Below, piece after piece: positions 1 through 64,000 of a stretch of DNA of 64,000 bases. Both the position numbers and the translations under genes were made by a program. The DNA is from Tubulanus polymorphus (taxonomy: Eukaryota > Animalia > Nemertea). Numbering within the stretch: position 1 is the first letter of the stretch; every line of letters begins with the position of its first letter. The notes beneath the pieces are model-generated. The model was not told where the DNA came from and made no database searches. It saw only the letters and a list, made by a program, of their open reading frames with translations. The stretch spans positions 11,472,088-11,536,087 of the forward strand of contig NC_134031.1 of NCBI RefSeq assembly GCF_964204645.1, in the 5' to 3' direction.

Positions 1-129
1 CCAGATAGATTTCATAGATTGTCAAGTGAAGATTTAGAAGAATTATGTTCAGGTGATTTCTATTTCATATATAAGGGTAAGAATGAAAAAGGGCACCATG
101 AAATAGATTTCGAATCAAATATGTAAAAT
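1..129. repeat. Inner part of Mav-1 left TIR (contains 3' end of the 113-aa-family gene)
   Basis: Inverted match to 24303-24431 with about 6 mismatches by eye. Confidence 0.9.
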
Positions 130-1093
130 CAATTTTAATAAAAAATTTAATATTAAAATGAAAGCAAATAAGTACTACTGTTCAACATGTAAAATTGATA
201 TAGATAAATCTCAAAAAGCAAGACACAATAGAACTAAAACACATTTAGAGAATAAATTGAAATTATAATATAAAGATGATGTATTAGAAAATAAATTAGA
301 GGAATTGAAGAATGAAAAAGAAATATATAAATGTGAAACATGTAATCAATCATTCAGTATAAAAAAATATCATAAAGAACATTTAAAATCTAAAAGTTAT
401 ATTAGAAATATGAATAATGATATTTTAGGTGAAGATTATTTTGATAATGATAAAAAATAAAATGAATAAAAAATAAAATAAACAATAAAAGACCATACAT
501 GGAAGATGTAAGAAATTATATTAATTCATTAGATAATAGCAAAGAAATAGAAATAACCGAAGCATTCAAAAGTGATATTGGTCCAGCAGCTATCGAGTTT
601 AGATTTCATAAAGGTAAAACATTAGAAGAAAATAAAAAACATTTTGAAAATATGAAAAGTATTATAAAAATAATTACTGGTGTTGAATACCCTAAGATTA
701 GTTAGTATATCCGCTAAAGTTAAATTTTTAAAATCTGAAGATAAACCAATATATAATATAAATTCTCATTCCCAACATATTATGTCTAAACAGCATATAG
801 ATGATAAATTAAATAAATGTTATAATGAAATAAAAACTAAAATAGAAGAGAAATATTTTGAAGGATCTGGTTTAATATGTGATGAAATAATATTTATGAC
901 TTTACATGTTTATAACACAAAATATAATAAGTTAACTAAATCAAAACCAATTGATGAAAATAATTTTATCATATTATAAAGATGATATATTAATGGATCA
1001 AGTTATATCAAATTACCATTTAAAACTAATGCTGTAATAAATGTACACAATTCTGATGATAAATGTTTTCTATGGTCAATTATAAGTTGCTTA

Positions 1094-1576
1094 AGCCCGG
1101 CGCACACGGGCGACAGTTTCGAGCAATTCTCGAGCAACCGCCCGAATTGCTCGGCGTCGAACGAAAAAATCGCTCGTCTGCGGCAAGGGGCGACAGCGAT
1201 TGCTCGTTGTCGAAAGGAATTGCTCCGTGTCGCCCAATATCAAACATGTTTGATATTGGGCGATGGAAAATTGCTTGTCGCTCGGGAGTTGCCCGTGTGC
1301 GGTAGCTAGAGACACCAAGCGACAAGCGACTCATTAACTAGCCAATGAGAGAGCGAACAATTATCATGTGATTCAACCAAATACGGCTCCAGTCGAGGCT
1401 GTAGCGTGACCATCTTGACAAGTCACATGATACAGATGTTTGCCGGGAAAGATAATCGCTTCTCCGTCTCCAGTGTGGTAGCACACAGGCGACACCAAGC
1501 GATTGATTGCTCAACGGTTGCTTGCAAATCGGTCGGAGCAACAGGCGACTAAAAATTGCCTCGTGTGCGCTAGGCT
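1094..1576. mobile_element. PIF/Harbinger-type MITE inserted in Mav-1 pPolB
   Basis: TIRs AGCCCGGCGCACACGGG / CCTCGTGTGCGCTAGGCT; 3-bp TSD TTA (1091-1093, 1577-1579); removing it restores the pPolB sequence seen in Mav-3/Mav-4. Confidence 0.88.
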
Positions 1577-3329
1577 TTACATCCTGCAACTGATAATATT
1601 TGTAGAGTATCAAATTATAAACCATTTGAAAATAATTATAAGATAGATAATTATCCTGTAAGAATTAAAAATATCCCAAAAATAGAAAGAGATAATAATA
1701 TAAAGATAAATGTGTTTGATTTAGTCAAATTACTTAAAACAAAAGGTAACAATATTAAACATTATACATTAGAACCTCTATACTTAGCAAAAGATTATGA
1801 TTCAAATGATGTCATAGATATATTATATTACGAGAATCATTATATTTGGATTAAAAGAATTGATTTATTTTTTTAATCAGAAAATGATTATACTCGTAAA
1901 GTATATCTATGTAGAAAATGTTTACATAAATTCAGTAATGAAAGTGCATTATTAAATCATAAGCAATTATGCGATAATCATGATTATTGTAAAATAGCTT
2001 AACCAAATGAAAAGGATAAAGTATTTGAATTCAAAAAATAAAATAACAAGAATAAAGTGCCATTTTTAATATATGGAGATTTTGAATCATTAAATAAAGA
2101 ATTAACTGATCAAGATAGAAAAGAAATATATTATAAAAGAAAAAAACTAAACTATGAAAATGATATAATTGATTATTCAGATCCTCTAATAACAAATACA
2201 AATATAGCTGCAAAGCAGCGATAACGGGTTTTCTGAGCAGGCGTGCTATTCATAGTTTGAAAAGTGGTTACGGAAACGACTCGTCAGCTTGATGAGTTGT
2301 ATGTATTATGATTGTGCGCCACCTGCATCTTCCGAAATAATGTTCATATAATTATTTGAAGGGAGGATTTAAATCAATTATCAACGTACATCTGAATATG
2401 TAATAGTCCTTAGTAACTTTCTGTTGCAGAGGGCATAGAAAAGATTTTGAAATTATTTAATTAAAATATAAATGTTATTTACGAAAAATAAACTATTATG
2501 GTCAGTACAAATTGAAAATTCATAGTGTATTTTTAAGAACAAGCTTACATAGCTTACAGAATACATCACGTACATACATTTGAATTTTATAAGTGATGGG
2601 TAAAAATCAACGTGTGACAGAAAAAAATTTAGTTAATTATTTAACAATATCGAAATATGTGCTCTCTTTTTAAACTAATGGAGTGATACGCAATTAATCA
2701 CATGGCCTGTATTAAAAGATAGAACATACAAGTTGGATATTTATAAGTCGAAACATGTGAACAGAAACTAAAACTTTGATGTCAGTGACCAGTATCGAAT
2801 TACACAACGACAATTGGCTTTAAACTCAACAAACATTATTAAAGAATGTTTCAAACAAAATGCTTTATATAACAACATGAATACACTTGTTTTACAAAAC
2901 AAGAAAGTACATTTTGAACTTTTGAATGGTCGAATCCCATTTATTCACAGTAACCTGTGATGTGGCGATCCTCGGAGCCATCATTCTTGATGACGTCACT
3001 AACAAGTGGTCACGGCCGTCGCGTGCACTCATTTCTTTGAAAATCCTCGCGGAGCGGGACCTGGTGACGCTGCGCCCCGCCCCCTTCGCGCTGAGAAATA
3101 TCTTATTCCCAGTCAGCAAAGACAGGTTCTAAAGATCATAGAGTGCATCGCTGGAGGGTTTCCGATCCAATTTGAATTGGTGCGGTGGCGCTGGTGCGAT
3201 TTAAGAATAGGGGACTATAGCGGGTGGTAGCTCCCGTAAATTGTCTATAGATGGTACCTGGCGATACTTAGCAATCCAAAAGGGACTGGTGGATAGATGG
3301 CGGTGCGACATAGCCTAAACATGATGATA

Positions 3330-4075
3330 AAGAGAGAACGTGGCTTTTATGACTGACTACTCTACAGTTCTACACCTCAACAACTGACAAAGATATAGAG
3401 AGAATGTGGCTTTGGTACAGAAAACTCTACAGCTCTACACCTCGACACCTCAACAACTGACAGAGATATAGAGAGAATGTGGTTTTGGTACAGACAACTC
3501 TACACCTCGACACCTCAACAACTGACAGATATATAGAGAGAATGTGGTTTTGGTACAGACAACTCTACACCTCGACACCTCAACAACTGACAGAGATATA
3601 GAGAGAATGTGGCTTTGGTACAGAAAACTCTACAGCTCTACACCTCGACACCTCAACAACTGACAGAGATATAGAGAGAATGTGGTTTTGGTACAGACAA
3701 CTCTACACCTCGACACCTCAACAACTGACAGATATATAGAGAGAATGTGGTTTTGGTACAGACAACTCTACACCTCGACACCTCAACAACTGACAGAGAT
3801 ATAGAGAGAATGTGGTTTTGGTACAGACAACTCTACACCTCTACACCTCGACACCTCAACAACTGACAGAGATATAGAGAGAATGTGGTTCTGGTACAGA
3901 CAACTCTACACCTCGACACCTCGACACCTCAACAACTGACAAAGATATAGAGAGAATGTGGTTTTGGTACAGACAACTCTACAGCTCTACACCTCGACAC
4001 CTCAACAACTGAAAAAAATATATATATATATATAGAACGTGGTACATGTACAGACAACTCTACGACTACACCTCA
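3330..4075. repeat. Minisatellite, ~65-bp unit (73 bp with an 8-bp internal duplication), about 10 copies
   Basis: Unit GATATAGAGAGAATGTGGTTTTGGTACAGACAACTCTACACCTCGACACCTCAACAACTGACAGA repeated. Confidence 0.95.
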
Positions 4076-4103
4076 AAAAATGTTGAACAGATTCAGATAA
4101 AAG

Positions 4104-4605
4104 ATGAGTGAGTGTACTGTGTACAGTGTACTGTGTACTTTGTACTGTGAGTGTGAGAGAGTGAGTGTGTATGGTGAGTGAGAGTGAGAGTGGTAGTGTA
4201 CTGTGAGTGTCAGTGAGTGACAGTGTTTGAGTGAGAGTGAGACTGTGAGTGAGTGACTGTGAGCGTGTACGGTGAGTGAGAGTGTGTACTGTGAGTGTCA
4301 GTGAGTGAAAGTGTTTGAGTGAGACTGTGAGTGAGTGACTGTGTGCGTGTACGGTGAGTGAGAGTGTGTACTGTGAGTGTCAGTGAGTGAAAGTGTTTGA
4401 GTGAGAGTGTAATGTGAGAGTCAGTGACTGTAAGCGTGTACGGTACTGTGAGAGCTACGAGCAATTATCTAAACTAGATAATTGCTCGTAGGTGAGAGTG
4501 AGTGTGTAGTTTGAGTACGAGTGAGAATGAGAGTGTCTAATAATTTAGTGTGAGTGTAAGCGTGTACTGTGAGTAAGAGTGAGTGTACGGTACTGGGACT
4601 GTGTG
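4104..4605. repeat. Low-complexity (GTGA/GTACT)-rich simple repeat
   Basis: Direct reading. Confidence 0.9.
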
Positions 4606-5847
4606 TTAAGATCGTCGGTTTGATTGCTTATTTAATTTGATGCATTAAATTTGAGGATTGTATTAATTTTGTTTTATGTACCGTACGTAAATAAAATTAG
4701 TTGTTATGAATAAGTAATTGATGAGTTGTTTGTGGTTGTTTCATGAAAATTGGGGGGGGGGGGAATATCTACACCAAGTCCTTGTTCTTTGGCATGTGAA
4801 TTGTGAATATGGAGGTGTCCCCTTATTTTGTTGTCTCTTCATTTTTGTGTGGTGTCTGTTTTTATCACCGTAATGTTGTTTTCCATTTATCCAAAGAACG
4901 GGTGTTAAATTACTGGTTGATATTGTATCATTGGCGGCTTTTCCGTTGCGCCCGCTGGACACCCCGCTTCAGATGATAGTAGTCGGACGGTTTTTGGTGG
5001 TAATTAGTGTGACATCATGGCGGGCCGTGTTCGTTTATTTGTGATTATATTGACGGATTAGTTTGGGTTGTTGTGGTTTCTAAGTAGTCTATTACTTTGA
5101 CCAAAAAACGTCGGCTGTTGTAGTAATTAATGCAAATTACAGTGGAGGTAATTATTTAGATGGCGGGTTGATATAAATTGTATTAACAACCTAGTCCCCT
5201 ATTCTTGAATCTTACCCATGACTATAGTACACTATCCGATGGAATAATAAGCTCCACTCGACAAACTCGTTCCCGTGCATTTTTTGACGCCTTATAAAAC
5301 GTTACCATTATGAAACCTAAACAATGTTAACCATTCAGCGTCATTTTACAAACGACAACCGTAAATCGATGTGCAAAACGTCACAGGTTTATGTGTACAC
5401 ATACAAGCTATTTGGCAAAATATTATTGATAAAGATGTAGAATGGCTCCCTGTGATTATATAATGACCTCTATTTGAACGTCGAAATGTTATATTGCATT
5501 GAATATCATGATAAGAGGTATTGTAATATTAAAGGATGTATGATTATATCAGGAGCGGCAGGCATAAATAGAAATGATAAGTAAATCGGATTATTCGGTT
5601 AAATGGCGGATGTATACACGATTTGGAAGTCTGATATAAAAGTCAGACCCTGACATGGGGATGCTAGTGGAATGACGAAGCTATCTACGATCTGAGTAGG
5701 GCCGGCGTGAATTTCATCGGCGGCTACAAGCGGTCTATATAAAAACATGTAAACAAATAATTTCAATATTCAAATGTTTTAGAAAATATGTTCGATATTA
5801 GGGGTATGCAGGTTTCATGAGATTAGCAATCTATAATAGCATAGCTG

Positions 5848-6040
5848 TTCAAGTTCAAGTTCAAGTTCAAATTTATTTCACAGAAAGCATGACAGGCTAT
5901 GTACACAGGTTGAGAGAAAACAAACAATAAAATTTACAATTTTTTTAAACAAAGCACAATTATAAAAAGAGAGAGAGAGAGCAGTAGCTTTCAGTGTGGG
6001 CCAAGCAAAGCCTTTAGGCCGCTGTCGCAAGCACCCAGGG
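5848..6040 (-). mobile_element. Probable 3' tail fragment of a LINE/SINE (CR1/L2-like)
   Basis: Minus strand ends in AATAAA followed by (TTGAAC)n; inner boundary uncertain. Confidence 0.4.
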
Positions 6041-9000
6041 AAAAAAAACGAAAGGGAAATGAAGGCTCCGCGTCCACTGATGGCATAATACTTTATTGAT
6101 CCTTATTACATTGAAATTCCGGGATGAAATTCCCTAATTCAAGAAAGTTACAAATTTTAGAATAAGAAAATACAAAATACAAGACACATGGGTTATTCAT
6201 ACAGAATAACATGAATAAGTTATTTAAATGACGATGTCTACTTCAACCCAGACTCAAGTCTAGGATATCGAGTGACAGCCAAACCGGGCCCTGGGACCGG
6301 GCCGGCTGGCTACTCGAAGTCATGATGAAGCAGACATCAGAAGAGCTCTTTCTTCAACCATGGAGGCAATGAAGTTGCAGACCAGCTTAGAGCAAAAGTG
6401 AATCGAAGTCGGTCACAAGTTGACTATTTTTTTTTAAATTAGACCAGTCGAAGACTGTATCATCTACCCAATCGCCAAATCTCATAATTCCCCAAATTTC
6501 TTAAAACTTTGCAATTCCACATTAGCAATTCCCAGAAATTCTACATTTTTTCGCAGGCGTCAAATAATTTATTAAAGTTAATTTTCTTGTTATCTCTCTG
6601 TTTCACACACACAGCCCCTCTACCATCAATGCCTAACCCCTGTTCGACCAACTGTGGGCGTTTTCCTTTGAAACATAAGCCTAATTGTAAAAGATAAGCA
6701 TTAATCTATGTTAATGCTGCATCTTTATCATGAAACCTAAGAAAGATTATTCTATTATTTAGGAATCACGCTTTGACGAAGAAATTGGTTCTAGGCTATA
6801 AATTTTACGACTCAAACGAATCTTTTCCTCAACAAAGCCGCTTTTAGTTTGATGCAAAATGAAATTTGCTTTTAAAATGTGTAACTAGGCCTAATCAAAA
6901 GGATATTTCAAAAGCAAACTTTGTCGGGCCAAGAGCCATATTGAATTCAATTTTTTCCGAACCATTATGCCTCTTTCATCATAACATTATTTATCCTATT
7001 TCAAGATCTTAGGCCTACAAGTAGAGAGAGGGCCTACGTTGGGTTCAAATCGGAATTTTAAGATTTATTTCATTTAATTCCAGGTTTTCACTGTAGATTA
7101 TCAAAGACATGTGGCGTTGTGGGAGTTCATAGTTGTTTGATGATCCATCATTTGTAAGTGTAAGGCTATTTGAGGGATTCGAAACCGACATTTTGTAAAT
7201 TTTGTAGCTTTATTACGTTTAATTCCAGATGTTTATCATGACACGTTTCATTTTGGGGGTTTGTCAGCGAGTTGGTATGCTGTCGACAGAAGTAGTTTGA
7301 TAATTCGTTTCATGTAAGTAAACAGCTATTTGAAGGATTCGAAACCGAAATCTGTATTGTGAATTTTTTAGTTGTATTTTGTTTGATTCTAGGTGAATAG
7401 GACATGATTCATTTTGGGAGTTTGTCCCCGAGTTTGTATACTGTCAAATGAAGTTTCTTCGTCAATTTGTCGTATGTAAGTATCAATCTATAGGTTATAT
7501 AGGCCCTATTAGGGGTTCGATACAGAAATTTGGTATATTCCTCAGATTTATTTTAATTTATTCCAGGTTGTTATCAGAAAAATATGTACTTTATTTCATA
7601 GGTTGGTCTTTGATTGAAAACTAAAAATGGATGATAGTTCTAAATTTGATGTTGATTCACATGATTAATCTAGTAAGTATGGCTCACTCGTCTTTTAGAA
7701 TAAGAGACCTATTGCATTAATCCTTCAATTCAAGTTGCTATACAACCTTTTATACAGATATTTACCTTATCGATATAAACATGTATTTGCCATTAGCCAT
7801 ACAATTCAGTAAAACTTTTCCCGTCCAGATTTTGAAACATCATTTGACTCAATTTTTCCTCCTAGAAAATTGCTTTAGCTCATTCCAATGTTCGCAGTAC
7901 AAGTGAATGTAGCATGTATGATTCCCATCCATCAATTTTGTCTTGTTTCGTATTCTTAGCGAAAATCTCGAAAAAGTCTGACGTCGAGGCAGGTGGTGGC
8001 CAGACAAAGACATATTCTTGGGAAATATTTAAAGACGCATGGCAAACACACTTATTGTTCAATTTTTTCCTATCCTTATTTTGAAATTGAAGTATTGTAA
8101 TAAACTATTGATTTATTTTTGTTGATCAACGCAACTAGTTTTGTTGTTTTCTTTCTTAATTTACATTTGAATTGGATGGTCATCTTGCGTAGAAGTCAGT
8201 TTGTCATCGAAGCAATACAGTCTAACTTGTTGACGTCTCCGATGCAGCGGGGCAGGGCGGTCATTATATTGTGGACTTGTCCAAATTACACTTACACTGC
8301 CCAACGTGTTTCAGTGTGTAAACTCCGTCGTACTCGGCATTATAAGACAGTGAGGAATTGAGTTTTAGTCACATGAGCCCTCGGCTTGATTCGACCAAAA
8401 AGACCTTAACTGACTTCACACAATTTGATTATGAGTCAAGGATTTTCTAAATTTCTGAATGCTTTCTCTGGTTTTAAGATCAATTCATATTCAATCTTCA
8501 AAATATTTTATTGAAAGAAATTCTACTGAAGACAGATTTTGAAATGAAGGATATATCCAGGCAAATAATTATAGCAAAATCAACTGATGATCATCAAGGT
8601 GAAGTTTTCATTCATCTTCGGCTAATTTGTCTACCCCTGATGATTGAAGCATTTTGGTTACTCGCGCCAATTAGTCAGCCACAGTCGATTTTCATGCCAT
8701 CTGACCTCTTTCCATCTGTAATTAAGCAATCAAATGTAAGAATTACTTAGGTAAGGAGCGAAATAATATATAGATATCTTAGGAGACTATTTGAAATCAT
8801 GAGTTTGTTGTGAAAATCTATTACTACAGTCTCGTAGAGCATAGACACCAAGCCACGTGGCATTGGTATTTTAAGGGCTATTCAGTTTACTCCAAAACAA
8901 GTCAATGATTAACATTAAAAAAGCTTCATATCAAGGGTATGTCGACTCGTGACGCCCATGAATTATCATCCCATAATTACAATGAAGCCAATTCTGCATG

Positions 9001-9839
9001 TACGTTAGCACAACTGATTACTAATCCAAATATTGCATTAAAAAAAAAAAATTACGCAAAACGTCAAGTAATTACAGCATCTGAGACAGTTGCGCTTAAG
9101 TCAGCGTGTTAAGCTACGTCTTTGGCTGTCAATGTCGAAAAAGCCTAATTTGAAACATACATTTGCGCACTGTGGTTTAATATTCCTGCAAGAATCCGCA
9201 AAGGAATTGAAGACCGTAGTGACTAGTTCATTCCACGAATAATAGCTGGAAAGAAAGTAATCAAAATAAATTGTCATGCACATTCAGTGTAAACCAGGCC
9301 ATAACTAGCTGCTATTAAGGCATTCCACTGACTGGCTCTACCCATTATATTTAGGGCCTAAATCTATTCTTGGCGCATCCCCCAAAAAAAGCTAGGCATT
9401 AAGTAAGTAGCCAACAATGATCATTGCTTCACCGAGTAGGCCTACTCATTTGCTACCATACACATATTATTAAAGAAATCATTTAATACATTCCCTGGTT
9501 AACGGATTCTCACCTTAAAATACATAAACTCCGCTGTCGTTGTCATCGATCCGAGTCGTCAACTGAACGCGGAAGTAAAATTCCGTGCGAAAATTCCTAC
9601 AATTTCTGTCCATATCACGTTGATTTGACCCCGAAATCTTCAGGAAATGTAGCCAACGTAAATTGATTTACGAATAGAATTAATCAATTGACTCATTTTA
9701 GAAATCATGGTTTCGTGAAATTCATTAAAGTCCTAAAACTCGCGATAAATTTAAGCCGAAAATTATTTCAACCATCCACCATGTTGTTTCATTAATAAAA
9801 CAATTATTGCGCGCCGGCGCTGTACTGTGATAATGCATG

Positions 9840-9910
9840 GTTTCACTAGGATTCGAACCCTCGACCTCTCATTTGGGAGTCAAACACCTTATCCACCATG
9901 CCACAGGACA
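9840..9910 (-). pseudogene. tRNA-derived sequence (SINE head or tRNA pseudogene)
   Basis: Minus strand has A-box TGGCATGGTGG, anticodon-like loop CTCCCAA and B-box GGTTCGAATCC, but the acceptor stem does not pair. Confidence 0.6.
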
Positions 9911-12489
9911 GGACGCCGTTTTAATCGTTAGTGGGAGTACCGGACAGGGCGAGTCGCGATTGCTACTATCACCCGGTGTTATCTTTCAGTAAGTAATTTT
10001 AAGTTTAAAATAGGACGGAGAGTTCATAGGTATAATCTACGCGGAGCGAATGCGTGTTATATTACTATCAGAATTCTACATTTCAATTAGAAGCAGTTAG
10101 TTGTCGAATCTGATAGAAGATGAATTTTATGTGCGAAAAAAAAGTGGAAAATATGTAAATAATAATAATAACAATCAATAGAATAACAAAAGGGTTTTCG
10201 ACGAAAGTCAGAAAACCCTAATTAAAAAGATTCATCAAAGTGCTGCAGCTTTCGGGTTATATATAAAATCTGATTATCCAGAACCAATCAAAAGTGAATA
10301 TTATAATTATAGAAATGAAAATGTCATCAATCATTTTTGTGACTTATTAATTGAGTATGAAATCAAATTTATTAAACTATTAGATACAAATATAGAAATT
10401 ATAATGACAGGAGAAGATAAAGAAGAATTTGAGTTTGCTGATAAATGTATTGTGAAAAGATATTTAATTACAAAAAAAGTTAGAGACCATGATCATTTGA
10501 ATAGAAAGTTTAGAGGTGCAGCGCATGAGAATTGTAACTTACAAGCAAAGAAAATTAACTTTGTTCCAGTAATATTTCATAATTTATCAGGGTATGATGC
10601 TCATTTATTCATCAAGCAGCTATGACATAAAATAGAAGAAATCAATAATGAAATAGAAAGAGTAAATTCATATAGATCAAAAGATAAAATACCAACTTAT
10701 AAATTTAAAATGTTAGCTAAAACATCTGAGAATTATATATCTTTCCAATTTGGATGCCTAAGATTTATAGATTCATATAGATTTTTAAGTAGTTCATTAG
10801 ATAATTTATCAAAATCATTAGTTGGTAATGAATTAAGAATATTAAAACAACCCTATCCAAATAATGATGATTATCAATTAATGAGATATAAAGGAGCAAT
10901 TCCATATTCATTTTATAAATCACCTAATGATTTCAATATAACTGAATTATTAAAAGAACAATTCTATGATGAATTAAAAAATGAATATGTTAAAGATGAC
11001 GTATATAATAGAACATTGAATATTCGGAATGATTTTGGAATGAAAAATCATGGACAATTAGTAGATTTATATTTAAAATCAGATGTATTATTATTAACTG
11101 ATATATTTGAAAGGTTTAGAGATGTGAATCTAAAATATTTTAATATTGATCCATGTCATTGTTATTCTAGTCCAGGATTAACTTGGGACTGTGGATTAAA
11201 ATTTACAGATATAAAAATGGATTTGTTAACAAATATAGATCAATTATTATTATTTGAAAAATCTATAAGAGGAGGAGTTTCAGGTGTATTAGGTGATAGA
11301 TATTTCAATGTAAATGATAATCCTGGATATAAGTTATTATATATAGATGCAAATAATCTGTATGGTTGGGCAATGATGGAACCACAGCCTTATGGAGTAT
11401 TTGAAATAACTGAAGTTTTACAACATGAAAATAATGATAAATTTGATTGGAAGAAAAGAATTCTAGATATTGCAGATGATTCAGATACTGGTTACTTCTT
11501 TGTCGTAGATTTAGAATATCCTGAAGATAAAAAATTTAAATCCAGAAATCTAGCATACATAAAACTGTTACACATGAATTATCAAAAAAGAATTAAACCC
11601 GATAATCATATTCATACAGAAAAGTTAATGGTAACTCAGGAAGATAAATATAATTATGTAGTGCATTATCGGATGTTGAAGTTTTATTTGAATCAAGGAA
11701 TGATTCTAAAAAAAGTACAGAGATATATTTCATTCAGTCAATCTAAATGGTTAGAAAAATATATAGATTTTAACACCAAACAGAGAACTAAAGCTAAAAC
11801 TGATTTTGAGAAAGATTTCTTCAAACTAATGAATAATGCATTTTATGGTAAGACTTGTGAAAATATTGGAAATAGAAATGATATTGAGTTAGTTAGTAAT
11901 GGTAAAAGAATTAGACATTTACAAACATATCCTAAGTTCATAGGTAACAGAATATTTGATAAAAATTTAGCTGCAGTTAAAATGAGGAGAACGTCAATGA
12001 AATTTAATAAACCAATTTATGTTGGTGCTTCAGTTTTAGAAATATCAAAACTATTAATGTATGAATTCTATTATAACGTATTACAACCTCATTTTGGAGA
12101 AAAGCATATAGAAATCTTATATTTTGATACAGATTCTTACATTTTAAAGATTAAAACTAATAACATAACAGATGATTTAAAAACATTAAAACATCATTTC
12201 GACTATAGTAATTATCCAAAAGATAATGAATTGTTTAACAATGATAATAAAAAGGTGCCCGGTAAATTCAAAGATGATTTAGGAGGTGAAGAAATGATAG
12301 AGTTCATTGGAATTCGATCTAAAATGTATTCATATAAAACCAAAACTCATGAAGCTTAAAAGTTAAAAGGAATTACCAAAAGCGTTGTTGAAAATAATAT
12401 TCATTTCAAAGATTACATCAATTGTATATTCAATGAAGAAGTTAGAAAACATAAGATGAAATTTTTAAGATCTGAGTACCACGTTTTAT

Positions 12490-13205
12490 ATGCAATTGTA
12501 TTAGGTTAGCTGTAGGTTGTTTACAAAAAACATCTGCGGCAGTTATATTCAGTTGAATGGGGAGTACCTCATTTGAATATTGATCGAACGTGCTCTTTCA
12601 GTTGAAAAGAATTAATTAACTGCATAAAAGAACATCTGTTGCTTGTTGCCTTAGCGCAGAGAGTTCCTGGGTGTATTACTATTGCGACATCCGAACTGAA
12701 CAGACGGAATATACAGAACGCATAGGATTTCTCTCTAGAAACACAATTTTAGGAGTTTACAGTTATAAATGTAAGTACCGTTTTTGTTGTTATTAAGGCG
12801 TCGGGAAACGTTAAACATGTTTAAGTGCAGTAATTCATATTTGACAACTACAACTTCAAGTTAGTTTTATTCGACGCTAGATATTTATTTTTTAGATAAC
12901 AAAATGCTTCGCGTAACAAGAAGACAATTGCTATTTGAGTCATGAAAGTGAATATGGAAGGATGTGAAATCAGAAATTACGGATATTTCAACTCATGAGG
13001 CTGTAACTGTTTTGCCATGCTGTATAGACTTTCAATGCATTACGTTTGCTGGAATTTCAATTGCGTCATTCAGTCGTTGTTAATGCTTACAGTGACAGAT
13101 GTTCTATTATACATTATTGATTCCTGCATTCCACGCATACCTTACCGGGCCTCAGAGGCCCGGCTTGGAATGTGGAAATCGATACTGACTGTAAAATAAA
13201 ATACA
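12490..13205 (+). promoter_or_regulatory. Mav-1 spliced-cassette region: conserved leader, 5'-UTR intron 12771-12895, degenerate cargo from ATG 12904, AATAAA ~13195
   Basis: Leader and intron are homologous to reverse complement of Mav-3 56985-57355; GTAAGT donor and TTTTAG acceptor are conserved. Confidence 0.6.
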
Positions 13206-13584
13206 TATGTTTATTAAATAATTATTCCACCAGTCGTTTCTTTGAATTGATTTTCAGTTTGAGGATTTATTATCGAGGATCCGAAATGACTTATCTGGAC
13301 AGTTATTGTTACCGCTCCTATAGATAGACAATAGTAGTGAGATATTGAATCATAATTTAAATAAAAAGTATTTAAAAAACAACAACTAGCTAGTGAATTC
13401 TATTATATTTTTAATATTTTCTTTTGCAATTCTAGTTAACACTAGATTGAATAGATTTTGAATAGATTCAAATAAAAAAAAAATAACTTCAAATAGCTAG
13501 TATTACTTATCAAACACTAGTATCACACAAAGTATAATTCTAGTATCATTTAATAATATTTTTTTCGCCTTTTTTCTAAAATAA

Positions 13585-14470
13585 ATGTCAAAGAAATCTG
13601 ATATTGAAAAGACAATTGAGGATTTGGGCATTACTGGCAATAATGATACAGTTGTTTCTAAAGCCTTGCGCACATCGACACTGCGATTGGAGACAACTAG
13701 TTGCAAGGCAGTTTTCGGCGCATGAGAGGAACTGGCTAGATACGATCAGTTGCTTGAATGTGTCGATGTGAGCGAGCTTACGATTGGTAAACTTCGATCT
13801 ATCTCCAGTTCCAGCCAGTTGCCCATGTTCTACTTTTGAGCAACTGGTTGTACTCAATCGCAGTCATATCCGTCGATGTGCGCGCTCTGGATCTCAACGA
13901 TCGACATGCGCCATGCAGTTGCTGCAACTGACCGGTTGTAACTAGATTTCGATGTGCGCGGGGTAATCGTTCGGCAGCAACTAGTTGTCTCCAATCGCAG
14001 TGTCGATGTGCGCTAGGCTTAATTGTGCTCAAGTTGATAATAATATTGATTATGAATACTATTTATCATGTAAGCATCATCTTGAGTCACTAATTGCCGG
14101 CGGCAAATCTAAGGACTTCTTGGGAAAAATTATAACTTATCAAGAACTTGATGCCATGAAACCAGATAAAGTAATAAAACATTTCAAAATATATGAAGAA
14201 GCTAGATTAGCTCGAATAAACGTTTCTATAAGTGATGGAATAGTAAAATGTTACTCTAAATTATGTAACCGGATTATACGAATTGATGATAATTGATGAT
14301 CGATGATTGAAAATAAATTATAAAGTGATTTAAAAAATGATTATTTAGTAATGACAGAATTACAGAAATGGGTTGGATACGCTTCATTCCAATTAGGAGG
14401 AATAATGACATTGACTGGAGTTATAACATTTTCTAACATTAAACCTATAGAATACGAAGGTAAAAATTAA
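13585..14470 (+). pseudogene. Mav-1 homologue of Mav-3 200-aa gene, interrupted by a MITE
   Basis: IDYEYYLSCKHHLE...GGKSK matches ORF 54964-55566. Confidence 0.85.
13662..14019. mobile_element. PIF/Harbinger-type MITE
   Basis: ~40-bp TIRs (AGCCTTGCGCACATCGACACTGCGATTGGAGACAACTAG); 3-bp TSD TAA (13659-13661, 14020-14022); same terminal motif as the MITE at 1094. Confidence 0.9.
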
Positions 14471-14510
14471 TCAGAAGATATTGAATCAGAACAAAAATTA
14501 ACTAAAATAA

Positions 14511-14870
14511 ATGAGCGAAGATGTTAAGCCTAGATCTGACAAACAAATTAAATGGGCTAGGGAGTTGGGTAAAAGATCTGCAGAATTAAAAAGAGCTAAG
14601 AAAAAGAAATTAACTGTTATAAATGAGTCACAGACTTTATCTGATATTGATTCAAATAATAATCCATCTAATGCTTCTAATGCTGGAAGTAATAATAAAT
14701 TATATATTACAATTGGATTAGTAACAGTTATTATATTCTCCGGTGTAATATATACATATAAGTATGAATCTGATGATAAAGATGATTCTGATGATAAACC
14801 TATTATACCAGAAAATAAGTCAAATGATAAAATCATTGAAACTAAATCTAAATTATTATTAATGGATTAA
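14511..14870 (+). CDS. Mav-1 small basic single-TM protein (homologue of 54603-54971 and 32738-33055)
   Basis: QIKWARELGKRS motif plus one hydrophobic segment. Confidence 0.8.
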   Translation: MSEDVKPRSDKQIKWARELGKRSAELKRAKKKKLTVINESQTLSDIDSNNNPSNASNAGSNNKLYITIGLVTVIIFSGVIYTYKYESDDKDDSDDKPIIPENKSNDKIIETKSKLLLMD

Positions 14871-14876
14871 AATAAG

Positions 14877-15959
14877 ATGAAAAAAGAACTATATCTAAGA
14901 GATTTATATTGTAACCCAGAGAGTGAAGTATCATATTCTAGCATTTCAGAATTATGGGATAAAATTAAATCTGATAAAGAAAATATAAAATATAGTGAAC
15001 TAAGATTATGGTTACAAAATCAACCAACATATCAAATCCATAAGAAAATGGATAAAAATTATTTAACAAGAAAAGTTATGGTTTCATATATCGATCAACA
15101 ATGGCAAGCAGATTTGATTGACATGAAGAACTTAGAAGAATATAACAAAGGATATTTCTGGATATTGAATGTTATAGATATATTCAGTAGATACGCATGG
15201 TCAATTCCAATCAAAAATAAAACTGGTATAGAAGTTACTAATGCTTTTAAATCAATATTTAAAGAAGCTATTCCAGGTAAGATACAATTTGATGAAGGTA
15301 AGGAATTCTGTAATAAACATTTTAAAAAATTATTATCTGATAACGATGTAGAGTATTTTTCAACACATTCAGATAAAAAAGCATCAATCATAGAAAGATT
15401 TAATAAAACATTGAAAACTAGAATGTGGAAATATTTTACTGCAAATGAAACATATAAATATGTAGATGTATTAGATGATTTAGTGAAAGGTTATAATGAT
15501 TCTAAACATTCAAGTATTGAAACGTATACAAGCTAGAAAAGAAGATAATTCAGAAATAGTTTGGAATAATTTATACGGAGCGTTTGTTACACATGATTTC
15601 GGAGAACCTAAATTTAAAATAGGACAGCATGTAAGAATAACTTAATATCGAAAAACATTTTACAAAGGTAATACTCCAAATTTTACTGAAGAAATATTTA
15701 AAATTAAAAAGATAATATTAACTAAACCATTTGTTTATAAATTAGAAGATTTAAAAGATGAAGAAATATTAGGTTATTTCTATGAACAAGAATTATCACT
15801 TGTACCAAACCCAGATGAAATAGAATACAAAATAGAAAAAGTATTGAAAACAAAAACTCTTAAAGGAAAAAAGTATTTTTTATAGTTAAATATAAAGGGT
15901 ATGATGATAAATTTAATGAATGGATTTTATCTAGTAAAATTAAAAGAATAAATGAATAA
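14877..15959 (+). pseudogene. Mav-1 retroviral-type integrase with chromodomain, frameshifted
   Basis: WQADLIDM, FDEGKEF, IERFNKTLK in ORF 14877-15536; remainder out of frame but colinear with Mav-3 integrase. Confidence 0.93.
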
Positions 15960-16562
15960 AGATTTATTTATATTTGAACCGCATAATATGTTAGTTACTG
16001 GAGTAACAAATTGTGGTAAAACACATTTCATATCAGATTTGTTAGAAACTATTTATAAGAATCATTTTGATAATATAATATTATTCTGTCCTACTTATGA
16101 AATGAATAAAACATATAATAGGGATATAGTTAAGATAAAAAAGTTTATTTTATTAAATCCTAAGACAGTAAAAGAAAATTTAGATAATTGTATAAAAATA
16201 GCAATTGATATTTACAAAGGATCTAATACATTATTCATTGTGGATGATTGTGCTAATTTACATGATTCAAAAGTTAGAGAAAGTGAACTATGCTATCTAG
16301 CTTTTCTGGGAAACATTTTGGGATAACAACATGGGTTTTAAATCAAAAATATAATTCAATTGTTAAAGATTTTAGGGAGAATATAAGATTTTTAGTTTTA
16401 TTCTACAATAAAGATAGAAAATCAATGCAACAATCTCTGGGAAAAAATCAAATTATACCTACTGACTTACATGATGAATATATGAATAAATTAAAAAGTA
16501 ATACAGGTTCCAAATTTCTTCTGAGGCTTCAATTTCCTTATGAATATAAATTTATAAAATAA
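15952..16562 (+). pseudogene. Mav-1 A32/FtsK-like packaging ATPase, frameshifted
   Basis: GVTNCGKT and LFIVDD; split between ORFs 15952-16326 and 16290-16562. Confidence 0.92.
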
Positions 16563-16759
16563 AATCCTAATTTGGAATATGTTAGAATTTATATATTAAA
16601 TTGAATTTATATGTTAAATTTAATATAGAATACAAATATTATATTTATACTCATACTATTCATCCAATTCATGTGTTAAAAAGTAAAATATATATATTAT
16701 TACACTCATCCAATTCAACCAATTCATCCTCTCATCCATCAATATGTAAATAGAAATTA

Positions 16760-17345
16760 CTCTTTTTCATTTTCATATTTTTCTTTAAGCTTATTATATT
16801 CTAACCATATATTCCTTTTCAGTGACATTGGTATAGTTCCTAAATGATTCCCGAGTTTATATTAATTGAATGTTGCTCTTGACAATATTTTTGGAATATA
16901 ATTTTCGATTTCAGTTTTAGATGGATGTTTATTTAAAAATTCTCTAAAATCATCATATTTAAGTTCATTGCATAAGTTACATTTGGTTTAAAGTTATCTA
17001 ACTTTTTCAATATGGTAACTATATCATTACTCGAGAAATAATCTATAAATGTTTTTCTGTACCACCGATAATCTGACATATTCATTTCATTAAATTTCGG
17101 ATTTAAAATTAATGGATTTTCTATTACATTTTCTGTACCTATATGTTAAATTGAATATTTATGATTCAATTGTTTTTTATATATAATATGATCTTTACAT
17201 TTTTCACACCAAGATTTAGATACTTGTATTGCATGGGCTGAATCATTTCCACCTTTGGTTTTTAATTTATAATGTTTCGCCCAATTAGCCTTTGATATAC
17301 ATTCATTACAGAAGGCACAATAATTTTGGTCCTCTTTGCATTTAT

Positions 17346-17412
<67 letters not shown>

Positions 17413-17812
17413 CATATGTTTTTACTAATTGTATGATATGTTCATCTTTTTTGACGTGCAATAAATAATCATTATTATTATCAAAATCTTCTTTGCTATA
17501 TGTGCATCTAATGATATCGTTTGGTTTAACATTTGATTTTTCTATTTTAGGTTCAATATTATCTTCTATTTGTGTTTCAATATTCTTATTATTAGATGTA
17601 GATGTAGGTAAATTATCTATATTATTATTATTATTATCTTTTTTATTTATATCATTATTACGTTCAATTAAATATTCTTTGTATTGATTTAATTCATTTA
17701 ATAAAAATGTTCAAATATATTCATTTATTCTTTTATAAGGTAATACATAATACAAATCATCATTGATTTCTTTATCAGCTTTGATTCTTTCATATAACTT
17801 ACCTTCATCCAT
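16760..17812 (-). pseudogene. Mav-1 homologue of Mav-3 zinc-finger gene 51441-52504
   Basis: CAFCNECISKANWAKHY shared; contains an expanded (TA)n. Confidence 0.8.
17348..17409. repeat. (TA)n microsatellite, ~30 units
   Basis: Direct reading. Confidence 0.98.
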
Positions 17813-17844
17813 TTATTATAGAATTTTTTATTAAAACTGAAATT

Positions 17845-19051
17845 TTAATACAACACTATTGAATTGAGAATCAACAATATTTAATTGCGCGTCAGATATA
17901 ATATAAATGTGCATTTTGAAATTTAAGCTCCCTTCTTTCTTTTTCATGAATAATTGTATTCCATCTTTAGTGTTCTGTAGTTTTTTCCCAGATCCATGTA
18001 ATAAGTTATCTTCGGTTGTTCTAAAATATAACCATATTTATTACCAGTATAATAATCTATTTGATTAATATTACAATTTTCAGATGATTTATTTTTTTCT
18101 TTCATAAAATATTTTCTAATTTCTGGCCATTGTTCGATCATTCTCATTCCTTGACAGAATATCTTATTAGCTATACCTTTATTATTTCTTATTTATTATT
18201 AGTTATTTCTACTTTTGATATTTCCGGATTATAATAGTTATCAACATTTATTGCGCCATTAGCGTATGTTGCAGTGGTAGAAAATATTAATATACCTTTA
18301 ATAGATCTTCTTGGGAAGTTGATATTCTCATTAATTATTTCATCATTTGCATTAATAGTTACAGTTTTAAATTTATCAATATAATCATATAATAATGAAT
18401 ATCCTTGATTGTATTGAGTTTGAATTATACTTGAAATATTTTCATCAGTTACTGTATCATATTCTAAACATATATTCGATAATTTATATCCCATATCTTA
18501 AACAACGCTAGATAATACAATTTCATTAACAGGAGCGAATGATATTTCAAATATAATATCTTCTTGAATTGTGTATTTATACAAAGGTGCATTATCATTT
18601 ATCAATTCAAAGTCTAATGGAATTTTATATTTGCTTCCAAAAATCTTTTTTATCAAATTATCTGTAGCATTAGTTATTATTGCATTATTAGCTTCTGATC
18701 TTAATGTATTATGGTTTTCTGATTGGATGCCTTGAAATATCATATTTTTTCTATTTTCTTTTGTTAACCATAAATCTTTATAATGCATAAATAAATTATA
18801 ATCATCTAATGAAAAAACTGTTTCTGGTCCAATCTTTATATTTAATTTTTTAATCAAATATCTTCCAACATTATCAACAACATAATTATTATCATGGCCA
18901 GTTACTTTTATATCAGCTGATAAATAAATACTATACGAAACATAAAAAGTATGTTGTGTTAGGATTATGAGTAATTATAAGATGAGATCTCTGCTTTAAT
19001 AGCATTAGATATTCTAGAATTCTTAGAAGGATTTATATAACTCCCACTCAT
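17845..19051 (-). pseudogene. Mav-1 major capsid protein, fragmented
   Basis: ORF pieces 17944-18147, 18189-18494, 18498-18857 match Mav-3 50161-51408. Confidence 0.9.
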
Positions 19052-19069
19052 TTATTTAACAAAAAAATT

Positions 19070-22000
19070 AATTATTTATTTTTTATCATATGCACTAACC
19101 CAACAATAATTGCACTTACAACTGTGATTAAAAATAAAATAATATGTTCTGCAGCAAAGTTAAGAATATTCCAGCAGATTTTAATATAAAACCAACAATC
19201 GATGCAATAATTCCGGGTAAAGCTGCAGCAGATTTTTTAGATAGTTCCCATGTATATTTTGCTAATTTCTTTAAACCATCTTTCACTTTATCTTGTATAG
19301 AATTATTATTATTTGGTGGTTTATCTGGTTTATTGGGAGTAGGCGTAGATTTTAATGAATTTGATATAGCTAAACCAATTGTTGTAAATAACATAGTTAC
19401 AGCTGTTAGAATTGAAAGAATTGTTATACCTTCTAGTTTAAATAATAATCTTATTCTATATTTCAATGATATTTTAGAATCTGCTTTTATTATTTAATAT
19501 TAAGAATAACTTTTAATTTTTTAATATGATTAAGATCATATGATATCAATAATATATCTCTTTCTTTTTCCTGTAATTCTTTGTTATATTCTAAATCATC
19601 AATTTCTTTTTCTAAAGCTAACTTTCTGCATTCATATTTAACTTCATCAATCACTTGAAGATCTTTATTTAATTCTAATTGTTTTAATTCTTCATTTGCA
19701 TCAGTTAATTCTTTTTCTAACATGGTTATTTTAGAAAATCTCATCTTAATATTAGAAATATCACCAGCTGATTCTTGCATACCTTTAATTTCTCTACGTG
19801 CTTGTTCAGGAAATATTTTTAATTGTTCTTCATTTAAATCAAGGAATCCTTTTTCTAGTAAAGATTGCATTCGATTTGTTCAGGTTTCAGTACCGGGGGT
19901 ATCTAAAACACTATTAATCTCTTCTTCAAATGAATTCATTGTATCCAGTAAGTTATCTAGATGTTTTCCTAATTGTAATTGACTTGAATCATTATCAATT
20001 GGTTGAATATCTATTCTCGATATTTCTGGTGTTGAAGATCTTAATTTATCTAATCGATCCCCATACTCTTCCATTTCTGTATCAACATAAGTAGGATTTA
20101 AATTTGGATTTTTAAATGGTGAATATTTGTTAATATCAATATTCGGATTTGGTTCTTCTTCATTTATTCTATCGATTGCATTCCATATAATTCTGAGAAA
20201 TTCTGAACCCCCTTTTGAACGTTCAATTGAAGATCCTGCACGCATTTCAGGATGGTACAGATCTTCTTGTCCCATTTTAGATAATTGAATCGATACAGTT
20301 TTGTTATTTAATTCAACATTATAATACCATGAATCATTTTTAAATTCTAATTTATTCATGAAATGTGGATCATCTTCTCTAATTTGTTCTGAAACATCTT
20401 CTGGTTCAATGTTATCTGTTATATTTTTTGGTAATAATTCTTCAATAACTGTATTTGTTACACTATGTTTTATGTAAAATAATTCTTCTTTCAATTCAGG
20501 GTTTTCTGTTCTTTCTAATCTATTAATTAAATCTTTTCTTTCTGGTCTAAATTTACTTATTATCTCATAGTGGGATTCTAAATAATTTTTTCATCTGTTT
20601 CAGTATCATCTTTAAATTTATAATAATCATATAATATAGGCCCGCTAGAATCATCTTCACCTAAATTAGTATTATATGCTGCTCCACCATCATTATCAAT
20701 ATTAGTTTCATTAAATTCAGGTTATGGTTCATCACTTATACCAGGTTCATCTAAAGGATCCAATGGAATTTCTTCATCCATTTATATAATAAAAAATTAA
20801 AATTTAAAATATAATATTCCTCCAATTACAATTCCTATACAAGCTATGGCTAATTTGGTATTTTCATGTGATTTATTATCATTATTAGTTTTAATTATTT
20901 CATGTTGAATATTATGAGTTTTTATATTTTCCGATGTATTGTAATCTTTTATTTTAGAATCATTATTTAATTTAATATTCTTAGTTTTAGTTTCAGTTGA
21001 TTGAATGTCTTTTATTTTTTTCACCTTCCATTAATTTTGGAGCAGAAATAATCTTTTTATTTATGACATTTAATTCTTATGAATTATTTATTGTTGCAGT
21101 CTTAATCAAATTATTATAACCAATTATATTCCCCATTTTTAGTATTAAATCATCAGAAATAATTAATAAATTAGGACCTATACAATAATTTAATCTAATA
21201 TGTGATTTATCTAAATAATTTTGGTACCTGACTATATTTTCTGGAATCGATTTTTACCATTATGAATTGAATCTTCAAATAATACTTTGAATTGTTTTTG
21301 TGTATCAAATGAAGTATTATCATTTCCAACTATTGGTGATGTTGTTTCAACTTGCGCACCTAAAATACAAATTAAATGTATTTTTATAGATTGATTTATT
21401 CTTTGTATACCTCACTTTGTTAAACCTTCACTATTTTCTGAAAATGAAAATAATCCAACCATTATTATTAACAATTTTATAATTATGATAAGCTCCAATT
21501 CTATGCATATAATCAATTCTTTTTATTTCATACTGTTCACCAATACCTTTCAATTCACCATGCGGTAAAATCGGAATTAATATTTATATTAAATTCATTA
21601 CATATTTCATAAAACTTAGATAGATTAATATAATTATCCAATTCTTGAAAATATTTAGATCCAGGCAAAGGACATTCTAATTCATATAATATAGTTTGAA
21701 AACATGTGTGAAATTTAAATATTGTATGGATGAATTTTAAATCAGAATAATTCAAATTTTTATCTAAGTTATTTAAATGATTATTCCAACTTATACCACA
21801 GCCAATTGTTGCTTTTGCCAATATTTCATATTAGATTTTACTTTATATATGTGATATTCATCTCGAGTAAAAGTAACTTCATATGTATTAAATATATTTT
21901 CCATTTTAGACATAAAAAAACTGTGTTTCAGTAACATAAATTTCTAGATTAATTAATGAATTTAAAACTAGATTTTTATATGTTATATTTTTATTAAAAT

Positions 22001-23527
22001 CTATTGCAGGAATATTATATTTAATTGATTTATTATATTGGAAAGCTTTAGGAAACCCCATTTATATAATAAAACAAATAATAATTTATTAATTCTTTCA
22101 ATAATTTATCTTGTTCTTCAACTGTTATATTACCCCATTTAAACTTGTAATGTATTTTTTAATTTATTAATTTTCTTTTATATGAGATTTTATTTTTTCT
22201 TGATTACTTTTTATATTTAATTTTGAACTTATACCGGTTAAAACACTTGAACGTAATCCTAACACACCAATTGATATAGCTAAAGGAGTTAATGGACTGA
22301 ATATTGCTAGAAATGTTATTACAGAACTAATTGTAACTGAACCACAAATAATAAAATAATGTATAATTTTTGATTTTAAATATTTTTTCTTTTTTATCTT
22401 TAAATCATTTTCAAATTCTAATATTTGTTTTTCTAAATATGTTTTTAATTTAGTTTTATTTATATCATGAGGAATAATATCAATATTATCAACTTTATCC
22501 TCCATTTATTTAGAAAAGAAATTACTAATTAGTAAATTTATATGCAAAAAATATAACAATAACTGTTCCACCTAAAATCCCAATTATTTCATATTTCTGT
22601 TGTTCTTTACTTGGTGTATAATAATCTGATAATTTGGGTTTGTATAGATGTAATTTTTTTTCATTTGTTACTGCTTTATATAAACCCATAGCTTCATCGA
22701 CTGATTGAAAATCTCTATGTGTAATTTTCTGGTTATATAATTCTTTATTGATGTAATCCATATAGTTTTGTCTCTTTTCTCTGTATTCTTCTGCAGCTGT
22801 ATTGTATATCTCTAATGCTAAGTTATGTCTTCTTTGTTCTGCTAATGAACTATTTTTATCAATATGCTTAGATAAATAACCACCAGCTGTAAATGATGTA
22901 ACAATTGCTGATCCTATAATAGTTATAATTGCAGAAGCTATTTATTTAGCAAAAAAATTACGAATTTATATAGGAGGAAAATATTTCTATTTTTCCAAAT
23001 AATCAATTGTTAAATTAGATAAAGTTACTGCTTATGTTAATTTCAAAATATCATTGATATCAAATTTATCAACATTAACACTTCCCATTTTGAATACTTT
23101 TTTTAATACCATTGAATAACCAACAGTTCCCACTGATAATAATTCTCCATTATATAAACCAGTTATTATCCACTTATTATCACTCATTTATTTATCAAAA
23201 AAAATCACACTCAAAATATTTAGTTATCTTAGTGATAATTATTTCAACATTTATTTCATTACTACTTTTATGATTATCATATATTTCAGTTAATATGTTT
23301 TTAATATCATCGCTAATTCCATCTTCATTTAATTCATAATATTCTAAGGGTGTTCTTATTATTTCAATTACTTTTTCTATATTATAATTTTCTTTAGTAA
23401 TCATTGATGCATTATTAAATGATTTACGTTTAATATCAGTAATTACATCATTTAGTTTAATTCTCATTTCTTTACCATGTTTAAAATCAAACCCAAAACA
23501 TATACTCGGTCCAACAGTTATATTCAT
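19070..23527 (-). pseudogene. Mav-1 block of decayed homologues of Mav-3 490-, 463-, 144-, 140-, 73- and 99/110-aa genes
   Basis: Shared peptides (EGITILSILTAVTMLFTTIG; ATIGCGISWN; MEDKVDNIDII; MDYINKELY; MNITVGPSICFGFDFK) in the same order as in Mav-3. Confidence 0.88.
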
Positions 23528-23544
23528 TTATATAGTGAAAAAAA

Positions 23545-24300
23545 TTACTCTCTACATCTTATCACTAATTCATATATCACAGGAAAGTTATTTGAATCAA
23601 TTAAGTATCCATTGTGATTTCTAATTTCTAATCTAAAATTATTAAATTGAGGAATGCAGGGCTTGAAATCACACTCGGCTAAATTATAATTTATTTGAGT
23701 TCCAAATTCTTTAACATTCTTCAATGGTAAAATATTCAATAAACCAGAACTACAAATTGTATCTTTGGTTGCTTCAAATGTCTTTGTAGGGTCAATTAAA
23801 TTGCAATAAATATAAAAGTGTGTAAAGGGTATTAAGTTTGATGTAGCATCAGCATTACGTATCCTTACATCTGGGTTAATTCCTAAAATTTTAGCTAAAT
23901 GTTTTTCAACTAGAAATTGATGTTGATCTTCGTTTCCTAATTTTATTCTTACTTTATCAGAGCTATCACTTTTAATCAGTCTTAATCCAAATCCAGCAGA
24001 TGCGCCCATTTTTGAGCGTGCTCTTTTATTTTTTTTCTTGAGCTAATGTTTCTAAATTATATAATCCTGGTTTTAGATAAAGATGAAAACGTCTATTCTT
24101 ATTTCTGTCATGAATTAAAAAGACTCTATTTTCAATTCTTTTATCCGATATATTATAAAAAGAATTACATAAACTTACATTTACTAATTTTAAATCTACA
24201 CAATTCTTAAATTCCCTAATTGTACTAGTAAATTATGTGATTTATAATTTGTAAGTCTTCTAGAATCAACAAATATTCTATATTCTTTTAATTCTACCAT
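23545..24300 (-). pseudogene. Mav-1 minor capsid (penton-like) protein, frameshifted
   Basis: HFYIYCNLIDP and FNNFRLEIRNHNG match 44984-45739. Confidence 0.8.
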
Positions 24301-24302
24301 TT

Positions 24303-24849
24303 ATTTTACATATTTTATTCGAAATCTATATCATAGTGCCCTTTTTCATTTTTACCCTTATATTTGAAATAGAAATCACCTGAACATAATTCTTCTAAAT
24401 CTTCAGTTGACAATCTATGAAATCTATCTGGTAAATATGTTCTGAAATTATATTTATTTCCTTTTAATCCTTCATATTCTAAGTGGATAACTAATACATC
24501 TCCATATTTGTTAGTAAATGTATCAATATTAGTAATTAGATAATTCTTATGAATTGTTAGTACATTTAACTTCTTAAATTTATAATCTACAGATTTAGCA
24601 TTTGTGATATCTTTAATTCTATCTAGAAATGATTTGTTGTTCTCACTTGAAAAAAATTTGATATTAAAATGGAGAGTAATTAGATTAATATTTTAAGAGT
24701 AATAGGGAATGTGTTGTTCTAGATTAAAGGTTGAGAGGGCGAGTGAGTAAAAAATGAAAAATGAATTCGAGTGTGCGAGAATTTATTTTTCATTTTTTAC
24801 TCACTCGACCTCTTGACCTTTGATCTAGAACAACACATTCCATATTACT
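24303..24849. repeat. Mav-1 right TIR, including the 113-aa-family gene and a terminal fold-back palindrome 24698-24849
   Basis: Matches 1-129; AGTAATAGGGAATGTGTTGTTCTAGAT...ATCTAGAACAACACATTCCATATTACT. Confidence 0.88.
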
Positions 24850-25199
24850 ATTGATGAAAATATGACATCATTCCGACGTTCCACTTGCAACCATTGATTT
24901 ATTTTTTCCACTTATCCAAACAAAATCCTAAAAAGAATTTTGCAAATATTGATAATAGAAAAAATTTTGGGGGTATTTTCGTAAATTGGTCATTTCACCA
25001 TTTTTGAAAATATCCTGATGGATTTAGCAATTATTCACTTATAATCATATGTTCCCCTAATATCTTCCGATACTAATTCACAAAAATAACATATCTTAAT
25101 ACATGTAGCAATCATTAGTCTCTATCAATGATCAGTGTAACAGAGTTACTAATTATTTCGTTTCTTTTACGGGCTAGAGGTAAATTGGCTTTTTTCTGA

Positions 25200-26197
25200 T
25201 CTTTATACCGATAGTCCTTCATGAAGTGCCAACGACCAAAACATGGGTATGGACACATCCTAACATTGCAAGCTTGACACACATATTTGGTATCACACCT
25301 TTCGACTATGTACCTGGCACTTAGAGGCTAATGGTTTTATTAAGGGGTTAGATCTAAGGTTCTGTTGAACCTAACTTCATCTAAAGGTTCATTCATTACA
25401 TGGCGCTGTACATATCATCTATCACCAACCAATTGTTCTGCTAAGTCCTCGCGGAATTCGCGTAATGTTCGTTTATCTTCCTTTTTTCTACCCATTACAG
25501 CTTCAAAGAGAATATGTGCATTTGTGATGCATGCATCTATGATGTACCAGAATACTTTATGGGTCCATCTAAGACCCTTCATATGGCGCTTATAAGTCAC
25601 GATCTTCCGGTCAGCTAAATCAACTCAGCCCATGTATTGGTTATAAATTCCAATAATCTCTGGGCGGTTCACATGTACTTTTCTCCACACTCCATCAACT
25701 TTCACATTCCTGATGCATGTACCATTTCCTCAGCTACAGAGAGTGTGCTGAGCATTGATACAAGTTTATTATCCATCCACGTAACACAAATAATCTCATC
25801 TTGGGTCGACTTTTCAAAGTAGCAATCACCGCGTTTCATTTGCTTCACCGCAGCAGACTTTTTACTAGTTATACTATTTGGTCCGCCTCTCTTTGCCCTG
25901 AGAGTACCACATCTCTGCCAATTTCTATTCCACAATGCTAAAATCAATGCATAACTGGTGTACCAATTATCCATAAACAAGTTATAGCCCAGATCATGAC
26001 ATGGCTCACATATTTTTTTATAACAGTGCTTATTATTTTCTGACCACAAGCAACTGTTTTATCACTTTGAGCCAAGTCGAGATTTACTATGTATCCAGTT
26101 TCTGCCTCAACCAGCATATAGGCTTTTATTCCAAATCGAATAGGTTTGTTCTTTATGAAAACACGCCCAGGAGTGCGGCCTTTTGACTTTATCATGC
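25200..26197 (-). pseudogene. piggyBac transposase, C-terminal half, degenerate
   Basis: KPIRFGIKAY, LFMDNWYTS, CGTLR, WMDNKLVSMLST, RWTHKVFWYIID and a Cys-rich tail (~25230-25290); cut at 26197 by the LTR element. Confidence 0.9.
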
Positions 26198-26369
26198 TGT
26201 CGTAAACTTAAATCGTTTCATTGATTTGTTTTGGTTCTGGTTTCGCGGGCGACTGCAAAGCATTACATGGTTCGTTGAATTTGTATGTTTGTACGGGGAA
26301 GTTAAAGTTAGTTGAAATATAGCTGTGGATCTTAAAGCATACAGTTCTTGAGTTAGTTACTTCACGACA
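26198..26369 (+). repeat. 5' LTR of a BEL/Pao retrotransposon (172 bp)
   Basis: TGTCGT...ACGACA inverted ends, starts where the piggyBac ORF breaks, followed by a PBS and gag. Confidence 0.8.
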
Positions 26370-26373
26370 TTTT

Positions 26374-26390
26374 TGGTCCCTCGAAAGCCG
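26374..26390 (+). promoter_or_regulatory. Primer-binding site, tRNA-Tyr-like
   Basis: TGGTCCCTCGAAAGCCG resembles the complement of the tRNA-Tyr 3' end (TGGTCCTTCGAGCCG). Confidence 0.65.
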
Positions 26391-26404
26391 TTTTAGCAGT
26401 ATAG

Positions 26405-27771
26405 ATGGTATTGAGACTCACGATGGATAAGGACCGACGAAGTAGGAACGCTCATAGAGGACTTTTAAAAGTATCTTTTACCGCAATTGATGAACATTTA
26501 GCTAAAGATGAGTATGAATTGGCACTTGAAACTCTTATGGAAGTTTGTTCTCGCATTAAGACAATTGAAGGCCTGAATGAGATAATGTACGGAAAGCTCG
26601 ATGATATGGAGCATCAAAAGTTTTTTGAAGAGGCCGAAACAGAGATTTCAAGCCAGAGTATTCTTACACGTAGGCACGAGAAAACTATATTAAAACACTT
26701 AGATAAGCTAACCCCGCCAACTGAACCTGTGGAAGCTACACCTAGTGACAGCTTAAAAGTACATTTGCCGAAAATAACTTTGCCGAAGTTTTCGGGTGCA
26801 GTATTAGAATGGCAATCGTTCTGGGACTATTTTTTTGCGGATATTGGTTCCCAGAAAAATCTAGCAAGTGTCTGCAAATTCAACTACCTGAAATGCCAAT
26901 TGAGTGGTGAGGCGTTGGAGAGTATTGCGTGTATCCCTTTAACGGACAGAGGCTTTAGTGAGGCTGTCGAAATTCTCATGGGTCGTTATGGCATGGAAAA
27001 TAAGGTCGTTAAAGCCTACACAAAAGCGATATTAGACCTCCCTAGGCCGCCGTATTCTCTCACTAGCTTGCGACAATTTTATGACAAACTCTGCAACTAC
27101 ATTCGTTCACTTTCCACGTTGGGAAAAGACGACTCTCATTTTGGTGGTGTACTTGTCTCGGTTGTGTTTGATAAACTTCCTCCGACCGCACGTGAAAATT
27201 TTGTTAGAGTGTATGGAGACCGTGAAAATTCATTGAATGAGATAATTACTAGTTTGAAACATGAGATTGTTGTACTGGAAGCTGGGTCTGGTAGTGGTCC
27301 TAATCCGGGGGTCTGTGTTGATTCGGGTTCTAGTACTATGGTGACCATGGTTAAAAGTTCTAAGATTTTTTGTAGTAATAGGTCGGTTAAATCTTCCGGT
27401 CAAAGACCAAAGCCAAAGGCTTGTCATTATTGTAGTTCCCATGCTCATTTTGCTGTCAAGTGTGATAAGTATGCGGATTTTGATTCTCGTAAAACTCGAG
27501 CACAAGAGTTAGGTCTGTGTTATAATTGTCTTGCAAGTTCTCATTTTATATCTGAGTGTCGGTCATCCTCTTGTAGAGAGTGTAGAGTTAAACACCATAC
27601 TTCATTGTGTAAAAAACTCCTCGATAGTAATAGTACGCAAAGTATTGGTCAAAATTCACCCCAAACGTCGGTCGCGACATCTAGTGGTAGCGATAAAAGT
27701 TCAGATAAAAGTTCTCAGTCGACGAGTCCTATCGCAAGGTCGGACGAACGTGGTCAGTCGTCTCAAACGGC
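26405..27771 (+). pseudogene. gag: BEL/Pao Gag (DUF1759-type, three zinc knuckles), interrupted by Mav-2
   Basis: LPKITLPKFSG..EWQSFWD, KFNYLK..L.GEA; CHYC..H..C, CYNC..H..C, CREC..HH..LC. The ORF track end (27976) is read-through into the Mav-2 TIR. Confidence 0.93.
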
Positions 27772-28304
27772 AGTAGTATACAAAATAGCGGTTCTGGCGC
27801 AGCCCGACCCCGGTTCTGGCGCAGCCCATCCTTACCCCGGTATACCGTGTACCCTCTCAAAGCTTTATCTCCACCTAAATACCCTAAGAAGACAACCCCT
27901 GTGGACTGCGGTTCTGGCGCAGCCCATCCTTACCCCGGTGTACCATGTACCCCCTCAAAGCTTTTTCTCCACCTAAATACCCTAAGAAGACAACCCCTGT
28001 GGACCATGGAAAACACGCCAAGGGGCCGGCAAACCCCCTCCGGCCCCTATAAACCAACCGCTATAATGCACCTACAACAAAGTGTTATTTACATAGATAT
28101 TTACAGTATATACAAGTATGTGAAACGCTCTGACCTGGAATTCACCTCTTAAGCTGACGCTATCAGCGGTGCGCTGCGACCTGATTGTCACTGATTGCGA
28201 AATAGCCTAGAAAGTTCTATGCTGACGCAGAAGCCGGCAAACAACCGAGACATCGGCAGGCAACCAGAGTCATGTCCCTTGGACATGGCCAGGCCCGGCC
28301 AACA
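27772..28304. repeat. Mav-2 left TIR (533 bp) with two internal ~120-bp units
   Basis: Inverted match to 39465-40019; lacks one 22-bp sub-repeat. Confidence 0.95.
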
Positions 28305-28387
28305 TTCGGCGTGTGCCGACTTCTGACGAGGGGCCTCCCAAAAATTTCCATTTAGAGATATATATTTCTCATATATGCGAAAGCAAG

Positions 28388-29963
28388 ATGGACAGCGCGG
28401 TAAAAAGTCTGACCGATTTACTTCGAGACGGGCAGATTACTGTCGTAACATATGCCGATGCCATCAACCAGTTGACCCGCAGACCGACGCCTGCTCCGAG
28501 AAAGCCAAAACCCGCCCCCAGAAAACCCAAGTACAAGGTAGAAAACATTATACCGGACGATGATCCGATTTGGGATGAGATTCTACCGGAGCCAGAACCC
28601 GCGTTTCATAGGGCCCCGTTTGCTATCCAAAATTATCTGAGGGCCTGGGTTTTGAGACCAGCCACCGATATGACTGATCCGTCGATATTCTTGCGCGAAC
28701 AGCGGAACAATGTAAGGGAGAAGTTAGTCGAGGAGATCATTGACCTTAAGGGTGTAAAATTCTCCATTGCTCTGCGGGTTTCGTTGAGGAAGGAGAAGAA
28801 CGACGGCACCTATGCGCACGTCGAGCCGCCCTTCTGGTCGAAGCAATACGTTCTATCGAAGGCGGCTAACATAAATGAGGAGTTTGGTAAAGCTGAAGCT
28901 AGGGTTATACAGAGTATTGAGAATTATATGAGAGAAGGTTATATCGACCTCCCCGTCGCAGTCAAGAGAAGACACGCCGTCGTAAATGTCAAAAATAGAG
29001 ATGATCACTGCCTTAAGTGGTCAATACTGGCCTCGAAATACCCCGTAGAGAGAGACCCCCAGAGGCCATCGAAGTATGCGAATCACTGGGACCAGCTTGA
29101 ATTTACAGGCATCGATTCACCAACACCATTGAGTCAGATTCCTATGGTCGAACGACAAAACGGACTGGCAATCAACGTGTTCGGGTATGACAAAGGCGTG
29201 TACCCACTGCATATCAGCGATGGCCCGGCCCCCATTCCTAGAATTAACTTGCTTCTCGTAGAGAGCGGTGAGAAACAGCATTACACATGGATCAAAGACC
29301 TCAATCGCCTGTTGTTCACCCAGAGTAAGTTTGAAGGGAGGAAACACTTCTGCGAGCGGTGCCTTCATTGTTTCACCAGAGAAGATCTCCTGGAGAGGCA
29401 CAGGTCAGATTGTCGAGGAGTCAACGGACGTCCGATGCGTACCAGTATGCCCTCGGAGGAGGACAGAGTGCTGCGGTTCACCAATCATCACAAGCAGCTC
29501 AAGATTCCGTTCGTCATCTATGCCGACTTCGAAGCCATTACAACCAAATTCGAGGGGCCCGGAAGGAACCCGAACCAGAAAGGTAGCGAAAAGACTCAAC
29601 TTCACGAGGCGTGCGGGTTCTCGTACGTGGTAGTGAGAAGCGACGGTAAACACGAACCACCCGTCCTTTATAGAGGCCAAGACGCTGCGGCGGTATTTCT
29701 TCAGCACCTCCAAGGGGAAGAGGAGAAAATAAAGGGCGTGCTCGCCCATCCCGCGCCTATGGTAACTACTCGGGAGGAGCAAACGTCATTCGAGGAAGCG
29801 GAAAATTGCTACGTATGCGACAAACCACTCTATGAGGATCGGGTCAGGGATCACGATCACATAACGGGTGACTACCGGGGCCCGGCCCACAACGAGTGCA
29901 ATCTCAAGTTGCGACTGTCCGCGAAATACACGCCTATATCGGTCATGTTTCACAACCTCCGCG
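28388..29963 (+). pseudogene. pPolB: Mav-2 pPolB N-terminal half (terminal-protein region, Exo I, endonuclease VII-like insert); polymerase domain missing
   Basis: NVKNRDDHCLKWSIL, CERCL, YADFEA, VRDHDHITGDYRGPAHNECNL; homology stops at FHNLR (Exo II start). Confidence 0.92.
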
Positions 29964-30253
29964 TGGTCGCAGGCATTGAACGATACAGTTTGCAGTTCAT
30001 GGCTCTGTCCGGCTTCGCCTGGGAGGAAATAAATCTGGAAGCGATTTGGAAGGAGATGTTCACCGACAACCGCGTAAACTGGGGTCGAATAGTCACGTGA
30101 ATCGCATTCGCTAGCTATCTGGCTAAGCATTTCTTCCGAGTCACCGATAACCTCGATTACGCCGAAGAGATCGCATTTAGAACGAGGGAGTTCTTTAACG
30201 ACAATCTCGCATACTGGGTTATCGAGCAAGGTGGCTGGTCAGAATTACCATGA
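29964..30253 (+). pseudogene. Bcl-2-family homologue, 5'-truncated, fused in frame to pPolB, one internal TGA (30098-30100)
   Basis: BH1 EMFTDNRVNWGRIVT*IAFASYL; same frame continues 50 codons with BH2 AYWVIEQGGWSELP*. Confidence 0.85.
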
Positions 30254-30293
30254 GACGGAAAGCGAGTTTTTTCTGGCTTACAGTATAGCTACT

Positions 30294-31538
30294 ATGTCTG
30301 CATACGGTAAACACTTGAACCCTTCGAGACAGATTCGAAGACCGCTAGGTGTCAAGGCGGATCGACACCACGAGGTTATTACCCACAACCCTTCGTCCGT
30401 GTCACCGGGGGAAACCCTTTACGTAAGGATACCAAAACTGCAGGTGAACACGCTGGTACCCGGAAGCTTGAAACTCACGTTCGACCTCAGCAAAGAGGGT
30501 CCGGCTAATAACTTCTTCGTGAACAACATTTCGAGGAACCTAATGGCCAGAATCGTTGACAAACTGGGTGGTGAAATCTTATCGGATTTGAACTACAGCT
30601 TCGTCTTCCAGACCTACAAAGATCTGTGGCTTACGGACAAAAGGCGAAGTAACATGATTCTGGATGGAATCGGCAACGAGAACTTGAGGAAACTCAGATC
30701 GGATGCAGAAGACGCCTTGAAAACCAACACCAAGGAAACGATGATCAAGTCGGTGTTTAAGAACAGGTACGCCATACCCATTGATTTCGAACTGTACACG
30801 GACCACGGTCCTTTCTATCCGTTCGCAATCAACGAGGACTTTGTTAGGGAGATCACTTTCAACGAAATCAAGTTCACTGTAAACGGGAGTGCGGAGGCAT
30901 GGGGATACTCCGTGAAAAATATAGCCCTCGAATACGACACCGTGCATTCGGCGGAGCTCGCCAGACAGATCGAAGCCGACCTGTCCGCCGGGGTAAGCTT
31001 CTTGTACGACTACGTCACGTACTTCAGGAGTCAATCCACGGGAACCTCGACAATTCTGAACGTAAACGTTAACGTTCCCCGAAGGTCGATGAAGGGCCTG
31101 TTGATATTCTTTCAAGAAGAGTTTGACAACGGGCAGTACGATTCCGAATCCACCTCGTTTCAGAACCCTAACATCAAGAACGTCGACGTCACGATCGAAG
31201 GAATATCTCACAAAGTGTACAAGCAAGGACTGAAACCTTACCAACAATGGGAAGAGTGCAGAAGATTTCTGATGCCAGAATCGGCCAAAGAAACCGACGA
31301 GTCGCACATAGACGAGTTCTCGTTCTTCGTCGACGACAAATACGCATTGTGGATCGATCTCAGAAGCACAGACGACAACTCGCTTCACGGATCTGGTCTA
31401 AGGTTGGTCAACACAAAGGACGGCGTTCAGTTAGCCATCACCCGTACCAGCACAATGGAGTACACGATGTTCATTTACGTCGTAGCCGACGCCCAAGTAA
31501 ACATCCAGAACAACCAATTAAAGGCGATTCTGTTCTAA
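30294..31538 (+). CDS. Mav-2 major capsid protein (double jelly-roll expected)
   Basis: Full-length similarity to Mav-3 415-aa ORF (THNPS, YKDLWLT, PRRS.KG.LIFF, LW.D.R.T.DNSLHGSG); size and position next to ATPase fit Maverick MCP; probable start is ATG 30294. Confidence 0.85.
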   Translation: MSAYGKHLNPSRQIRRPLGVKADRHHEVITHNPSSVSPGETLYVRIPKLQVNTLVPGSLKLTFDLSKEGPANNFFVNNISRNLMARIVDKLGGEILSDLNYSFVFQTYKDLWLTDKRRSNMILDGIGNENLRKLRSDAEDALKTNTKETMIKSVFKNRYAIPIDFELYTDHGPFYPFAINEDFVREITFNEIKFTVNGSAEAWGYSVKNIALEYDTVHSAELARQIEADLSAGVSFLYDYVTYFRSQSTGTSTILNVNVNVPRRSMKGLLIFFQEEFDNGQYDSESTSFQNPNIKNVDVTIEGISHKVYKQGLKPYQQWEECRRFLMPESAKETDESHIDEFSFFVDDKYALWIDLRSTDDNSLHGSGLRLVNTKDGVQLAITRTSTMEYTMFIYVVADAQVNIQNNQLKAILF

Positions 31539-31550
31539 TGTATAGCGGAG

Positions 31551-32165
31551 ATGGATAGGCTTTGTTTACAGCCCCCGTTCAACATGATTGTGTCGGGGCA
31601 AACGAACTGCGGAAAAACGCACTACGTCCTCGACCTCCTACAATCTGTCTATCGCGGCAAATTCCACAATATAGTGATTTTCTGCCCGACTTTCCTCGAG
31701 AACACCACCTACGATAGATCGTTTGTGATGAAGGACCCCAATACCTTCGTCATGAACCCGGGTTCGGTGTTAAACGACCTAGACGGTTTGCTTTCCACGT
31801 GCACCAAAGTATACGGCGATCCTCATTGTCAAACTGTGTTTCTTATAGACGACTGTGCCAACTTGAAGGATACTAAAACCAAGTCGTCCGAATTGACGAA
31901 ACTCGCGTTCTCGGGCCGTCATCTGAATATCTCAGTGTGGGTGCTCACTCAAAAATACAACGCCGTTGTGAAAGATTTCCGAGAAAACCTGAGAATGTTA
32001 GTCCTGTACCACCAAAAAGACGAGGATGGTTTAAAGGATGCTCTGCGTGAAAACAACATCGTCCCGAAAAACAAAAGGGAACGTGTGATCGCAGATCTCT
32101 CTGCTAGGAATCGGGCCCGTCTCGTCATGCGCCTCGAGTATCCATTCGCCTACGGGGTATTCTAA
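31551..32165 (+). CDS. Mav-2 A32/FtsK-like packaging ATPase
   Basis: GQTNCGKT, FLIDD, SGRH, LTQ. Confidence 0.95.
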   Translation: MDRLCLQPPFNMIVSGQTNCGKTHYVLDLLQSVYRGKFHNIVIFCPTFLENTTYDRSFVMKDPNTFVMNPGSVLNDLDGLLSTCTKVYGDPHCQTVFLIDDCANLKDTKTKSSELTKLAFSGRHLNISVWVLTQKYNAVVKDFRENLRMLVLYHQKDEDGLKDALRENNIVPKNKRERVIADLSARNRARLVMRLEYPFAYGVF

Positions 32166-32192
32166 ATTTTGGACGACTAACATATAGCGAAC

Positions 32193-32690
32193 ATGAACGA
32201 AGTCTACGACGAACTACTGAGTGACATTGGGTTGGATGTAGAATCACCCGAAGACGACGAGTCGGAAGGGCGCAGGCAGCTACTTGTCGGGCTTTCTCAG
32301 AGCGGGTTGCTTGCAAAAATAGGTATCAAGAAATCCGAAGGTCAACTTAAGAAGATGAACTCGAAAGCGCTCGAACGGGTGCGGACGGAGTACGAAAACC
32401 GTTATTCCGCCGCGGTTTCCGACAGTCTGATCAACAGCATACTCTATTCCAAGCTCTGCAAGTGGTTCAGACCTAACGTAGACACAGAACAGCTAAACAA
32501 GGAGTTGACTGAAAACTTTGTTATCACCGCCGAGATGAAAAACCAGCTCGGCCATCTGGGTAGGATTCTGAAGACTGCCATACTCGCAATCGCGAACGTT
32601 GCGGTAATCACCGGGAAGAATATGGCAGATTCTGAGGAAAGTGACTTGTCCACTTGTCCGCAAGTAACTAGTCCACTTGCCGATAAGTAA
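32193..32690 (+). CDS. Conserved Maverick protein, homologue of Mav-3 200-aa ORF
   Basis: YSKLC and downstream L..N.(F/Y).(V/I)..E(M/L) pattern shared. Confidence 0.75.
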   Translation: MNEVYDELLSDIGLDVESPEDDESEGRRQLLVGLSQSGLLAKIGIKKSEGQLKKMNSKALERVRTEYENRYSAAVSDSLINSILYSKLCKWFRPNVDTEQLNKELTENFVITAEMKNQLGHLGRILKTAILAIANVAVITGKNMADSEESDLSTCPQVTSPLADK

Positions 32691-32737
32691 ATTTCCCACT
32701 TTCCCGTAAGTCGTATTTTCCTCTCTTGCATATAGGG

Positions 32738-33055
32738 ATGGAACAAGTGGAACAAGTGACGACTAACCCGCATAAACAAAAGTCCCCTGGTCGAGTCGCA
32801 TGGGGCAAAAAGCTTGCCGAAATAAGTAGGCAGCAGCGAGCCTCGAAGAAAACGGCTGCCCCGATTGTCGGTTCCGACGACGAAAACAGAACCCAGTCAA
32901 AACACCTGCAAATGTGGATCGCGATAGGCGGGTTGTTAGTGGGCCTCGGAGCTCTATACTATCAGAGAATGGCGCTAAACCAAACCCCGAAACCCGAAGA
33001 AAACACGGAACCAACACCCGAACCTTTAACTTGTCGCCTTGTGGAGATGACCTAA
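32738..33055 (+). CDS. Small basic single-TM protein, homologue of Mav-3 122-aa ORF
   Basis: RVAWGKKLAEISR plus a TM segment. Confidence 0.75.
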   Translation: MEQVEQVTTNPHKQKSPGRVAWGKKLAEISRQQRASKKTAAPIVGSDDENRTQSKHLQMWIAIGGLLVGLGALYYQRMALNQTPKPEENTEPTPEPLTCRLVEMT

Positions 33056-33080
33056 ATTTTCTGTAGATAGATATAGCACG

Positions 33081-33320
33081 ATGGCAACGAATCCAGACTA
33101 TCGAACAATCGCAAACGTACTTTATCACTCGGCCGTTCTAAGCGGACTGACCGTAGGGTACGCGATGCTCGGGAAGAAAATGCTACGCTTCGATGTGGGT
33201 GATCCCTCCAAGGCTGACCTTTCCGAAGCTATGAAACTCACGGTTGCGGTTTCTTTAGCAACCATCTCCAAGGATTACCTGGAGAAGTCGAAATTCGAAA
33301 AATTCTGCCCCCAAATATAG
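33081..33320 (+). CDS. Small hydrophobic protein, homologue of Mav-3 73-aa ORF
   Basis: TVGY.M..KK and KLT.AV.L...DYLEK shared. Confidence 0.8.
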   Translation: MATNPDYRTIANVLYHSAVLSGLTVGYAMLGKKMLRFDVGDPSKADLSEAMKLTVAVSLATISKDYLEKSKFEKFCPQI

Positions 33321-33330
33321 GGACCTAATC

Positions 33331-33740
33331 ATGGCTACTGCAGCGGTTATCATCGGCGGCGCCATAGCGAACGCTGTGGCATTTACCGGAGGCCAAGCAA
33401 TCTATAGAGCGGTACAAGGCGACTCCGGAGCTGCCCAAGAACGAGAGAGGCTATGGAGCGATTGAACGCGGCAATGGTGACCTGGAACGAGAAACGGCAA
33501 AAGACACTGGACTACCTCAACAGGGAGCTGCAAAAAGAGATGCAGACAAAATCCGACTTTTCGGACGTCGATGAGGCCCTTAGGCTTTACAACAGTACCA
33601 GGAACGACAAATTATCTTTGAGGCAGCGGCCGGTGCTAGGCGATTTCTATTCCCCTTCAGACGACCAATTGAACAGTGAGTACGCCTTTATATTAGGCAG
33701 TACAATTCTGACCGGCGTCATCGCGTACAAATATCTGTAA
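33331..33740 (+). pseudogene. Homologue of Mav-3 140-aa ORF, frameshifted near 33450
   Basis: AIANAVAFTGG from ATG 33331; C-terminal part in ORF 33453-33740. Confidence 0.8.
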
Positions 33741-33743
33741 GTT

Positions 33744-34262
33744 ATGGACGACCCCTACGGTATATTGCCTAAGGAGTTTGATCTTGAAAGGCTCGAGAGA
33801 GAACTCGAAGACTACGTAAACCCTCCTCTTCGGTTGCAGATCAAAAAGGTTCCGAAACCGAAACAAGTCCACATCCCTCCGGCGAATTACGACTATCGAA
33901 CCTACTTGGAAGACCACATAAATCGCGGTTTGGACGGTGGGTTTCTCGACATTCCTACATGCGCGATGATCAGATATTGCTTCGCCGACGTCTATCAACT
34001 CTTCCTCGAAAAGTTCCCTCGTCGGAAAAACTTCCTTTCCTACGGATTCTTCTTAAACCGAATCCTCGAGCTACATGGAAAGCCGGAACGTAAGTTCGGG
34101 AAAGAACCAGTGTCGAAATTTGCTTTGGCACAAAACTGGAATTTGTGGGAAGCGTACGAGGAGTGGATCCAAAAACAAATGGACGAGTTCGATGTTTCCG
34201 ATTCTTGCAGAAATTCCTGGCTTAATTATAGACGATGGCGGAATTCGACGTTGATCCGATAG
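33744..34262 (+). CDS. VLTF3 (poxvirus A2/NCLDV late transcription factor)-like protein, C-terminal domain only
   Basis: FPRRKNFLSYGFFLNRILELHG...QNWNLW resembles the VLTF3 signature RKNFLSYxYxLxKxxELLG...QDxIW; recognised from motif only. Confidence 0.6.
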   Translation: MDDPYGILPKEFDLERLERELEDYVNPPLRLQIKKVPKPKQVHIPPANYDYRTYLEDHINRGLDGGFLDIPTCAMIRYCFADVYQLFLEKFPRRKNFLSYGFFLNRILELHGKPERKFGKEPVSKFALAQNWNLWEAYEEWIQKQMDEFDVSDSCRNSWLNYRRWRNSTLIR

Positions 34263-35343
34263 ACTGGGACGTGGAGCCTCAAGATGACGCCGTAGGCGAG
34301 CTCATTCCCATGGAAAACCTGGGAGAAAAAGACGGCATCATCGACTCGCTGCTCGGTAAATTCGGCGGTAACCTGGACGACATGGAGCGAGCCCTGATGC
34401 GCCTGCAACTACAAAAACAAGACGATACCTGGTTCTTCCAGACGGAACTGAACGGTGATCCAGTTCGGGTGAAACTTACCGGTAGGAGCGGTCAAGTACT
34501 CGCGCATAGTACCATCTCGAAAGCGAAAGGGGCTCTGAGTTTTTCCATGCTCTGGGCCCGGACAGACCGGTGAGAATGGAACGAGACCCGTTGGAACCAT
34601 CTATCGTGGAGCGCTTGTCGGTGGATAACGAGTTGAGTTTGCAGCAGGAAATAGAGGACATCGTCAATGACGACAGGGCTCCGCTGAGACCAGAAGACAG
34701 ACGTGAACTCCGGGGGGTAGCTACTACTTTGGTTTCTACGTCCAGCAAAATTAAGTCAGCAGCTGTAAACGTGGAATGGGCCCAACGAGAACTAGAAAAG
34801 GCTCAGAAAGAGCGCGATGACGCGGTGTCCGAACAAGACATCCGATACTGGGACGACGAAGTAGAAAGGTTCGAAGCTCAGGAAGCAATATACAGGCGGA
34901 CCTACGAGGCTCTACGGCAGGGGGAGACTTCTCAGATCGAGAGGTTGAAGAGGCTTCTGAAGAACGAAGATAATCGGCCCCTCGGCGTAAAGATCCGGGA
35001 GTTGTTCAAACAGGAAGGGATTACGTTGGTGAGCGTTGTCACGGCCATCGGGCTCGCAATCGCGAACGGGCTCAAAAGCGTAGTAACACCCAGTCCGCCG
35101 GTTGGACCGGGAAAAGAACCCAAGTCCAGGATTCGAGAAGCTCTGAAAAAGATCGCGGCGTTTCTTAAATATCTCGCAGGGAAAGGAGCTGCCGCGTTGC
35201 CGGGAATGATCGGAACGGTGGTTAGCTTCCTGTTGAGGAAAGCCGGAGAAGCAGTCGGATTCGTGGCCGAGCACTTGGTGTTGTTGTTTATCGCTGCAGT
35301 CGGTCTGTCTTTCCAAGTCCTGAGCAAGAAATTCTCGCGTTAG
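34235..35343 (+). pseudogene. Coiled-coil protein with hydrophobic C-terminus, homologue of Mav-3 490-aa ORF, frameshifted near 34540-34570
   Basis: LFKQEGIT..S..TA, AAALPG.I...V.F.L..AG, FVAEHL shared. Confidence 0.82.
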
Positions 35344-35354
35344 ATATAGGAAGG

Positions 35355-36074
35355 ATGTTAGTCATCCACTGTTACGGTAAGGATCCGACCGTGCGTCTAA
35401 AAACGCATCTCGACACGGGTGGCTTCAAAACTGTAGCCTTAAGACGGGCTGTCATTTCTCTGGCTTACTTCAACGTTTCCGACAAACTGAACAACCACAG
35501 GTTTCGCTACATGACCGGAGAAAGGGTGGACGAGCACCAACAAAATGTGTTCAACTTGATTATCAGGAATGGACTTTACACGGTTGAGAGTTTGAACGAC
35601 GAAATTCAGCGAGTCATAACCCGAAACGGTCACAAACCGGGCTTCATTAACATAGCCTACGTGGAGGCGAGGGGGCGCATCGAACTCAATGTCAAAAAAC
35701 CGTACCGAGTGCTCTTCAGCGGCTCCATCACCGATCTGTTGGGAGTCCCGGAAAGATATTACCCAAACGTCGAAGGTAAAGAGGTTAGTGTAAGGGGTAC
35801 GAAAGAATGTAGGTTTACCAGGCATACGGAATACCGCGTAACGTGCAATCTCGTTGACGAATCGAGAAACTTCCTAAACGGGGTGCCCTCGGACCTGATC
35901 GCCATTTTACATCCGAAAGCAGGTCAATACGGCGACTCATTCGAGTACGTTTACGGGGTACCGATACCAATTAAGGAAGGCGGCTTCGCCGACGTAGTGG
36001 TCAAGGTTTTCAATCAGGACATGGAGGAGATTCGATTCCAGGAACCGCTCCAAATTTTGCTCGCATTAGAATAG
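35355..36074 (+). CDS. Mav-2 minor capsid (penton-like) protein
   Basis: G.Y..E.L..EI, LLG and CNLVD motifs shared with 44984-45739. Confidence 0.7.
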   Translation: MLVIHCYGKDPTVRLKTHLDTGGFKTVALRRAVISLAYFNVSDKLNNHRFRYMTGERVDEHQQNVFNLIIRNGLYTVESLNDEIQRVITRNGHKPGFINIAYVEARGRIELNVKKPYRVLFSGSITDLLGVPERYYPNVEGKEVSVRGTKECRFTRHTEYRVTCNLVDESRNFLNGVPSDLIAILHPKAGQYGDSFEYVYGVPIPIKEGGFADVVVKVFNQDMEEIRFQEPLQILLALE

Positions 36075-36076
36075 AG

Positions 36077-36535
36077 ATGAACTTGTACAGGGGATTAGGG
36101 AAAACACAGTCCACCACAAAACCTGTGATAACCGTTTGGGCCGAGGAAAAAGGACCCCTTGGTGAGGGCTCTTACGAATTTTCGTACGGTGATGGGTCGC
36201 GATCCCAGTACGCGGGCTACACGATGATGTGTCCGGGGAGAGTGCTAAAAATGGGCCTCTCCGGTGGCGACTTGACAACTAATACCACAGTAGTGTTGAC
36301 CGTCAACAGGGTGGAAAAAGGAGAAATCACGAAAGAGGCTCGGCTTTTACAGGGCCCGATCAAACCCCAAGGTAAAGGAGTCTTCCAAGCCGCGGTCAAA
36401 ACGTTCTCTCCACCAGTCGAATTGGCCGAGGGCGACGTCATCAATTTCAAGTCGTCGAGATCGCCCGCTACTCGAGCAATAGCTACGATAGCTTCACTCC
36501 TCATCGAGCTCGACATTTTCCCGCATAGTATATAG
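36077..36535 (+). CDS. Hypothetical beta-rich protein, no counterpart in Mav-3
   Basis: Tightly packed 152-aa ORF with AATAG just upstream. Confidence 0.6.
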   Translation: MNLYRGLGKTQSTTKPVITVWAEEKGPLGEGSYEFSYGDGSRSQYAGYTMMCPGRVLKMGLSGGDLTTNTTVVLTVNRVEKGEITKEARLLQGPIKPQGKGVFQAAVKTFSPPVELAEGDVINFKSSRSPATRAIATIASLLIELDIFPHSI

Positions 36536-36536
36536 C

Positions 36537-37137
36537 ATGGATAGCGACACTAAACTTTACCCAATGGTTCCAACTGAGCCTAGTGCTCCAACTGAAGATG
36601 CGTCGAACTTCCGACTGCAGAAAATATGCGAAGTCCAGAAAACAGGGACAATCCCGCGCTGCGCTCTACAAGAAGTATAAAAGGGCGGTGAAAACCATAG
36701 ATGGATTTGACGCGGCTTTCGTGACGGCTAGCATAGCAGTCGCGGCTACGGGAGCCGCTGGCGTGCTTACAAACATAATCACCATCCCCGTTGCGACCGT
36801 CCTAGGCGTCTTAGGCGTGTCTGGGAAGATAGTCGGTCGGAAGCTTCTGATCAAGGCTAAAAAGCACGACGAAATTCGAGTGTTAGCCTCTTCCAAACTA
36901 AGCACCGTGTCAGATCTTGTATCGAGGGCAATAAGTGATGGAGTTGTTTCGGATGACGAGTTCAAGCTGATTCTAGCCGAACAGAGGAACTATCAGACTT
37001 TGAAGCAGGATATCAAGTCACAGGCTCGTAAAAAACACGGGTCGATCACGATCGACGAGGCTACAAAAAGGGACCTCATCAGGCAGGGCAGGGAGCAGGC
37101 CAGGGCTTCCATCATAAAAAAGCTGGATGGAGGTTAA
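36537..37137 (+). pseudogene. Hydrophobic-hairpin protein, homologue of Mav-3 144-aa ORF; frameshift near 36645
   Basis: MDSDTKLYP..SAP..NFRLQKI from ATG 36537, then KKYK plus hydrophobic hairpin in ORF 36583-37137. Confidence 0.7.
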
Positions 37138-37146
37138 CGTTAGAGT

Positions 37147-37908
37147 TTAACAGAGACACGTCACCCCCGGATTACTACCATTGAGAGCTGCTCCCGATTT
37201 AGCTAGTTGGTCCGCCATCTCATTCCCGTGTACCCCCTGGTGACCCCTGACGTATTTGAAAGATACGGAGACTCGGTTATTCAGACCATCCAGTTGTGTC
37301 CAGAGATCGCGGTTTTTGACGTTTTTCCAGCACCTGGCTTTCCACGTCTTGATCCAATCAGTGATACCGTTTATAACGTATTTCGAGTCGGTGAAGATTT
37401 GCAAGGAGTTAATACCAAGCTGGATGGCCTGATTGAGAGCCACGACGACAGCGGTTAATTCACCTCTGTTGTTGGTAGGTGGATAGACGACGGCACAGGT
37501 GTTTAAGGGACTGTCTGGTCCCCAGTAGACTCCGTAGCCCGCACGAGCCTCGTCTGCACCGTTTCTCAGGCACGAGCCGTCTGTATACACTTCGGGTATA
37601 TGCTCCGGATAGATGTCGAATACGCCAAACGCCTTAGAGCTACAGGGGAATTTTTCTGGGTCGGAGGTGGCGTGCGCGAATATTCCTAAGTAGTGGCATT
37701 TTATGAACGCCTTCGAGTTTTTATGGTTGAGGGATTCGAAAGCGAGATCGAGATAATGGCTGTTTTCGAATTTCGAGATGGCTACTTCAACGATGTTTTC
37801 GTCGGGAGAAGTGATAAGGAAGTAGACCTTCAGTGCATGAAGCCAGTGGTATACGGTGGACGGTACTTGAAAAGTGAGCAATCGACGGTGACCCCATTTA
37901 TGTAGCGT
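37147..37908 (-). CDS. RNase H1 (cellular/metazoan type), probably the C-terminal part of an RT-RNase H polyprotein
   Basis: YTDGS, TNNRGEL, FTDSKYVI..ITDWIKTWK..W, VKNRDLW, VRGH.G..GNEMADQLAK: all D-E-D-D residues and the His loop present. Confidence 0.95.
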   Translation of the reverse strand, partial: TLHKWGHRRLLTFQVPSTVYHWLHALKVYFLITSPDENIVEVAISKFENSHYLDLAFESLNHKNSKAFIKCHYLGIFAHATSDPEKFPCSSKAFGVFDIYPEHIPEVYTDGSCLRNGADEARAGYGVYWGPDSPLNTCAVVYPPTNNRGELTAVVVALNQAIQLGINSLQIFTDSKYVINGITDWIKTWKARCWKNVKNRDLWTQLDGLNNRVSVSFKYVRGHQGVHGNEMADQLAKSGAALNGSNPGVTCLC

Positions 37909-39391
37909 TTACAAAGACACTGTCGATTAGCTGCAAGCAATTATCAGACAGGTCGTTGATCATGAGGTCATGGTAATCAGCTCTCAGCATATAGTCTATA
38001 GCGATATGAACCTTTGTCCCGCTTTGTATATCGGCGTTATCTATGTTTGCGAGTCGTTGCCTGAATTTTGTGAGGAGAATTTCACCCACCCCTTCCTGTC
38101 CCTTGGGACTGAAAATATTGCCTAGATACGTTATTCTGTCCAAATCGGTGAGGGTCGCGGTGTCTTTGCCCTCTATCTCGTTTTTGAATGGCTCAATTCG
38201 TCCGCGTCTAACGCTCAGGGAAACGCATTTGTCCGGCCTGAGTTCAAGGTTCATTTCCTTGGCTTTTTTGTTAAACGCGTACGTTATATCTAAGTGGGCT
38301 TTTGCCGATTTTGTTTCCAGCGTTGTGTCATCTGCATAGGCTAGGGATGTCCCGGTTGACAGTATTCTAACGAGGGGTTCTACGCACAAGATGAAAATTA
38401 GGGGGCTAAGAGGGCAACCCTGAAAGACCCCTCGTTTGTAGGGGATATCGACCGTGCCCCAAGGACCTTTGAATTTGCTAGAAATTTGAGAATACAGCGC
38501 CGTTAGGTACCTATACCAGCTTGCGGGAATTCCAATGACAGATAGCGTTTCACTTACCAGTTCGTGTTCGATTGAACCGAATGCATTTTTAAGGTCAAAT
38601 AAAGTCACAAATGAGTCATTTTCAGTTTTTTCGGCTTCGATGATTTTAGTCTCTAATAATTCAGAATGTTCCAGTGTCCCGTGAAGGCCCGACACGAATC
38701 CTTTTTGTACGGCAGTGTCGATGAATCCGTTCCTAATGACGTGGCGTTCTATGCGTTTCGCCATTATCCGATGAAGGAGCCTCGAGATCACGCTTGTAAC
38801 CGCAATCGGACGATAGTTAGCAGGATCCCGGCGGTCCCCTTTCTTGAATAGAAGCGTCACAACGGTGCACCACGCGGAGATTTTCGAAGGTGGCCTTCCC
38901 GTATCTAGTATGTTGTTGTAAAATCGCGCGAGTCGATGGGTGTGCTGACGGAGATGTCCGTATTTGATCCTGTCTAGACCTGGAGCGGACTTTGGGTTGC
39001 TGCTCCTCAAGGCTTTTTCGATTTCAGCTGCGGTTATCGGTGACATATCGAACGGGAACGCAACGTTCTTGACGGGTGGCTTAGGAAAAGGACCGGTCTG
39101 CTTACTAGAATACAGGTCCGTGAAGTATTCCTTCACCCGTCGTTTAGTCGGAAATGCATCCTCCTGCGTTTGATTGCTCGGGGAACCCGTAATAATCTGC
39201 TTGGCTGTTGTAAAGAACCGATTTGCCCTGTTGAGTTTGCTGATTTTTCTCACTAGGCCGAAGAATTCTTTCGAGCTGGCTTCATTCTTGAACAGCGTCT
39301 TCCGTAATTCACATTTCCGCTGTTTCAGGGTTTTCGGCAACCCGGCTTTAATGTCACTCACCAGGTTTTGATAGATCAGATCTGTGTCCAT
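37898..39391 (-). CDS. Non-LTR-type reverse transcriptase (RLE-clade-like), no endonuclease
   Basis: KSAPGLD, KKGD...NYRPI, QKGF..G..EH, FDLKNAFGSI.H, GVFQGCPLSPLIF, AYADD, KC, YLG; first in-frame ATG at 39391. Confidence 0.96.
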   Translation of the reverse strand: MDTDLIYQNLVSDIKAGLPKTLKQRKCELRKTLFKNEASSKEFFGLVRKISKLNRANRFFTTAKQIITGSPSNQTQEDAFPTKRRVKEYFTDLYSSKQTGPFPKPPVKNVAFPFDMSPITAAEIEKALRSSNPKSAPGLDRIKYGHLRQHTHRLARFYNNILDTGRPPSKISAWCTVVTLLFKKGDRRDPANYRPIAVTSVISRLLHRIMAKRIERHVIRNGFIDTAVQKGFVSGLHGTLEHSELLETKIIEAEKTENDSFVTLFDLKNAFGSIEHELVSETLSVIGIPASWYRYLTALYSQISSKFKGPWGTVDIPYKRGVFQGCPLSPLIFILCVEPLVRILSTGTSLAYADDTTLETKSAKAHLDITYAFNKKAKEMNLELRPDKCVSLSVRRGRIEPFKNEIEGKDTATLTDLDRITYLGNIFSPKGQEGVGEILLTKFRQRLANIDNADIQSGTKVHIAIDYMLRADYHDLMINDLSDNCLQLIDSVFVNAT

Positions 39392-39464
39392 TTCTGACCA
39401 CGCAGAATCTATATCCACCTTGGTGAGTGAACCAGGACTCTCACGAGACGCGCTTCACCTGGTG

Positions 39465-40019
39465 TGTTGGCCGGGCCTGGCCATGTCCAAGGGACATGAC
39501 TCTGGTTGCCTGCCGATGTCTCGGTTGTTTGCCGGCTTCTGCGTCAGCATAGAACTTTCTAGGCTATTTCGCAATCAGTGACAATCAGGTCGCAGCGCAC
39601 CGCTGATAGCGTCAGCTTAAGAGGTGAATTCCAGGTCAGAGCGTTTCACATACTTGTATATACTGTAAATATCTATGTAAATAACACTTTGTTGTAGGTG
39701 CATTATAGCGGTTGGTTTATAGGGGCCGGAGGGGGTTTGCCGGCCCCTTGGCGTGTTTTCCATGGTCCACAGGGGTTGTCTTCTTAGGGTATTTAGGTGG
39801 AGAAAAAGCTTTGAGGGGGTACACGGTACACCGGGGTAAGGATAGGCTGCGCCAGAACCGGGGTCGGGCTGCGCAAGAACCGCGGTCCACAGGGGTTGTC
39901 TTCTTAGGGTATTTAGGTGGAGATAAAGCTTTGAGAGGGTACACGGTATACCGGGGTAAGGATGGGCTGCGCCAGAACCGGGGTCGGGCTGCGCCAGAAC
40001 CGCTATTTTGTATACTACT
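39465..40019. repeat. Mav-2 right TIR (555 bp)
   Basis: Inverted match to 27772-28304. Confidence 0.95.
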
Positions 40020-40025
40020 AACGGC

Positions 40026-40219
40026 TGAAACTGTGCAAATGCATACACGGACAGCTCATTCTAGCGTGTTATTGAAAACAGCCGTTTCAGAAATACACAA
40101 TCATAAAACCAATTCACAAGCTCAGTGCGGTATTATGTTCGACGACGGGTCGCAGAAAACTTTTATCTAGCAATTTATGGTTGATATTTGAGGGTTAGTG
40201 CCCGTTGCAAGTGAGCCGG
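40026..40219 (+). pseudogene. BEL/Pao aspartic protease fragment between Mav-2 and Mav-3
   Basis: VLLKTA...IMFDDGSQKTFI followed by a stop. Confidence 0.88.
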
Positions 40220-40680
40220 AGTAATAGGGGTAATAGGCTTTCAAGCCAAAGGTCGAACGGTCGAGCTCGTAAAAAATGAAAAACATAAAAATAATTACAA
40301 TTTCTACTTGAATTACTCGCGAAACTCATAAAAATGAAAAATAAATTCTCACACGCTCGAATTTATTTTTCATTTTTATGATTTTCACTCCTAATTCAAG
40401 TAGAAATTGTAATTATTTTTATGTTTTTCATTTTTACTCACCCGCCCGTTCAACCTTTAGCTTGAAAGCCTATTACCCCTATTACTCTTAAAATATTCAT
40501 ATATATGAATAACATTTAAATCATTGAACTTCTAAAATCAATTTTAATAAAAAATATAGTATTAAAATGGAAGCAAATAAGTACTACTGCCCAACATGTA
40601 ATATCGATATAGATAAGTCCCAAAAAGCAAGACACAATAAAACTAAAACACATTTAGAGAATAAATTGAAACTAGAGTAT
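40220..40680. repeat. Mav-3 left TIR; 40220-40486 is an imperfect fold-back palindrome
   Basis: Essentially identical inverted copy at 58279-58739. Confidence 0.97.
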
Positions 40681-43600
40681 AAAGATGATATATTAGAAAC
40701 TAAATTAGATGAATTAAAGAATGAAAAAGAAACATACAAATGTGATATATGTAATCAATCATTCAGTGATAAAAGATATTATAAAGAACATTTAAAATCT
40801 ATAAGTCATATTAGAAATAAGAATAATGATATTATAGGTGAAGATTATTTTGATAATGATAACGATAAGAAACAAAGCGCAATTAAAAGAATAAAAAATA
40901 AATTAAACAATAAAAGACCATACATGGAAGATGTAAGAAATTATATTAATTCATTAGATAATAAAAAAGATATAGAGATAACCGAAGCATTTAAAAGTGA
41001 TATTGGTCCAGCAGCTATCGAGTTTAAATTTCATAAAGGAAAAACAAGAAAATAAAAAACATTTAGAAAATATGAAAGAAATAATAAAAATAATTACAAA
41101 CGTAGAATATCCAAAAATTAGTATATCAGTTAAAGTAAAGTTTATAAAATCTGAAGATAAACCAATATATAATATAAATTCTCATTCACAACATATTATA
41201 TCTAAACAACATATAGATGATAAATTAAATAAATGTTATAATGAAATAAAAACTAAAACAGAAGAGAAATATTTTGAAGGATCTGGTTTAATATTTGATG
41301 AGATAATATTTATAACTTTACATGTTTATAACACAAAATATAATAAGTTAAGTAAATCAAAACCAATTGATGAAAATAATTTATCATATTATAAAGATGA
41401 TAGTATAAATGGAACAAGTTATATTAAACTACCATTTAAAACTAATGGTGTAATAAATATACAAAATTTTGATAATAAATGTTTTATATGGGCTATAATA
41501 AGTTGTTTACACCCAGTTGAAGATTATAAACAACATAGTTTTAGATTAACTCATTATAAACAATTTGAAAATAATTATAAGATAGATAAGTATCCTGTTA
41601 GAATTAAAAATATTCCAAAAATAGAAAGAGATAATAATATAAAGATAAATGTATTTGATTTAATCAAATTACCAAATACAAAAGGAAATAATATTAAACA
41701 TTATACATTAGAACCTTTATACCTATCAAAAGATTATGATTCACATGATGTTATAGATATACTATATTATGAGAATCATTATATGTGGATTAAACAAATA
41801 GATTTATTTTTTAGAACAGAAAGTGATCACCATAATAAAATATATCTATGTAGAAAATGTTTACATAAATTTAGTAATGAAAGTACATTATTAAATCATA
41901 AACAACTATGTGATAATCATGATTATTGTAAATTAGTTTTACCAAATGAAAAGGATAAAATATTAGAATTCAAAAAATATGATTACAAAAATAAAGTACC
42001 ATTTGTAATATATGGAGATTTTGAATCATTAAATAAAGAATTAACAGATAAAGATAGAAAAGATATATATTATAAAAGAAAGAAATTAAATTCTAATGAA
42101 AGTGATTATTCAGATGAACCACCAATAACAAATACTATTAAAAAGATTCATCAATCAGCTGCAGCTTTCGGGTTATATATTAAATCTGATTATCCAGAAC
42201 TAATTGAAAGTGAATATTATAATTATAGAAATGAAAATGTTATCAATCATTTTTGTGACTTATTAATTGAATATGAAATAAGATTTAGTAAATTATTGAA
42301 TACAAATATAGAAATTATAATGACAGAAGAAGATAAAGAAGTATTTGCGTTTGCAGATAAATGTTATTATTGTGAAAAGATATTTAATTATAAAGATAAA
42401 AAAGTAAGAGACCATGATCATTTGAATGGAAAGTTTAGAGGCGCTGCACATGAGAATTGTAACTTACAAGCTAAGAAAATTAACTTTATACCAGTTATAT
42501 TTCATAATCTATCAGGATATGATGCACATTTATTTATCAAACAGCTATGTTATAAAATAGAAGAAATTAATAATGAAATAGAAAGATTAAATTCAAATAG
42601 ATCAAAAGATAAAATACCAACTTATAAATCTAAAATGTTAGCTAAAACATCTGAGAATTATATATCATTCCAAATTGGTTGTCTAAGATTTATAGATTCA
42701 TATAGATTTTTAAGTAGTTCATTAGATAACTTATCAAAATCATTAGTTGATGATGAATTAAAGATATTAAAAGAATATTACCCAAATAATGATGATTTTA
42801 AATTAATGAGATATAAAGGAGCAATTCCATATTCTTTCTATAAAAATCATAATGATTTTAAAATAACTGAATTATTGAAAGAACAATTCTATGATGAATT
42901 AAAAAATGAATATGTTAAAGATGAAGTATATAATAGAACATTGAATATTTGGAATCATTTCAAAATAGAAAATCACGGGCAATTAGTAGATTTATATTTA
43001 AAATCAGATGTATTATTATTAACTGATATATTCGAAAGGTTTAGAGATGTAAACCTAAAATATTTTAACATTGATCCTTGTCATTGTTATTCATCACCAG
43101 GATTAACATGGGATTGTGGTTTAAAATTTACAGATATAAAAATGGATTTGTTAACAAATATAGATCAATTATTATTATTTGAAAAATCTATAAGAGGAGG
43201 TGTTTCAGGTGTATTGGGTGATAGATATTTCAATGTAAATGATAATCCTGGATATAAATTATTATACATAGATGCAAATAATCTTTATGGTAGGGCAATG
43301 ATGGAACCACAACCTTATGGGATGTTTGAAATAACTGAAGTTTTACAAATTGATAAATTTGATTGGAAGAAAAGAATCCTAGATATTGCAGATGATTCAG
43401 ATATTGGTTACTTCTTCGTTGTAGATTTAGAATACCCTGAAAATATCAAATTCAAATCTAGAAATCTAGCATATTGTCCCGAACATAAAACTGTTAAACA
43501 TGAAGAATTATCAAATTATCAAAAAAGAATTAAACCCGATAATCATATTCATACAGAAAAGTTAATGGAACCTCAAGAAGATAAATATAATTATGTAGTA

Positions 43601-44596
43601 CATTATAGAATGTTGAAGTTTTATTTGAGACAAGGAATGATATTAAAAAAAGTACATAGATATATTTCATTCAGTCAATCTAAATGGTTAGAAAAATATA
43701 TAGATTTTGATACTACACAGAGAACTAAATCTAAAACTGATTTTGAAAAAGATTTTTTTAAGTTAATGAATAATGCATTCTATGGAAAAACTTGTGAAAA
43801 CATAAGAAATAGAAATGATATTGAGTTAGTTAGTAATGGTAAAAGGATAAGGTATTTACAATCATATCCTAAGTTTATAGGTAACAGAATATTTGATGAA
43901 AATTTAGCAGCAGTTAATATGAGAAGAACATCAATGAAATTTAATAAACCAATTTATGTTGGAGCTGCAGATTTAGAAATTTCAAAGCTATTGATGTATG
44001 AATTCTATTATAATGTATTACAACCTCATTTTGGAGAAAAACATATAGAAATCTTATATTTTGATACTGACAGTTACATATTAAAGATAAAAACTGATAA
44101 CATAACAGATGATTTAAAAACATTAAAACACCATTTTGATTTTAGTAATTATCCAAAAAATCATGAATTGTTTAGCAATGATAATAAAAAAGTTCCTGGG
44201 AAGTTTAAGGATGAATTAGGTGGTGAAGAAATGATAGAGTTCATTGGTATTAGATCTAAAATGTATTCATATAAAACTAAAGAACATGAAGCTAAAAAGT
44301 TAAAAGGAATAACCAAAAGCGTTGTTGAAAAGAATATTCATTTTAAAGATTACATCAATTGTATATTTAATGAAGAAGTTAGAAAACATAAGATGAAATG
44401 TTTAAGATCTGAAGATCATGAAATGTATATTGAAGAGATAGAGAAGATAAGTCTAAACCCATTTGATGATAAAAGATATATTTTAGATGATGGAATCCAC
44501 ACAGTCGCCTATGGTTGCAATTTAGATGAATATATAAAATTCAAAAGAGAAGAAACAAAAGAAAATGAGATTATGAAAAGGATTCTAGCGTGTTAA
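40567..44596 (+). CDS. pPolB: Mav-3 protein-primed DNA polymerase B with N-terminal C2H2 fingers and endonuclease VII-like insert; 4-bp deletion after 41046 splits it into ORFs 40567-41055 and 40997-44596
   Basis: YGDFES, FHNLSGYD, YLKSDV, YIDANNLYG, KLMNNAFYGK, YFDTDS; Mav-1 and Mav-4 read KGKTLEENKK through the break. Confidence 0.97.
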
Positions 44597-44624
44597 TCAA
44601 TTTCAATAAAAATTTGTATAATAA

Positions 44625-44966
44625 ATGGAGAGTAAACAAGTACACAGTGAATTCTTAGAAAGAATTAAAGATATAACAAATGTAAAATCTGTAGATTATA
44701 AATTCAAAAAGTTAACAGAATTAACAATCCATAAGAAATATCTAATTACAAATATTGTTACAGTTACTAATAACTATGGAGATAAATTAGTAATTCATTT
44801 AGAATATGAAGGATTAAAAGGAAATAAATATAAATTCAGAACTTATTTACCAGATAGATTTCATAGATTATCAAGTGAAGATCTAGAAGAATTATATTCT
44901 GGTGATTTCTATTTCATATATAAAGGTAAGAATGAAAAAGGGCACCATGAAATAGATTTCGAATAA
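44625..44966 (+). CDS. Hypothetical 113-aa protein (possible OB-fold)
   Basis: Intact ORF with TAAATG start; conserved in the Mav-1 TIR. Confidence 0.7.
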   Translation: MESKQVHSEFLERIKDITNVKSVDYKFKKLTELTIHKKYLITNIVTVTNNYGDKLVIHLEYEGLKGNKYKFRTYLPDRFHRLSSEDLEELYSGDFYFIYKGKNEKGHHEIDFE

Positions 44967-44983
44967 GAAAATATGTAAAATAA

Positions 44984-45739
44984 ATGGTAGAATTAAAAGA
45001 ATACAGAATATTTGTAGATTCTAGAAAACTTACAAATTATAAATCTCATAATTTACTAATACAATTAGATAGAGAATTCAAGAATTGTGTAGATTTAAAA
45101 TTAGTTAATATAAGTTTATGTAATTCTTTTCATAATATATCGAATAAAAGTCTTAATCATTTAGCTTTTAAAATTTATGTTAGAAATTTGAATAAATGGT
45201 TTCATCTTTATCTAAAACCAGGATTATATAATTTAGAAACATTAGCGCAAGAAATTAATAAAAGAGCTCGTTTAAAAATGGGCTCAGCTGCTCGATTTGA
45301 AATTAAATTCATCAAAAGTGATAGTTCGAATAAAATAAGAATAAAGTTAACTAATGAACAACATAGATTTCTAGTAAGAAAACCTTTAGCTAAACTGTTT
45401 GGAATTCTTCCGGATAGACATTATTCAAATATTGATACTTATACAAATATAATACCTTTTACACACTTTTATATTTATTGCAATCTAATCGATCCTACAA
45501 AAACATTTGAAGCAACTAAAGATACAACATGTAATTCTAGTATATTAAATATTTTACCATTAAAAAATGTTAAACAATTTGGAACGCAAATAAATTATAA
45601 TTTAGCTGAATGTGATTTCAAACCTTGTATTCCTCAATTTAATAATTTTAAATTAGAAATAAGAAATCATAATGGATACTTAATTGATTTGAATAACTTT
45701 CCTGTAATTTATGAATTAGTTATAAGATGTAAAGAGTAA
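44984..45739 (+). CDS. Mav-3 minor capsid (penton-like) protein
   Basis: VDSR, PGLYNLETL, LFG, YIYCNLI, EIRNHNG..IDLN pattern typical of Maverick mCP. Confidence 0.75.
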   Translation: MVELKEYRIFVDSRKLTNYKSHNLLIQLDREFKNCVDLKLVNISLCNSFHNISNKSLNHLAFKIYVRNLNKWFHLYLKPGLYNLETLAQEINKRARLKMGSAARFEIKFIKSDSSNKIRIKLTNEQHRFLVRKPLAKLFGILPDRHYSNIDTYTNIIPFTHFYIYCNLIDPTKTFEATKDTTCNSSILNILPLKNVKQFGTQINYNLAECDFKPCIPQFNNFKLEIRNHNGYLIDLNNFPVIYELVIRCKE

Positions 45740-45755
45740 TTTTTCACCTATATAA

Positions 45756-46115
45756 ATTAATATAACTGTTGGACCGAGTATATGTTTTGGATTTGATTTT
45801 AAACGTGAGAAAGAAATGAAATTTAACATGAATGATGTAATTACACACATCAAAAATATTGCATTTTCTAATGAAACAACATTTGAGTATGAAACAACAA
45901 TAAATATAGAAACTTTAAATGTAGAAAAGATTACTAATTTAATTAGAGAATCTTTAAGATTTTATGAATTAGATGAAGATTTTATCATATATGATATTAA
46001 AAACATATTAACCAAAATATATGATAATCATAAAACTAGTAATAAAATAAATGTTGAATTAATCATAAATAAGTTAACTAAATATTTTGATGATAGTAAT
46101 TTTTTTGATAAATAA
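45756..46115 (+). CDS. Hypothetical protein; ancestral ATG mutated (TAAATT), ORF now starts at 45816
   Basis: Mav-1 copy 23195-23527 begins TAAATG-NITVGPSICFGFDFK. Confidence 0.65.
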   Translation: MNITVGPSICFGFDFKREKEMKFNMNDVITHIKNIAFSNETTFEYETTINIETLNVEKITNLIRESLRFYELDEDFIIYDIKNILTKIYDNHKTSNKINVELIINKLTKYFDDSNFFDK

Positions 46116-46337
46116 ATGAGTGATAATAAGTGGATAATAACTGGATTATATAATGGCGCATTACTATCAGTTGGAACGGTTGGTTATTCAATGGTATTAA
46201 AAAAAGTATTCAAAATGGGAAGTGTTAATGTTGATAGATTTGATATAAATGATATTTTAAAGTTAACATTAGCAGTTACTTTATCTAATTTAACTATTGA
46301 TTATTTGGAAAAACAAAAATATATTCCTCCCATATAA
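46116..46337 (+). CDS. Small hydrophobic conserved protein (73 aa)
   Basis: Homologous to 33081-33320. Confidence 0.8.
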   Translation: MSDNKWIITGLYNGALLSVGTVGYSMVLKKVFKMGSVNVDRFDINDILKLTLAVTLSNLTIDYLEKQKYIPPI

Positions 46338-46361
46338 ATGCATAATTTTTTTGCTAAATAA

Positions 46362-46784
46362 ATGGCTTCTGCAATTATAACTATTATAGGATCGGCAATT
46401 GTTAACGCTTTAGCATTTACTGGTGGTGGATATTTATTTAAACATATTGATAAAAATAGTTCATTAGGAGAACAAAGAAGACATAACTTAGCGTTAGAGA
46501 AATACAATAAAGCTGCAGAAGAATATAGAGAAAAGAGGCAAAACTATATGGATTACATCAATAAAGAATTATATGATCAGAAGATTTCACATAGAGATTT
46601 TCAATCAGTTGATGATGCAATGAGTTTATATAACGCAGTAACAAATAAAGAAAAATTACATCTATACAAACCTAAATTATCAGATTATTATACCCCAAGT
46701 AAAGAACAACAGAAATATGAAATAATATGGATTTTAGGTGGAACTGTTATTGTTATATTTGTTGCTTATAAGTTTACTAATTAG
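46362..46784 (+). CDS. Conserved protein with hydrophobic ends (140 aa)
   Basis: Homologous to 33331-33740 and 22525-22940. Confidence 0.82.
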   Translation: MASAIITIIGSAIVNALAFTGGGYLFKHIDKNSSLGEQRRHNLALEKYNKAAEEYREKRQNYMDYINKELYDQKISHRDFQSVDDAMSLYNAVTNKEKLHLYKPKLSDYYTPSKEQQKYEIIWILGGTVIVIFVAYKFTN

Positions 46785-46803
46785 TAATTTTTATTCTAAA
46801 TAA

Positions 46804-47238
46804 ATGGAAGATAAAGTTGATAGTATTGATATTATTCATCATGATATAAATAAAACTAAATTAAAAACATATTTAGAAAAACAAATATTAGAATTTGAAA
46901 GTGACTTAAAGATAAAAAAGAAAAAATATTTAAAAAGTAAAATTATATATTATTTGATTATAAGTGGTTCGGTTACAATTAGTTCTGTAATAACATTTTT
47001 AGCAATATTCAGCCCATTAACACCTTTAGCTATGTCAATTGGTGTATTAGGATTAAGTTCAAGTGTTTTAACCGGTATAAGTTCAAAATTAAATATAAAA
47101 AGTATGAAAGAAAAAATAAAATCTAATATAAAAGAAATTAATAAATTAAAGAACACACTAGATTATATAATAAGTTTAAATGGTCATATAACAGTTGAAG
47201 AACAAGATAAATTATTAAAAGAATTAATAAATTATTAA
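46804..47238 (+). CDS. Hydrophobic-hairpin membrane protein (144 aa)
   Basis: KKKY followed by two hydrophobic segments. Confidence 0.8.
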   Translation: MEDKVDSIDIIHHDINKTKLKTYLEKQILEFESDLKIKKKKYLKSKIIYYLIISGSVTISSVITFLAIFSPLTPLAMSIGVLGLSSSVLTGISSKLNIKSMKEKIKSNIKEINKLKNTLDYIISLNGHITVEEQDKLLKELINY

Positions 47239-47255
47239 TTTTTTTAATTATATAA

Positions 47256-48647
47256 ATGGTAGATAGTTTTCCAAAAGCTTTCCAATATAATAAATCAATT
47301 AAATATAATATTCCAGCAATAGATTTTAATAAAGATATTACATATAGAAATGAAGTTTTAGATTCATTAACTAATTTAGAAATTTATGTTACTGAAACTA
47401 ATAATTTTAATGCAAAGATGGAAAATATATTTCATATATATTTAATTAATTTTAAAAAATTGAAAGATGAAAAACAATGGTTATTAAAATCTAATATGAA
47501 GTATTGGCAGATTCAATTAAATTTTGCTGTTTATTGTGCAACAACAGGATGTGGAATTAGTTGGAATGATCATTTGAATAATTCTAAATATAAATTAATT
47601 CAAAGTTTATTTAGATTTCATACATACTTTCAAATCAGAATAATATTAAATGAATTAGAGTGCGCTTTACCAGGATCTAGGTATTTCAAAGAATTAGATA
47701 ATAATATTAATTTATCTAAGTTTTATAAGATTTGCAATGAATTTAATATAGATATAAATAATTCTGATTTTAGAACAAAAATTGGAACAATAAGATCACT
47801 TCCATGCCCTAGAAAGATTGCAGAATATTGTGCACTTCCCATACCATCTAATAGTTTTTATAATATCTATAATAATAAATTAGGTTATGGTAAAATAGAA
47901 ACTAAGGATTTAGAAACATTAAATTTCAATAAATTGCCGAAATTTTATGATCATTTAAAACAAGAAAACAATAATGGTTGGGTTTATTTTATTTTAGAAA
48001 ATAGTGAAGGTTTTACTAAATCAGGTATAGAAAGAATAAATCAATCTATTAGAACTTATTTAATTTGTATTTTAGGTGCGCAAGTTGAAACAAGATCACC
48101 GATAATTGGAAATTTGAATACATCATTCGATACACAAAAACAGTTTAAAGTTTTATTTGAAGATTCCATACATAATGATAAAAATAGATCGATTCCAGAA
48201 AACATTATAAGATATCAAAATTATTTAGATAAATCTCATGTAAGACTTAATTATTGTATAGGCCCTAATCTATTAATTATTTCTAATGATTTAGTATTGA
48301 AGATGGGAAATATAATTGGTTATAATAATCTAATTAAAACTGCGACAATAAATAATTCATTTGGGTTAAATGATATAAATAAAAAGATTATCACTGCTCC
48401 AAAATTAATGGAAGGTGAAAAAAATAAAAAACATATTCAATCAACAGAAACTAAAACTAAGAATATTAAATTAAATAATGATTCTAAAATAAAAGATTAC
48501 AATACATCAGAAAATAATAGAACTGATATTATTCAACATGATATAATTAAACTAAATGATGATAATAAATCCCATGAAAATACTAAATTAGCTATAACTT
48601 GTATAGGAATTGTAATCGGAGGAATATTTAATTTTTTTATTATGTAA
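47256..48647 (+). CDS. Hypothetical 463-aa protein with C-terminal TM anchor
   Basis: Long intact ORF; decayed homologue at 20797-22061. Confidence 0.8.
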   Translation: MVDSFPKAFQYNKSIKYNIPAIDFNKDITYRNEVLDSLTNLEIYVTETNNFNAKMENIFHIYLINFKKLKDEKQWLLKSNMKYWQIQLNFAVYCATTGCGISWNDHLNNSKYKLIQSLFRFHTYFQIRIILNELECALPGSRYFKELDNNINLSKFYKICNEFNIDINNSDFRTKIGTIRSLPCPRKIAEYCALPIPSNSFYNIYNNKLGYGKIETKDLETLNFNKLPKFYDHLKQENNNGWVYFILENSEGFTKSGIERINQSIRTYLICILGAQVETRSPIIGNLNTSFDTQKQFKVLFEDSIHNDKNRSIPENIIRYQNYLDKSHVRLNYCIGPNLLIISNDLVLKMGNIIGYNNLIKTATINNSFGLNDINKKIITAPKLMEGEKNKKHIQSTETKTKNIKLNNDSKIKDYNTSENNRTDIIQHDIIKLNDDNKSHENTKLAITCIGIVIGGIFNFFIM

Positions 48648-50120
48648 ATGGATGTAGAAGGTGGAGAAGATTATGAAATGGGAGAAATGGGAAATAATAA
48701 TGAAGGATATATTGATGATGATTATAATGATGCAGAAACTAATATTGATAATGATGATGAATCAGCATATAATTCTAATTTAGCAGATAGTGGTTCTAAA
48801 GCCCCATCAACAGATGAATTTGATAGAAGAACTAGATCGAGAATAAATCCTGAAAATGAAAATCAAGGTTTATCAAGACAAAATTTAGAAAATATTGAAT
48901 TTATGTATGATTTTCAACGTGTATTTAAAGATTCTGGATATAATATAAATGCCAGAGGCGCCAGACTTTTAGTAAAAGAATTAAAATCTTTAGATGGTGA
49001 ATATTATTATCATTTGAAAGATGATTATTATATTGATATCTCTTATAAAAAAGGAGAAAAAATATTAGCAAAATCAACTTTGCTTAAGTCTGACTCATTA
49101 CTATCTAGAATTAAAAGAATAAGTAATAGTAATGAAATAGAAGATGTAACACAAGAAGAAATTATTAAAAATGAAAGAGTATTTAAACAAAGAATTAATA
49201 AATTATTTGAAACAATCAAAGATAATCCAGAAACAGAAACAACTTCTGAACAGAATATAACTTCCAAAACTAGTAAACTTAAATCAAACACTGAAGTTCA
49301 AACTGAAAAACTTTTACCGAATGGATTACTTGATGCAACAGATCAAGAAATAGAAGCTTTAAGTATGTTTTCTAAAAAAACAATTAGAGAAATAATAAGT
49401 ATACGAAATGATGCCGATAAAATTGCGCGCGAAAAACATATTAGATATAATAAAATTAAACCTTTAGAAAATAAATTATTTGACACCAGAAAAGAATTAG
49501 AACAATTAAAATTAGATAGAGAATTTAAAGTTATTGAAGAAATTGAATTTAAAAAAAGAAATGCATATTTAGAAAAAGAAATTGATGATTTAGAATATAA
49601 CATAGAATTTCAGAAAGAAAAAATGAAATTATTATTAAAATCATACGATTATTGTATCAATAGATTAAAAGTTGTTGTTAAAGAGTTAATACTAAAACCA
49701 AATTCTGACATATCACTAAAAGATAGAATAAAATTATTATTTAAGTTTGAAGGAATAACAGTTCTTTCAATTCTAACAGCTGTAACTATGTTATTTACAA
49801 CAATTGGTTTAGCAATATCAAATGCTTTAAAATCTACTCCTACTCCCACTCCCAATAAACCAGATAAACCTCCAGGCAATAATTCTATACAAGATAAAGT
49901 TAAAGATGGTTTAAAGAAATTAGCAAAATATTTATGGGAACTATCTAAAAAATCTGCTGCAGCATTGCCAGGAGTTATTGCATCAATTGTTGGTTTTATA
50001 TTGAAATCTGCAGGAAACATTATTAACTTTGCTGCTGAACATATTATTTTATTTTTAATTACAGTTGTAAGTGCTATTATTTTTGGTTTAGTAAATATGA
50101 TATCAAAAAATATCAAGTAA
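48648..50120 (+). CDS. Coiled-coil protein with hydrophobic C-terminus (candidate membrane-active virion protein)
   Basis: C-terminal third conserved in Mav-1 and Mav-2. Confidence 0.8.
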   Translation: MDVEGGEDYEMGEMGNNNEGYIDDDYNDAETNIDNDDESAYNSNLADSGSKAPSTDEFDRRTRSRINPENENQGLSRQNLENIEFMYDFQRVFKDSGYNINARGARLLVKELKSLDGEYYYHLKDDYYIDISYKKGEKILAKSTLLKSDSLLSRIKRISNSNEIEDVTQEEIIKNERVFKQRINKLFETIKDNPETETTSEQNITSKTSKLKSNTEVQTEKLLPNGLLDATDQEIEALSMFSKKTIREIISIRNDADKIAREKHIRYNKIKPLENKLFDTRKELEQLKLDREFKVIEEIEFKKRNAYLEKEIDDLEYNIEFQKEKMKLLLKSYDYCINRLKVVVKELILKPNSDISLKDRIKLLFKFEGITVLSILTAVTMLFTTIGLAISNALKSTPTPTPNKPDKPPGNNSIQDKVKDGLKKLAKYLWELSKKSAAALPGVIASIVGFILKSAGNIINFAAEHIILFLITVVSAIIFGLVNMISKNIK

Positions 50121-50160
50121 ACCATGATTAAAAATAAATAATTAATTTTTTGTTAAATAA

Positions 50161-51408
50161 ATGAGTGGGAGTTATATCAATCCTTCTAAGAATCATAGAA
50201 TATCTAATGCTATTAAAGCAGAAAGATCACATCATATAATTACTCATAACCCTTCAAATATTAATCCCGATGAAACTTTATACGTTAGAATCCCTCGATT
50301 AACACAAAATACTTTTTATGTTCCAAATAGTATTTATTTATCAGCCGATATAAAAGTAATCGGTAATAATAATAATTATGTCGTTGATAATGTTGGAAGA
50401 TATTTGATTAAAAAGTTAACAATAAAGATTGGTCCAGAAACAGTTTTCTCATTAGATGATTATAATTTATTTTCACATTATAAAGATTTATGGTTAACTA
50501 AAGAAAATAGAAATAATATGATATTTCAAGGAATTCAATCAGAAAACCAAAATAAATTAAGATCAGAAGCTAATAGCGCAATATTAACTAATGATGTAGA
50601 TAAATTGATAAAAAGTATATATGGAAGCAAATATAAAATTCCATTGGACTTTGAATTGATAAATAATAATGCACCTTTATATAAATACGCAATTCAAGAA
50701 GATATTATATTTGAGATAACATTTGCTCCTGTAAATGAAATTGTATTATCTAGCGTTAATAAAGATATGAGTTATAAATTATCGAATATATGTTTAGAAT
50801 ATGATACCGTAACTGATGAAAATATTTCAAGTATAATTCAAACTCAATACAATCAAGGGTTTTCATTATTATATGATTATATTGATAAATTTAAAACTGT
50901 AACTATTAATGCAAATGATGAAATAATTAATGAGAATATTAACTTTCCTAGAAGATCTATTAAAGGTATATTAATATTTTTTACCATTGGAACGTATACT
51001 AATGGCGCAATAAATGTTGATAATTATTATAATCCTGAAATAACAAAAGTAGAAATAACTATCGAAGGAATAGCAAATAAAATATTTTGTCAAGGAATGA
51101 GAATGATTGATCAATGGCCAGAAATTAGAAAACATTTTATGAATGAAAAAATAAAATCATCTGAAGATTGTAACATTAATCAAATTGATTATTATACCGG
51201 TAATAAATATGCATTATGGTTAGATTTTAGAACAACAGAGGATAATTCATTACATGGTTCTGGGAAAAAACTACAGAACACTAAAGATGGAATACAATTA
51301 TTCATGACAAAGAAAAAGGGAATCAAAAATTTTAAAATGCACATTTATATTATATCTGACGCGCAATTAAATATTGTAAATTCACAATTAGATAGTGTTA
51401 TGTATTAA
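50161..51408 (+). CDS. Mav-3 major capsid protein
   Basis: Intact 415 aa, strongly conserved with the GC-rich Mav-2 ORF; size and context of Maverick MCP. Confidence 0.87.
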   Translation: MSGSYINPSKNHRISNAIKAERSHHIITHNPSNINPDETLYVRIPRLTQNTFYVPNSIYLSADIKVIGNNNNYVVDNVGRYLIKKLTIKIGPETVFSLDDYNLFSHYKDLWLTKENRNNMIFQGIQSENQNKLRSEANSAILTNDVDKLIKSIYGSKYKIPLDFELINNNAPLYKYAIQEDIIFEITFAPVNEIVLSSVNKDMSYKLSNICLEYDTVTDENISSIIQTQYNQGFSLLYDYIDKFKTVTINANDEIINENINFPRRSIKGILIFFTIGTYTNGAINVDNYYNPEITKVEITIEGIANKIFCQGMRMIDQWPEIRKHFMNEKIKSSEDCNINQIDYYTGNKYALWLDFRTTEDNSLHGSGKKLQNTKDGIQLFMTKKKGIKNFKMHIYIISDAQLNIVNSQLDSVMY

Positions 51409-51440
51409 AATTTTAACTTTAATAAAAATTTATTATATAA

Positions 51441-52504
51441 ATGGAAGGAGGTAAAGTATATGAAAGAATCAAAGCTGATAAAGAAATCAATGATGATTTG
51501 TATTATGTAATACCTTATAAAAGAATAAATGAATATATTGGAACATTTTTATTAAATGAATTAAATCAATACAAAGAATATTTAATTGAACGTAATAATA
51601 ATATTGATATAAAAATAGAAGATAATATTGAAACAAAAATAGAAGATAATATTAAAACAAAAATAGATAATAATATTGAAACAAAAATAGAAGATAATGT
51701 TATACCTTCTACATCGAATGATGATAAGATTGAAACAAAAATAGAACATAATATTGAACCTAAAATAGAAAAATCAAATGTTCAACCAAAAGATAACATC
51801 AGATGTATGTATTGTGAAGAAGATTTTGATAATAATAATGATTATTTATTACACATAAAAAAAGATGAACATATTTTACAATTAGTAAAAACATATGCCA
51901 ATATATATAAAGATAAATGCAAAGAGGATCAGAATTATTGTGCCTTCTGTAATGAATGTATAACAAAGGCTAATTGGGCAAAACATTATAAATTAAAAAC
52001 AAAAGGTGGAAATGATTCAGCCCATGCAATACAAGTATTTAAATCTTGGTGTGAAAAATGTAAAGAATATGTAATATATGATAAACAATTGAATCATACT
52101 CAATTAAACATATTGGTACAGATAATGTAATAGAAAATCCAACAGTTATAAATCCAAAATTTAATAATAAGAATATATTAGATTATCGGTGGTATAGAAA
52201 AACATTTATAGATTATTTATTGAGTAATGATATAGTTACCATATTGAAAAAGTTAGATAACTTTAAACCAAATGTAACTTATGCAATGAACTTATTTGAA
52301 CTTAAATATGATGATTTTAGAGAATTTTTAAATAAACATCCATCTAAAACTGAAATCGAAAATTATATTCCAAAAATATTTTCAAGAAAAACATTCAATA
52401 AATATAAACTCGGGAATCATTCAGGAATTATATCAAAGAAAATGCAAAGGGATATATATTTAGAATACAATAAGCTTAAAGAAAAATATGAAAATGAAAA
52501 TTAA
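51441..52504 (+). pseudogene. Zinc-finger protein with IETKIEDN repeats; apparent 4-bp deletion near 52097 splits it into ORFs 51441-52130 and 52220-52504
   Basis: CMYC..H..H, CAFC, CEKC; frame upstream of 52220 is open back to KHIGTDNV; Mav-1 reads NHKYSI*HIGT. Confidence 0.7.
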
Positions 52505-52509
52505 AAAGA

Positions 52510-52874
52510 TTATAGAATTCACTGTATATTGATGGATGAATGGATGAGTTGGATGAGTTGGATGAGTGGAAGAGTGGAAGAGTGTAATAATATATATATT
52601 TTACTTTTTAACACATAAATTGGAAGAATAGTATGAGTATAAATATAATATTTATATTCTTTATTAAATTTAACACAATATATATATTATTAAAATAATA
52701 TTTAAATATAATATAAAATTGATAAAATAACTTCAAATCAAACTCTTACTGTTTTAAAAATAAAAAACATATGTAAATTATATATTATTACACTCATCCA
52801 TTCATCCACTCTTCCAATTCATCCAATTCATCCAATTCATCCACTCATCCATCAATATACAGTGAATTCTATAA
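52510..52874. repeat. Inverted repeat (~85-95-bp arms built of 9-bp TGGATGAGT-type units) between convergent gene blocks
   Basis: TATAGAATTCACTGTATATTGATGGATGA...GAGTGTAATAATATA versus its reverse complement at ~52780-52874. Confidence 0.9.
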
Positions 52875-52891
52875 TATTTTGAATTAGGATT

Positions 52892-53506
52892 TTATTTTAT
52901 AAATTTATATTCATATGGAAATTGTAATCTCATTAATAATTTTGAACCTTTATTATTCTTTAATTTATTCATATATTCATCATGTAATTCAGTAGGTATA
53001 ATTTGATTTTCTTCCAATGATTGTTGCATAGATTTTCTATCTTTGTTGTAGAATAAAACTAGAAATCTTATATTCTCTCTAAAATCTTTCACAATTGAAT
53101 TATATTTCTGATTTAAAACCCAAGTTGTTATCCCAAAATGTCTCCCAGAGAAAGCTAAATAACATAACTCACTTTCTCTAATTTTAGAATCATGTAAATT
53201 TGCGCAATCATCGATAATAAATAATGTATTAGATCCTTTATAAATATCTAATGCAATTTTTATACAATTATCTAAATTATCTTTCACTGTTTTAGAATTT
53301 AATATAATAAACTTTTTATCTTTAAAAACTATATCTCTATTATACGTTTTATTCATTTCATAAGTAGGACAGAATAATATTATATTATCAAAATGATTTT
53401 TATAAATAGTTTCTAATAAATATAATATGAAGTGTGTTTTACCACAATTTGTAACTCCAGTAACTAACATATTATGTGGTTCAAATATAAACAAATCTTT
53501 ATTCAT
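52892..53506 (-). CDS. Mav-3 A32/FtsK-like packaging ATPase
   Basis: GVTNCGKT, LFIIDD, SGRH. Confidence 0.96.
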   Translation of the reverse strand: MNKDLFIFEPHNMLVTGVTNCGKTHFILYLLETIYKNHFDNIILFCPTYEMNKTYNRDIVFKDKKFIILNSKTVKDNLDNCIKIALDIYKGSNTLFIIDDCANLHDSKIRESELCYLAFSGRHFGITTWVLNQKYNSIVKDFRENIRFLVLFYNKDRKSMQQSLEENQIIPTELHDEYMNKLKNNKGSKLLMRLQFPYEYKFIK

Positions 53507-54599
53507 TTATTCTTTTAATTTTACTAGATAAAATCCATTCATTAAATTTATCATCATATCCTTTATATTTCACCAAAGAATACTTTTTTCCTTTAAGAGT
53601 TTTTGTTTTCAATACTTTTTCTATTTTGTATTCTATTTCATCTGGATTTGGTACAAGTGATAATTCTTGTTCATAGAAATAACCTAATATTTCTTCATCT
53701 TTTAAATTTTCTAATTTATAAACAAATGGTTTAGTTAATATTATCTTTTTAATCTTGAATATTTCTTCAGTAAAATTGGGGGTATAACCTTTATAAAATG
53801 TTTTTCGATATTTAGAAATTCTAACATGTTGTCCTATTTTAAATTTCGGTTCTCCAAAATCATGTGTAACAAATGCTCCATATAAATTATTCCAAACTAT
53901 TTCTGAATTTTCTTCTTTTCTAGCTTGTATAGGTTTCATATTTATAGAACTATGTTTAGAATTATTATAACCTTTAACTAAATCATCTAACATATTTATA
54001 GACTCATCGATATATTTATATGTTTCATTAGCGGTGAAATATTTCCACATTCTAGTTTTCAATGTTTTATTAAATCTTTCTATAACAGATGCTTTTTTAT
54101 CTGAATGTGTTGAAAAATATTCTACATCGTTATCAGTTAATAGTTTTTTAAAATGTTTGTTATAAAATTCTTTACCTTCATCAAATTGTATTTTATCTGG
54201 GATAGCTTCTTTAAATATTAATTTGAAAGAATTTGTAACTTCTATACCAGTTTTATTTTTAATCGGGATACTCCATGCGTATCTACTGAATATATCTATA
54301 ACATTTAGTATCCAAAAATATCCTTTGTTATATTCTTCTAAGTTCTTCATGTCAATTAAATCTGCTTGCCATTGTTGATCGATATATGAAACCATTACTT
54401 TTCTTGTTAAATATTTTTTATCCATCTTTTTATGAATTTGATATGTGGGTTGATTTTTTAACCATGATTTTAATTCACTATATTTTATTTTTTCTTTATC
54501 AGATTTAATTTTATCCCATAATTCCGAAACACTTGAATATGAAACTTCACTTTCTGGGTTATAATATAAATCTCTTAAATATTGTTCTTTTTTCATCAT
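53499..54599 (-). CDS. Mav-3 retroviral-type (DDE) integrase with C-terminal chromodomain
   Basis: WQADLIDM, IQFDEGKEF, IERFNKTLK; YKIEKVL...VKYKGYDDKFNEWI. Confidence 0.97.
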   Translation of the reverse strand: MMKKEQYLRDLYYNPESEVSYSSVSELWDKIKSDKEKIKYSELKSWLKNQPTYQIHKKMDKKYLTRKVMVSYIDQQWQADLIDMKNLEEYNKGYFWILNVIDIFSRYAWSIPIKNKTGIEVTNSFKLIFKEAIPDKIQFDEGKEFYNKHFKKLLTDNDVEYFSTHSDKKASVIERFNKTLKTRMWKYFTANETYKYIDESINMLDDLVKGYNNSKHSSINMKPIQARKEENSEIVWNNLYGAFVTHDFGEPKFKIGQHVRISKYRKTFYKGYTPNFTEEIFKIKKIILTKPFVYKLENLKDEEILGYFYEQELSLVPNPDEIEYKIEKVLKTKTLKGKKYSLVKYKGYDDKFNEWILSSKIKRINE

Positions 54600-54602
54600 A
54601 TT

Positions 54603-54971
54603 TTAATCCATTAATAATATTTTAGATTTATTTTCATTTGATTTATGATTTGACTTATTTTCGGGTATGATAGGTTTATCATCATTGGAATCATCTTTAT
54701 CATCAGATTTGAATTTTGATTTATATATTACACCGGAGAATATAATAATTGTGATTAACCCAATTGTAATATATAAGTAATTATTTCTTCCACTATTAGA
54801 AGAATCAGATGGATTATTATTTGAATTAATATCAGATAATTTCTGTGATTCATTTATATCAGTTAATTTCTTTTTCTTAGCTTTTTTTAATTCTGATGAT
54901 CTTTTACCTAATTCTCTTGCCCATTTAATTTGTTTCTCGGATCTAGCCTTTTTCTCAACGCTATCACTCAT
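54603..54971 (-). CDS. Small basic single-TM protein (122 aa)
   Basis: Homologues in Mav-1 and Mav-2. Confidence 0.8.
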   Translation of the reverse strand: MSDSVEKKARSEKQIKWARELGKRSSELKKAKKKKLTDINESQKLSDINSNNNPSDSSNSGRNNYLYITIGLITIIIFSGVIYKSKFKSDDKDDSNDDKPIIPENKSNHKSNENKSKILLMD

Positions 54972-55566
54972 TTATTTTAGTTAATTTTTGTTCTGATTCA
55001 TTTTCTGTTTCGCGGTTTGGTTGTAGTACATCTGTTTCGTTCTTACCTGATTTATATTCCATAGGTTTGATGTTCGAAAATGTTATGACGCCAGTAGAAA
55101 TTAATGTCATAACCGATCCTAATTGAAATGAAGCATAACCGACCCATTTTTGTAATTCAGTCATAACTAAGTAGTCATTTTTCAAATCACTATATAATTT
55201 ATTTTCATCATCAATTGGTATTAACTGGTTACATAATTTTGAATAACATTTGACAATACCATTCGAAATAGAATCATTTATTCTAGCTAATCTTGACTCT
55301 TCATAAATCTTAAAATATTTGATTACTTTATCTGGTTTCATAGCATCTAGTTCTTGAAAAGTAATGATTCTATTTAAAAACTCCTTAGATTTCCCGCCAG
55401 CAATTAATAATTCAAGATGATGCTTACAATATAAATAGTATTCATAATCTATATTGTTATTAACTTGAATAGAATTAGAAACAACTGTATCTTTATTATC
55501 ACTAATACCTAAATCATCTAATGTCTTTTCAATATCAATATTATTCTTACTCGATTTCTTTGACAT
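54964..55566 (-). CDS. Conserved Maverick protein (200 aa)
   Basis: Homologues in Mav-1 and Mav-2. Confidence 0.8.
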   Translation of the reverse strand: MSKKSSKNNIDIEKTLDDLGISDNKDTVVSNSIQVNNNIDYEYYLYCKHHLELLIAGGKSKEFLNRIITFQELDAMKPDKVIKYFKIYEESRLARINDSISNGIVKCYSKLCNQLIPIDDENKLYSDLKNDYLVMTELQKWVGYASFQLGSVMTLISTGVITFSNIKPMEYKSGKNETDVLQPNRETENESEQKLTKINE

Positions 55567-55977
55567 TTATATTAGAGGAAAAAAGCAAAAAAAATATTAT
55601 AAGTATTCTTCAAATGATACTAGTATCTCTTTAGGTTAATACTAAATTGACTAGGTTAGTTAAAGTTAAAGAATTTCTATTCAAATCTATTCAAAATCTA
55701 TTCAATCTAATGTCAATTAGAATTACCAAAAGAAAATATTGAAAATATAATAGAATTCACTAGCTAGTTGAAGTTATTGTTTTTTTATTATATTTTATTT
55801 AAATTAGGATTTAATATCTCACTACTATTGTCTATCTATTAGGAGCAGTAATTATAACTGTCCAGATAAGTCATTTCGGATCCTCGATAATAAATCCTCA
55901 AACTGAAAATAAATTCAAAGAAACGACTGGTGGAAATATTATTTCATAAACACATATATTTATTATACAAATTTTAG

Positions 55978-56178
55978 CGATCAATAATAGAACAATGGAG
56001 AACAATAGAAATGCGGTCCAATCGGACCGGTTATTGCGCAATACACAGTTAACAGTAAACAATCAATACGGAGCAACCGCCGCCATTAACAACGATCAAT
56101 AATAGAACAATGGAGAACAATAGAAATGCGGTCCAATCGGACCGGTTATTGCGCAATACACAGTTAACAGTAAACAAT
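55978..56178. repeat. Direct repeat of an ~86-bp unit (period 115) rich in metazoan TF-site consensus sequences
   Basis: Copies at 55978-56063 and 56093-56178. Confidence 0.9.
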
Positions 56179-56249
56179 ACAATATTAAAACAGATATATA
56201 CAATCGAGATTACATTTTTGATATCTAAGACCTCCTTCAGTATTATGAT

Positions 56250-56978
56250 TTATAATTTTGTCCAGAATTCTTTAATTACTGGATTGTTTCCAATCATTTC
56301 TTCAATTTCTGGTAAATGTCTTACTACTTCACTAAATGCTAATCCTAATATTTTGAATTTTTCATATTTTATTAATCTACCTACTCTTCTCAGTTTTCTT
56401 TCAAAACCGGCACTGATATCTATGTTCTTTTTAACCCACAGTCCCCAAGAAATCCCCTCAGTTTCTTTATCAAACATTGAAAACCCTATATTTAGATAAC
56501 CCCCGAAAATGATGTGGTCCCATAGGTGATTTGCTTTTCTATTTAATATGGTTTTATAACTTTTTTTTAAGATATCAGTAATTTCAGCAAATGAAATAAC
56601 TTCTACACTTTGTATTTCCGGAAAGTTTAAATGTTCTGTGTCAATGATTAATTTAGATTTTAAAAACTCGTTCAACTCTTCTCCACTCATTTTCTTAGTT
56701 TTCGATTCTTTGAGCCCCAACAGCAATTTGAGTCGCGTTGCTGGTAATTTTGGTAATTGTAGTTCGCGCGGTAATTGTTTATTATATATTACATCACTCA
56801 GAATTTTCACCATTTCTTGATGATAGTCCAAATGTTCTTGTAATTTTTGTGAAGTTTGTTCGTCAATTACGAGAGTTTCATCCACCATTTCTATTGATTC
56901 CTGAGTTTCACTATCCAGTAGCAATCGTTCCTCATCCGTTGGTTGGCTTAGAATTTCTGGTTGATCTTTGTGTTCCAT
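56250..56978 (-). CDS. Hypothetical 242-aa protein preceded by a predicted 5'-UTR intron (57072-56985)
   Basis: Intact ORF, less AT-rich than neighbours; GTAAGT...TTTTAG ends 6 nt before the ATG. Confidence 0.75.
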   Translation of the reverse strand: MEHKDQPEILSQPTDEERLLLDSETQESIEMVDETLVIDEQTSQKLQEHLDYHQEMVKILSDVIYNKQLPRELQLPKLPATRLKLLLGLKESKTKKMSGEELNEFLKSKLIIDTEHLNFPEIQSVEVISFAEITDILKKSYKTILNRKANHLWDHIIFGGYLNIGFSMFDKETEGISWGLWVKKNIDISAGFERKLRRVGRLIKYEKFKILGLAFSEVVRHLPEIEEMIGNNPVIKEFWTKL

Positions 56979-57399
56979 TTTAATCTAAAAGATATCGTGA
57001 AAATGAATTACTGTACTTTAATATGTTTAAAGGTTTCCCTACTTCATAATAACTACAAAAAACGGTACTTACATTTAGATTTAGAACTGTAAACTGTGTT
57101 TTGAGAGAGAATATCCAATACGTACTATGTATGTGAAAGTTGATTTCTAACTGCCGACGTGGCGCACGTTCGACCAAACTAATTACTTCTGCATGTTTGC
57201 CTGGATTGTAACAGATGTTCCTTTGTGATGTAATTGATTAATCCTTTTCAACTGAAATAGCACATTCGATCAATATTCAAATGAGGTGCGCCCCATTCAA
57301 CTGAATATGAAATACGGCACAGATGTTTTTGTAAACAACCTAATACAATTAAATATAGGCGGTTTGACATAGATCGAGAGTAACCGGTTTTCTAAGCAC

Positions 57400-58050
57400 T
57401 TAAGCTTCAACGTATTTTTCATTATGTGTTGAATTCCATAATTCAACAAATGTCTTTGCTTTATCCAGTTTATCTAAATATAACTGTATATCTAGTTTAT
57501 TAGATTTAATTATATTTTCTTTCTTTTCAAGAGGCCTTAAATTTCTCCAACCCCAAATAAGTTTTTTATTGTATTCATCATTCATGTCAAATTTAGAAAT
57601 CGGCAACACATGATCAATATGAAAGTATTCACCATAATTATCTATATTCATTTTATCGTCGAATTGATATATTATCCATGATTTTAAGAATTCATCTGAA
57701 CAACCCAATAAATTAGATAGTGTTTTTGAATGCGTTTCTTTGTTGAATAATTGTGTTAATCTAGATCTTAAACACTGTTTCAATCTAAAATTAAGATCTG
57801 TTTGATATCTTTCTCTCATATATTCTGCCATATAATAATTATAATGTTCTATATTATCTTCTCGGTATTGTTTGGTGTATAGTTTAAAACAAGTTTTACA
57901 GCAATATTGAAAACCATCTTTGCTAATCTTACGCTTACTAAATTCTGTTAATGATTTATCTAATTCACATTTAGAACACTTCTTGTAGTATATGTTTATA
58001 ACGCCAGTGTTATTTGTAATATTGATAATTTGTGGTTGTTCTGGTTCCAT
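57400..58050 (-). CDS. Zinc-ribbon plus HNH endonuclease-like protein
   Basis: CSKC...CKTC; HIDHVLPIS...NLRPL...EN. Confidence 0.8.
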   Translation of the reverse strand: MEPEQPQIINITNNTGVINIYYKKCSKCELDKSLTEFSKRKISKDGFQYCCKTCFKLYTKQYREDNIEHYNYYMAEYMRERYQTDLNFRLKQCLRSRLTQLFNKETHSKTLSNLLGCSDEFLKSWIIYQFDDKMNIDNYGEYFHIDHVLPISKFDMNDEYNKKLIWGWRNLRPLEKKENIIKSNKLDIQLYLDKLDKAKTFVELWNSTHNEKYVEA

Positions 58051-58140
58051 TTATTATACGTATTTTTTTACTAAATTGGTTAATAATTTTAGAATCCTCT
58101 TCCATTTCTTCGACCAACGTCATCTTCATTTTCGTCTTTT

Positions 58141-58392
58141 TCATTCCTCGCTGCTTTTGATAAGTTGTTTCGATTCCTTGATATCAAATTCCTCAACGTA
58201 TTGTTCATTATTTGGATCATTATTCCATAATTCAATAAATTTCTTTGCTTTTGTTAACTGTTCTGAATATAACTGTAAATATTCTAGTTTCAATTTATTC
58301 TCTAAATGTGTTTTAGTTTTATTGTGTCTTGCTTTTTGGGACTTATCTATATCGATATTACATGTTGGGCAGTAGTACTTATTTGCTTCCAT
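58141..58392 (-). pseudogene. Chimeric ORF: TIR copy of the pPolB N-terminal finger plus a remnant resembling the HNH protein C-terminus
   Basis: First 38 aa identical to 40567 ORF; QLYSEQLTKAKKFIELWN resembles QLYLDKLDKAKTFVELWN. Confidence 0.7.
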
Positions 58393-58739
58393 TTTAATAC
58401 TATATTTTTTATTAAAATTGATTTTAGAAGTTCAATGATTTAAATGTTATTCATATATATGAATATTTTAAGAGTAATAGGGGTAATAGGCTTTCAAGCT
58501 AAAGGTTGAACGGGCGGGTGAGTAAAAATGAAAAACATAAAAATAATTACAATTTCTACTTGAATTAGGAGTGAAAATCATAAAAATGAAAAATAAATTC
58601 GAGCGTGTGAGAATTTATTTTTCATTTTTATGAGTTTCGCGAGTAATTCAAGTAGAAATTGTAATTATTTTTATGTTTTTCATTTTTTACGAGCTCGACC
58701 GTTCGACCTTTGGCTTGAAAGCCTATTACCCCTATTACT
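58279..58739. repeat. Mav-3 right TIR
   Basis: Inverted copy of 40220-40680. Confidence 0.97.
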
Positions 58740-58745
58740 AGCCGG

Positions 58746-59398
58746 TCAGACTTTCAGTTTTCGGTTCGCGTACGCCAGAGCTCCGTATTTTAGACATAGT
58801 ACGTTTCAAGCTGATATGCTTGGATAAAACTGAGCTCTTAATGCAAGCTTATGTAGTTCCAGATTTTAGTGTTCCACCTATTCGTACAAACGTCAATTTA
58901 GATTTGTATAGCTACCTTGAAGGGTTAAATCTGGCTACAGCGGTTGGTCCAGAACCATTGCACATCGGTTTACTTATAGGTTCTGATTACTATAATAGTA
59001 TAGTTATAGGTCGTTTTATTCGTAGTCCAACTGGCGACGGTCCAGTTGCGGTCAAGAGTCGTCTCGGATATCTTTTATCGGGTCCTGTCGCAGGGGATTC
59101 TGATGGAGATATTACTACGCTCGGTGTTTTAGTCGGCGAACCTGAAAATTCCGATCTGTGTAAATTGTGGGACCTAGATGTTCTAGGCGTCGCGCATCCA
59201 TCTGTTGAAACCGCTCCGAATCCATCGCTTGCGTTTGAAGATTATTGCGAGAATTACATTCGGTTAGAGAATAATCGTTATATCGCTAAACTTCGGTGGA
59301 AGCACAATCATGTTTTATTGACTTCAAATTTCGATATATGTAAACGGCGCACTTTGTCTACGATTCAGCGTCTTGTCAAAACCGGTCATTTGGATTAT
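58746..59398 (+). pseudogene. BEL/Pao post-protease polyprotein fragment, interrupted by Mav-4
   Basis: IGLLIGSDYY, GPVAVKSRLGYLLSGP, LWDLDVLGV, RYIAKLRWK. Confidence 0.9.
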
Positions 59399-61018
59399 AG
59401 TAATAGGGGAATGTGGCTTTCATACCAAAGGTCGAGCTCGTAAAAAAATGAAAATGACAATAATTTCCAGTTGAATTAGTCGCGCACACTCCTAATTCAA
59501 CTGGAAATTATTGTTATTTTCATTTTTTACTCACTCACCCTTTCAACCTTTGATATGAAAGCCACGGTCCCCTATTACTCTTAAAATATTCATTAACATG
59601 GATAAAATATATATGAATAACATATAAAAGTAATTAGAAAAGTGGGCTTTCAGATCAGAGGTCGGAGGTCGAGCTCTTATAGAATAGATATATAGATATA
59701 TTTTAAACATTATTTCAATATTTATATTTGTATGAGTTAGATTTTTAAACATTAAAAGTGTGAGTAAAGTGTGATTGAAATAATTCATATTTAACTCATT
59801 GAATAACATGTAAATGAATAAAATGTATCAAATCAATTTAAAAAAAAAATTTAGTATTAAAATGGAAACAAATAAGTACTACTGTTCAACATGTAAAATC
59901 AATATAGATAAATTTTCCAAAATTCAAGACACAATAAAATTAAAACACATTTAGAGAATAAATTGAAATTAGAATATGAAGATGATATATAAGAATCTAA
60001 ATTAGATCAATTAAAGAATGAAAAAGAAATATATAAATTTGATACATGTAATCAATCATTCAGTGATAAAAGATATTATAATGAACATTTAAAATCTAAA
60101 AGTCATATTAGAAATATGAATAATGATATTTTAGGTGAAGATTATTTTGATAATGACAATGATAAGAAACATAAGACAATTAAAAGAATAAGAAATAAAT
60201 TAAACAATAAAAGACCATACATGGAAGATGTAAGAAATTATATTAATTCATTAGATAATAAAAAAGATATAGAAATAACCGAAGCATTTAAAAGTGATAT
60301 TTGTCCAGCAGCTATTGAGTTTAAATTTCATAAAGGTAAAACGTTAGAAGAAAACAAAAAACATTTAGAAAATATGAAAAATATTATAAAAATAATAGCT
60401 GATGTTGAATATCCTAAAATAAGTATATCTTTTAAAGTTAAGTTTATAAAATCTGAAGATAAACCAATATATAATATGAATTCTTATTCACAACATATTA
60501 CATCTAAACAACATATAGATGATAAATTAGATAAATGTTATAATGAAGTAAAAACTAAAATAGAAGAGAAATATTTTGAAGGATCTGGTTTAATATTTGA
60601 TGAAATAATGTTTATGACTTTACATGTGTATAACACAAAATATAATAAGTTAACTAAATCAAAACCAATAGATGAAAATAATGTATCATATTATAAAGAA
60701 CCAGATATTGAAGCATCAAGTTATATTAAACTACCATTTAAAACTAATGCTGTAATAAATGTACGAAATTTTGATGATAAATGTTTTCTATGGACAATTA
60801 TAAGTTGCTTACATCCAACAGAAGATATTACACATAGTTTTAGATTAACAAATTATAAACCATTTAAAAATAATTATAAGATAGATAAGTATCCAGTTAG
60901 AATTAAAAATATCCCAAAAAATAGAAAGAGATAATAATTTAAGAATAAATGTATTTGATTTAATCAAATTACCAAAAACAAAAGGCAACCATATAAAACA
61001 TTTTACATTAGAACCTTT
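59399..61018 (+). mobile_element. Mav-4: truncated left end of a third AT-rich Maverick (terminal palindrome 59399-59579; decayed pPolB 5' part from 59861)
   Basis: AGTAATAGGGG start breaks the BEL ORF; ORF 60116-60934 matches Mav-3 pPolB N-terminus; homology ends ~61018. Confidence 0.93.
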
Positions 61019-63096
61019 TTGGTTAGCGGTGCTTGTCACTCTCGAATACTTGTTATATACTCACAAACTTAAGTGATGAAGGGTGGACAAAGACACCTGG
61101 CCAACGCGATACGAAAGAAGCAGAAAAACGAGAAATTCCGTAGACGTTTTAGCGGGATGAAGTCGAGTGTGTTCAAGATGGCTCCCGTGTATTCACATTT
61201 ACGTTCAATGGAATGTTGTTCGCGCAAGCAGTATGATGCAAATACATTACTGTTCCGTTTCTATATTAACTGTGGAGAAAAGACTCCGATATAGTAACCG
61301 TAGTACTATAGCGTCTATGAATAGCGAGCAAGTATCAGCTGAACATGAATGCGTTTTGCCGTACTAACGACGTAGCAGTACGCGCTGCGAGGAATTGCGA
61401 TGGATGACGTCATTCGTCCGTCCATGACGTACCTTGTTGTGGCTGGTAGCTATTGCGTCACTTCGCGGTGAATTTCAAACTCAAACTGTGTACTGTTTTG
61501 TGCTTGACTTTTTCATTGTTTAGTGTGCGGAGACAGCGGTCTCAATGTACTTTTTTCCGATTGGGTATCCTGAACTTTAATACGCGTTGTTGTGATTGAA
61601 CTTTAAACATTTACTCGTATAGCATGAATTGTGTCATTTATTGATGTTCTTTTTCAGGATCTGTCTAGGGAGGTTTCAGCGTGATTTATATGAGTTAGTC
61701 TAAATTCAAAATTTCGGGACGAAATATAAGCTGGATGGGGAGTGATGATCCGCAGCAAGATTTCGTAGGAGCTAAAAAATGTTTGTAATGTTGATTTCCT
61801 GAATGCGTTGGTGGTTATTAATGGTTTCAGACAACAAACGTAGTAAGATGTAGTAAGCAGGTTGTTGTTTGATGCTTTGATCTATCAGCGCTGACCATAA
61901 ATCAGCCTAGTGTAAAAATAATTCTTTCTCGGTTCTTCTGCTGCGATATCTGGCAAACATTCAGAAATCTTTTAATAAACTTAAGAATAGACGGAACCGT
62001 ATTTGGTCGGAACAATGGGTTGCATTAGTTATGCGGCTGGTGGAAATGCGGCTGAGTGAGTAAATCATTCCGCGTCATGACAGGAGGGTTTGAAGGAAAA
62101 AGTTAGTTCAGCAAATCAGTTTTGAAAATAATTTTAGATCAGCGAATCATTAAGGCTAAAATCTATATGACCAAAACAGTCATGACAGTAAGGTTGCTGC
62201 TCCTTGCCAAAAGTCGAGTGGGAGAGTCGGTATTTTAAGAATGCCGATTCCTTCTATAAAAGGGACCCGCATCTTGAGAGAGCAGACACTCGGTAGACAC
62301 TCAAAAGACACTCGTAGATACTTGTTAAAAGCTGGTTTGGGACTTGATTCAGGACGGGTTACCAACAGGAGAGTGCAATAGGAATTTAGAGCTAGGATTT
62401 GGATTGTGTTAAACTGGAGAGCTGTGTTTAAATATTAAGGTAAATAAATTCATCTTGTATTGTTATATCCATTCAAAATTTCCGGTATTCTAGTTTTACT
62501 TGGGTTTGTGCGCGGACACGTTCTCTCGCCAGGGACCGATTATCGCTTATATTATTATACGACTAAGGAGAGGATTGTGACCGGCGTATCAATAGACTGA
62601 ATTAGAGTTTAGGCTAGTCCTGACCAAATCCTATCCATGTTATAATTGCACCAGTTATAGTAACGTCACTGTAGGGCAGACGAGAGGGAAAAAGTTGTGT
62701 TTGTAGTACATAGGCATGGTAGGCTTGTCGTACTTACTTAATACTTAAAACGGTGTTGTTACCTGTACGTGACTGTACGGTAATTTCTACAGGTTAGCCG
62801 TATGTGAGTATGTTGACGCTCAGACTTGCAATATTGGGATTCGAAACCAAACGAAAAAAAATCCAGTTGTAGTCAAGCGATTTACCCACTGTGCCACAGA
62901 ACGTAACTGCAGGGTGGATGAAATTTGATTTACGAATAGCCTAGCCTCACCTAACCCAAACTCTATTCTTTCACGCATGCGCGTTTGCAGATTATAGGAA
63001 CTCACGTACGGTTAACCTGTGGATATCACCGTACAGTCACATACGGGTAACAACTTCGTACTTAAAAAATGGTATTGGCTACTAAGAACTCACGTC

Positions 63097-63474
63097 AAAC
63101 GTCTTCGCTATTCTATGCTATTCTTGCTATTCTACTCTCCTAAAAGAACAAAGAATAGCATGCTTTTCTTGCTATTCTTGCTATTCTACAAAACCTTACG
63201 ATAGCATAGAATAGCAAACGTCTTCGCTATTCTATGCTATTCTTGCTATTCTATTCTCCTAAAAGAACAAAGAATAGCATGCTTTTCTTGCTATTCTTGC
63301 TATTCTACAAAACCCTTACGATAGCATAGGATAGCAAACGTCTTCGCTATTCTATGCTATTCTTGCTATTCTAATCTCCTAAAAGAACAAAGAATAGCAT
63401 GCTTTTCTTGCTATTGTTGCTATTCTACAAAACCTTAAGATAGCATAGGATAGCAAACGTCTTCGCTATTCTAT
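63097..63474. repeat. ~120-bp tandem repeat, 3+ copies, built from GCTATTCT/AGAATAGC motifs
   Basis: Unit starting AAACGTCTTCGCTATTCTATGC recurs at ~63097, 63216, 63336, 63455. Confidence 0.93.
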
Positions 63475-63479
63475 AGTTA

Positions 63480-64000
63480 GTGTCAGGGTATAAGGTTATA
63501 AGGTTAGGGTTTAGGTTAAGGGTTATAAGGTTAGGGTTTAGGCCTATAGGATTTATATTAGGGTTAGGGTTTAGGGGGTTTGGGTTAAGAGGGTTAAGGT
63601 TTAGAGGGATAAGGTTGAGGGGGTTAGGGTTAAGGGATTATGGTTTAGGGGGTTATGGTTCAGAGGGTTAGGGTTTAGGAGGGTTAGGGTTTAGGGGGTT
63701 AGGGTTTACAGGGTTAGGGTTAAGGGGGTTACGGTTTAGGGTGTTTAGATAGTAAGGATTTAGAGAGTTAAGTGTCTATTCAGTTAGGGTTTAGGGTTTC
63801 GGGGGTTAGGGTTTATAGTTATTTTCGTTCACTATTATTATTAGTGTCTAGAAGATTAGGGTTTATAGGGTTAGGGTTTAGGTGGTTAGGGTTTAGAGAG
63901 TTAGGGTTTAGAGACTTAAGTGTCTATTTAGTTAGGGGTTTCGAGGGTTAGTGTTTCGAGGGTTATGCTTTCAAGGGTTAGGGTTTATAGTGTTAAGGAT
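63480..64000 (+). repeat. Degenerate telomere-like TTAGGG/TTTAGGG repeats
   Basis: Many GGGTTAGGGTTTA units, G-rich on the + strand, running to the window end. Confidence 0.8.

Follow-up and report, generated by a model that had tools for sequence, protein, structure and literature searches.

A ribbon-less VLTF3-like protein and a gene-by-gene TTC-N10-TATA(G/C) box in a Maverick of the nemertean Tubulanus polymorphus

The Maverick element Mav-2 of Tubulanus polymorphus contains an intact open reading frame of 172 aa (positions 33744-34262, + strand, of the 64,000-nucleotide stretch of DNA that was analysed, referred to below as the window) that derives from the late transcription factor VLTF3 and has neither the zinc ribbon nor the HTH-like insert of that family. 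Because nearly all other genes of the element stand behind one precise box, TTC-N10-TATA(G/C), the protein likely steers a borrowed polymerase onto the element's genes. That it activates the element's own genes, whether with a helper's polymerase or with that of the host, we regard as probable; as the best explanation of how, we tentatively favour an adaptor that redirects the polymerase of a helper large DNA virus to the element's own box. Under this proposal, an intact, vertically inherited Maverick gene would encode a product that folds as one TFIIB/cyclin-like domain and steers an RNA polymerase borrowed from the helper, which would probably be part of the late machinery of a large DNA virus that co-infects the cell. 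Its target would be the TTC-N10-TATA(G/C) box, acting as a promoter that starts transcription at TATA. The RKNFLSY loop of the protein would still dock on the promoter complex, an N-terminal module would take the ribbon's place as hook, and the VLTF3-like gene, being boxless, would be produced by another route, either earlier or by read-through.

Mav-2 extends from 27772 to 40019, has 50% GC, and is bounded by TIRs of about 540 bp (27772-28304 and 39465-40019) with the ends AGTAGT/ACTACT and a 6-bp target duplication, AACGGC. The copy is decayed: its truncated pPolB, represented by the N-terminal part, is fused through an internal deletion to a broken Bcl-2-like remnant (28388-30247, + strand; remnant, 29930-30247), and it has no integrase. 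This copy is thus a deleted derivative; an integrase is present in the relative L004. A Bcl-2 family gene directly before the capsid gene was also observed in the lineage (L004 2448-2861; Pfam E=2e-18). Mav-2 further encodes an A32-type packaging ATPase (31551-32165; Pox_A32 E=1e-17) and two genes without a Pfam match, which by size and position we take to be the major capsid gene (30294-31538) and the minor capsid gene (35355-36074); their products are 43% and 25% identical, respectively, to those of the neighbouring Maverick. Both genes adjoining the VLTF3-like reading frame are interrupted in Mav-2, whereas the frame itself is open. A scan of the Mav-2 ORFs and of 13 ORFs of L004 and L006 turned up nothing TBP-, VLTF2- or polymerase-like. 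The AT-rich Mavericks of the window, whose capsid protein is 43% identical to that of Mav-2, yielded no VLTF3-like gene in 916 six-frame segments.

The preliminary description of this DNA had linked the reading frame to VLTF3, and several searches bore this out. The motifs RKNFLSYGFFLNRILELHG and QNWNLW are both present in it. Pfam family PF04947 matched aa 76-116 (E=2.8e-4) at 21.1 bits, which is below the gathering cut-off of 25 bits; this cut-off was passed by 5 of 12 ribbon-less relatives (P0013 and P0015 were left out as repeat artefacts). Against our own profile, built from 31 full-length VLTF3s of viral contigs, the protein scored 21.2 bits, compared with a maximum of 6.2 for 2000 shuffles, and hhalign matched its family to VLTF3 with 93.8% across 69 columns. 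The similarity is thus greater than chance would give, although the Pfam cut-off was missed. Moreover, 29 of 30 Atlas matches were PF04947 clusters, the top three being 145-182 aa long; searches of PDB sequences with the protein gave nothing significant. The sequence score leans heavily on the RKNFLSY motif: when the motif was masked, the HMM score dropped to -2.2, and hhalign retained as its sole match the upstream Y-x-R helix (P=0.016). Support for the kinship beyond this motif was supplied by the fold search, in which the predicted model matched models of VLTF3; the outcome that the preliminary description had named as its refutation, a likeness in profile and structure confined to the short motif, therefore did not arise. 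We file the protein as VLTF3-derived, a relationship that sequence profiles and predicted structure indicate to be real, and not as a canonical VLTF3 member.

The gene had also been described as a fragment, which is contradicted by its boundaries and by its relatives. An in-frame stop lies 3 nt upstream of the ATG, and the N-terminus M[DE]DP[YF]G is common to five relatives (P0001-P0004 and the L004 protein). In the capsid-ATPase cassettes of L004/L005 and L006 the gene holds the equivalent slot, flanked by the corresponding two neighbours; the putative capsid protein is 75% identical to that of the window in L004/L005 and 60% in L006. Differences from the L004 gene amount to 0.39, 0.36 and 0.61 at codon positions 1, 2 and 3, and length class, slot and motif are kept among relatives down to about 30% identity. 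Since the gene is kept in L004, L005 and L006 and missing from the AT-rich Mavericks of the window, its sequence distribution marks it as lineage-specific yet conserved. A 22-nt deletion within the gene, at window position 33899, was observed in a copy in X2 and X3 contigs, which come from one sample. In a tree of 48 rows and 84 columns, 14 ribbon-less proteins formed a single clade (support 100/99) on a long branch. The phylogeny that the preliminary description had proposed for finding the donor virus family named none, in a tree in which long branches meet and no row is identified as a pox-, asfar- or iridovirus. No further Mavericks were recovered when viral contigs were scanned with the protein and the ribbon-less alignment, or when an alignment of capsid proteins was run against viral and prokaryote contigs.

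The AlphaFold model of the protein is compact and confident (pLDDT 89), and it divides the gene, on the + strand throughout, into distinct parts. The N-terminal module (aa 1-28; 33744-33827), comprising MDDPYG and a helix at 14-25, is conserved and replaces the zinc ribbon; it is followed by a variable linker (aa 29-47; 33828-33884; pLDDT 61-72) and by a single predicted cyclin-box fold of the TFIIB/cyclin/Rb-like kind (aa 48-148; 33885-34187; pLDDT 95-98 for aa 51-150). Identity to four close relatives is 55% in the module and 56% in the core, compared with 30% in the linker, and for the module we infer a docking role. The RKNFLSY motif (34023-34043) forms the loop joining helices 2 and 3 of the fold; among 71 sequences, N96, F97, S99 and Y100 are invariant and R94 is nearly so. 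In TFIIB, the corresponding loop of the cyclin fold contacts DNA downstream of the TATA box, and the ribbon docks Pol II. An extra C-terminal helix (aa 153-169; 34200-34250) is encoded where the gene overlaps the box and the start codon of the next gene. As the preliminary description had observed, the N-terminal zinc ribbon is absent: the protein contains no CxxC pair, which 30 of 31 full-length VLTF3 representatives have.

The best fold match was protein M4QPM5 of Tetraselmis viridis virus S1 (TvV-S1; E 1e-3). Named VLTF3 or late-transactivator models ranked 2-6, with probabilities of 0.99-1.0, weak E-values, and rmsd 1.7-3.7 over 76-86 columns. In a structure comparison, 24 of the best 25 rows were cyclin-fold chains (TFIIB, Brf1, cyclin, Rb and Orc6, some of which we have presumed to be so); a Pol II initiation-complex chain came first, and the best cyclin-fold match had Z 6.5 and rmsd 3.9 over 103 aligned positions. 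Because these Z values are middling, and because the scores of TFIIB, cyclins and Rb pocket domains are tied, lying less than 1 Z unit apart, the term TFIIB-like refers to the layout of ribbon, linker and core and not to the score. Like the first cyclin repeat of TFIIB and Brf1, the Mav-2 protein has a small N-terminal module, a flexible linker and a five-helix cyclin box; unlike them, it has one repeat instead of two and no B-ribbon, and identity is 7-14%.

With the VLTF3/vaccinia A2 family (PF04947, NCVOG0262) the Mav-2 protein shares the RKNFLSY loop, the C-terminal helices, the upstream Y-x-R helix and the predicted cyclin fold, but it measures 172 aa compared with 260-549 aa for the 31 full-length canonical representatives, is without the zinc ribbon and an HTH-like insert of about 60 aa, and has a new N-terminal module. 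The spacing from helix to motif is 106-110 aa in 62 canonical VLTF3s, compared with 45 aa in the Mav-2 protein and 43-52 aa in this protein and 15 of 16 short relatives (the exception, P0004, was mis-parsed); these values place the loss of about 60 aa at the central insert. The model of a canonical VLTF3 (L087 5698-6381, mc0fd1c17b298) consists of a zinc ribbon, a linker and a cyclin-box fold (about 61-77 and 146-224), and a three-helix domain at 80-140 interrupts the cyclin fold. This insert matches Myb/GARP and other HTH domains (Z 4.4-4.9) and also three-helix domains that do not bind DNA (up to Z 5.3). In Foldseek, the first seven rows for the canonical model were Pol II initiation-complex chains, presumably TFIIB, with weak values (E 0.065-0.27). 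The cyclin fold of the Mav-2 protein and the HTH-like nature of the lost central part are thus predicted, and the model suggests that the protein keeps the cyclin fold alone behind a new conserved N-terminal module. Other short VLTF3 forms (P0014, P0016 and P0017; 153-182 aa) have also lost the central insert and retain a Cys-rich N-terminus, which is replaced in the ribbon-less clade of Mav-2.

The box was found at gene starts with a rigid architecture. TATAG lies within 25 nt upstream of 8 of 12 starts in the window, 7 of 11 in L004 and 5 of 12 in L006, whereas among other ATGs the respective counts are 2 of 95, 6 of 147 and 4 of 139. TATA(G/C) anchors 25 of 35 starts, the ATG following after 1-15 nt, and relative to it T, T and C occupy -13, -12 and -11 in 22, 21 and 20 of the 25 cases. 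When the spacer was varied, 25 sites were found at N=10 and 0-4 at every other length. The strict TTC-N10-TATA(G/C) box occurs eight times in 28301-37200, every time before an ATG, compared with a Markov expectation of 0.12 on average and 2 at most in 300 runs. All eight are on the + strand: a TTC-N10-TATAG box at 30271-30288 precedes the putative major capsid gene; boxes at 31528-31545, 32718-32735 and 33059-33076 precede the packaging ATPase and small genes at 32738 and 33081; that at 33303-33320 precedes a frameshifted gene (33331-33740), the immediate upstream neighbour of the VLTF3-like gene; that at 34214-34231 lies inside the VLTF3-like coding sequence and precedes the gene at 34235; and those at 35332-35349 and 36518-36535 precede the putative minor capsid gene and ATG 36537, which is upstream of a 179-aa ORF at 36598. 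Moreover, a cross-validated matrix, trained each time on the other elements, detected the box at 32 of 33 non-VLTF3 genes (window, 11/11; L004, 10/10; L006, 10/11; L007, 1/1) and at 0 of 4 VLTF3-like genes. Box scores in the window exceeded those of all 91 control ATGs, for PolB weakly. These counts, from which L005 was omitted as nearly identical to L004, are not independent events, because the elements are related and three gene starts were re-chosen once the box had been seen.

From this arrangement we infer a promoter function for the box, its TATA being the start site. It is not a TATA box of Pol II, since the 1-15 nt to the ATG are too short for a -25 to -30 geometry and start sites would land inside ORFs; nor does it fit a splice acceptor, given the rigid spacer and the 5 of 25 start-linked sites that read TATAC and have no AG. 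A CAATTGA near 33665, resembling the early motif AAAATTGA, was set aside as codon-constrained. A relaxed match faces outward in each TIR of Mav-2 (28125, - strand; 39644, + strand). Among ORF starts of giant-virus loci, unsorted for asfar- and poxviruses, 7 of 1089 have the strict box. In the window and L004 the VLTF3-like gene abuts the upstream gene, and read-through may occur. Between the same two genes an A-run/T-run hairpin, possibly a terminator, was observed in L006 (5020-5050) and L007 (14-32), and the window and L004 lack it; L006 also has a weaker box-like site (score 8.1) 28 nt upstream of the VLTF3-like gene. Within 28300-37900 there are two AATAAA sequences, neither of which follows a cassette gene.

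The two-part layout of the box is shared with post-replicative promoters of pox- and asfarviruses, as far as these are set out in the accessible parts of the cited papers. The late p72 promoter of ASFV has TATTT at -15 to -11 and TATATA at -1 to +5 (PMC5294985), and ASFV late genes have an initiator TATA and short 5' UTRs (PMC7458399). Vaccinia late promoters consist of a T-rich core, a gap of 5-7 bp and TAAAT(G/A) (PMC5294985), and intermediate promoters of an AT-rich core, a 12-bp spacer and TAAA, the initiator being read by the viral polymerase (PMC12917281). The spacing of the Mav-2 box differs from that of ASFV p72 by about 2 nt, and the likeness to it is one of resemblance only. By analogy, this large-DNA-virus-like geometry lends independent support to an adaptor and a virophage-like lifestyle. 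Satellites are described that copy the promoters of their helpers: mavirus and EMALEs (10.1101/2025.10.09.676808), a pacmanvirus transpoviron (PMC11788076), and, as a further comparison, the PLVs inside entomopoxvirus occlusion bodies, in the available text of which the word 'promoter' is absent (PMC11296320). Like them, Mav-2 has gene-by-gene motifs in a post-replicative geometry of large DNA viruses and no RNA polymerase; unlike them, it has its own VLTF3-like gene, and its box is identical to no described helper promoter.

A different motif was found in the AT-rich, VLTF3-less Maverick at 40220-58739, of which a related copy lies at about 10000-25500. Here TAAATG occurs at 13 of 17 starts, compared with 44 of 684 other ATGs (P=3e-12); a T-run precedes 7 of the 13 start sites, compared with 2 of the 44 others; PolB and integrase are without it. 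At nine of the 13 the sequence is also AATAAATG, and these sites could serve as poly(A) signals as well. Stop-start packing was rejected as the cause, since by ORF coordinates 1 of the 13 sites fits. In its TAAATG and T-run anatomy this Maverick resembles vaccinia late promoters, and by that analogy it is possibly a poxvirus-dependent satellite. The co-variation of VLTF3 with box type was seen across 3-4 related elements that bear VLTF3 and a single lineage that does not. More broadly, a lineage of animal Mavericks might be satellites of pox- or asfar-type large DNA viruses, some having copied the helper's late promoter TAAATG outright and others combining a private TTC-N10-TATAG with a TFIIB-like core, stolen and given a new hook, by which the helper polymerase is re-targeted; we consider this wider idea speculative and on balance rather unlikely.

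For VLTF3 itself, obvious homologs beyond the NCLDV were lacking in one listing (PMC3493329); the accessible texts report it in a number of small viruses. Homologs are described in coral polintoviruses (PMC11131425, citing Krupovic and Koonin 2016), in Tetraselmis PLVs (PMC9356565), in further PLV clusters (10.64898/2026.06.19.733378) and in midsize eukaryotic viruses, according to a figure legend (PMC8502044); like the Mav-2 gene, those of polintoviruses and PLVs reside in small, RNAP-less integrating viruses (PMC11131425, PMC4517135, PMC9356565). The comparison with coral and Tetraselmis VLTF3s is one of descriptions that give no domain anatomy or promoter analysis, and the supplements of PMC11131425 may hold the ribbon-less family. 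The presence of VLTF3 in polintoviruses was therefore already known; what appears new, from sequence and models, is the anatomy and the box. In the text of mainly non-subscription papers we found no report of VLTF3 as a TFIIB/cyclin fold, of Polinton promoter motifs, or of a strict gene-by-gene TTC-N10-TATA(G/C) box.

The preliminary description had assumed that VLTF3 implies a virus-encoded RNA polymerase, and here the literature, so far as its accessible text extends, points the other way. TsV-N1 assembles in the nucleus, encodes VLTF3 and is RNAP-less (PMC4517135); mriyaviruses (PMC11253617) and ariadnaviruses (10.64898/2026.08.29.747986) keep VLTF3 without an RNA polymerase; most phycodnaviruses have lost the polymerase, and VLTF3 was counted in 45 NCLDV genomes compared with RNAP beta in 36 (PMC3493329). 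Conversely, mininucleoviruses have polymerase subunits and are described without VLTF3 (PMC6960288). TsV-N1 and TvV-S1, the source of our best fold match, are both described as autonomous, and for related PLVs awakening by a giant virus is described (10.1101/2025.10.09.676808). Because autonomous and RNAP-less nuclear viruses keep VLTF3, these cases weigh against an adaptor and make host Pol II a real alternative partner. The protein would then be the element's own late-gene factor: made first, it would bind the box in the nucleus and, together with host RNA polymerase II, activate the capsid cassette without a helper. The TFIIB-like fold, a PLV protein as top fold match, the integrase in the lineage (L004) and a VLTF3-like gene that alone is boxless would all suit such a factor. 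The ribbon, with which TFIIB docks Pol II, is missing, however; a box 1-15 nt from the ATG matches no TATA geometry of Pol II and would leave the mRNAs almost without leaders; cassette genes end without AATAAA; the Mav-2 ORFs scanned include no TBP-like gene; and the sister Maverick has a start-proximal TAAATG with VLTF3 wholly absent. We hold a factor of this kind to be possible and only narrowly less likely than the adaptor. The adaptor faces objections of its own, in that a helper with already matching promoters needs none and the model suggests that the most obvious DNA reader went with the HTH-like insert.

The remaining alternatives do not involve activation through the box. Whereas the adaptor and virophage-like half of the preliminary proposal gained from the promoter-like boxes, its other half, a decoy, fared less well. 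In a decoy the ribbon-less core would fill the VLTF3 site of the helper's late complex and throttle the helper as a dominant negative. Ribbon-less TFIIB cores inhibit transcription in vitro, the invariant motif loop is kept while both predicted effector modules are lost, and a boxless gene could keep the protein dose low; yet, if helper machinery reads the boxes, general inhibition would shut down the capsid genes of the element itself, the N-terminal module that a bare decoy would not need is conserved like the core, and the presence of VLTF3 is in itself no evidence of a decoy, being already published in polintoviruses and RNAP-less viruses. Since Mav-2 would rely on that machinery for its own genes too, we judge a decoy unlikely. 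It is more improbable still that the cyclin fold has been re-used on the host, through binding of CDK, Rb/E2F or TBP, with no relation to the box. The tie of cyclins and Rb pockets with TFIIB and the Bcl-2 homolog, a second host-modulating gene of the lineage, are consistent with it, but the conserved residues are the VLTF3-specific ones common to giant-virus proteins, the canonical VLTF3 model shows the same fold, and the missing box would be left unexplained. Finally, decay of the Mav-2 copy, the 22-nt deletion (in contigs of two runs) and the related AT-rich Mavericks without the gene would be expected of a degraded fragment or neutral passenger taken from a giant virus. Conservation of length class, slot and motif among divergent relatives, the greater variability of third codon positions and the compact, confident model have already largely refuted this, and we regard it as very improbable.

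Animal Polintons/Mavericks may be autonomous nuclear viruses or may depend on a helper, and the replication strategy of polintoviruses is called a key unknown in the accessible text of PMC11131425. An 18-bp strict box together with a single candidate factor makes helper dependence testable by a small reporter. If the wider satellite idea is true, the private box and the re-hooked core would form a one-protein specificity switch, comparable to a viral sigma-factor swap. For VLTF3, a marker of nearly all giant viruses, the models further suggest a build of ribbon, cyclin fold and inserted HTH, of which the Mav-2 protein would be a natural minimal version marking the core. Elsewhere in the window, degenerate TTAGGG-like telomeric or subtelomeric repeats occupy 63096-64000 and, with the types of element present, point to an animal host; a LINE-type reverse transcriptase has inserted in the right arm of Mav-2 (37898-39391, - strand).

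Follow-up and report, generated by a model that had tools for sequence, protein, structure and literature searches.

A reverse transcriptase-RNase H gene, very probably resident, in a Maverick/Polinton of Tubulanus polymorphus

Mavericks are treated as pure DNA replicators, and reverse transcriptases (RTs) encountered inside them are read as parasitic insertions. In the accessible parts of the reports consulted, RTs in Polinton-type elements are described only as nested retrotransposons (PMC11071296, PMC12220804, PMC11131425, PMC6431247, PMC8547959, bioRxiv 10.64898/2026.06.19.733378, 10.64898/2026.07.28.741278); the supplement of PMC11071296, in the portion available, contains at least 41 "reverse transcriptase" labels plus one further RT entry. 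The words "reverse" and "RNase" are absent from the available main text of PMC8502044, and the corresponding text of PMC8097293 does not contain "RNase" and uses "reverse" once, in an unrelated sense. The oomycete Utopia elements (Kojima and Jurka 2015, PMC4640811) provide a known case of an RLE-class RT to which an RNase H of cellular origin was added, and this upstream, archaeal-type domain is the only RNase H described for RLE-class elements in the accessible parts of the reports consulted. We found no resident RT in a Maverick in the literature searched, with Repbase and subscription papers outside it, and an earlier annotation may have gone unnoticed.

The window analysed here, a stretch of 64,000 nt of Tubulanus polymorphus DNA (NC_134031.1:11472088-11536087), includes a Maverick/Polinton copy of 12.2 kb, located at 27772-40019 (Table 1). 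The element terminates in AGTAGT...ACTACT, in agreement with the (AGT)2//(ACT)2 ends that the accessible text of PMC8097293 gives as a Maverick/Polinton feature. It is flanked on both sides by the 6-bp TSD AACGGC (27766-27771 and 40020-40025) and is inserted in a BEL/Pao-type gag (DUF1759), which is split by the element. Its genes occupy both strands and have many separate start motifs. The capsid candidate has no sequence match in Pfam, NCBIfam, PHROG or PDB, and is 43% identical to an ORF of a neighbouring, integrase-bearing Maverick. With 22 named capsid or coat proteins among the top 50 BFVD structure matches of its model (pLDDT 39), the assignment as a probable major capsid protein has modest support. 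For the small membrane-protein gene, a SLATT-like product is a weak lead (Atlas score 0.78). Other Mavericks within the window occur without RT-RNase H.

Table 1. Features of the Maverick copy, with positions counted from the first nucleotide of the 64,000-nt window.
Feature	Position	Strand	Remarks
Left TIR	27772..28304	+	533 bp
Protein-primed PolB (pPolB), N-terminal part with endonuclease VII domain	28388..29963	+	
Bcl-2-like gene fragment with internal stop	29964..30253	+	Pfam Bcl-2 E 4e-14, stop read as X
Probable major capsid protein	30294..31538	+	Low-confidence model
A32-like packaging ATPase	31551..32165	+	Pox_A32 E 1e-17
VLTF3-like gene	33744..34262	+	E 2.8e-4, below Pfam cut-off
Small membrane-protein gene, convergent with RT-RNase H	36537..37137	+	Broken near 36640 in this copy
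Second frame: remaining thumb/wrist helices, then RNase H1 domain	37147..37908	-	Pfam RNase_H E 4e-36
Reverse transcriptase ORF, 497 aa	37898..39391	-	N-terminal extension, fingers, palm (YADD), thumb; Pfam RVT_1 E 1.4e-30
TATAG motif	39409..39413	-	Ends 17 nt ahead of RT ATG; atypical spacing, weak evidence
Right TIR	39465..40019	-	555 bp; read depth ~2x

The element is a Maverick deletion derivative. An earlier reading of the window, made from the sequence only, had missed this. The pPolB gene is cut at 29963, just ahead of the exonuclease motif that is seen in the 1174-aa pPolB of the neighbouring element, and the internal deletion at this point fuses its N-terminal part to the Bcl-2-like fragment. 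Integrase is absent from the copy at 27772-40019; as the 6-bp TSD implies integrase action, the missing gene may have been located in the deleted stretch. In the sequencing runs described below, 35 reads and one contig from run X1 continue past 29963 into sequence that is absent from this copy (nearby depth about 50-80), and the loss of pPolB therefore appears to be specific to this copy. The idea that the RT replaces pPolB was rejected, because other copies extend beyond the deletion point.

The RT ORF is of the R2 class, a non-LTR-type RT with domain 0, in which we found the motifs PGLD, YRPI, QKGF, DLKNAF, GVFQGCPLSP, YADD and YLG. The second frame is open from 37908 to 37150, with the stop at 37149-37147, and its RNase H domain has the complete D-E-D-H-D set (motifs starting at 37587, 37470, 37392, 37245 and 37221). 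One frame break, near 37900-37910, parts the RT ORF from the RNase H frame, and the fusion is unbroken at this junction in two related proteins from unrelated records (P0001, and P0005 on record L001; see below). All this agrees with the sequence-only reading, which had described a complete RT through YADD and thumb, a catalytically complete RNase H1 in a frame open back to 37908, and a single frameshift between the two. Its further statements, that endonuclease, CCHC, TSD and poly(A) are lacking, that the composition is like that of the element, and that 9 bp separate the stop of the gene from that of the convergent gene, were confirmed as well. There is no endonuclease upstream of the RT, and the frame ends with RNase H, with no C-terminal RLE. 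Neither of the two frames includes a CCHC knuckle, and P0001 and a second fusion protein, P0005, are likewise without knuckle and RLE. An N-terminal APE gave no Pfam match, and the frame is closed by a stop at the TIR edge, 22 codons ahead of the ATG. The RT frame stays open over the 21 codons upstream of the ATG. The longest word common to both gene borders is 5 nt, and the longest A/T run near the 3′ end of the gene is 6.

The codon log-likelihood of RT-RNase H under the usage of the element is 0.012, within the range of nine other element genes tested (-0.009 to 0.082), as compared to -0.74 under the usage of the neighbouring Maverick and -0.16 under that of the host gag. Going inwards, the RT ATG lies about 74 bp from the right TIR, and that of pPolB about 84 bp from the left TIR; the mirrored arrangement proposed earlier holds for these distances, but only the N-terminal part of pPolB is present at the other end. 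The TATAG proposed as an upstream motif of the gene is present, yet it makes a weak argument: the spacing to the ATG is 17 nt, whereas it is 1-5 nt for 8 of the 13 other starts examined, and the chance of a TATAG within 40 nt is about 0.04. We have set it aside as proof of residency.

Evidence on other copies of the family was drawn from sequencing runs under the same species label: four runs came from one study, and a second study contributed a raw-read run (X5). Read depth was compared over 28310-39760 between six bins of RT-RNase H and 23 other internal bins; X3 and X4 were aligned to 36400-39760 only, and X6, with next to none of the element present, was left out of the depth ratios. In the X5 raw reads, the depth was 61.2 over RT-RNase H and 62.9 elsewhere (ratio 0.97), in the X1 contigs 202 and 197 (ratio 1.02), while in the X2 contigs the depth over the gene was 0.63 of the rest. 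The gene and the other genes are thus equally deep in two of the three informative runs, which indicates that most of the sequenced family copies carry the RT-RNase H gene. In X5 and X1, the TIR bin was read about twice as deeply, in line with a repeat that is read from both ends. No joint that skips the whole gene was present among the joints listed (15 of 19 in one comparison and all eight in another). One contig (37598-39493) ties the gene to the TIR, and another (36540-37449) spans the convergent junction. Among the 22 of 58 loose ends listed (80% likeness), none falls at the 3′ border of the gene, and the X5 loose ends at the TIR edge match the other inner flank of the element. One X1 contig at the TIR edge runs into unlike sequence. 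No free copy of RT-RNase H appeared among the loose ends listed from the sequencing runs, to which this search was confined, and rare ones may exist. Run X1 also includes a sister family that has the convergent gene in common, with no second contig over most of the RT.

The frame break is real and limited to some copies: 43 of 63 X5 reads deviate from the copy in the window, and so do X1, X2 and X3 contigs, whereas an X4 contig matches it. An assembly error at the break was rejected, since the X4 contig carries the same broken state. In other copies, at least five additional deletions affect the interior of the gene or its edge, and many of the genomic copies are, therefore, dead. In the copy described here, the convergent gene and pPolB are damaged too and no integrase is left, so that the break in the RT frame is one of several lesions.

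P0001 (733 aa) is an unbroken RT-RNase H, the start of which matches that of the RT ORF; its identity is 41% across 99% of the RT ORF and 40% across 232 aa of the second frame. P0005, 51-52% identical, is encoded on L001, a record of 2.1 kb that is the sole confirmed one among 212 pattern matches in a metagenome scan; the RT there has a break of its own further upstream. Scans of viral contigs and of genome contigs yielded no further relative. On L001, the fusion converges on a homolog of the small membrane-protein gene (34% identity, E 5e-16), at 65 nt from its stop. The distribution is patchy: the convergent gene has 42 relatives at 41-75% identity, and no relative of the RT exceeds 51%. Between this copy and L001, the RT is better conserved than its neighbour (51% versus 34%). 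The dN values of 0.43 (235 codons) and 0.42 (234 codons) between this copy and L001, with dS at 2.7 and saturated, show purifying selection. We infer that L001 probably belongs to a Maverick, because of the one partial neighbour, whose Atlas clusters include one that is 56% viral.

Residency is thus supported by two independent lines, the read depth in one species and the fusion with its neighbour in a distant record, and we consider it very probable that RT-RNase H is a resident Maverick gene between the right TIR and the small membrane-protein gene. The sequence-only reading had held it to be a resident, chimeric gene, no one-off truncated insertion, and had named what would speak against that: family members mostly without the RT, or a free-standing copy with its own ends. 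The depth ratios given above speak for residency, no free-standing copy appeared among the loose ends listed, and on L001, a distant relative, the fusion, unbroken at the junction, adjoins the same neighbour gene, with dN far below dS.

Separate trees of the two parts, likewise proposed in that reading, placed the RT in an endonuclease-free clade but did not resolve the donor of the RNase H. A quick tree was built from 75 of the 134 eligible RT cores (P0121 and P0122 dropped as near-duplicates), and in it a clade of nine rows with SH-aLRT 99 groups this RT with P0001-P0005, P0157, P0166 and P0233, two of the rows being partial. The RLE flag, a custom sequence pattern that misses fragments, was raised for none of the nine and for 35 of the 66 rows outside. 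The clade is, to all appearances, endonuclease-free and nested among RLE retrotransposons. Three more compact members were among the best 150 matches in a profile search of 1.84 billion representatives. The nearest full-length relatives are proteins of about 900-1070 aa that comprise RT, zf-RVT and an RLE motif, and presumably carry the HERO label. RNase H occurs in three of 294 proteins examined, all of them compact and all in the nine-row clade, and none of the 294 was a longer RT-RNase H protein with a nuclease that could be the parent.

The structural model of P0001 (pLDDT 82) aligns with L1 ORF2p 282-1062 (Z 33.9, rmsd 4.2, 491 residues aligned) and with R2Bm 315-879 (Z 33.2, rmsd 3.7, 483 aligned). 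The predicted fold is that of an RT core without nuclease, ending at the position of the R2Bm knuckle, located at 863-883 according to the accessible text of PMC5678591. As the alignment contains few rows with an RNase H, confidence in this part of the model is low. In sequence, the RNase H is nearest to the RNase H1 of animals (top five matches at 45-51%; E 5e-30 with human RNase H1). In the RNase H tree (44 rows, with no retrotransposon RNase H domains), the three fused domains form no single supported clade and adjoin a long branch of unnamed short proteins. Four clade members without RNase H end in an acidic Y-P-[ED] motif, and the same motif is found just before the RNase H here; this suggests that the nuclease was lost first and the RNase H gained second.

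The reading that we prefer, which as a whole we regard as evenly poised, is that of a virus-serving RT-RNase H that would convert RNA into non-integrating cDNA and destroy the template. Given residency, we lean slightly towards such a role. An RLE-type retrotransposon would have lost its nuclease and knuckle to found the compact RT clade, and in one branch, since retained in Mavericks, a cellular-type RNase H1 would have been added just behind the former C-terminus. Target-primed integration, as established for R2 and L1, cannot start without nuclease or knuckle. With no nuclease, there would be no priming on nicked target DNA, and existing RNA or DNA 3′ ends would be used instead, while the RNase H would clear the RNA template, as in retroviral RT. 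The likeliest targets may be RNAs that hinder the virus, such as antisense or silencing transcripts, RNA:DNA hybrids formed on the linear genome during replication, or RNA from a co-infecting virus; the capture of intronless host genes would be a by-product. More tentatively, eukaryotic DNA viruses may have domesticated a whole nuclease-free, LINE-derived RT clade, in which the Maverick branch combined a LINE RT and a host RNase H1 to recreate an RT-RNase H like that of retroviruses. If true, these viruses run an RNA-to-DNA step of their own beside pPolB and integrase, which would explain the capture of intronless host genes or the disarming of rival RNA.

The main rival, rather doubtful in our estimate, is a selfish, endonuclease-free retro-cassette that lives on Mavericks, copies its own read-through RNA, and spreads by recombination of the cDNA into RT-less Mavericks via the TIR and the convergent gene. 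Such a cassette would account for the fixed site between a conserved gene and the TIR, with the same downstream neighbour on L001, and for the patchy occurrence among Mavericks, as the same runs include a sister family apparently without the RT; the available text of PMC8547959 also reports that Ngaro retrotransposons prefer virophage/PLV genomes. On the other hand, the gene has no ends, TSD, tail or integration enzyme, it has adopted the codon usage of the element completely, with dS saturated the neighbour genes of the two lineages have diverged too far to offer DNA homology, and we saw no recent transfer between families. Even the stronger conservation of the RT relative to its neighbour (51% versus 34%), which fits a mobile cassette, loses force as small membrane proteins usually evolve faster than RT cores. 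It is quite unlikely, in our view, that the enzyme helps to copy the element, either by RNA-intermediate replication or by a template-jumping repair that keeps both TIRs identical. The gene abuts the TIR and mirrors pPolB, and it retains the N-terminal extension that in R2 is linked to template jumping. The copy in the window has a cut pPolB, but this is a copy-specific lesion, as 35 reads and one contig of X1 pass 29963. Genes on both strands and many start motifs are a misfit with one genomic RNA, related Mavericks manage without an RT, and protein priming already solves end replication. The RNA-intermediate replication step and the maintenance of terminal repeats, both offered as roles in the sequence-only reading, have little support, since the pPolB sequence deleted here appears to be retained in other copies.

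An old, 5′-truncated insertion of an RNase H-bearing retrotransposon family, copied along with the Maverick as a dead passenger, is very unlikely. PLVs and virophages commonly contain nested insertions with an RT, as far as the accessible parts of PMC12220804 and bioRxiv 10.64898/2026.07.28.741278 go, and the frame that is open for 21 codons upstream of the ATG and the breaks in both this copy and L001 would suit a dead insertion. However, P0001 has the same start and length, L001 has the same neighbour, dN is far below dS, and the catalytic residues are all kept, by which the dead passenger is largely refuted; moreover, there is no nuclease-bearing RT-RNase H parent among the 294 proteins, and the depth over the gene is not raised, as free copies would cause. 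Finally, integrated Mavericks could benefit the host by supplying an RT-RNase H that makes cDNA of invading RNA, for immune memory or interference. PLVs and virophages are described as antiviral in protists (PMC12220804, in the part available), but the genomic copies seen here are decaying and the gene is tied to the TIR of the element and to no host locus, and we hold a host function to be extremely unlikely.

If the gene is both selected and resident, as our preferred reading of a virus-serving enzyme supposes, reverse transcription is added to this virus group. If true, the reading also implies that the pairing of RT with RNase H arose independently here, out of a LINE RT and a cellular RNase H1, and it offers a testable route for the intronless host genes carried by Mavericks. 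Moreover, a natural, minimal R2-type RT without nuclease would provide a tool to study what an RT core does when it is unable to integrate.

With Mavericks/Polintons and adintoviruses (Barreat and Katzourakis 2021, PMC8097293; Starrett et al. 2021, PMC8502044; both in their accessible parts), the element has in common the TIRs, the 6-bp TSD, the packaging ATPase, a probable capsid gene, the N-terminal part of pPolB, a Bcl-2-like accessory gene, and an accessory region beside the TIR. It differs from known Mavericks by the added RT-RNase H and, in this copy, by the loss of integrase and most of pPolB. Nested retrotransposons (Ngaro in EMALEs, PMC8547959; those of cryptophyte PLVs, PMC12220804; supplement of PMC11071296) also place an RT, sometimes with RNase H, inside a Polinton-type genome; as described in the available portions of these sources, they come with repeats of their own, with an integrating enzyme or with a GC content that deviates, and occupy varied sites, whereas the gene described here has none of these features and one site. 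The RNase H of Utopia is archaeal-type (R for H) and upstream of an RT that has kept its nuclease (PMC4640811, accessible text), whereas here it is RNase H1-type, with the H, and downstream of an RT without nuclease.

RLE-class non-LTR elements (R2, R4, NeSL/Utopia, CRE, HERO) share the sequence and fold of the RT, but the gene lacks their UTR and tail, has RNase H1 in place of their knuckle and RLE, and occupies a fixed site in a virus-like element. It is, on present annotation, not filed as a retrotransposon, because nuclease and own ends were looked for and not found, though the enzyme would work like the RT core of one. The order of RT followed by RNase H is shared with LINEs of the I group, plant L1, Proto1 and Dualen, which gave the top Atlas feature matches (0.88-0.90, leads only). 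Those LINEs are longer and mostly have an APE nuclease, whereas this RT groups with RLE-bearing proteins; the comparison is indirect because the tree includes no APE-class RT with RNase H. In retroviruses and pararetroviruses, RT-RNase H enzymes couple cDNA synthesis to RNA removal. Their RT is of another lineage, and, in contrast to them, no primer-binding site, LTR or pregenomic RNA was seen here, in an element that has a DNA polymerase of its own; the predicted biochemistry is the same.

The compact RT clade suggests where the RNase H domain of the Maverick-borne RT-RNase H gene was joined. Its members P0002, P0003, P0004 and P0233, all of them devoid of RNase H, end C-terminally in an acidic Y-P-[ED] motif, and in the window the corresponding DIYPE (near 37610) occurs immediately ahead of the RNase H. 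Because the same motif terminates the RNase H-less members and precedes the domain here, the sequences suggest that RNase H would have been gained behind the old C-terminus of a compact RT. In L001, a 2.1-kb metagenome contig in which an RT-RNase H gene neighbours a homologue of the convergent membrane-protein gene, the RT has a frame break near 175-195, and an AATAAA is situated directly past the RT-RNase H stop (1680-1750), on the strand of the convergent gene.

In the main Maverick, the ATG is preceded by TATAG, ending 1-5 nt before it, at eight of 13 starts (window 30284-36535); this is likely a late-gene promoter motif of the family. Within window 28388-30253, a deletion point at 29963 fuses the N-terminal part of pPolB with a Bcl-2-like fragment. 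At this point, 35 reads extend beyond the deletion and 12 enter from other sequence, and full copies of the element are therefore longer than the one in the window.

Sequencing run X1 also contains contigs of a sister family, at a depth of about 1/5, which have the convergent gene in common with the main element (window 36540-36946) and differ from the window by 43 other letters and 29 gaps in 429 bases. In a 2847-base contig from this run, the TIR (window 39465-39529) is linked to 2411 unlike bases; the contig end concerned may be either one. The sister family may lack the RT.

A second, AT-rich Maverick begins 200 bp past the main one, apparently within the same BEL/Pao element. It encodes a 1174-aa pPolB, an integrase with a chromodomain and an ATPase; no RT was found in it. 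Degenerate telomere-like repeats in the window suggest that the Maverick cluster is subtelomeric, in an animal genome.

Second Maverick, its relatives and telomere-like repeats in the window
Feature	Position	Details
Second Maverick, AT-rich	40220-58739	TIRs 461 bp, identical; TSD AGCCGG
Decayed relatives of the AT-rich Maverick	about 10200-25000, 100-2100, 59500-61000	one inverted
Degenerate TTAGGG-like repeats	63486-64000	15-nt period

Among proteins in the ESM Atlas, a 605-aa RT cluster of 63 members scores 0.84 against P0001, the unbroken 733-aa RT-RNase H homologue; its recorded members are all viral, in the main Nucleocytoviricota. We take this only as a lead that compact LINE-type RTs may be present in giant viruses too, of which no description was found in the literature searched. 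Another viral RT, AdintoNC_006658_RT, presumably represents an R4/Dong-type insertion. This entry in the PMC11071296 supplement, a bracovirus-associated adintovirus RT with a GVFQGD motif, differs from the compact RT clade in lacking the RPDKC motif of the latter.

Follow-up and report, generated by a model that had tools for sequence, protein, structure and literature searches.

In the 64,000-nucleotide stretch of DNA analysed here (the window), the young Maverick/Polinton element Mav-3 carries a TAAATG signal over most of its start codons, and this signal keeps a fixed position, occurs throughout the family and has been preserved while neutral sites were randomised. As judged from sequence, there is good support for a promoter architecture that resembles that of poxviruses and is under selection, and it suggests that Mav-3 may depend on a pox-like helper for its RNA polymerase. 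We regard it as moderately probable that the signals are promoters for a pox-type helper polymerase and that the element has a virophage-like lifestyle. The first-pass annotation had proposed both the promoter architecture and its reader; the former is borne out by conservation, controls and the published consensus, whereas a pox-like helper polymerase as the reader is what we infer.

Mav-3 is an 18.5-kb integrated element with the marks of a Maverick/Polinton, namely terminal inverted repeats (TIRs), a 6-bp target duplication, a protein-primed DNA polymerase (pPolB), an rve integrase, an A32 ATPase and a double jelly-roll capsid (Table 1). The left TIR contains internal palindromes with four AAAAATGAAAA copies. 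A Pfam scan of 18 Mav-3 proteins placed rve and Pox_A32 above the cut-off; it gave no polymerase match for pPolB, which was identified from sequence motifs, and no RNA polymerase, TBP or capping family, as for a virophage-like satellite. No protease family, and hence no adenovirus-type cysteine protease, was detected among the same 18 proteins, and as far as Pfam sees, Mav-3 appears to be a protease-less Maverick/Polinton variant. The capsid was matched by features to double jelly-roll look-alikes, a comparison of low recognition value. The 113-aa protein is predicted by structure modelling to fold as a single-strand DNA-binding protein (SSB), and the 251-aa gene presumably encodes a minor capsid protein, going by sequence features. 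Hydrophobic segments are present in the 140-aa and 144-aa proteins and, C-terminally, in the 463-aa and 490-aa proteins. Near 41050 the pPolB frame of Mav-3 has an interruption, whereas in two sibling fragments the frame runs through.

Table 1. Elements, repeats and genes in the window, with the start signals of the Mav-3 genes (coordinates are window positions)
Feature	Position	Strand	Remarks
Mav-1, decayed sibling	10221..24900	-	about 73-90% DNA identity by block vs Mav-3
Mav-2, GC-rich related element	27772..40019	+	capsid 43% identical
Mav-3, young Maverick/Polinton element	40220..58739		about 77% AT; 6-bp target-site duplication AGCCGG on both sides
Left terminal inverted repeat	40220..40680	+	461 nt, 99.8% match to right repeat
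Right terminal inverted repeat	58279..58739	-	
pPolB, protein-primed DNA polymerase, two ORFs	40567..44596	+	polymerase motifs read from sequence
113-aa OB-fold SSB (predicted)	44603..44966	+	A-run core, TAAATG 44622
251-aa gene	44962..45739	+	A-run core, TAAATG 44981
Gene after 251-aa gene	45740..46115	+	T-run core and TAAAT kept, start codon broken in Mav-3
Three small genes, 73, 140 and 144 aa	46095..47238	+	T-run and TAAATG at 46113, 46359, 46801
463-aa and 490-aa genes	47235..50120	+	T-run and TAAATG at 47253, 48645
Major capsid protein, 415 aa	50140..51408	+	T-run and TAAATG 50158
229-aa zinc-finger-like protein	51418..52130	+	A-run core and TAAATG 51438
A32-type packaging ATPase	52892..53530	-	A-run core and TAAATG 53509
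rve integrase with chromodomain	53499..54620	-	TAAAAT, then ATG
122-aa gene and 200-aa conserved gene	54603..55590	-	TAAATG 54974 (A-run core), 55569 (T-run)
242-aa gene, predicted spliced	56250..57330	-	TAAAATG instead of TAAATG
216-aa HNH-like protein	57400..58075	-	A-run core and TAAATG 58053

TAAATG was present at all 13 coordinates for which it had been claimed, each time over the start codon of an ORF (73-490 aa). TAA preceded 13/19 listed ORF starts versus 46/714 other ATGs of Mav-3 on both strands (p = 3e-11). Because in-frame internal ATGs cannot follow TAA, out-of-frame and antisense ATGs form the fair background; given AA at -2/-1, T at -3 was still enriched (13/17 starts versus 46/139, p = 9e-4). 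A run of at least four T or A at -22 to -7 accompanied 13/13 start sites versus 12/46 non-start TAAATG, and a run of at least five T 7/13 versus 1/46. The T-run described earlier ahead of the sites was recovered in about half of them, the rest having an A-run that ends in T at -12. The exceptions were as annotated: TAAAATG at pPolB (start at 40567, behind an A-run core) and at the predicted spliced gene, and TAAAAT followed by ATG at the integrase. In the relative L001 TAAATG stands at the pPolB start, and in L001 and L002 at the integrase start. Some signals share sequence with neighbouring genes: the TAA at 48645 doubles as the stop of the upstream gene, the A-run core and TAAATG of the ATPase (53509) sit within the coding end of the integrase, and the start signal of the 122-aa gene (54974) falls inside the next coding end. 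A splice-acceptor reading of TAAATG was discarded, as the motif has no AG. Mav-1, also said to keep the starts, has TAAATG at 11 orthologous ones; one further start is broken but still shows TAAAT, and another is missing through truncation. One of the 11 belongs to the gene that follows the 251-aa gene; its start is broken in Mav-3, whereas Mav-1 and L001 both have the gene intact with TAAATG.

Over Mav-3 and the three relatives L001, L002 and L004, TAAATG was found at 40/44 starts. The individual values for the relatives were 15/15 starts versus 22/389 other ATGs (L001), 7/7 versus 11/256 (L002) and 5/6 versus 8/200 (L004). Silent sites of all three are at or near saturation; between Mav-3 and L001 four-fold sites have reached it, with 0.37-0.40 identical and 0.38-0.43 expected. 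TAA was nevertheless kept in 11/11 Mav-3/L001 pairs, while positions -45 to -21 were only 33% identical. T occupied position -12 at 37/40 TAAATG starts versus 34/87 non-start TAAATG, and the tenth base upstream of TAAAT was T at 18/18 starts of the seven T-run genes and at 10/22 in other genes. The A-runs lie 10-15 nt upstream of TAAAT. The A-run or T-run class was kept between orthologues to a degree reached in 3/5000 shuffles, a statistic that includes kinship; its link to gene function was weak (p = 0.036), and the likely penton and the 122-aa gene run counter to it. In divergent gene pairs both genes have the motif, with a spacing of 19 nt in L002. In the ATPase gene of L005, TAAAT lies 5 nt ahead of the ATG and thus is a unit apart from the codon. 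The GC-richer L008 and L013 (GC 55-58%) are fragments in which true starts could not be placed.

These patterns leave a non-promoter origin of the motif, through AT bias, stop-start coupling, the context of translation starts or an upstream gene's poly(A) signal, largely refuted and very improbable. Such an origin would fit the 77-80% AT content, the AATAAA inside about 24/40 sites and the 3/40 TAAs that are upstream stops. TAA directly before ATG was found at 15/209 starts of 28 unrelated viral loci and at 7/27 in the four most AT-rich of them, so composition supplies part of the signal. However, it was found at 0/12 starts in the AT-rich virophage control (two virophage loci from an ATPase alignment search of IMG/VR, which also gave one unrelated locus), and at 37/40 sites the TAA is not the stop of a preceding gene. 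In divergent pairs there is no upstream gene that the motif could terminate, and neither the fixed T at -12 nor class-specific cores are translation features. In animals, T at -3 makes a poor start context.

Two further poxvirus-type signals were considered. Coding regions contain fewer copies of the early terminator TTTTTNT than expected (15 versus 33.7), but since all T and A runs are depleted there as well, this was discarded as not specific. AAAANTGAAAA, a pox early core (PMC5294985), occurs 14 times versus 1.96 expected, 12 of them in terminal palindromes; since the copies arise by duplication, this is a hint only.

Transcription of an autonomous nuclear element by host RNA polymerase II, with an element-encoded or host factor reading the motif, appears unlikely. 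It would accommodate TATAAA at 16/40 sites (by the -5 column), but Pol II has an established start about 25-30 nt from the TATA box (PMC5294985), and a TATA-like box abutting the ATG would place the start within the coding region. The motif overlaps the ATG, positions -45 to -21 are not conserved, and the Pfam scan found no TBP. In favour of host transcription, Mav-3 carries zinc-finger proteins and one host-type gene, the 242-aa gene. The 5' leader of this gene is predicted to contain an intron (with GTAAGT at 57072 and TTTTAG at 56985), and the gene has A at -3 and a conserved block upstream. Six RefSeq models in Tubulanus polymorphus are close homologues, and by these sequence features the gene is likely transcribed by the host. 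Its homologues are, however, confined to this one nemertean, whereas the motif occurs in all close relatives. T. polymorphus was named neither in the capsid matches (best 120 of 924) nor in the 111 ATPase matches. The missing RefSeq capsid models may stem from repeat masking or unnamed records. The structure model of the 242-aa protein (pLDDT 37) was unusable. As a weak point against host transcription, AATAAA is not depleted in coding regions (193 in 35.5 kb versus 188.8 expected).

Host transcription would also fit the bipartite start-proximal layout that related elements share with different initiators. In Mav-2 a T-rich core is followed after about 10 nt by TATAG and, 1-10 nt further, by ATG; TATAG stands at 9/13 starts and resembles the asfarvirus late initiator. 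Mav-2 also encodes a weak VLTF3-like protein (E = 2.8e-4, below the cut-off), a further point for an element-encoded factor. A similar layout, with TAAAA or TATAAAA, is seen in farther relatives (capsid 33-36%, ATPase 39%). Given these variants and TATAG in Mav-2, the clade may have had this layout for a long time, the layout and an element factor evolving together.

In the favoured reading, a poxvirus-type late or intermediate RNA polymerase from a co-infecting helper would read the T- or A-run, the T at -12 and TAAATG. Transcription would start within TAAAT and yield mRNAs without a templated leader and with a slippage-made 5' poly(A) head. Apart from the one host-transcribed spliced gene, the integrated element would be silent until a helper infects; replication and virion genes would then be expressed in the cytoplasmic factory, as for mavirus with CroV. 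More tentatively, A-run cores (polymerase, SSB, ATPase, zinc-finger, HNH) might mark an earlier class and T-runs (capsid, membrane-type genes) a later one.

A cytoplasmic helper other than a poxvirus, either another large DNA virus or a polymerase-encoding linear element with a TAAAT-type initiator, seems rather improbable. Bipartite late promoters are common to pox- and asfarviruses (PMC5294985), the initiator of yeast pGKL elements is TAAAN, with slippage that produces 5' poly(A) (PMC6211774), and our literature search found no poxvirus from nemerteans, the likely host group. However, among the NCLDV late motifs covered in the passages considered from PMC5294985 and PMC7163114, only those of poxviruses have TAAATG over the start codon, and four IMG/VR loci from NCLDV-labelled contigs reached at most 2/7 starts. 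Two promoter-pattern scans of IMG/VR returned no helper candidate (28 unrelated loci and 0 loci), and capsid, capsid alignment and ATPase searches of IMG/VR no close relative.

With poxvirus-type transcription as the preferred reading, we tentatively propose, as a possible but doubtful extension, that a poxvirus-like virus of marine invertebrates, not yet described, is the helper of Mav-3. Mav-3 would then be its endogenous virophage, with promoters of an intermediate-like and a late-like class and one latency gene transcribed by the host, and Mav-2 would be tuned to an asfarvirus-like helper. We know of no particles or triggers for most animal Mavericks, and our literature search found no report of a pox-type start motif in Mavericks. 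A fixed pox-type promoter offers a direct and cheap test of helper dependence and predicts a pox-like virus, as yet unknown, in a lophotrochozoan. If the reading is true, start-proximal motifs would name the helper viruses of animal Mavericks, whose identity could then be read from genome sequence. Autonomy versus parasitism on large DNA viruses has been raised as a question for these elements (PMC8097293), with activation by giant viruses as a possibility (PMC8097293, PMC8502044); the passages considered from both papers contain no promoter evidence for helper dependence.

Among known systems, vaccinia late and intermediate promoters, as given in verbal consensus descriptions, are alike in TAAAT(G) over the start codon, a T-rich core 5-7 bp from TAAAT and T at the tenth base upstream of it (PMC11980589, PMC5294985). 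Vaccinia likewise has a second class with an A-rich core and no tenth-base T, and TAAAATG variants. The intermediate-type succession of A-run then T is present in Mav-3, with the A-run about 4-5 nt closer than in vaccinia (10-15 versus 15-19 nt upstream of TAAAT). Unlike vaccinia, Mav-3 is an integrated element without a polymerase. Yeast pGKL1/2 are also AT-rich and protein-primed with a TAAA initiator near the ATG, but have their own polymerase and capping enzyme, an early-type upstream sequence and no capsid or integrase (PMC6211774). Animal Mavericks/adintoviruses share the TIRs, 6-bp target duplication, pPolB, rve integrase, ATPase and capsid (PMC8097293, PMC8502044) and differ in the cysteine protease, which was not found in Mav-3. 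Occlusion bodies of entomopoxviruses contain Polinton-like viruses (PLVs), according to a study in which the word promoter is absent from the text and supplement as covered here (Barth et al. 2024, PMC11296320). These PLVs are tied to invertebrate poxviruses, and one of their lineages falls close to the mavpol2 capsid clade. They have a protease, mu-like proteins and insect hosts and lack an rve integrase, whereas Mav-3 has rve and no detected protease. Virophages share late motifs with their helper, and the mavirus/EMALE virophages of Cafeteria are likewise integrated rve/pPolB elements in which almost every gene follows a single late motif of the helper type; families that share a host differ in their motifs, as here (PMC10945749). 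These have a protist host, a Mimiviridae-type helper, a TCTA motif and a virophage capsid, in contrast to the animal host, Maverick-type capsid and pox-type motif of Mav-3.

The window holds the decayed Maverick Mav-1, the GC-rich Mav-2, the young, AT-rich Mav-3 and two further polymerase fragments (see table). Besides pPolB, an rve integrase, an A32 ATPase and a capsid protein, Mav-3 encodes roughly twelve further proteins. All 13 TAAATG sites that the first-pass annotation had placed over Mav-3 start codons are real. The comparison with other ATGs that it had proposed gave TAA before 13 of the 19 listed Mav-3 ORF starts (two of which are internal starts in broken genes and one the polymerase start duplicated in the TIR) versus 46 of 714 other ATGs. 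The exceptions that it had named (pPolB, the spliced gene and the integrase) still carry TAAAAT at or adjoining the ATG.

Positions of features in the window and in related loci
Feature	Position	Strand	Remarks
Mav-3 Maverick	40220-58739		461-nt TIRs, 6-bp target duplication
Mav-2	27772-40019		6-bp target duplication; weak VLTF3-like gene at 33744-34262
Reverse transcriptase ORF of Mav-2	37898-39391
Polymerase gene, two extra 5' fragments	112-2199; 59775-61018		region is a nest of Mav-3's family
BEL/Pao-like retroelement pieces (DUF1759)	26405-27976; 58742-59443		adjoin Mav-2 and Mav-3
Degenerate TTAGGG-like repeats (possibly subtelomeric); tandem arrays	63480-64000; 3326-4600
TIR nested palindromes	40265-40450; 58510-58695; 24740-24800; 59430-59530		each stem built on AAAAATGAAAA
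Promoters of ATPase and 122-aa genes	53499-53512; 54964-54977	minus	within last codons of upstream genes, both ending I-N-E-stop
Non-coding block 5' of 242-aa gene	57100-57330; 12500-12850 (Mav-1)	minus (57100-57330)	inverted repeat, CATCTG boxes; splice donor conserved, downstream ORF differs in Mav-1
Deoxynucleoside kinase gene of L001	10343-10981 (L001)		behind T-run and TAAATG, divergent from polymerase start

A capsid search yielded five metagenome loci. In Mav-3 and the related loci L001, L002 and L004, TAAATG was present at 40 of 44 starts judged true, a set that omits L003 (near-identical to L002), a broken Mav-3 start, the TIR duplicate and ORFs from cut or broken genes that begin at an internal methionine. 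Both the integrase and the polymerase start of L001 are TAAATG; in L005, TAAAT lies 5 nt upstream of the ATPase ATG. Four-fold sites are saturated between Mav-3 and L001, nearly so for L002 and less so for L004 (0.48 against 0.37). Identity between Mav-3 and L001 was 33% at −45 to −21 from the ATG and 64% in the core (−20 to −10), with TAA kept in 11 of 11 cases. Because TAA and core are kept while four-fold sites are saturated and the region further upstream is only 33% identical, we infer that the motif is under selection. A T at −12 was found at 37 of 40 motif starts versus 34 of 87 non-start TAAATG sites. Judged by these comparisons, almost all starts carry a selected bipartite signal.

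The first-pass annotation had cautioned that at two sites TAA is the upstream stop codon and that the DNA is very AT-rich. The former applies at only 3 of the 40 motif starts of the four elements, where TAA ends a long upstream ORF, and not at the other 37. Composition retained some weight: one mechanical rule scored 15 of 209 in 28 unrelated viral loci, 7 of 27 in the four of these with GC up to 23%, and 24 of 26 in L001, L002 and L004; an AT-rich virophage-like control locus had TAAATG at 0 of 12 starts. In divergent gene pairs both genes have the motif (ATG-ATG gap of 19 nt in L002 and 72 nt in L001), so that a poly(A) signal of the upstream gene is ruled out there. A motif lacking any promoter role is very unlikely.

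The cores fall into two classes. T occupies −13 at all 18 starts of the T-run genes (capsid, 73-, 140-, 144-, 463-, 490- and 200-aa) and at 10 of 22 starts of the non-T-run genes; polymerase, SSB, likely penton, ATPase, zinc-finger, HNH and 122-aa genes are mostly of the A-run type. Core class is conserved between orthologues (reached by 3 of 5000 shuffles that did not correct for relatedness) and weakly linked to function (p = 0.036; 7 versus 8 genes, excluding two unassigned ones). The SSB was assigned from a predicted fold (pLDDT 78; best PDB match PRD1 P12, E = 5.6e-3; best viral matches, E ~1e-4).

For the 242-aa gene, which lacks the motif, a leader intron is predicted; A stands at −3, and a block upstream of the gene is conserved. 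Its named close homologues are six RefSeq models of the nemertean Tubulanus polymorphus (73-94% identical); the only other named close homologue among the genes searched was one partial capsid record labelled bacterium. A ribbon worm is therefore the likely host. T. polymorphus is not named among the best 120 of 924 capsid matches or the 111 ATPase matches. This pattern fits one host-transcribed gene with the rest silent; masking or missing names could look alike.

The motif would act as a promoter with its initiator overlapping the ATG, read by a pox-type helper polymerase. Such a polymerase is, on balance, the most likely reader, because the geometry of Pol II misfits and the element encodes no RNA polymerase of its own. 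A scan of 18 Mav-3 proteins detected none of the families for RNA polymerase, TBP, capping or protease. Host Pol II guided by an element factor is rather unlikely, given the same misfit to the motif position. AATAAA is not depleted in coding regions (193 observed versus 188.8 expected, with no host-gene control), mildly favouring cytoplasmic transcription; a cytoplasmic helper of other than pox type is unlikely. Of the original proposal, the poxvirus-like promoter signature is real and strongly conserved in this family of animal Mavericks; its polymerase half would imply virophage-style promoter sharing with a hypothetical helper, and promoter-pattern scans of IMG/VR found no helper virus.

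No prior report of TAAATG or pox-type late promoters on Mavericks/Polintons was found in the openly accessible literature searched. Barth et al. 2024 describes poxvirus-associated PLVs; the word "promoter" is absent from its text and supplement tables and from the available parts of the 2026 preprint 10.64898/2026.10.13.758929 and of PMC8502044. Giant-virus activation of Mavericks has been raised as a possibility (PMC8097293, in part). No described nemertean poxvirus was found in literature on marine-invertebrate poxviruses or in the available part of PMC11097642, which lists Poxviridae-assigned reads in all phyla with a misclassification warning.

In Mav-2, TATAG lies no more than 17 nt ahead of 9 of 13 gene starts versus 0 of 232 other ATGs; an AATTTTC-like core stands ~10 nt further upstream, and TAA|ATG is absent from its starts. 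This resembles ASFV late genes, whose transcripts begin at TATA and have leaders with a median length of 9 nt (PMC7163114, in part). In Maverick fragments that are less closely related, the motif adjoining the ATG is of the TAAAA type; L006, L007 and L012, in bacterial MAG records (likely contamination), carry a T-run and TAAAA or TATAAAA directly before it. Yeast linear elements have TAAAN initiators read by their own polymerase (PMC6211774, in part), and among Cafeteria endogenous virophage types, whose motifs differ, CroV elicits a response only from the type that carries its late motif (PMC10945749, in part). The AAAAATGAAAA stems match the pox early core and may instead be an origin structure. 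In vaccinia, late promoters place TAAAT, followed by G, across the start codon, with T as the tenth base upstream; in intermediate promoters the initiator is TAAA, that T is missing and an A/T-rich tract lies 15-19 nt upstream (PMC11980589 and PMC5294985, both in part). An entomopoxvirus study gives the same TAAATG consensus (PMC3061580, in part). Set against these published consensus descriptions, the T-run class fits the vaccinia late promoter, and the A-run class fits the intermediate promoter apart from spacing.

Follow-up and report, generated by a model that had tools for sequence, protein, structure and literature searches.

The window, by which we mean the whole 64-kb stretch of DNA analysed, carries a cluster of Maverick-type elements and ends in telomere-like TTAGGG repeats. 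One of the elements, Mav-3, is a full-length AT-rich Maverick (40220-58739, no strand assigned) bounded by 461-nt terminal inverted repeats (40220-40680 and 58279-58739, 99.8 % alike) and a 6-nt target-site duplication (40214-40219 and 58740-58745), as expected of a Maverick/Polinton. A Pfam scan identifies the two genes also expected of this class, an integrase with a chromo domain (PF00665, E 1e-8) and an A32-like packaging ATPase (PF04665, E 1e-11). The PolB candidate is a 1174-aa ORF with an EndoVII insert and with D-x-N-x-LY and YxDTDS, which we take to be PolB motifs; profile and PDB sequence searches returned no polymerase profile and no PDB match for it, and a frameshift near 41050 splits the Mav-3 PolB gene in this copy. 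Capsid/protease candidates of 415-490 aa have no assignment in Pfam or PHROG, and one of them has no PDB match. Exact-sequence look-up found none of 10 window proteins in the protein collection. A free-standing EndoVII/HNH-like ORF of 216 aa (57400-58050, minus strand; PHROG 1035, E 1e-17) sits between the right terminal repeat and the cassette described below and has no DNA match in Mav-1. Mav-1 represents a sister subfamily, 82-90 % alike, with a different gene order and with insertions. Its central block is inverted relative to Mav-3, its PolB is truncated, interrupted and lacks the C-terminal end, and several module ends are marked by short promoter-like repeats about 80 % alike.

Both elements contain a slot whose contents differ between them but whose borders, a leader and a 3′ block, are common to both. 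The leaders align at 73 % over 349 columns (12513-12841, plus strand, with 57342-57000, minus strand; E 8e-40), and over 509 columns the 3′ blocks are 79 % alike (13190-13661, plus, with 55969-55475, minus; E 1e-125), which bears out two proposals of the sequence-only reading, a common leader with a predicted 5′-UTR intron and common sequence from an AATAAA onward. In Mav-3 the non-coding leader, which the alignment delimits and which presumably comprises promoter and exon 1 (57073-57342, minus), is followed by a predicted 5′-UTR intron of 88 nt, GTAAGT...TTTTAG (56985-57072, minus), whose AG ends at 56985, 6 nt before the ATG at 56978. The Mav-1 leader (12490-12770, plus) is joined at its 5′ end to the truncated PolB (junction at 12475/12490), and its predicted intron of 125 nt (12771-12895, plus), likely spliced, ends at 12895, 8 nt before the ATG at 12904. 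The two predicted donors, at +12771 and -57072, are the only places in the window where GTAAGTACCG is present. The Mav-3 3′ block (55475-55969, minus) runs from the AATAAA at 55964-55959 into a 200-aa gene with a TAAATG start; a search of viral_contigs found no relatives of this neighbour protein or of the integrase. In Mav-1 the block (13190-13661, plus) has its AATAAA at 13195-13200. AATAAA alone carries little meaning because it is common here, at 2.5-4.4 per kb, with two more inside the Mav-3 slot ORF. On both strands the ATG-frames of the leaders stay within 29 codons, and those of the 3′ block within 13, for which reason we do not take the 3′ block to be coding.

Each leader carries two copies of a near-palindrome, TTCAGTTGAA, in Mav-3 at 57305-57296 and 57256-57247 (minus, 49 nt apart) and in Mav-1 at 12548 and 12597 (plus), which are candidate binding sites. 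The repeat is reached by 0 of 5000 shuffles, for a motif chosen afterwards, and it is absent upstream of all 11 relatives checked, three of which have a looser TTC-N3/4-GAA. We did not take TTCAGTTGAA for a STAT-type site: TTC-N4-GAA is found 28 times in the window. TAAATG is the start context of 12 of the 16 Mav-3 ORFs, and starts of this kind resemble poxvirus late promoters; the motif is not mentioned in two papers on entomopoxviruses and PLVs. The slot ORF, PolB and integrase genes of Mav-3 do not start within TAAATG, and the PolB gene and the slot ORF share a TAAAATG context.

The Mav-3 content is an intact 242-aa ORF (56250-56978, minus) with its own 3′ UTR (55965-56249, minus), inside which lies a 92-nt duplication (56184-56093 and 56068-55978, minus) with a 6-bp G+C hairpin in each copy. 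The Mav-1 content (12904-13189, plus) had been described as a short degenerate sequence. Its ATG frame does stop after 13 codons in this copy. However it is not the mere leftover of one copy: because many variant contigs of it occur in all four sequencing runs examined, it is a multi-copy type rather than a private ruin. Read with X at its four stops, the content has no homologue among proteins of 51-165 aa. The 15 variant places listed are spread 5/5/5 over the three codon positions, and some X4 contigs carry one-base insertions; decay, a non-coding RNA or a short peptide gene with a long 3′ UTR would each fit. Close to its end lies an 8-bp G+C hairpin (13145-13163, plus) in which, in other copies, both partners of three pairs are replaced without loss of pairing and the innermost pair is lost; the phase of these variants was deduced from matching depths. 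Template switching can repair palindromes without selection, and the covariation could have arisen in this way. Rfam gave chance-level matches only.

Contigs of four runs (X1-X4; X1, X3 and X4 are from one sample) were compared over 12400-13360. Across 30 bins the depth ranks of X4 correlate with those of the other runs at Spearman 0.11-0.41, against 0.72-0.92 among X1-X3 themselves; contig depth cannot rank genes or show RNA level, strand, start or end. In X4 the depth is 31-33 over PolB, 11-20 in the far-upstream leader and 570-1370 over most of the slot content, and the slot/PolB ratio is 28.6 compared with 0.035-0.34 in the other runs. Cover in X4 falls from 418 to 82 between 13215 and 13221, 15-21 nt past the AATAAA, where X1-X3 rise. 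X4 is of a kind not on record, and RNA is the simplest reading of its depth profile. Its contigs derive from relatives about 90 % alike in one sample, and its evidence covers Mav-1-type copies only. Over the Mav-3 stretch 55900-57400, X4 contains 0.47 of the sampled words, and no run on record as RNA is listed as containing the stretch.

From these profiles, the slot unit is likely read by the host while PolB is almost silent. The idea of a nuclear-expressed slot is supported in part by the contig geometry of X4, a run of unrecorded kind, and activity while the element is integrated is likely in view of eight RefSeq models on seven contigs. Its companion, a slot separate from the TAAATG program, fares unevenly: most Mav-3 ORFs have TAAATG and the slot does not, but the slot shares the start context of PolB, and one relative of its protein, in metagenome locus L006, starts at TAAATG with no intron seen. 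A two-program arrangement therefore rests on X4 and not on motifs, since PolB and integrase also lack a TAAATG start and the L006 relative has one.

The 242-aa protein consists of an acidic disordered N-terminus (residues 1-36) and a conserved helical domain (40-240). Residues 1-45 include 14 D/E and 3 K/R, residues 184-210 include 9 K/R and 3 D/E, the predicted recognition region is basic, and there is no cysteine. Structure prediction, which had been suggested as a check, gave a confident model (pLDDT 87.8 for the whole protein, 94.4 for the C-terminal half) with a weakly ParB/DUF3102-like helix-turn-helix. Seven of the top nine VIA rows are DNA-binding domains of ParB, KorB, SopB, VirB or Spo0J, matched over residues 150-242; the matches are weak (Z 4.0-4.8, under the caution line of the tool; rmsd 2.7-4.1 over 69-82 residues). 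Three DUF3102 proteins appear among the BFVD rows, weakly (E 0.65-2.4), and DUF3102 is the top Atlas match for the C-terminal half (0.94, 176 features). Foldseek searches in PDB with the whole or the C-terminal model stayed at E>1, with no match at E<=0.001. Sequence searches of Pfam, PHROG, NCBIfam and PDB place the protein in no family; at the profile level of PF11300, no family was found for the protein, and DUF3102 was found in 2 of 134 relatives, at best with E 0.007. The likeness to ParB, KorB, SopB, VirB and DUF3102 is thus one of predicted fold, confined to residues ~150-242. In contrast to these, the protein has extra N-terminal helices and an acidic tail and is without the CTPase domain of ParB, and it matches none of them at the sequence level. 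We consider DNA binding through the predicted helix-turn-helix likely.

The nearest relatives, at 64-92 % identity, come from Tubulanus polymorphus in the form of RefSeq models, which makes this ribbon worm or a close relative the likely host. Eight such models, XP_074657124, XP_074661823 and XP_074646728 among them, are what speaks for activity of the Mav-3 type; RefSeq models without an annotated homologue normally need transcript support. Seven of the eight models have the same Met start, all eight are truncated, and two keep the KLRR helix; an in-frame 261-nt deletion form is seen both in one model and as a contig joint in X1. Outside Tubulanus there is no close relative. Among 50%-identity representatives, 199 relatives were found at E<=1e-3, with identities of 20-35 %, most of the matches listed being at 22-35 % over residues 40-240, and the near-invariant residues of the family are kept in the intact Mav-3 ORF. 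None was found in viral_contigs or in prokaryotic genomes. Testing 40 metagenome stretches yielded 23 loci, 17 of them on contigs <2.3 kb. In L012 the relative lies behind a PolB 35 % identical to that of Mav-3, in L006 behind an integrase, an A32 ATPase and a PLA2-like gene, and in L015 a short PolB-like remnant is found upstream. Maverick core genes are present on two of the six related contigs >4 kb and absent from the other four. On a quick tree of 63 rows out of ~180, with row L002_x disregarded, the three members linked to Mavericks are placed apart from one another, each in a different part.

Because the family is widespread and partly Maverick-linked and has a predicted helix-turn-helix, a regulator is the favoured reading of the 242-aa protein. 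This narrows the cargo types proposed earlier: a regulator is favoured, whereas a toxin or antiviral effector finds no support, as neither an enzyme or toxin fold nor such a family was detected. That the protein regulates the element's own genes is a tentative proposal to which we give slightly less than even credence. An activator is favoured over a repressor as roughly twice as probable, because the N-terminus is acidic and disordered and all annotated copies in the host genome are truncated. Truncation would be expected if intact copies cost the host, and a repressor that served the host ought to have been kept intact where copies are expressed.

The explanation that we put forward, and on which we stand evenly divided as a whole, is that the locus is a variable gene slot of Mavericks whose Mav-3 content is an immediate-early switch. 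A shared leader and a shared 3′ block would enclose unrelated contents. Host RNA polymerase II would transcribe the slot unit from integrated copies, the product being spliced and polyadenylated, while PolB would remain almost silent. Subfamilies would swap contents by homologous recombination via the conserved flanks, and the helix-turn-helix protein of Mav-3 would act as an immediate-early on-switch for the element's own genes. Adenovirus E1A and baculovirus ie0/ie1 are immediate-early genes of nuclear DNA viruses. They would be analogous in being spliced, host-polymerase-driven regulators near a genome end that act ahead of the viral program; no sequence or fold relation to the 242-aa protein is apparent, and the function given to that protein here is a proposal.

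How integrated animal Mavericks stay quiet, and what wakes them, is the question that such a slot would address. The locus is a testable candidate, a small host-spliced unit apparently read while PolB is not, and its 242-aa protein belongs to an unnamed, widespread family with a predicted DNA-binding fold. Should the protein turn out not to be a regulator, the locus would still be a variable accessory one of the ordinary kind, with a 5′-UTR intron. A far-reaching version, which we regard as improbable, would make the slot a dedicated host-polymerase unit and the main part of animal Mavericks that is read during integration, a latency/reactivation control locus with alternative switches in different subfamilies: in one a ParB-like factor acting on the twin palindromes of its own promoter, in another a hairpin non-coding RNA or micro-peptide.

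The alternative that survives best, though it too is unlikely, accepts promoter, intron and poly(A) site as real and takes transcription to be a neutral leftover of decaying copies with no role in latency or reactivation. The absence of any full-length RefSeq model, the damaged PolB genes of both elements, the early stop in the Mav-1 slot and the even spread of Mav-1 variants over codon positions all agree with it. It accounts less well for an intact Mav-3 ORF that keeps the near-invariant residues of its family, for the third-position share of its listed variants (5 of 9, small numbers), and for a Mav-1-type hairpin that keeps pairing.

A further alternative is that no true swap has occurred, the Mav-1 content having come from the same helix-turn-helix gene by strong divergence or by shortening. 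The sole hint of kinship is an HHalign alignment that matches the X-read Mav-1 frame to the C-terminal domain over 45 columns (probability 0.13 %, E 0.45); the many differences between this Mav-1 copy and its sisters would blur a signal. However the best local DNA score between the contents is 24, compared with 20.6+-2.4 in shuffles, 39 of 300 of which reach 24. The HMM of the 242-aa family scores -2.9 bits on the Mav-1 content, a value reached by 60 of 500 shuffles, and a search of window fragments with the family gives no match to this content at E<10. Read with X at its four stops, the content has no homologue among proteins of 51-165 aa. Furthermore, the flanks are 84-87 % alike, too close for such divergence of content without exchange. 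We give this alternative little chance. The contents are, with high confidence, non-homologous, as the sequence-only reading had supposed; the deleted version of the Mav-3 gene that it had named as the contrary case finds no support in DNA score or family profile.

Of equally small probability is the view that the splice reading is wrong, the motif being a TAAATG start followed by a stop and the X4 pattern a bubble of genomic variants. In both copies the predicted donor overlaps TAAATG with TAA directly after, the first 70 nt of the intron are conserved like the flanks (0.84), and no joint row for 12770-12896 or 57073-56984 is listed in any run. Two X1 contigs also start at 12896, which a variant 30 nt further on can explain. 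Against this view, X4 record 27 is a contig of 225 nt in which a 165-nt intron is flanked by exactly 30 nt upstream of the donor and exactly 30 nt past the acceptor; contig ends at both predicted sites have a chance of ~0.003 under uniform ends, and X2 and X3 contigs cross the donor unbroken. The predicted intron is thus 165 nt in the related Mav-1-type copies of X4, compared with 125 nt in this copy. Because the 30-nt overhangs fit words of 31 letters, presumably the word length of these assemblies, record 27 looks like a splice bubble, in which a spliced path runs beside an unspliced one. The contig that follows it has its first base directly after the AG and a depth of 568 against 240 for record 27, so a second path enters past the acceptor. 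The junction contig would go unlisted because it shares only 11 letters with the window past the joint. In Mav-3, GTAAGT with a downstream acceptor and ATG is found once among four GTAAGT. The X4 contigs thus point indirectly, in one run, to splicing and a 3′ end at the predicted sites in Mav-1-type copies, which we hold to be highly probable.

The exchange of contents, finally, might be a dedicated process, either gene conversion driven by the EndoVII-like protein or an integron-like exchange at the 3′ hairpins. The EndoVII/HNH ORF adjoins the Mav-3 cassette but has no counterpart at that place in Mav-1, both contents have a short G+C hairpin 30-50 nt before the AATAAA, and the similarity between the elements seems to extend up to the ATG at one end and the AATAAA at the other. 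These features are outweighed by others. The 3′ junctions of contents fall at three places, 13190, 13199 and 13271, rather than at a single fixed site; the latter two are contig loose ends at which the 3′ block continues into unlike sequence (119 letters in X1 at 13199; in X2 and X4 at 13271), and these further sequences imply at least three slot contents. No tyrosine or serine recombinase is present among the 32 window ORFs scanned, the rve integrase being the only recombinase found. The two hairpins have no sequence in common and may reflect palindrome repair without selection, and the element is shuffled as a whole at its promoter-like repeats. A dedicated mechanism for the interchangeable cargo suggested earlier is therefore very unlikely. 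Since the junctions are not at one base and the family is shuffled elsewhere, ordinary recombination is enough for the swap, and contents were probably exchanged between subfamilies by homologous recombination through the conserved flanks.

That the content is a host-derived cargo gene or a toxin, comparable to the WASP proteases and KRMA kinases of nematode Mavericks, is scarcely credible: the anatomy is the same (higher G+C, low conservation, an intron, a position between terminal repeat and integrase), but no enzyme or toxin fold or family was found, relatives adjoin Maverick core genes in other hosts, and among 10 clusters looked up there is no named cellular gene, the Tubulanus model excepted.

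Intron-bearing variable cargo regions as such are already known from nematode Mavericks. According to the portions of Widen et al. available to us, these elements have a 2-5 kb region of high G+C and low conservation between terminal repeat and integrase, with intron-bearing cargo that differs among related elements and is read as host-derived proteases and kinases, and their modularity is attributed to recombination between Mavericks (10.1101/2022.07.12.499685). The slot resembles that region, so far as it is described there, in position, higher G+C, low conservation, a predicted intron and variable cargo: in Mav-3 it occupies 55965-57342, between terminal repeat and integrase, with unrelated contents in the two elements and a G+C of 0.32-0.40 compared with 0.19-0.28 in the other Mav-3 ORFs. 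The Mav-1 slot lies between PolB and integrase after rearrangement. Unlike the 2-5 kb nematode region, it is ~1.4 kb long, and the single intron predicted in it precedes the ORF, in the 5′ UTR. What stays constant here is the leader with the intron and the 3′ block, while ORF and 3′ UTR change; those portions describe no such fixed frame for nematode Mavericks. The cargo is linked to Mavericks and predicted to bind DNA, rather than being a host-derived protease or kinase. The locus extends the nematode-type variable cargo region to a spiralian host, in which the expression signals stay and the gene changes. At the level of titles and the opening of abstracts, the literature yielded neither a fixed spliced expression slot, with its promoter-intron-poly(A) frame, nor a helix-turn-helix regulator in Mavericks, and supplements may name the family.

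Other systems share single features with the slot, as far as the accessible parts of the respective papers go. Vertebrate Mavericks likewise have variable accessory ORFs, which flank the core modules, but their intact elements are without introns (PMC8097293), in contrast to the 5′-UTR intron predicted here. Adintoviruses also have variable accessory ORFs, and their accessory or 'oncoid' genes are defined by Rb-binding and CXXC motifs (PMC8502044), whereas the 242-aa protein is devoid of cysteine. The sections available on mosaicism, homing endonucleases and HNH-bearing PolB cover those subjects rather than this slot (10.64898/2026.10.13.758929, PMC12220804, PMC10748475). Introners, for their part, occur in dinoflagellate elements (PMC11957031). 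In endogenous mavirus-like virophages the genes have a promoter motif in common, and the elements are silent as a rule, although transcription of some genes does occur; the available text describes dependence on the late transcription of a giant virus and no host-spliced unit (PMC10945749), whereas no helper virus is evident for Mav-1 or Mav-3, and the unit found here is apparently spliced by the host.

A splice-donor-like motif (G/GTAAGT or G/GTAGG) lies exactly 26 nt upstream of the ATG at five metagenome loci that encode relatives of the 242-aa protein carried in the Mav-3 slot, the variable content between the common leader and the 3′ block: L001, L002 (538), L003, L009 and L013. An AG placed 8 nt upstream of the ATG is retained at only three of the five, and the distance from donor-like motif to AG would define an intron of 18 nt, which is below a workable intron size. 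Because such an intron is too short and the AG is incompletely retained, the motifs suggest that the ORF of these loci may instead lie inside an alternatively spliced intron. Both leaders of the window retain an 8-codon upstream frame (12558-12584 in Mav-1, 57294-57268 in Mav-3) that sits within a hairpin whose loop varies between copies.

At the 3′ block, 50 nt (13271-13320) are nearly identical between Mav-1 and Mav-3. This stretch is also the depth maximum of sequencing run X4, at about 1070 per contig, and the X4 contigs carry a different sequence attached upstream of it, possibly a third slot content that is strongly read. Within the Mav-3 ORF, a 261-nt in-frame deletion with 3-nt microhomology (56419-56679) is found in run X1 and in one RefSeq model of the protein family, XP_074661823.

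Relative to X1, the depth of run X2 reaches 70-180x on core and terminal-repeat sequence (12400-12465, 58302-58428) but only 2-15x on the Mav-1 slot content, X2 being a different sample and contig depth a poor measure. This contrast may reflect subfamily copy numbers that differ between individuals, or the existence of free copies. The Maverick cluster appears subtelomeric, given the 119-120-nt tandem repeats followed by degenerate TTAGGG arrays at 63096-64000.

Stretches of terminal or promoter-like repeat were noted at 1-133, 24299-24863, 44595-44985 and 58046-58426. The terminal repeats of Mav-1 appear to include a 113-aa gene; those of Mav-3 differ in content and contain the start of the PolB gene. 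Module ends carry promoter-like repeats of 50-57 nt, about 80% alike, which may mediate inversions.

Mav-1 is interrupted by an 8-kb insertion with tandem repeats (2200-10220) that divides its PolB and by a 360-nt MITE-like insertion with 44-nt inverted ends (13661-14020) that breaks its 200-aa gene. A second, G+C-rich Maverick-like element (27772-40019; about 50% G+C, 555-nt inverted repeats) encodes an A32 ATPase, a weak VLTF3-like match and, as an insert, a reverse transcriptase; a DUF1759 (Pao-type) ORF adjoins it.
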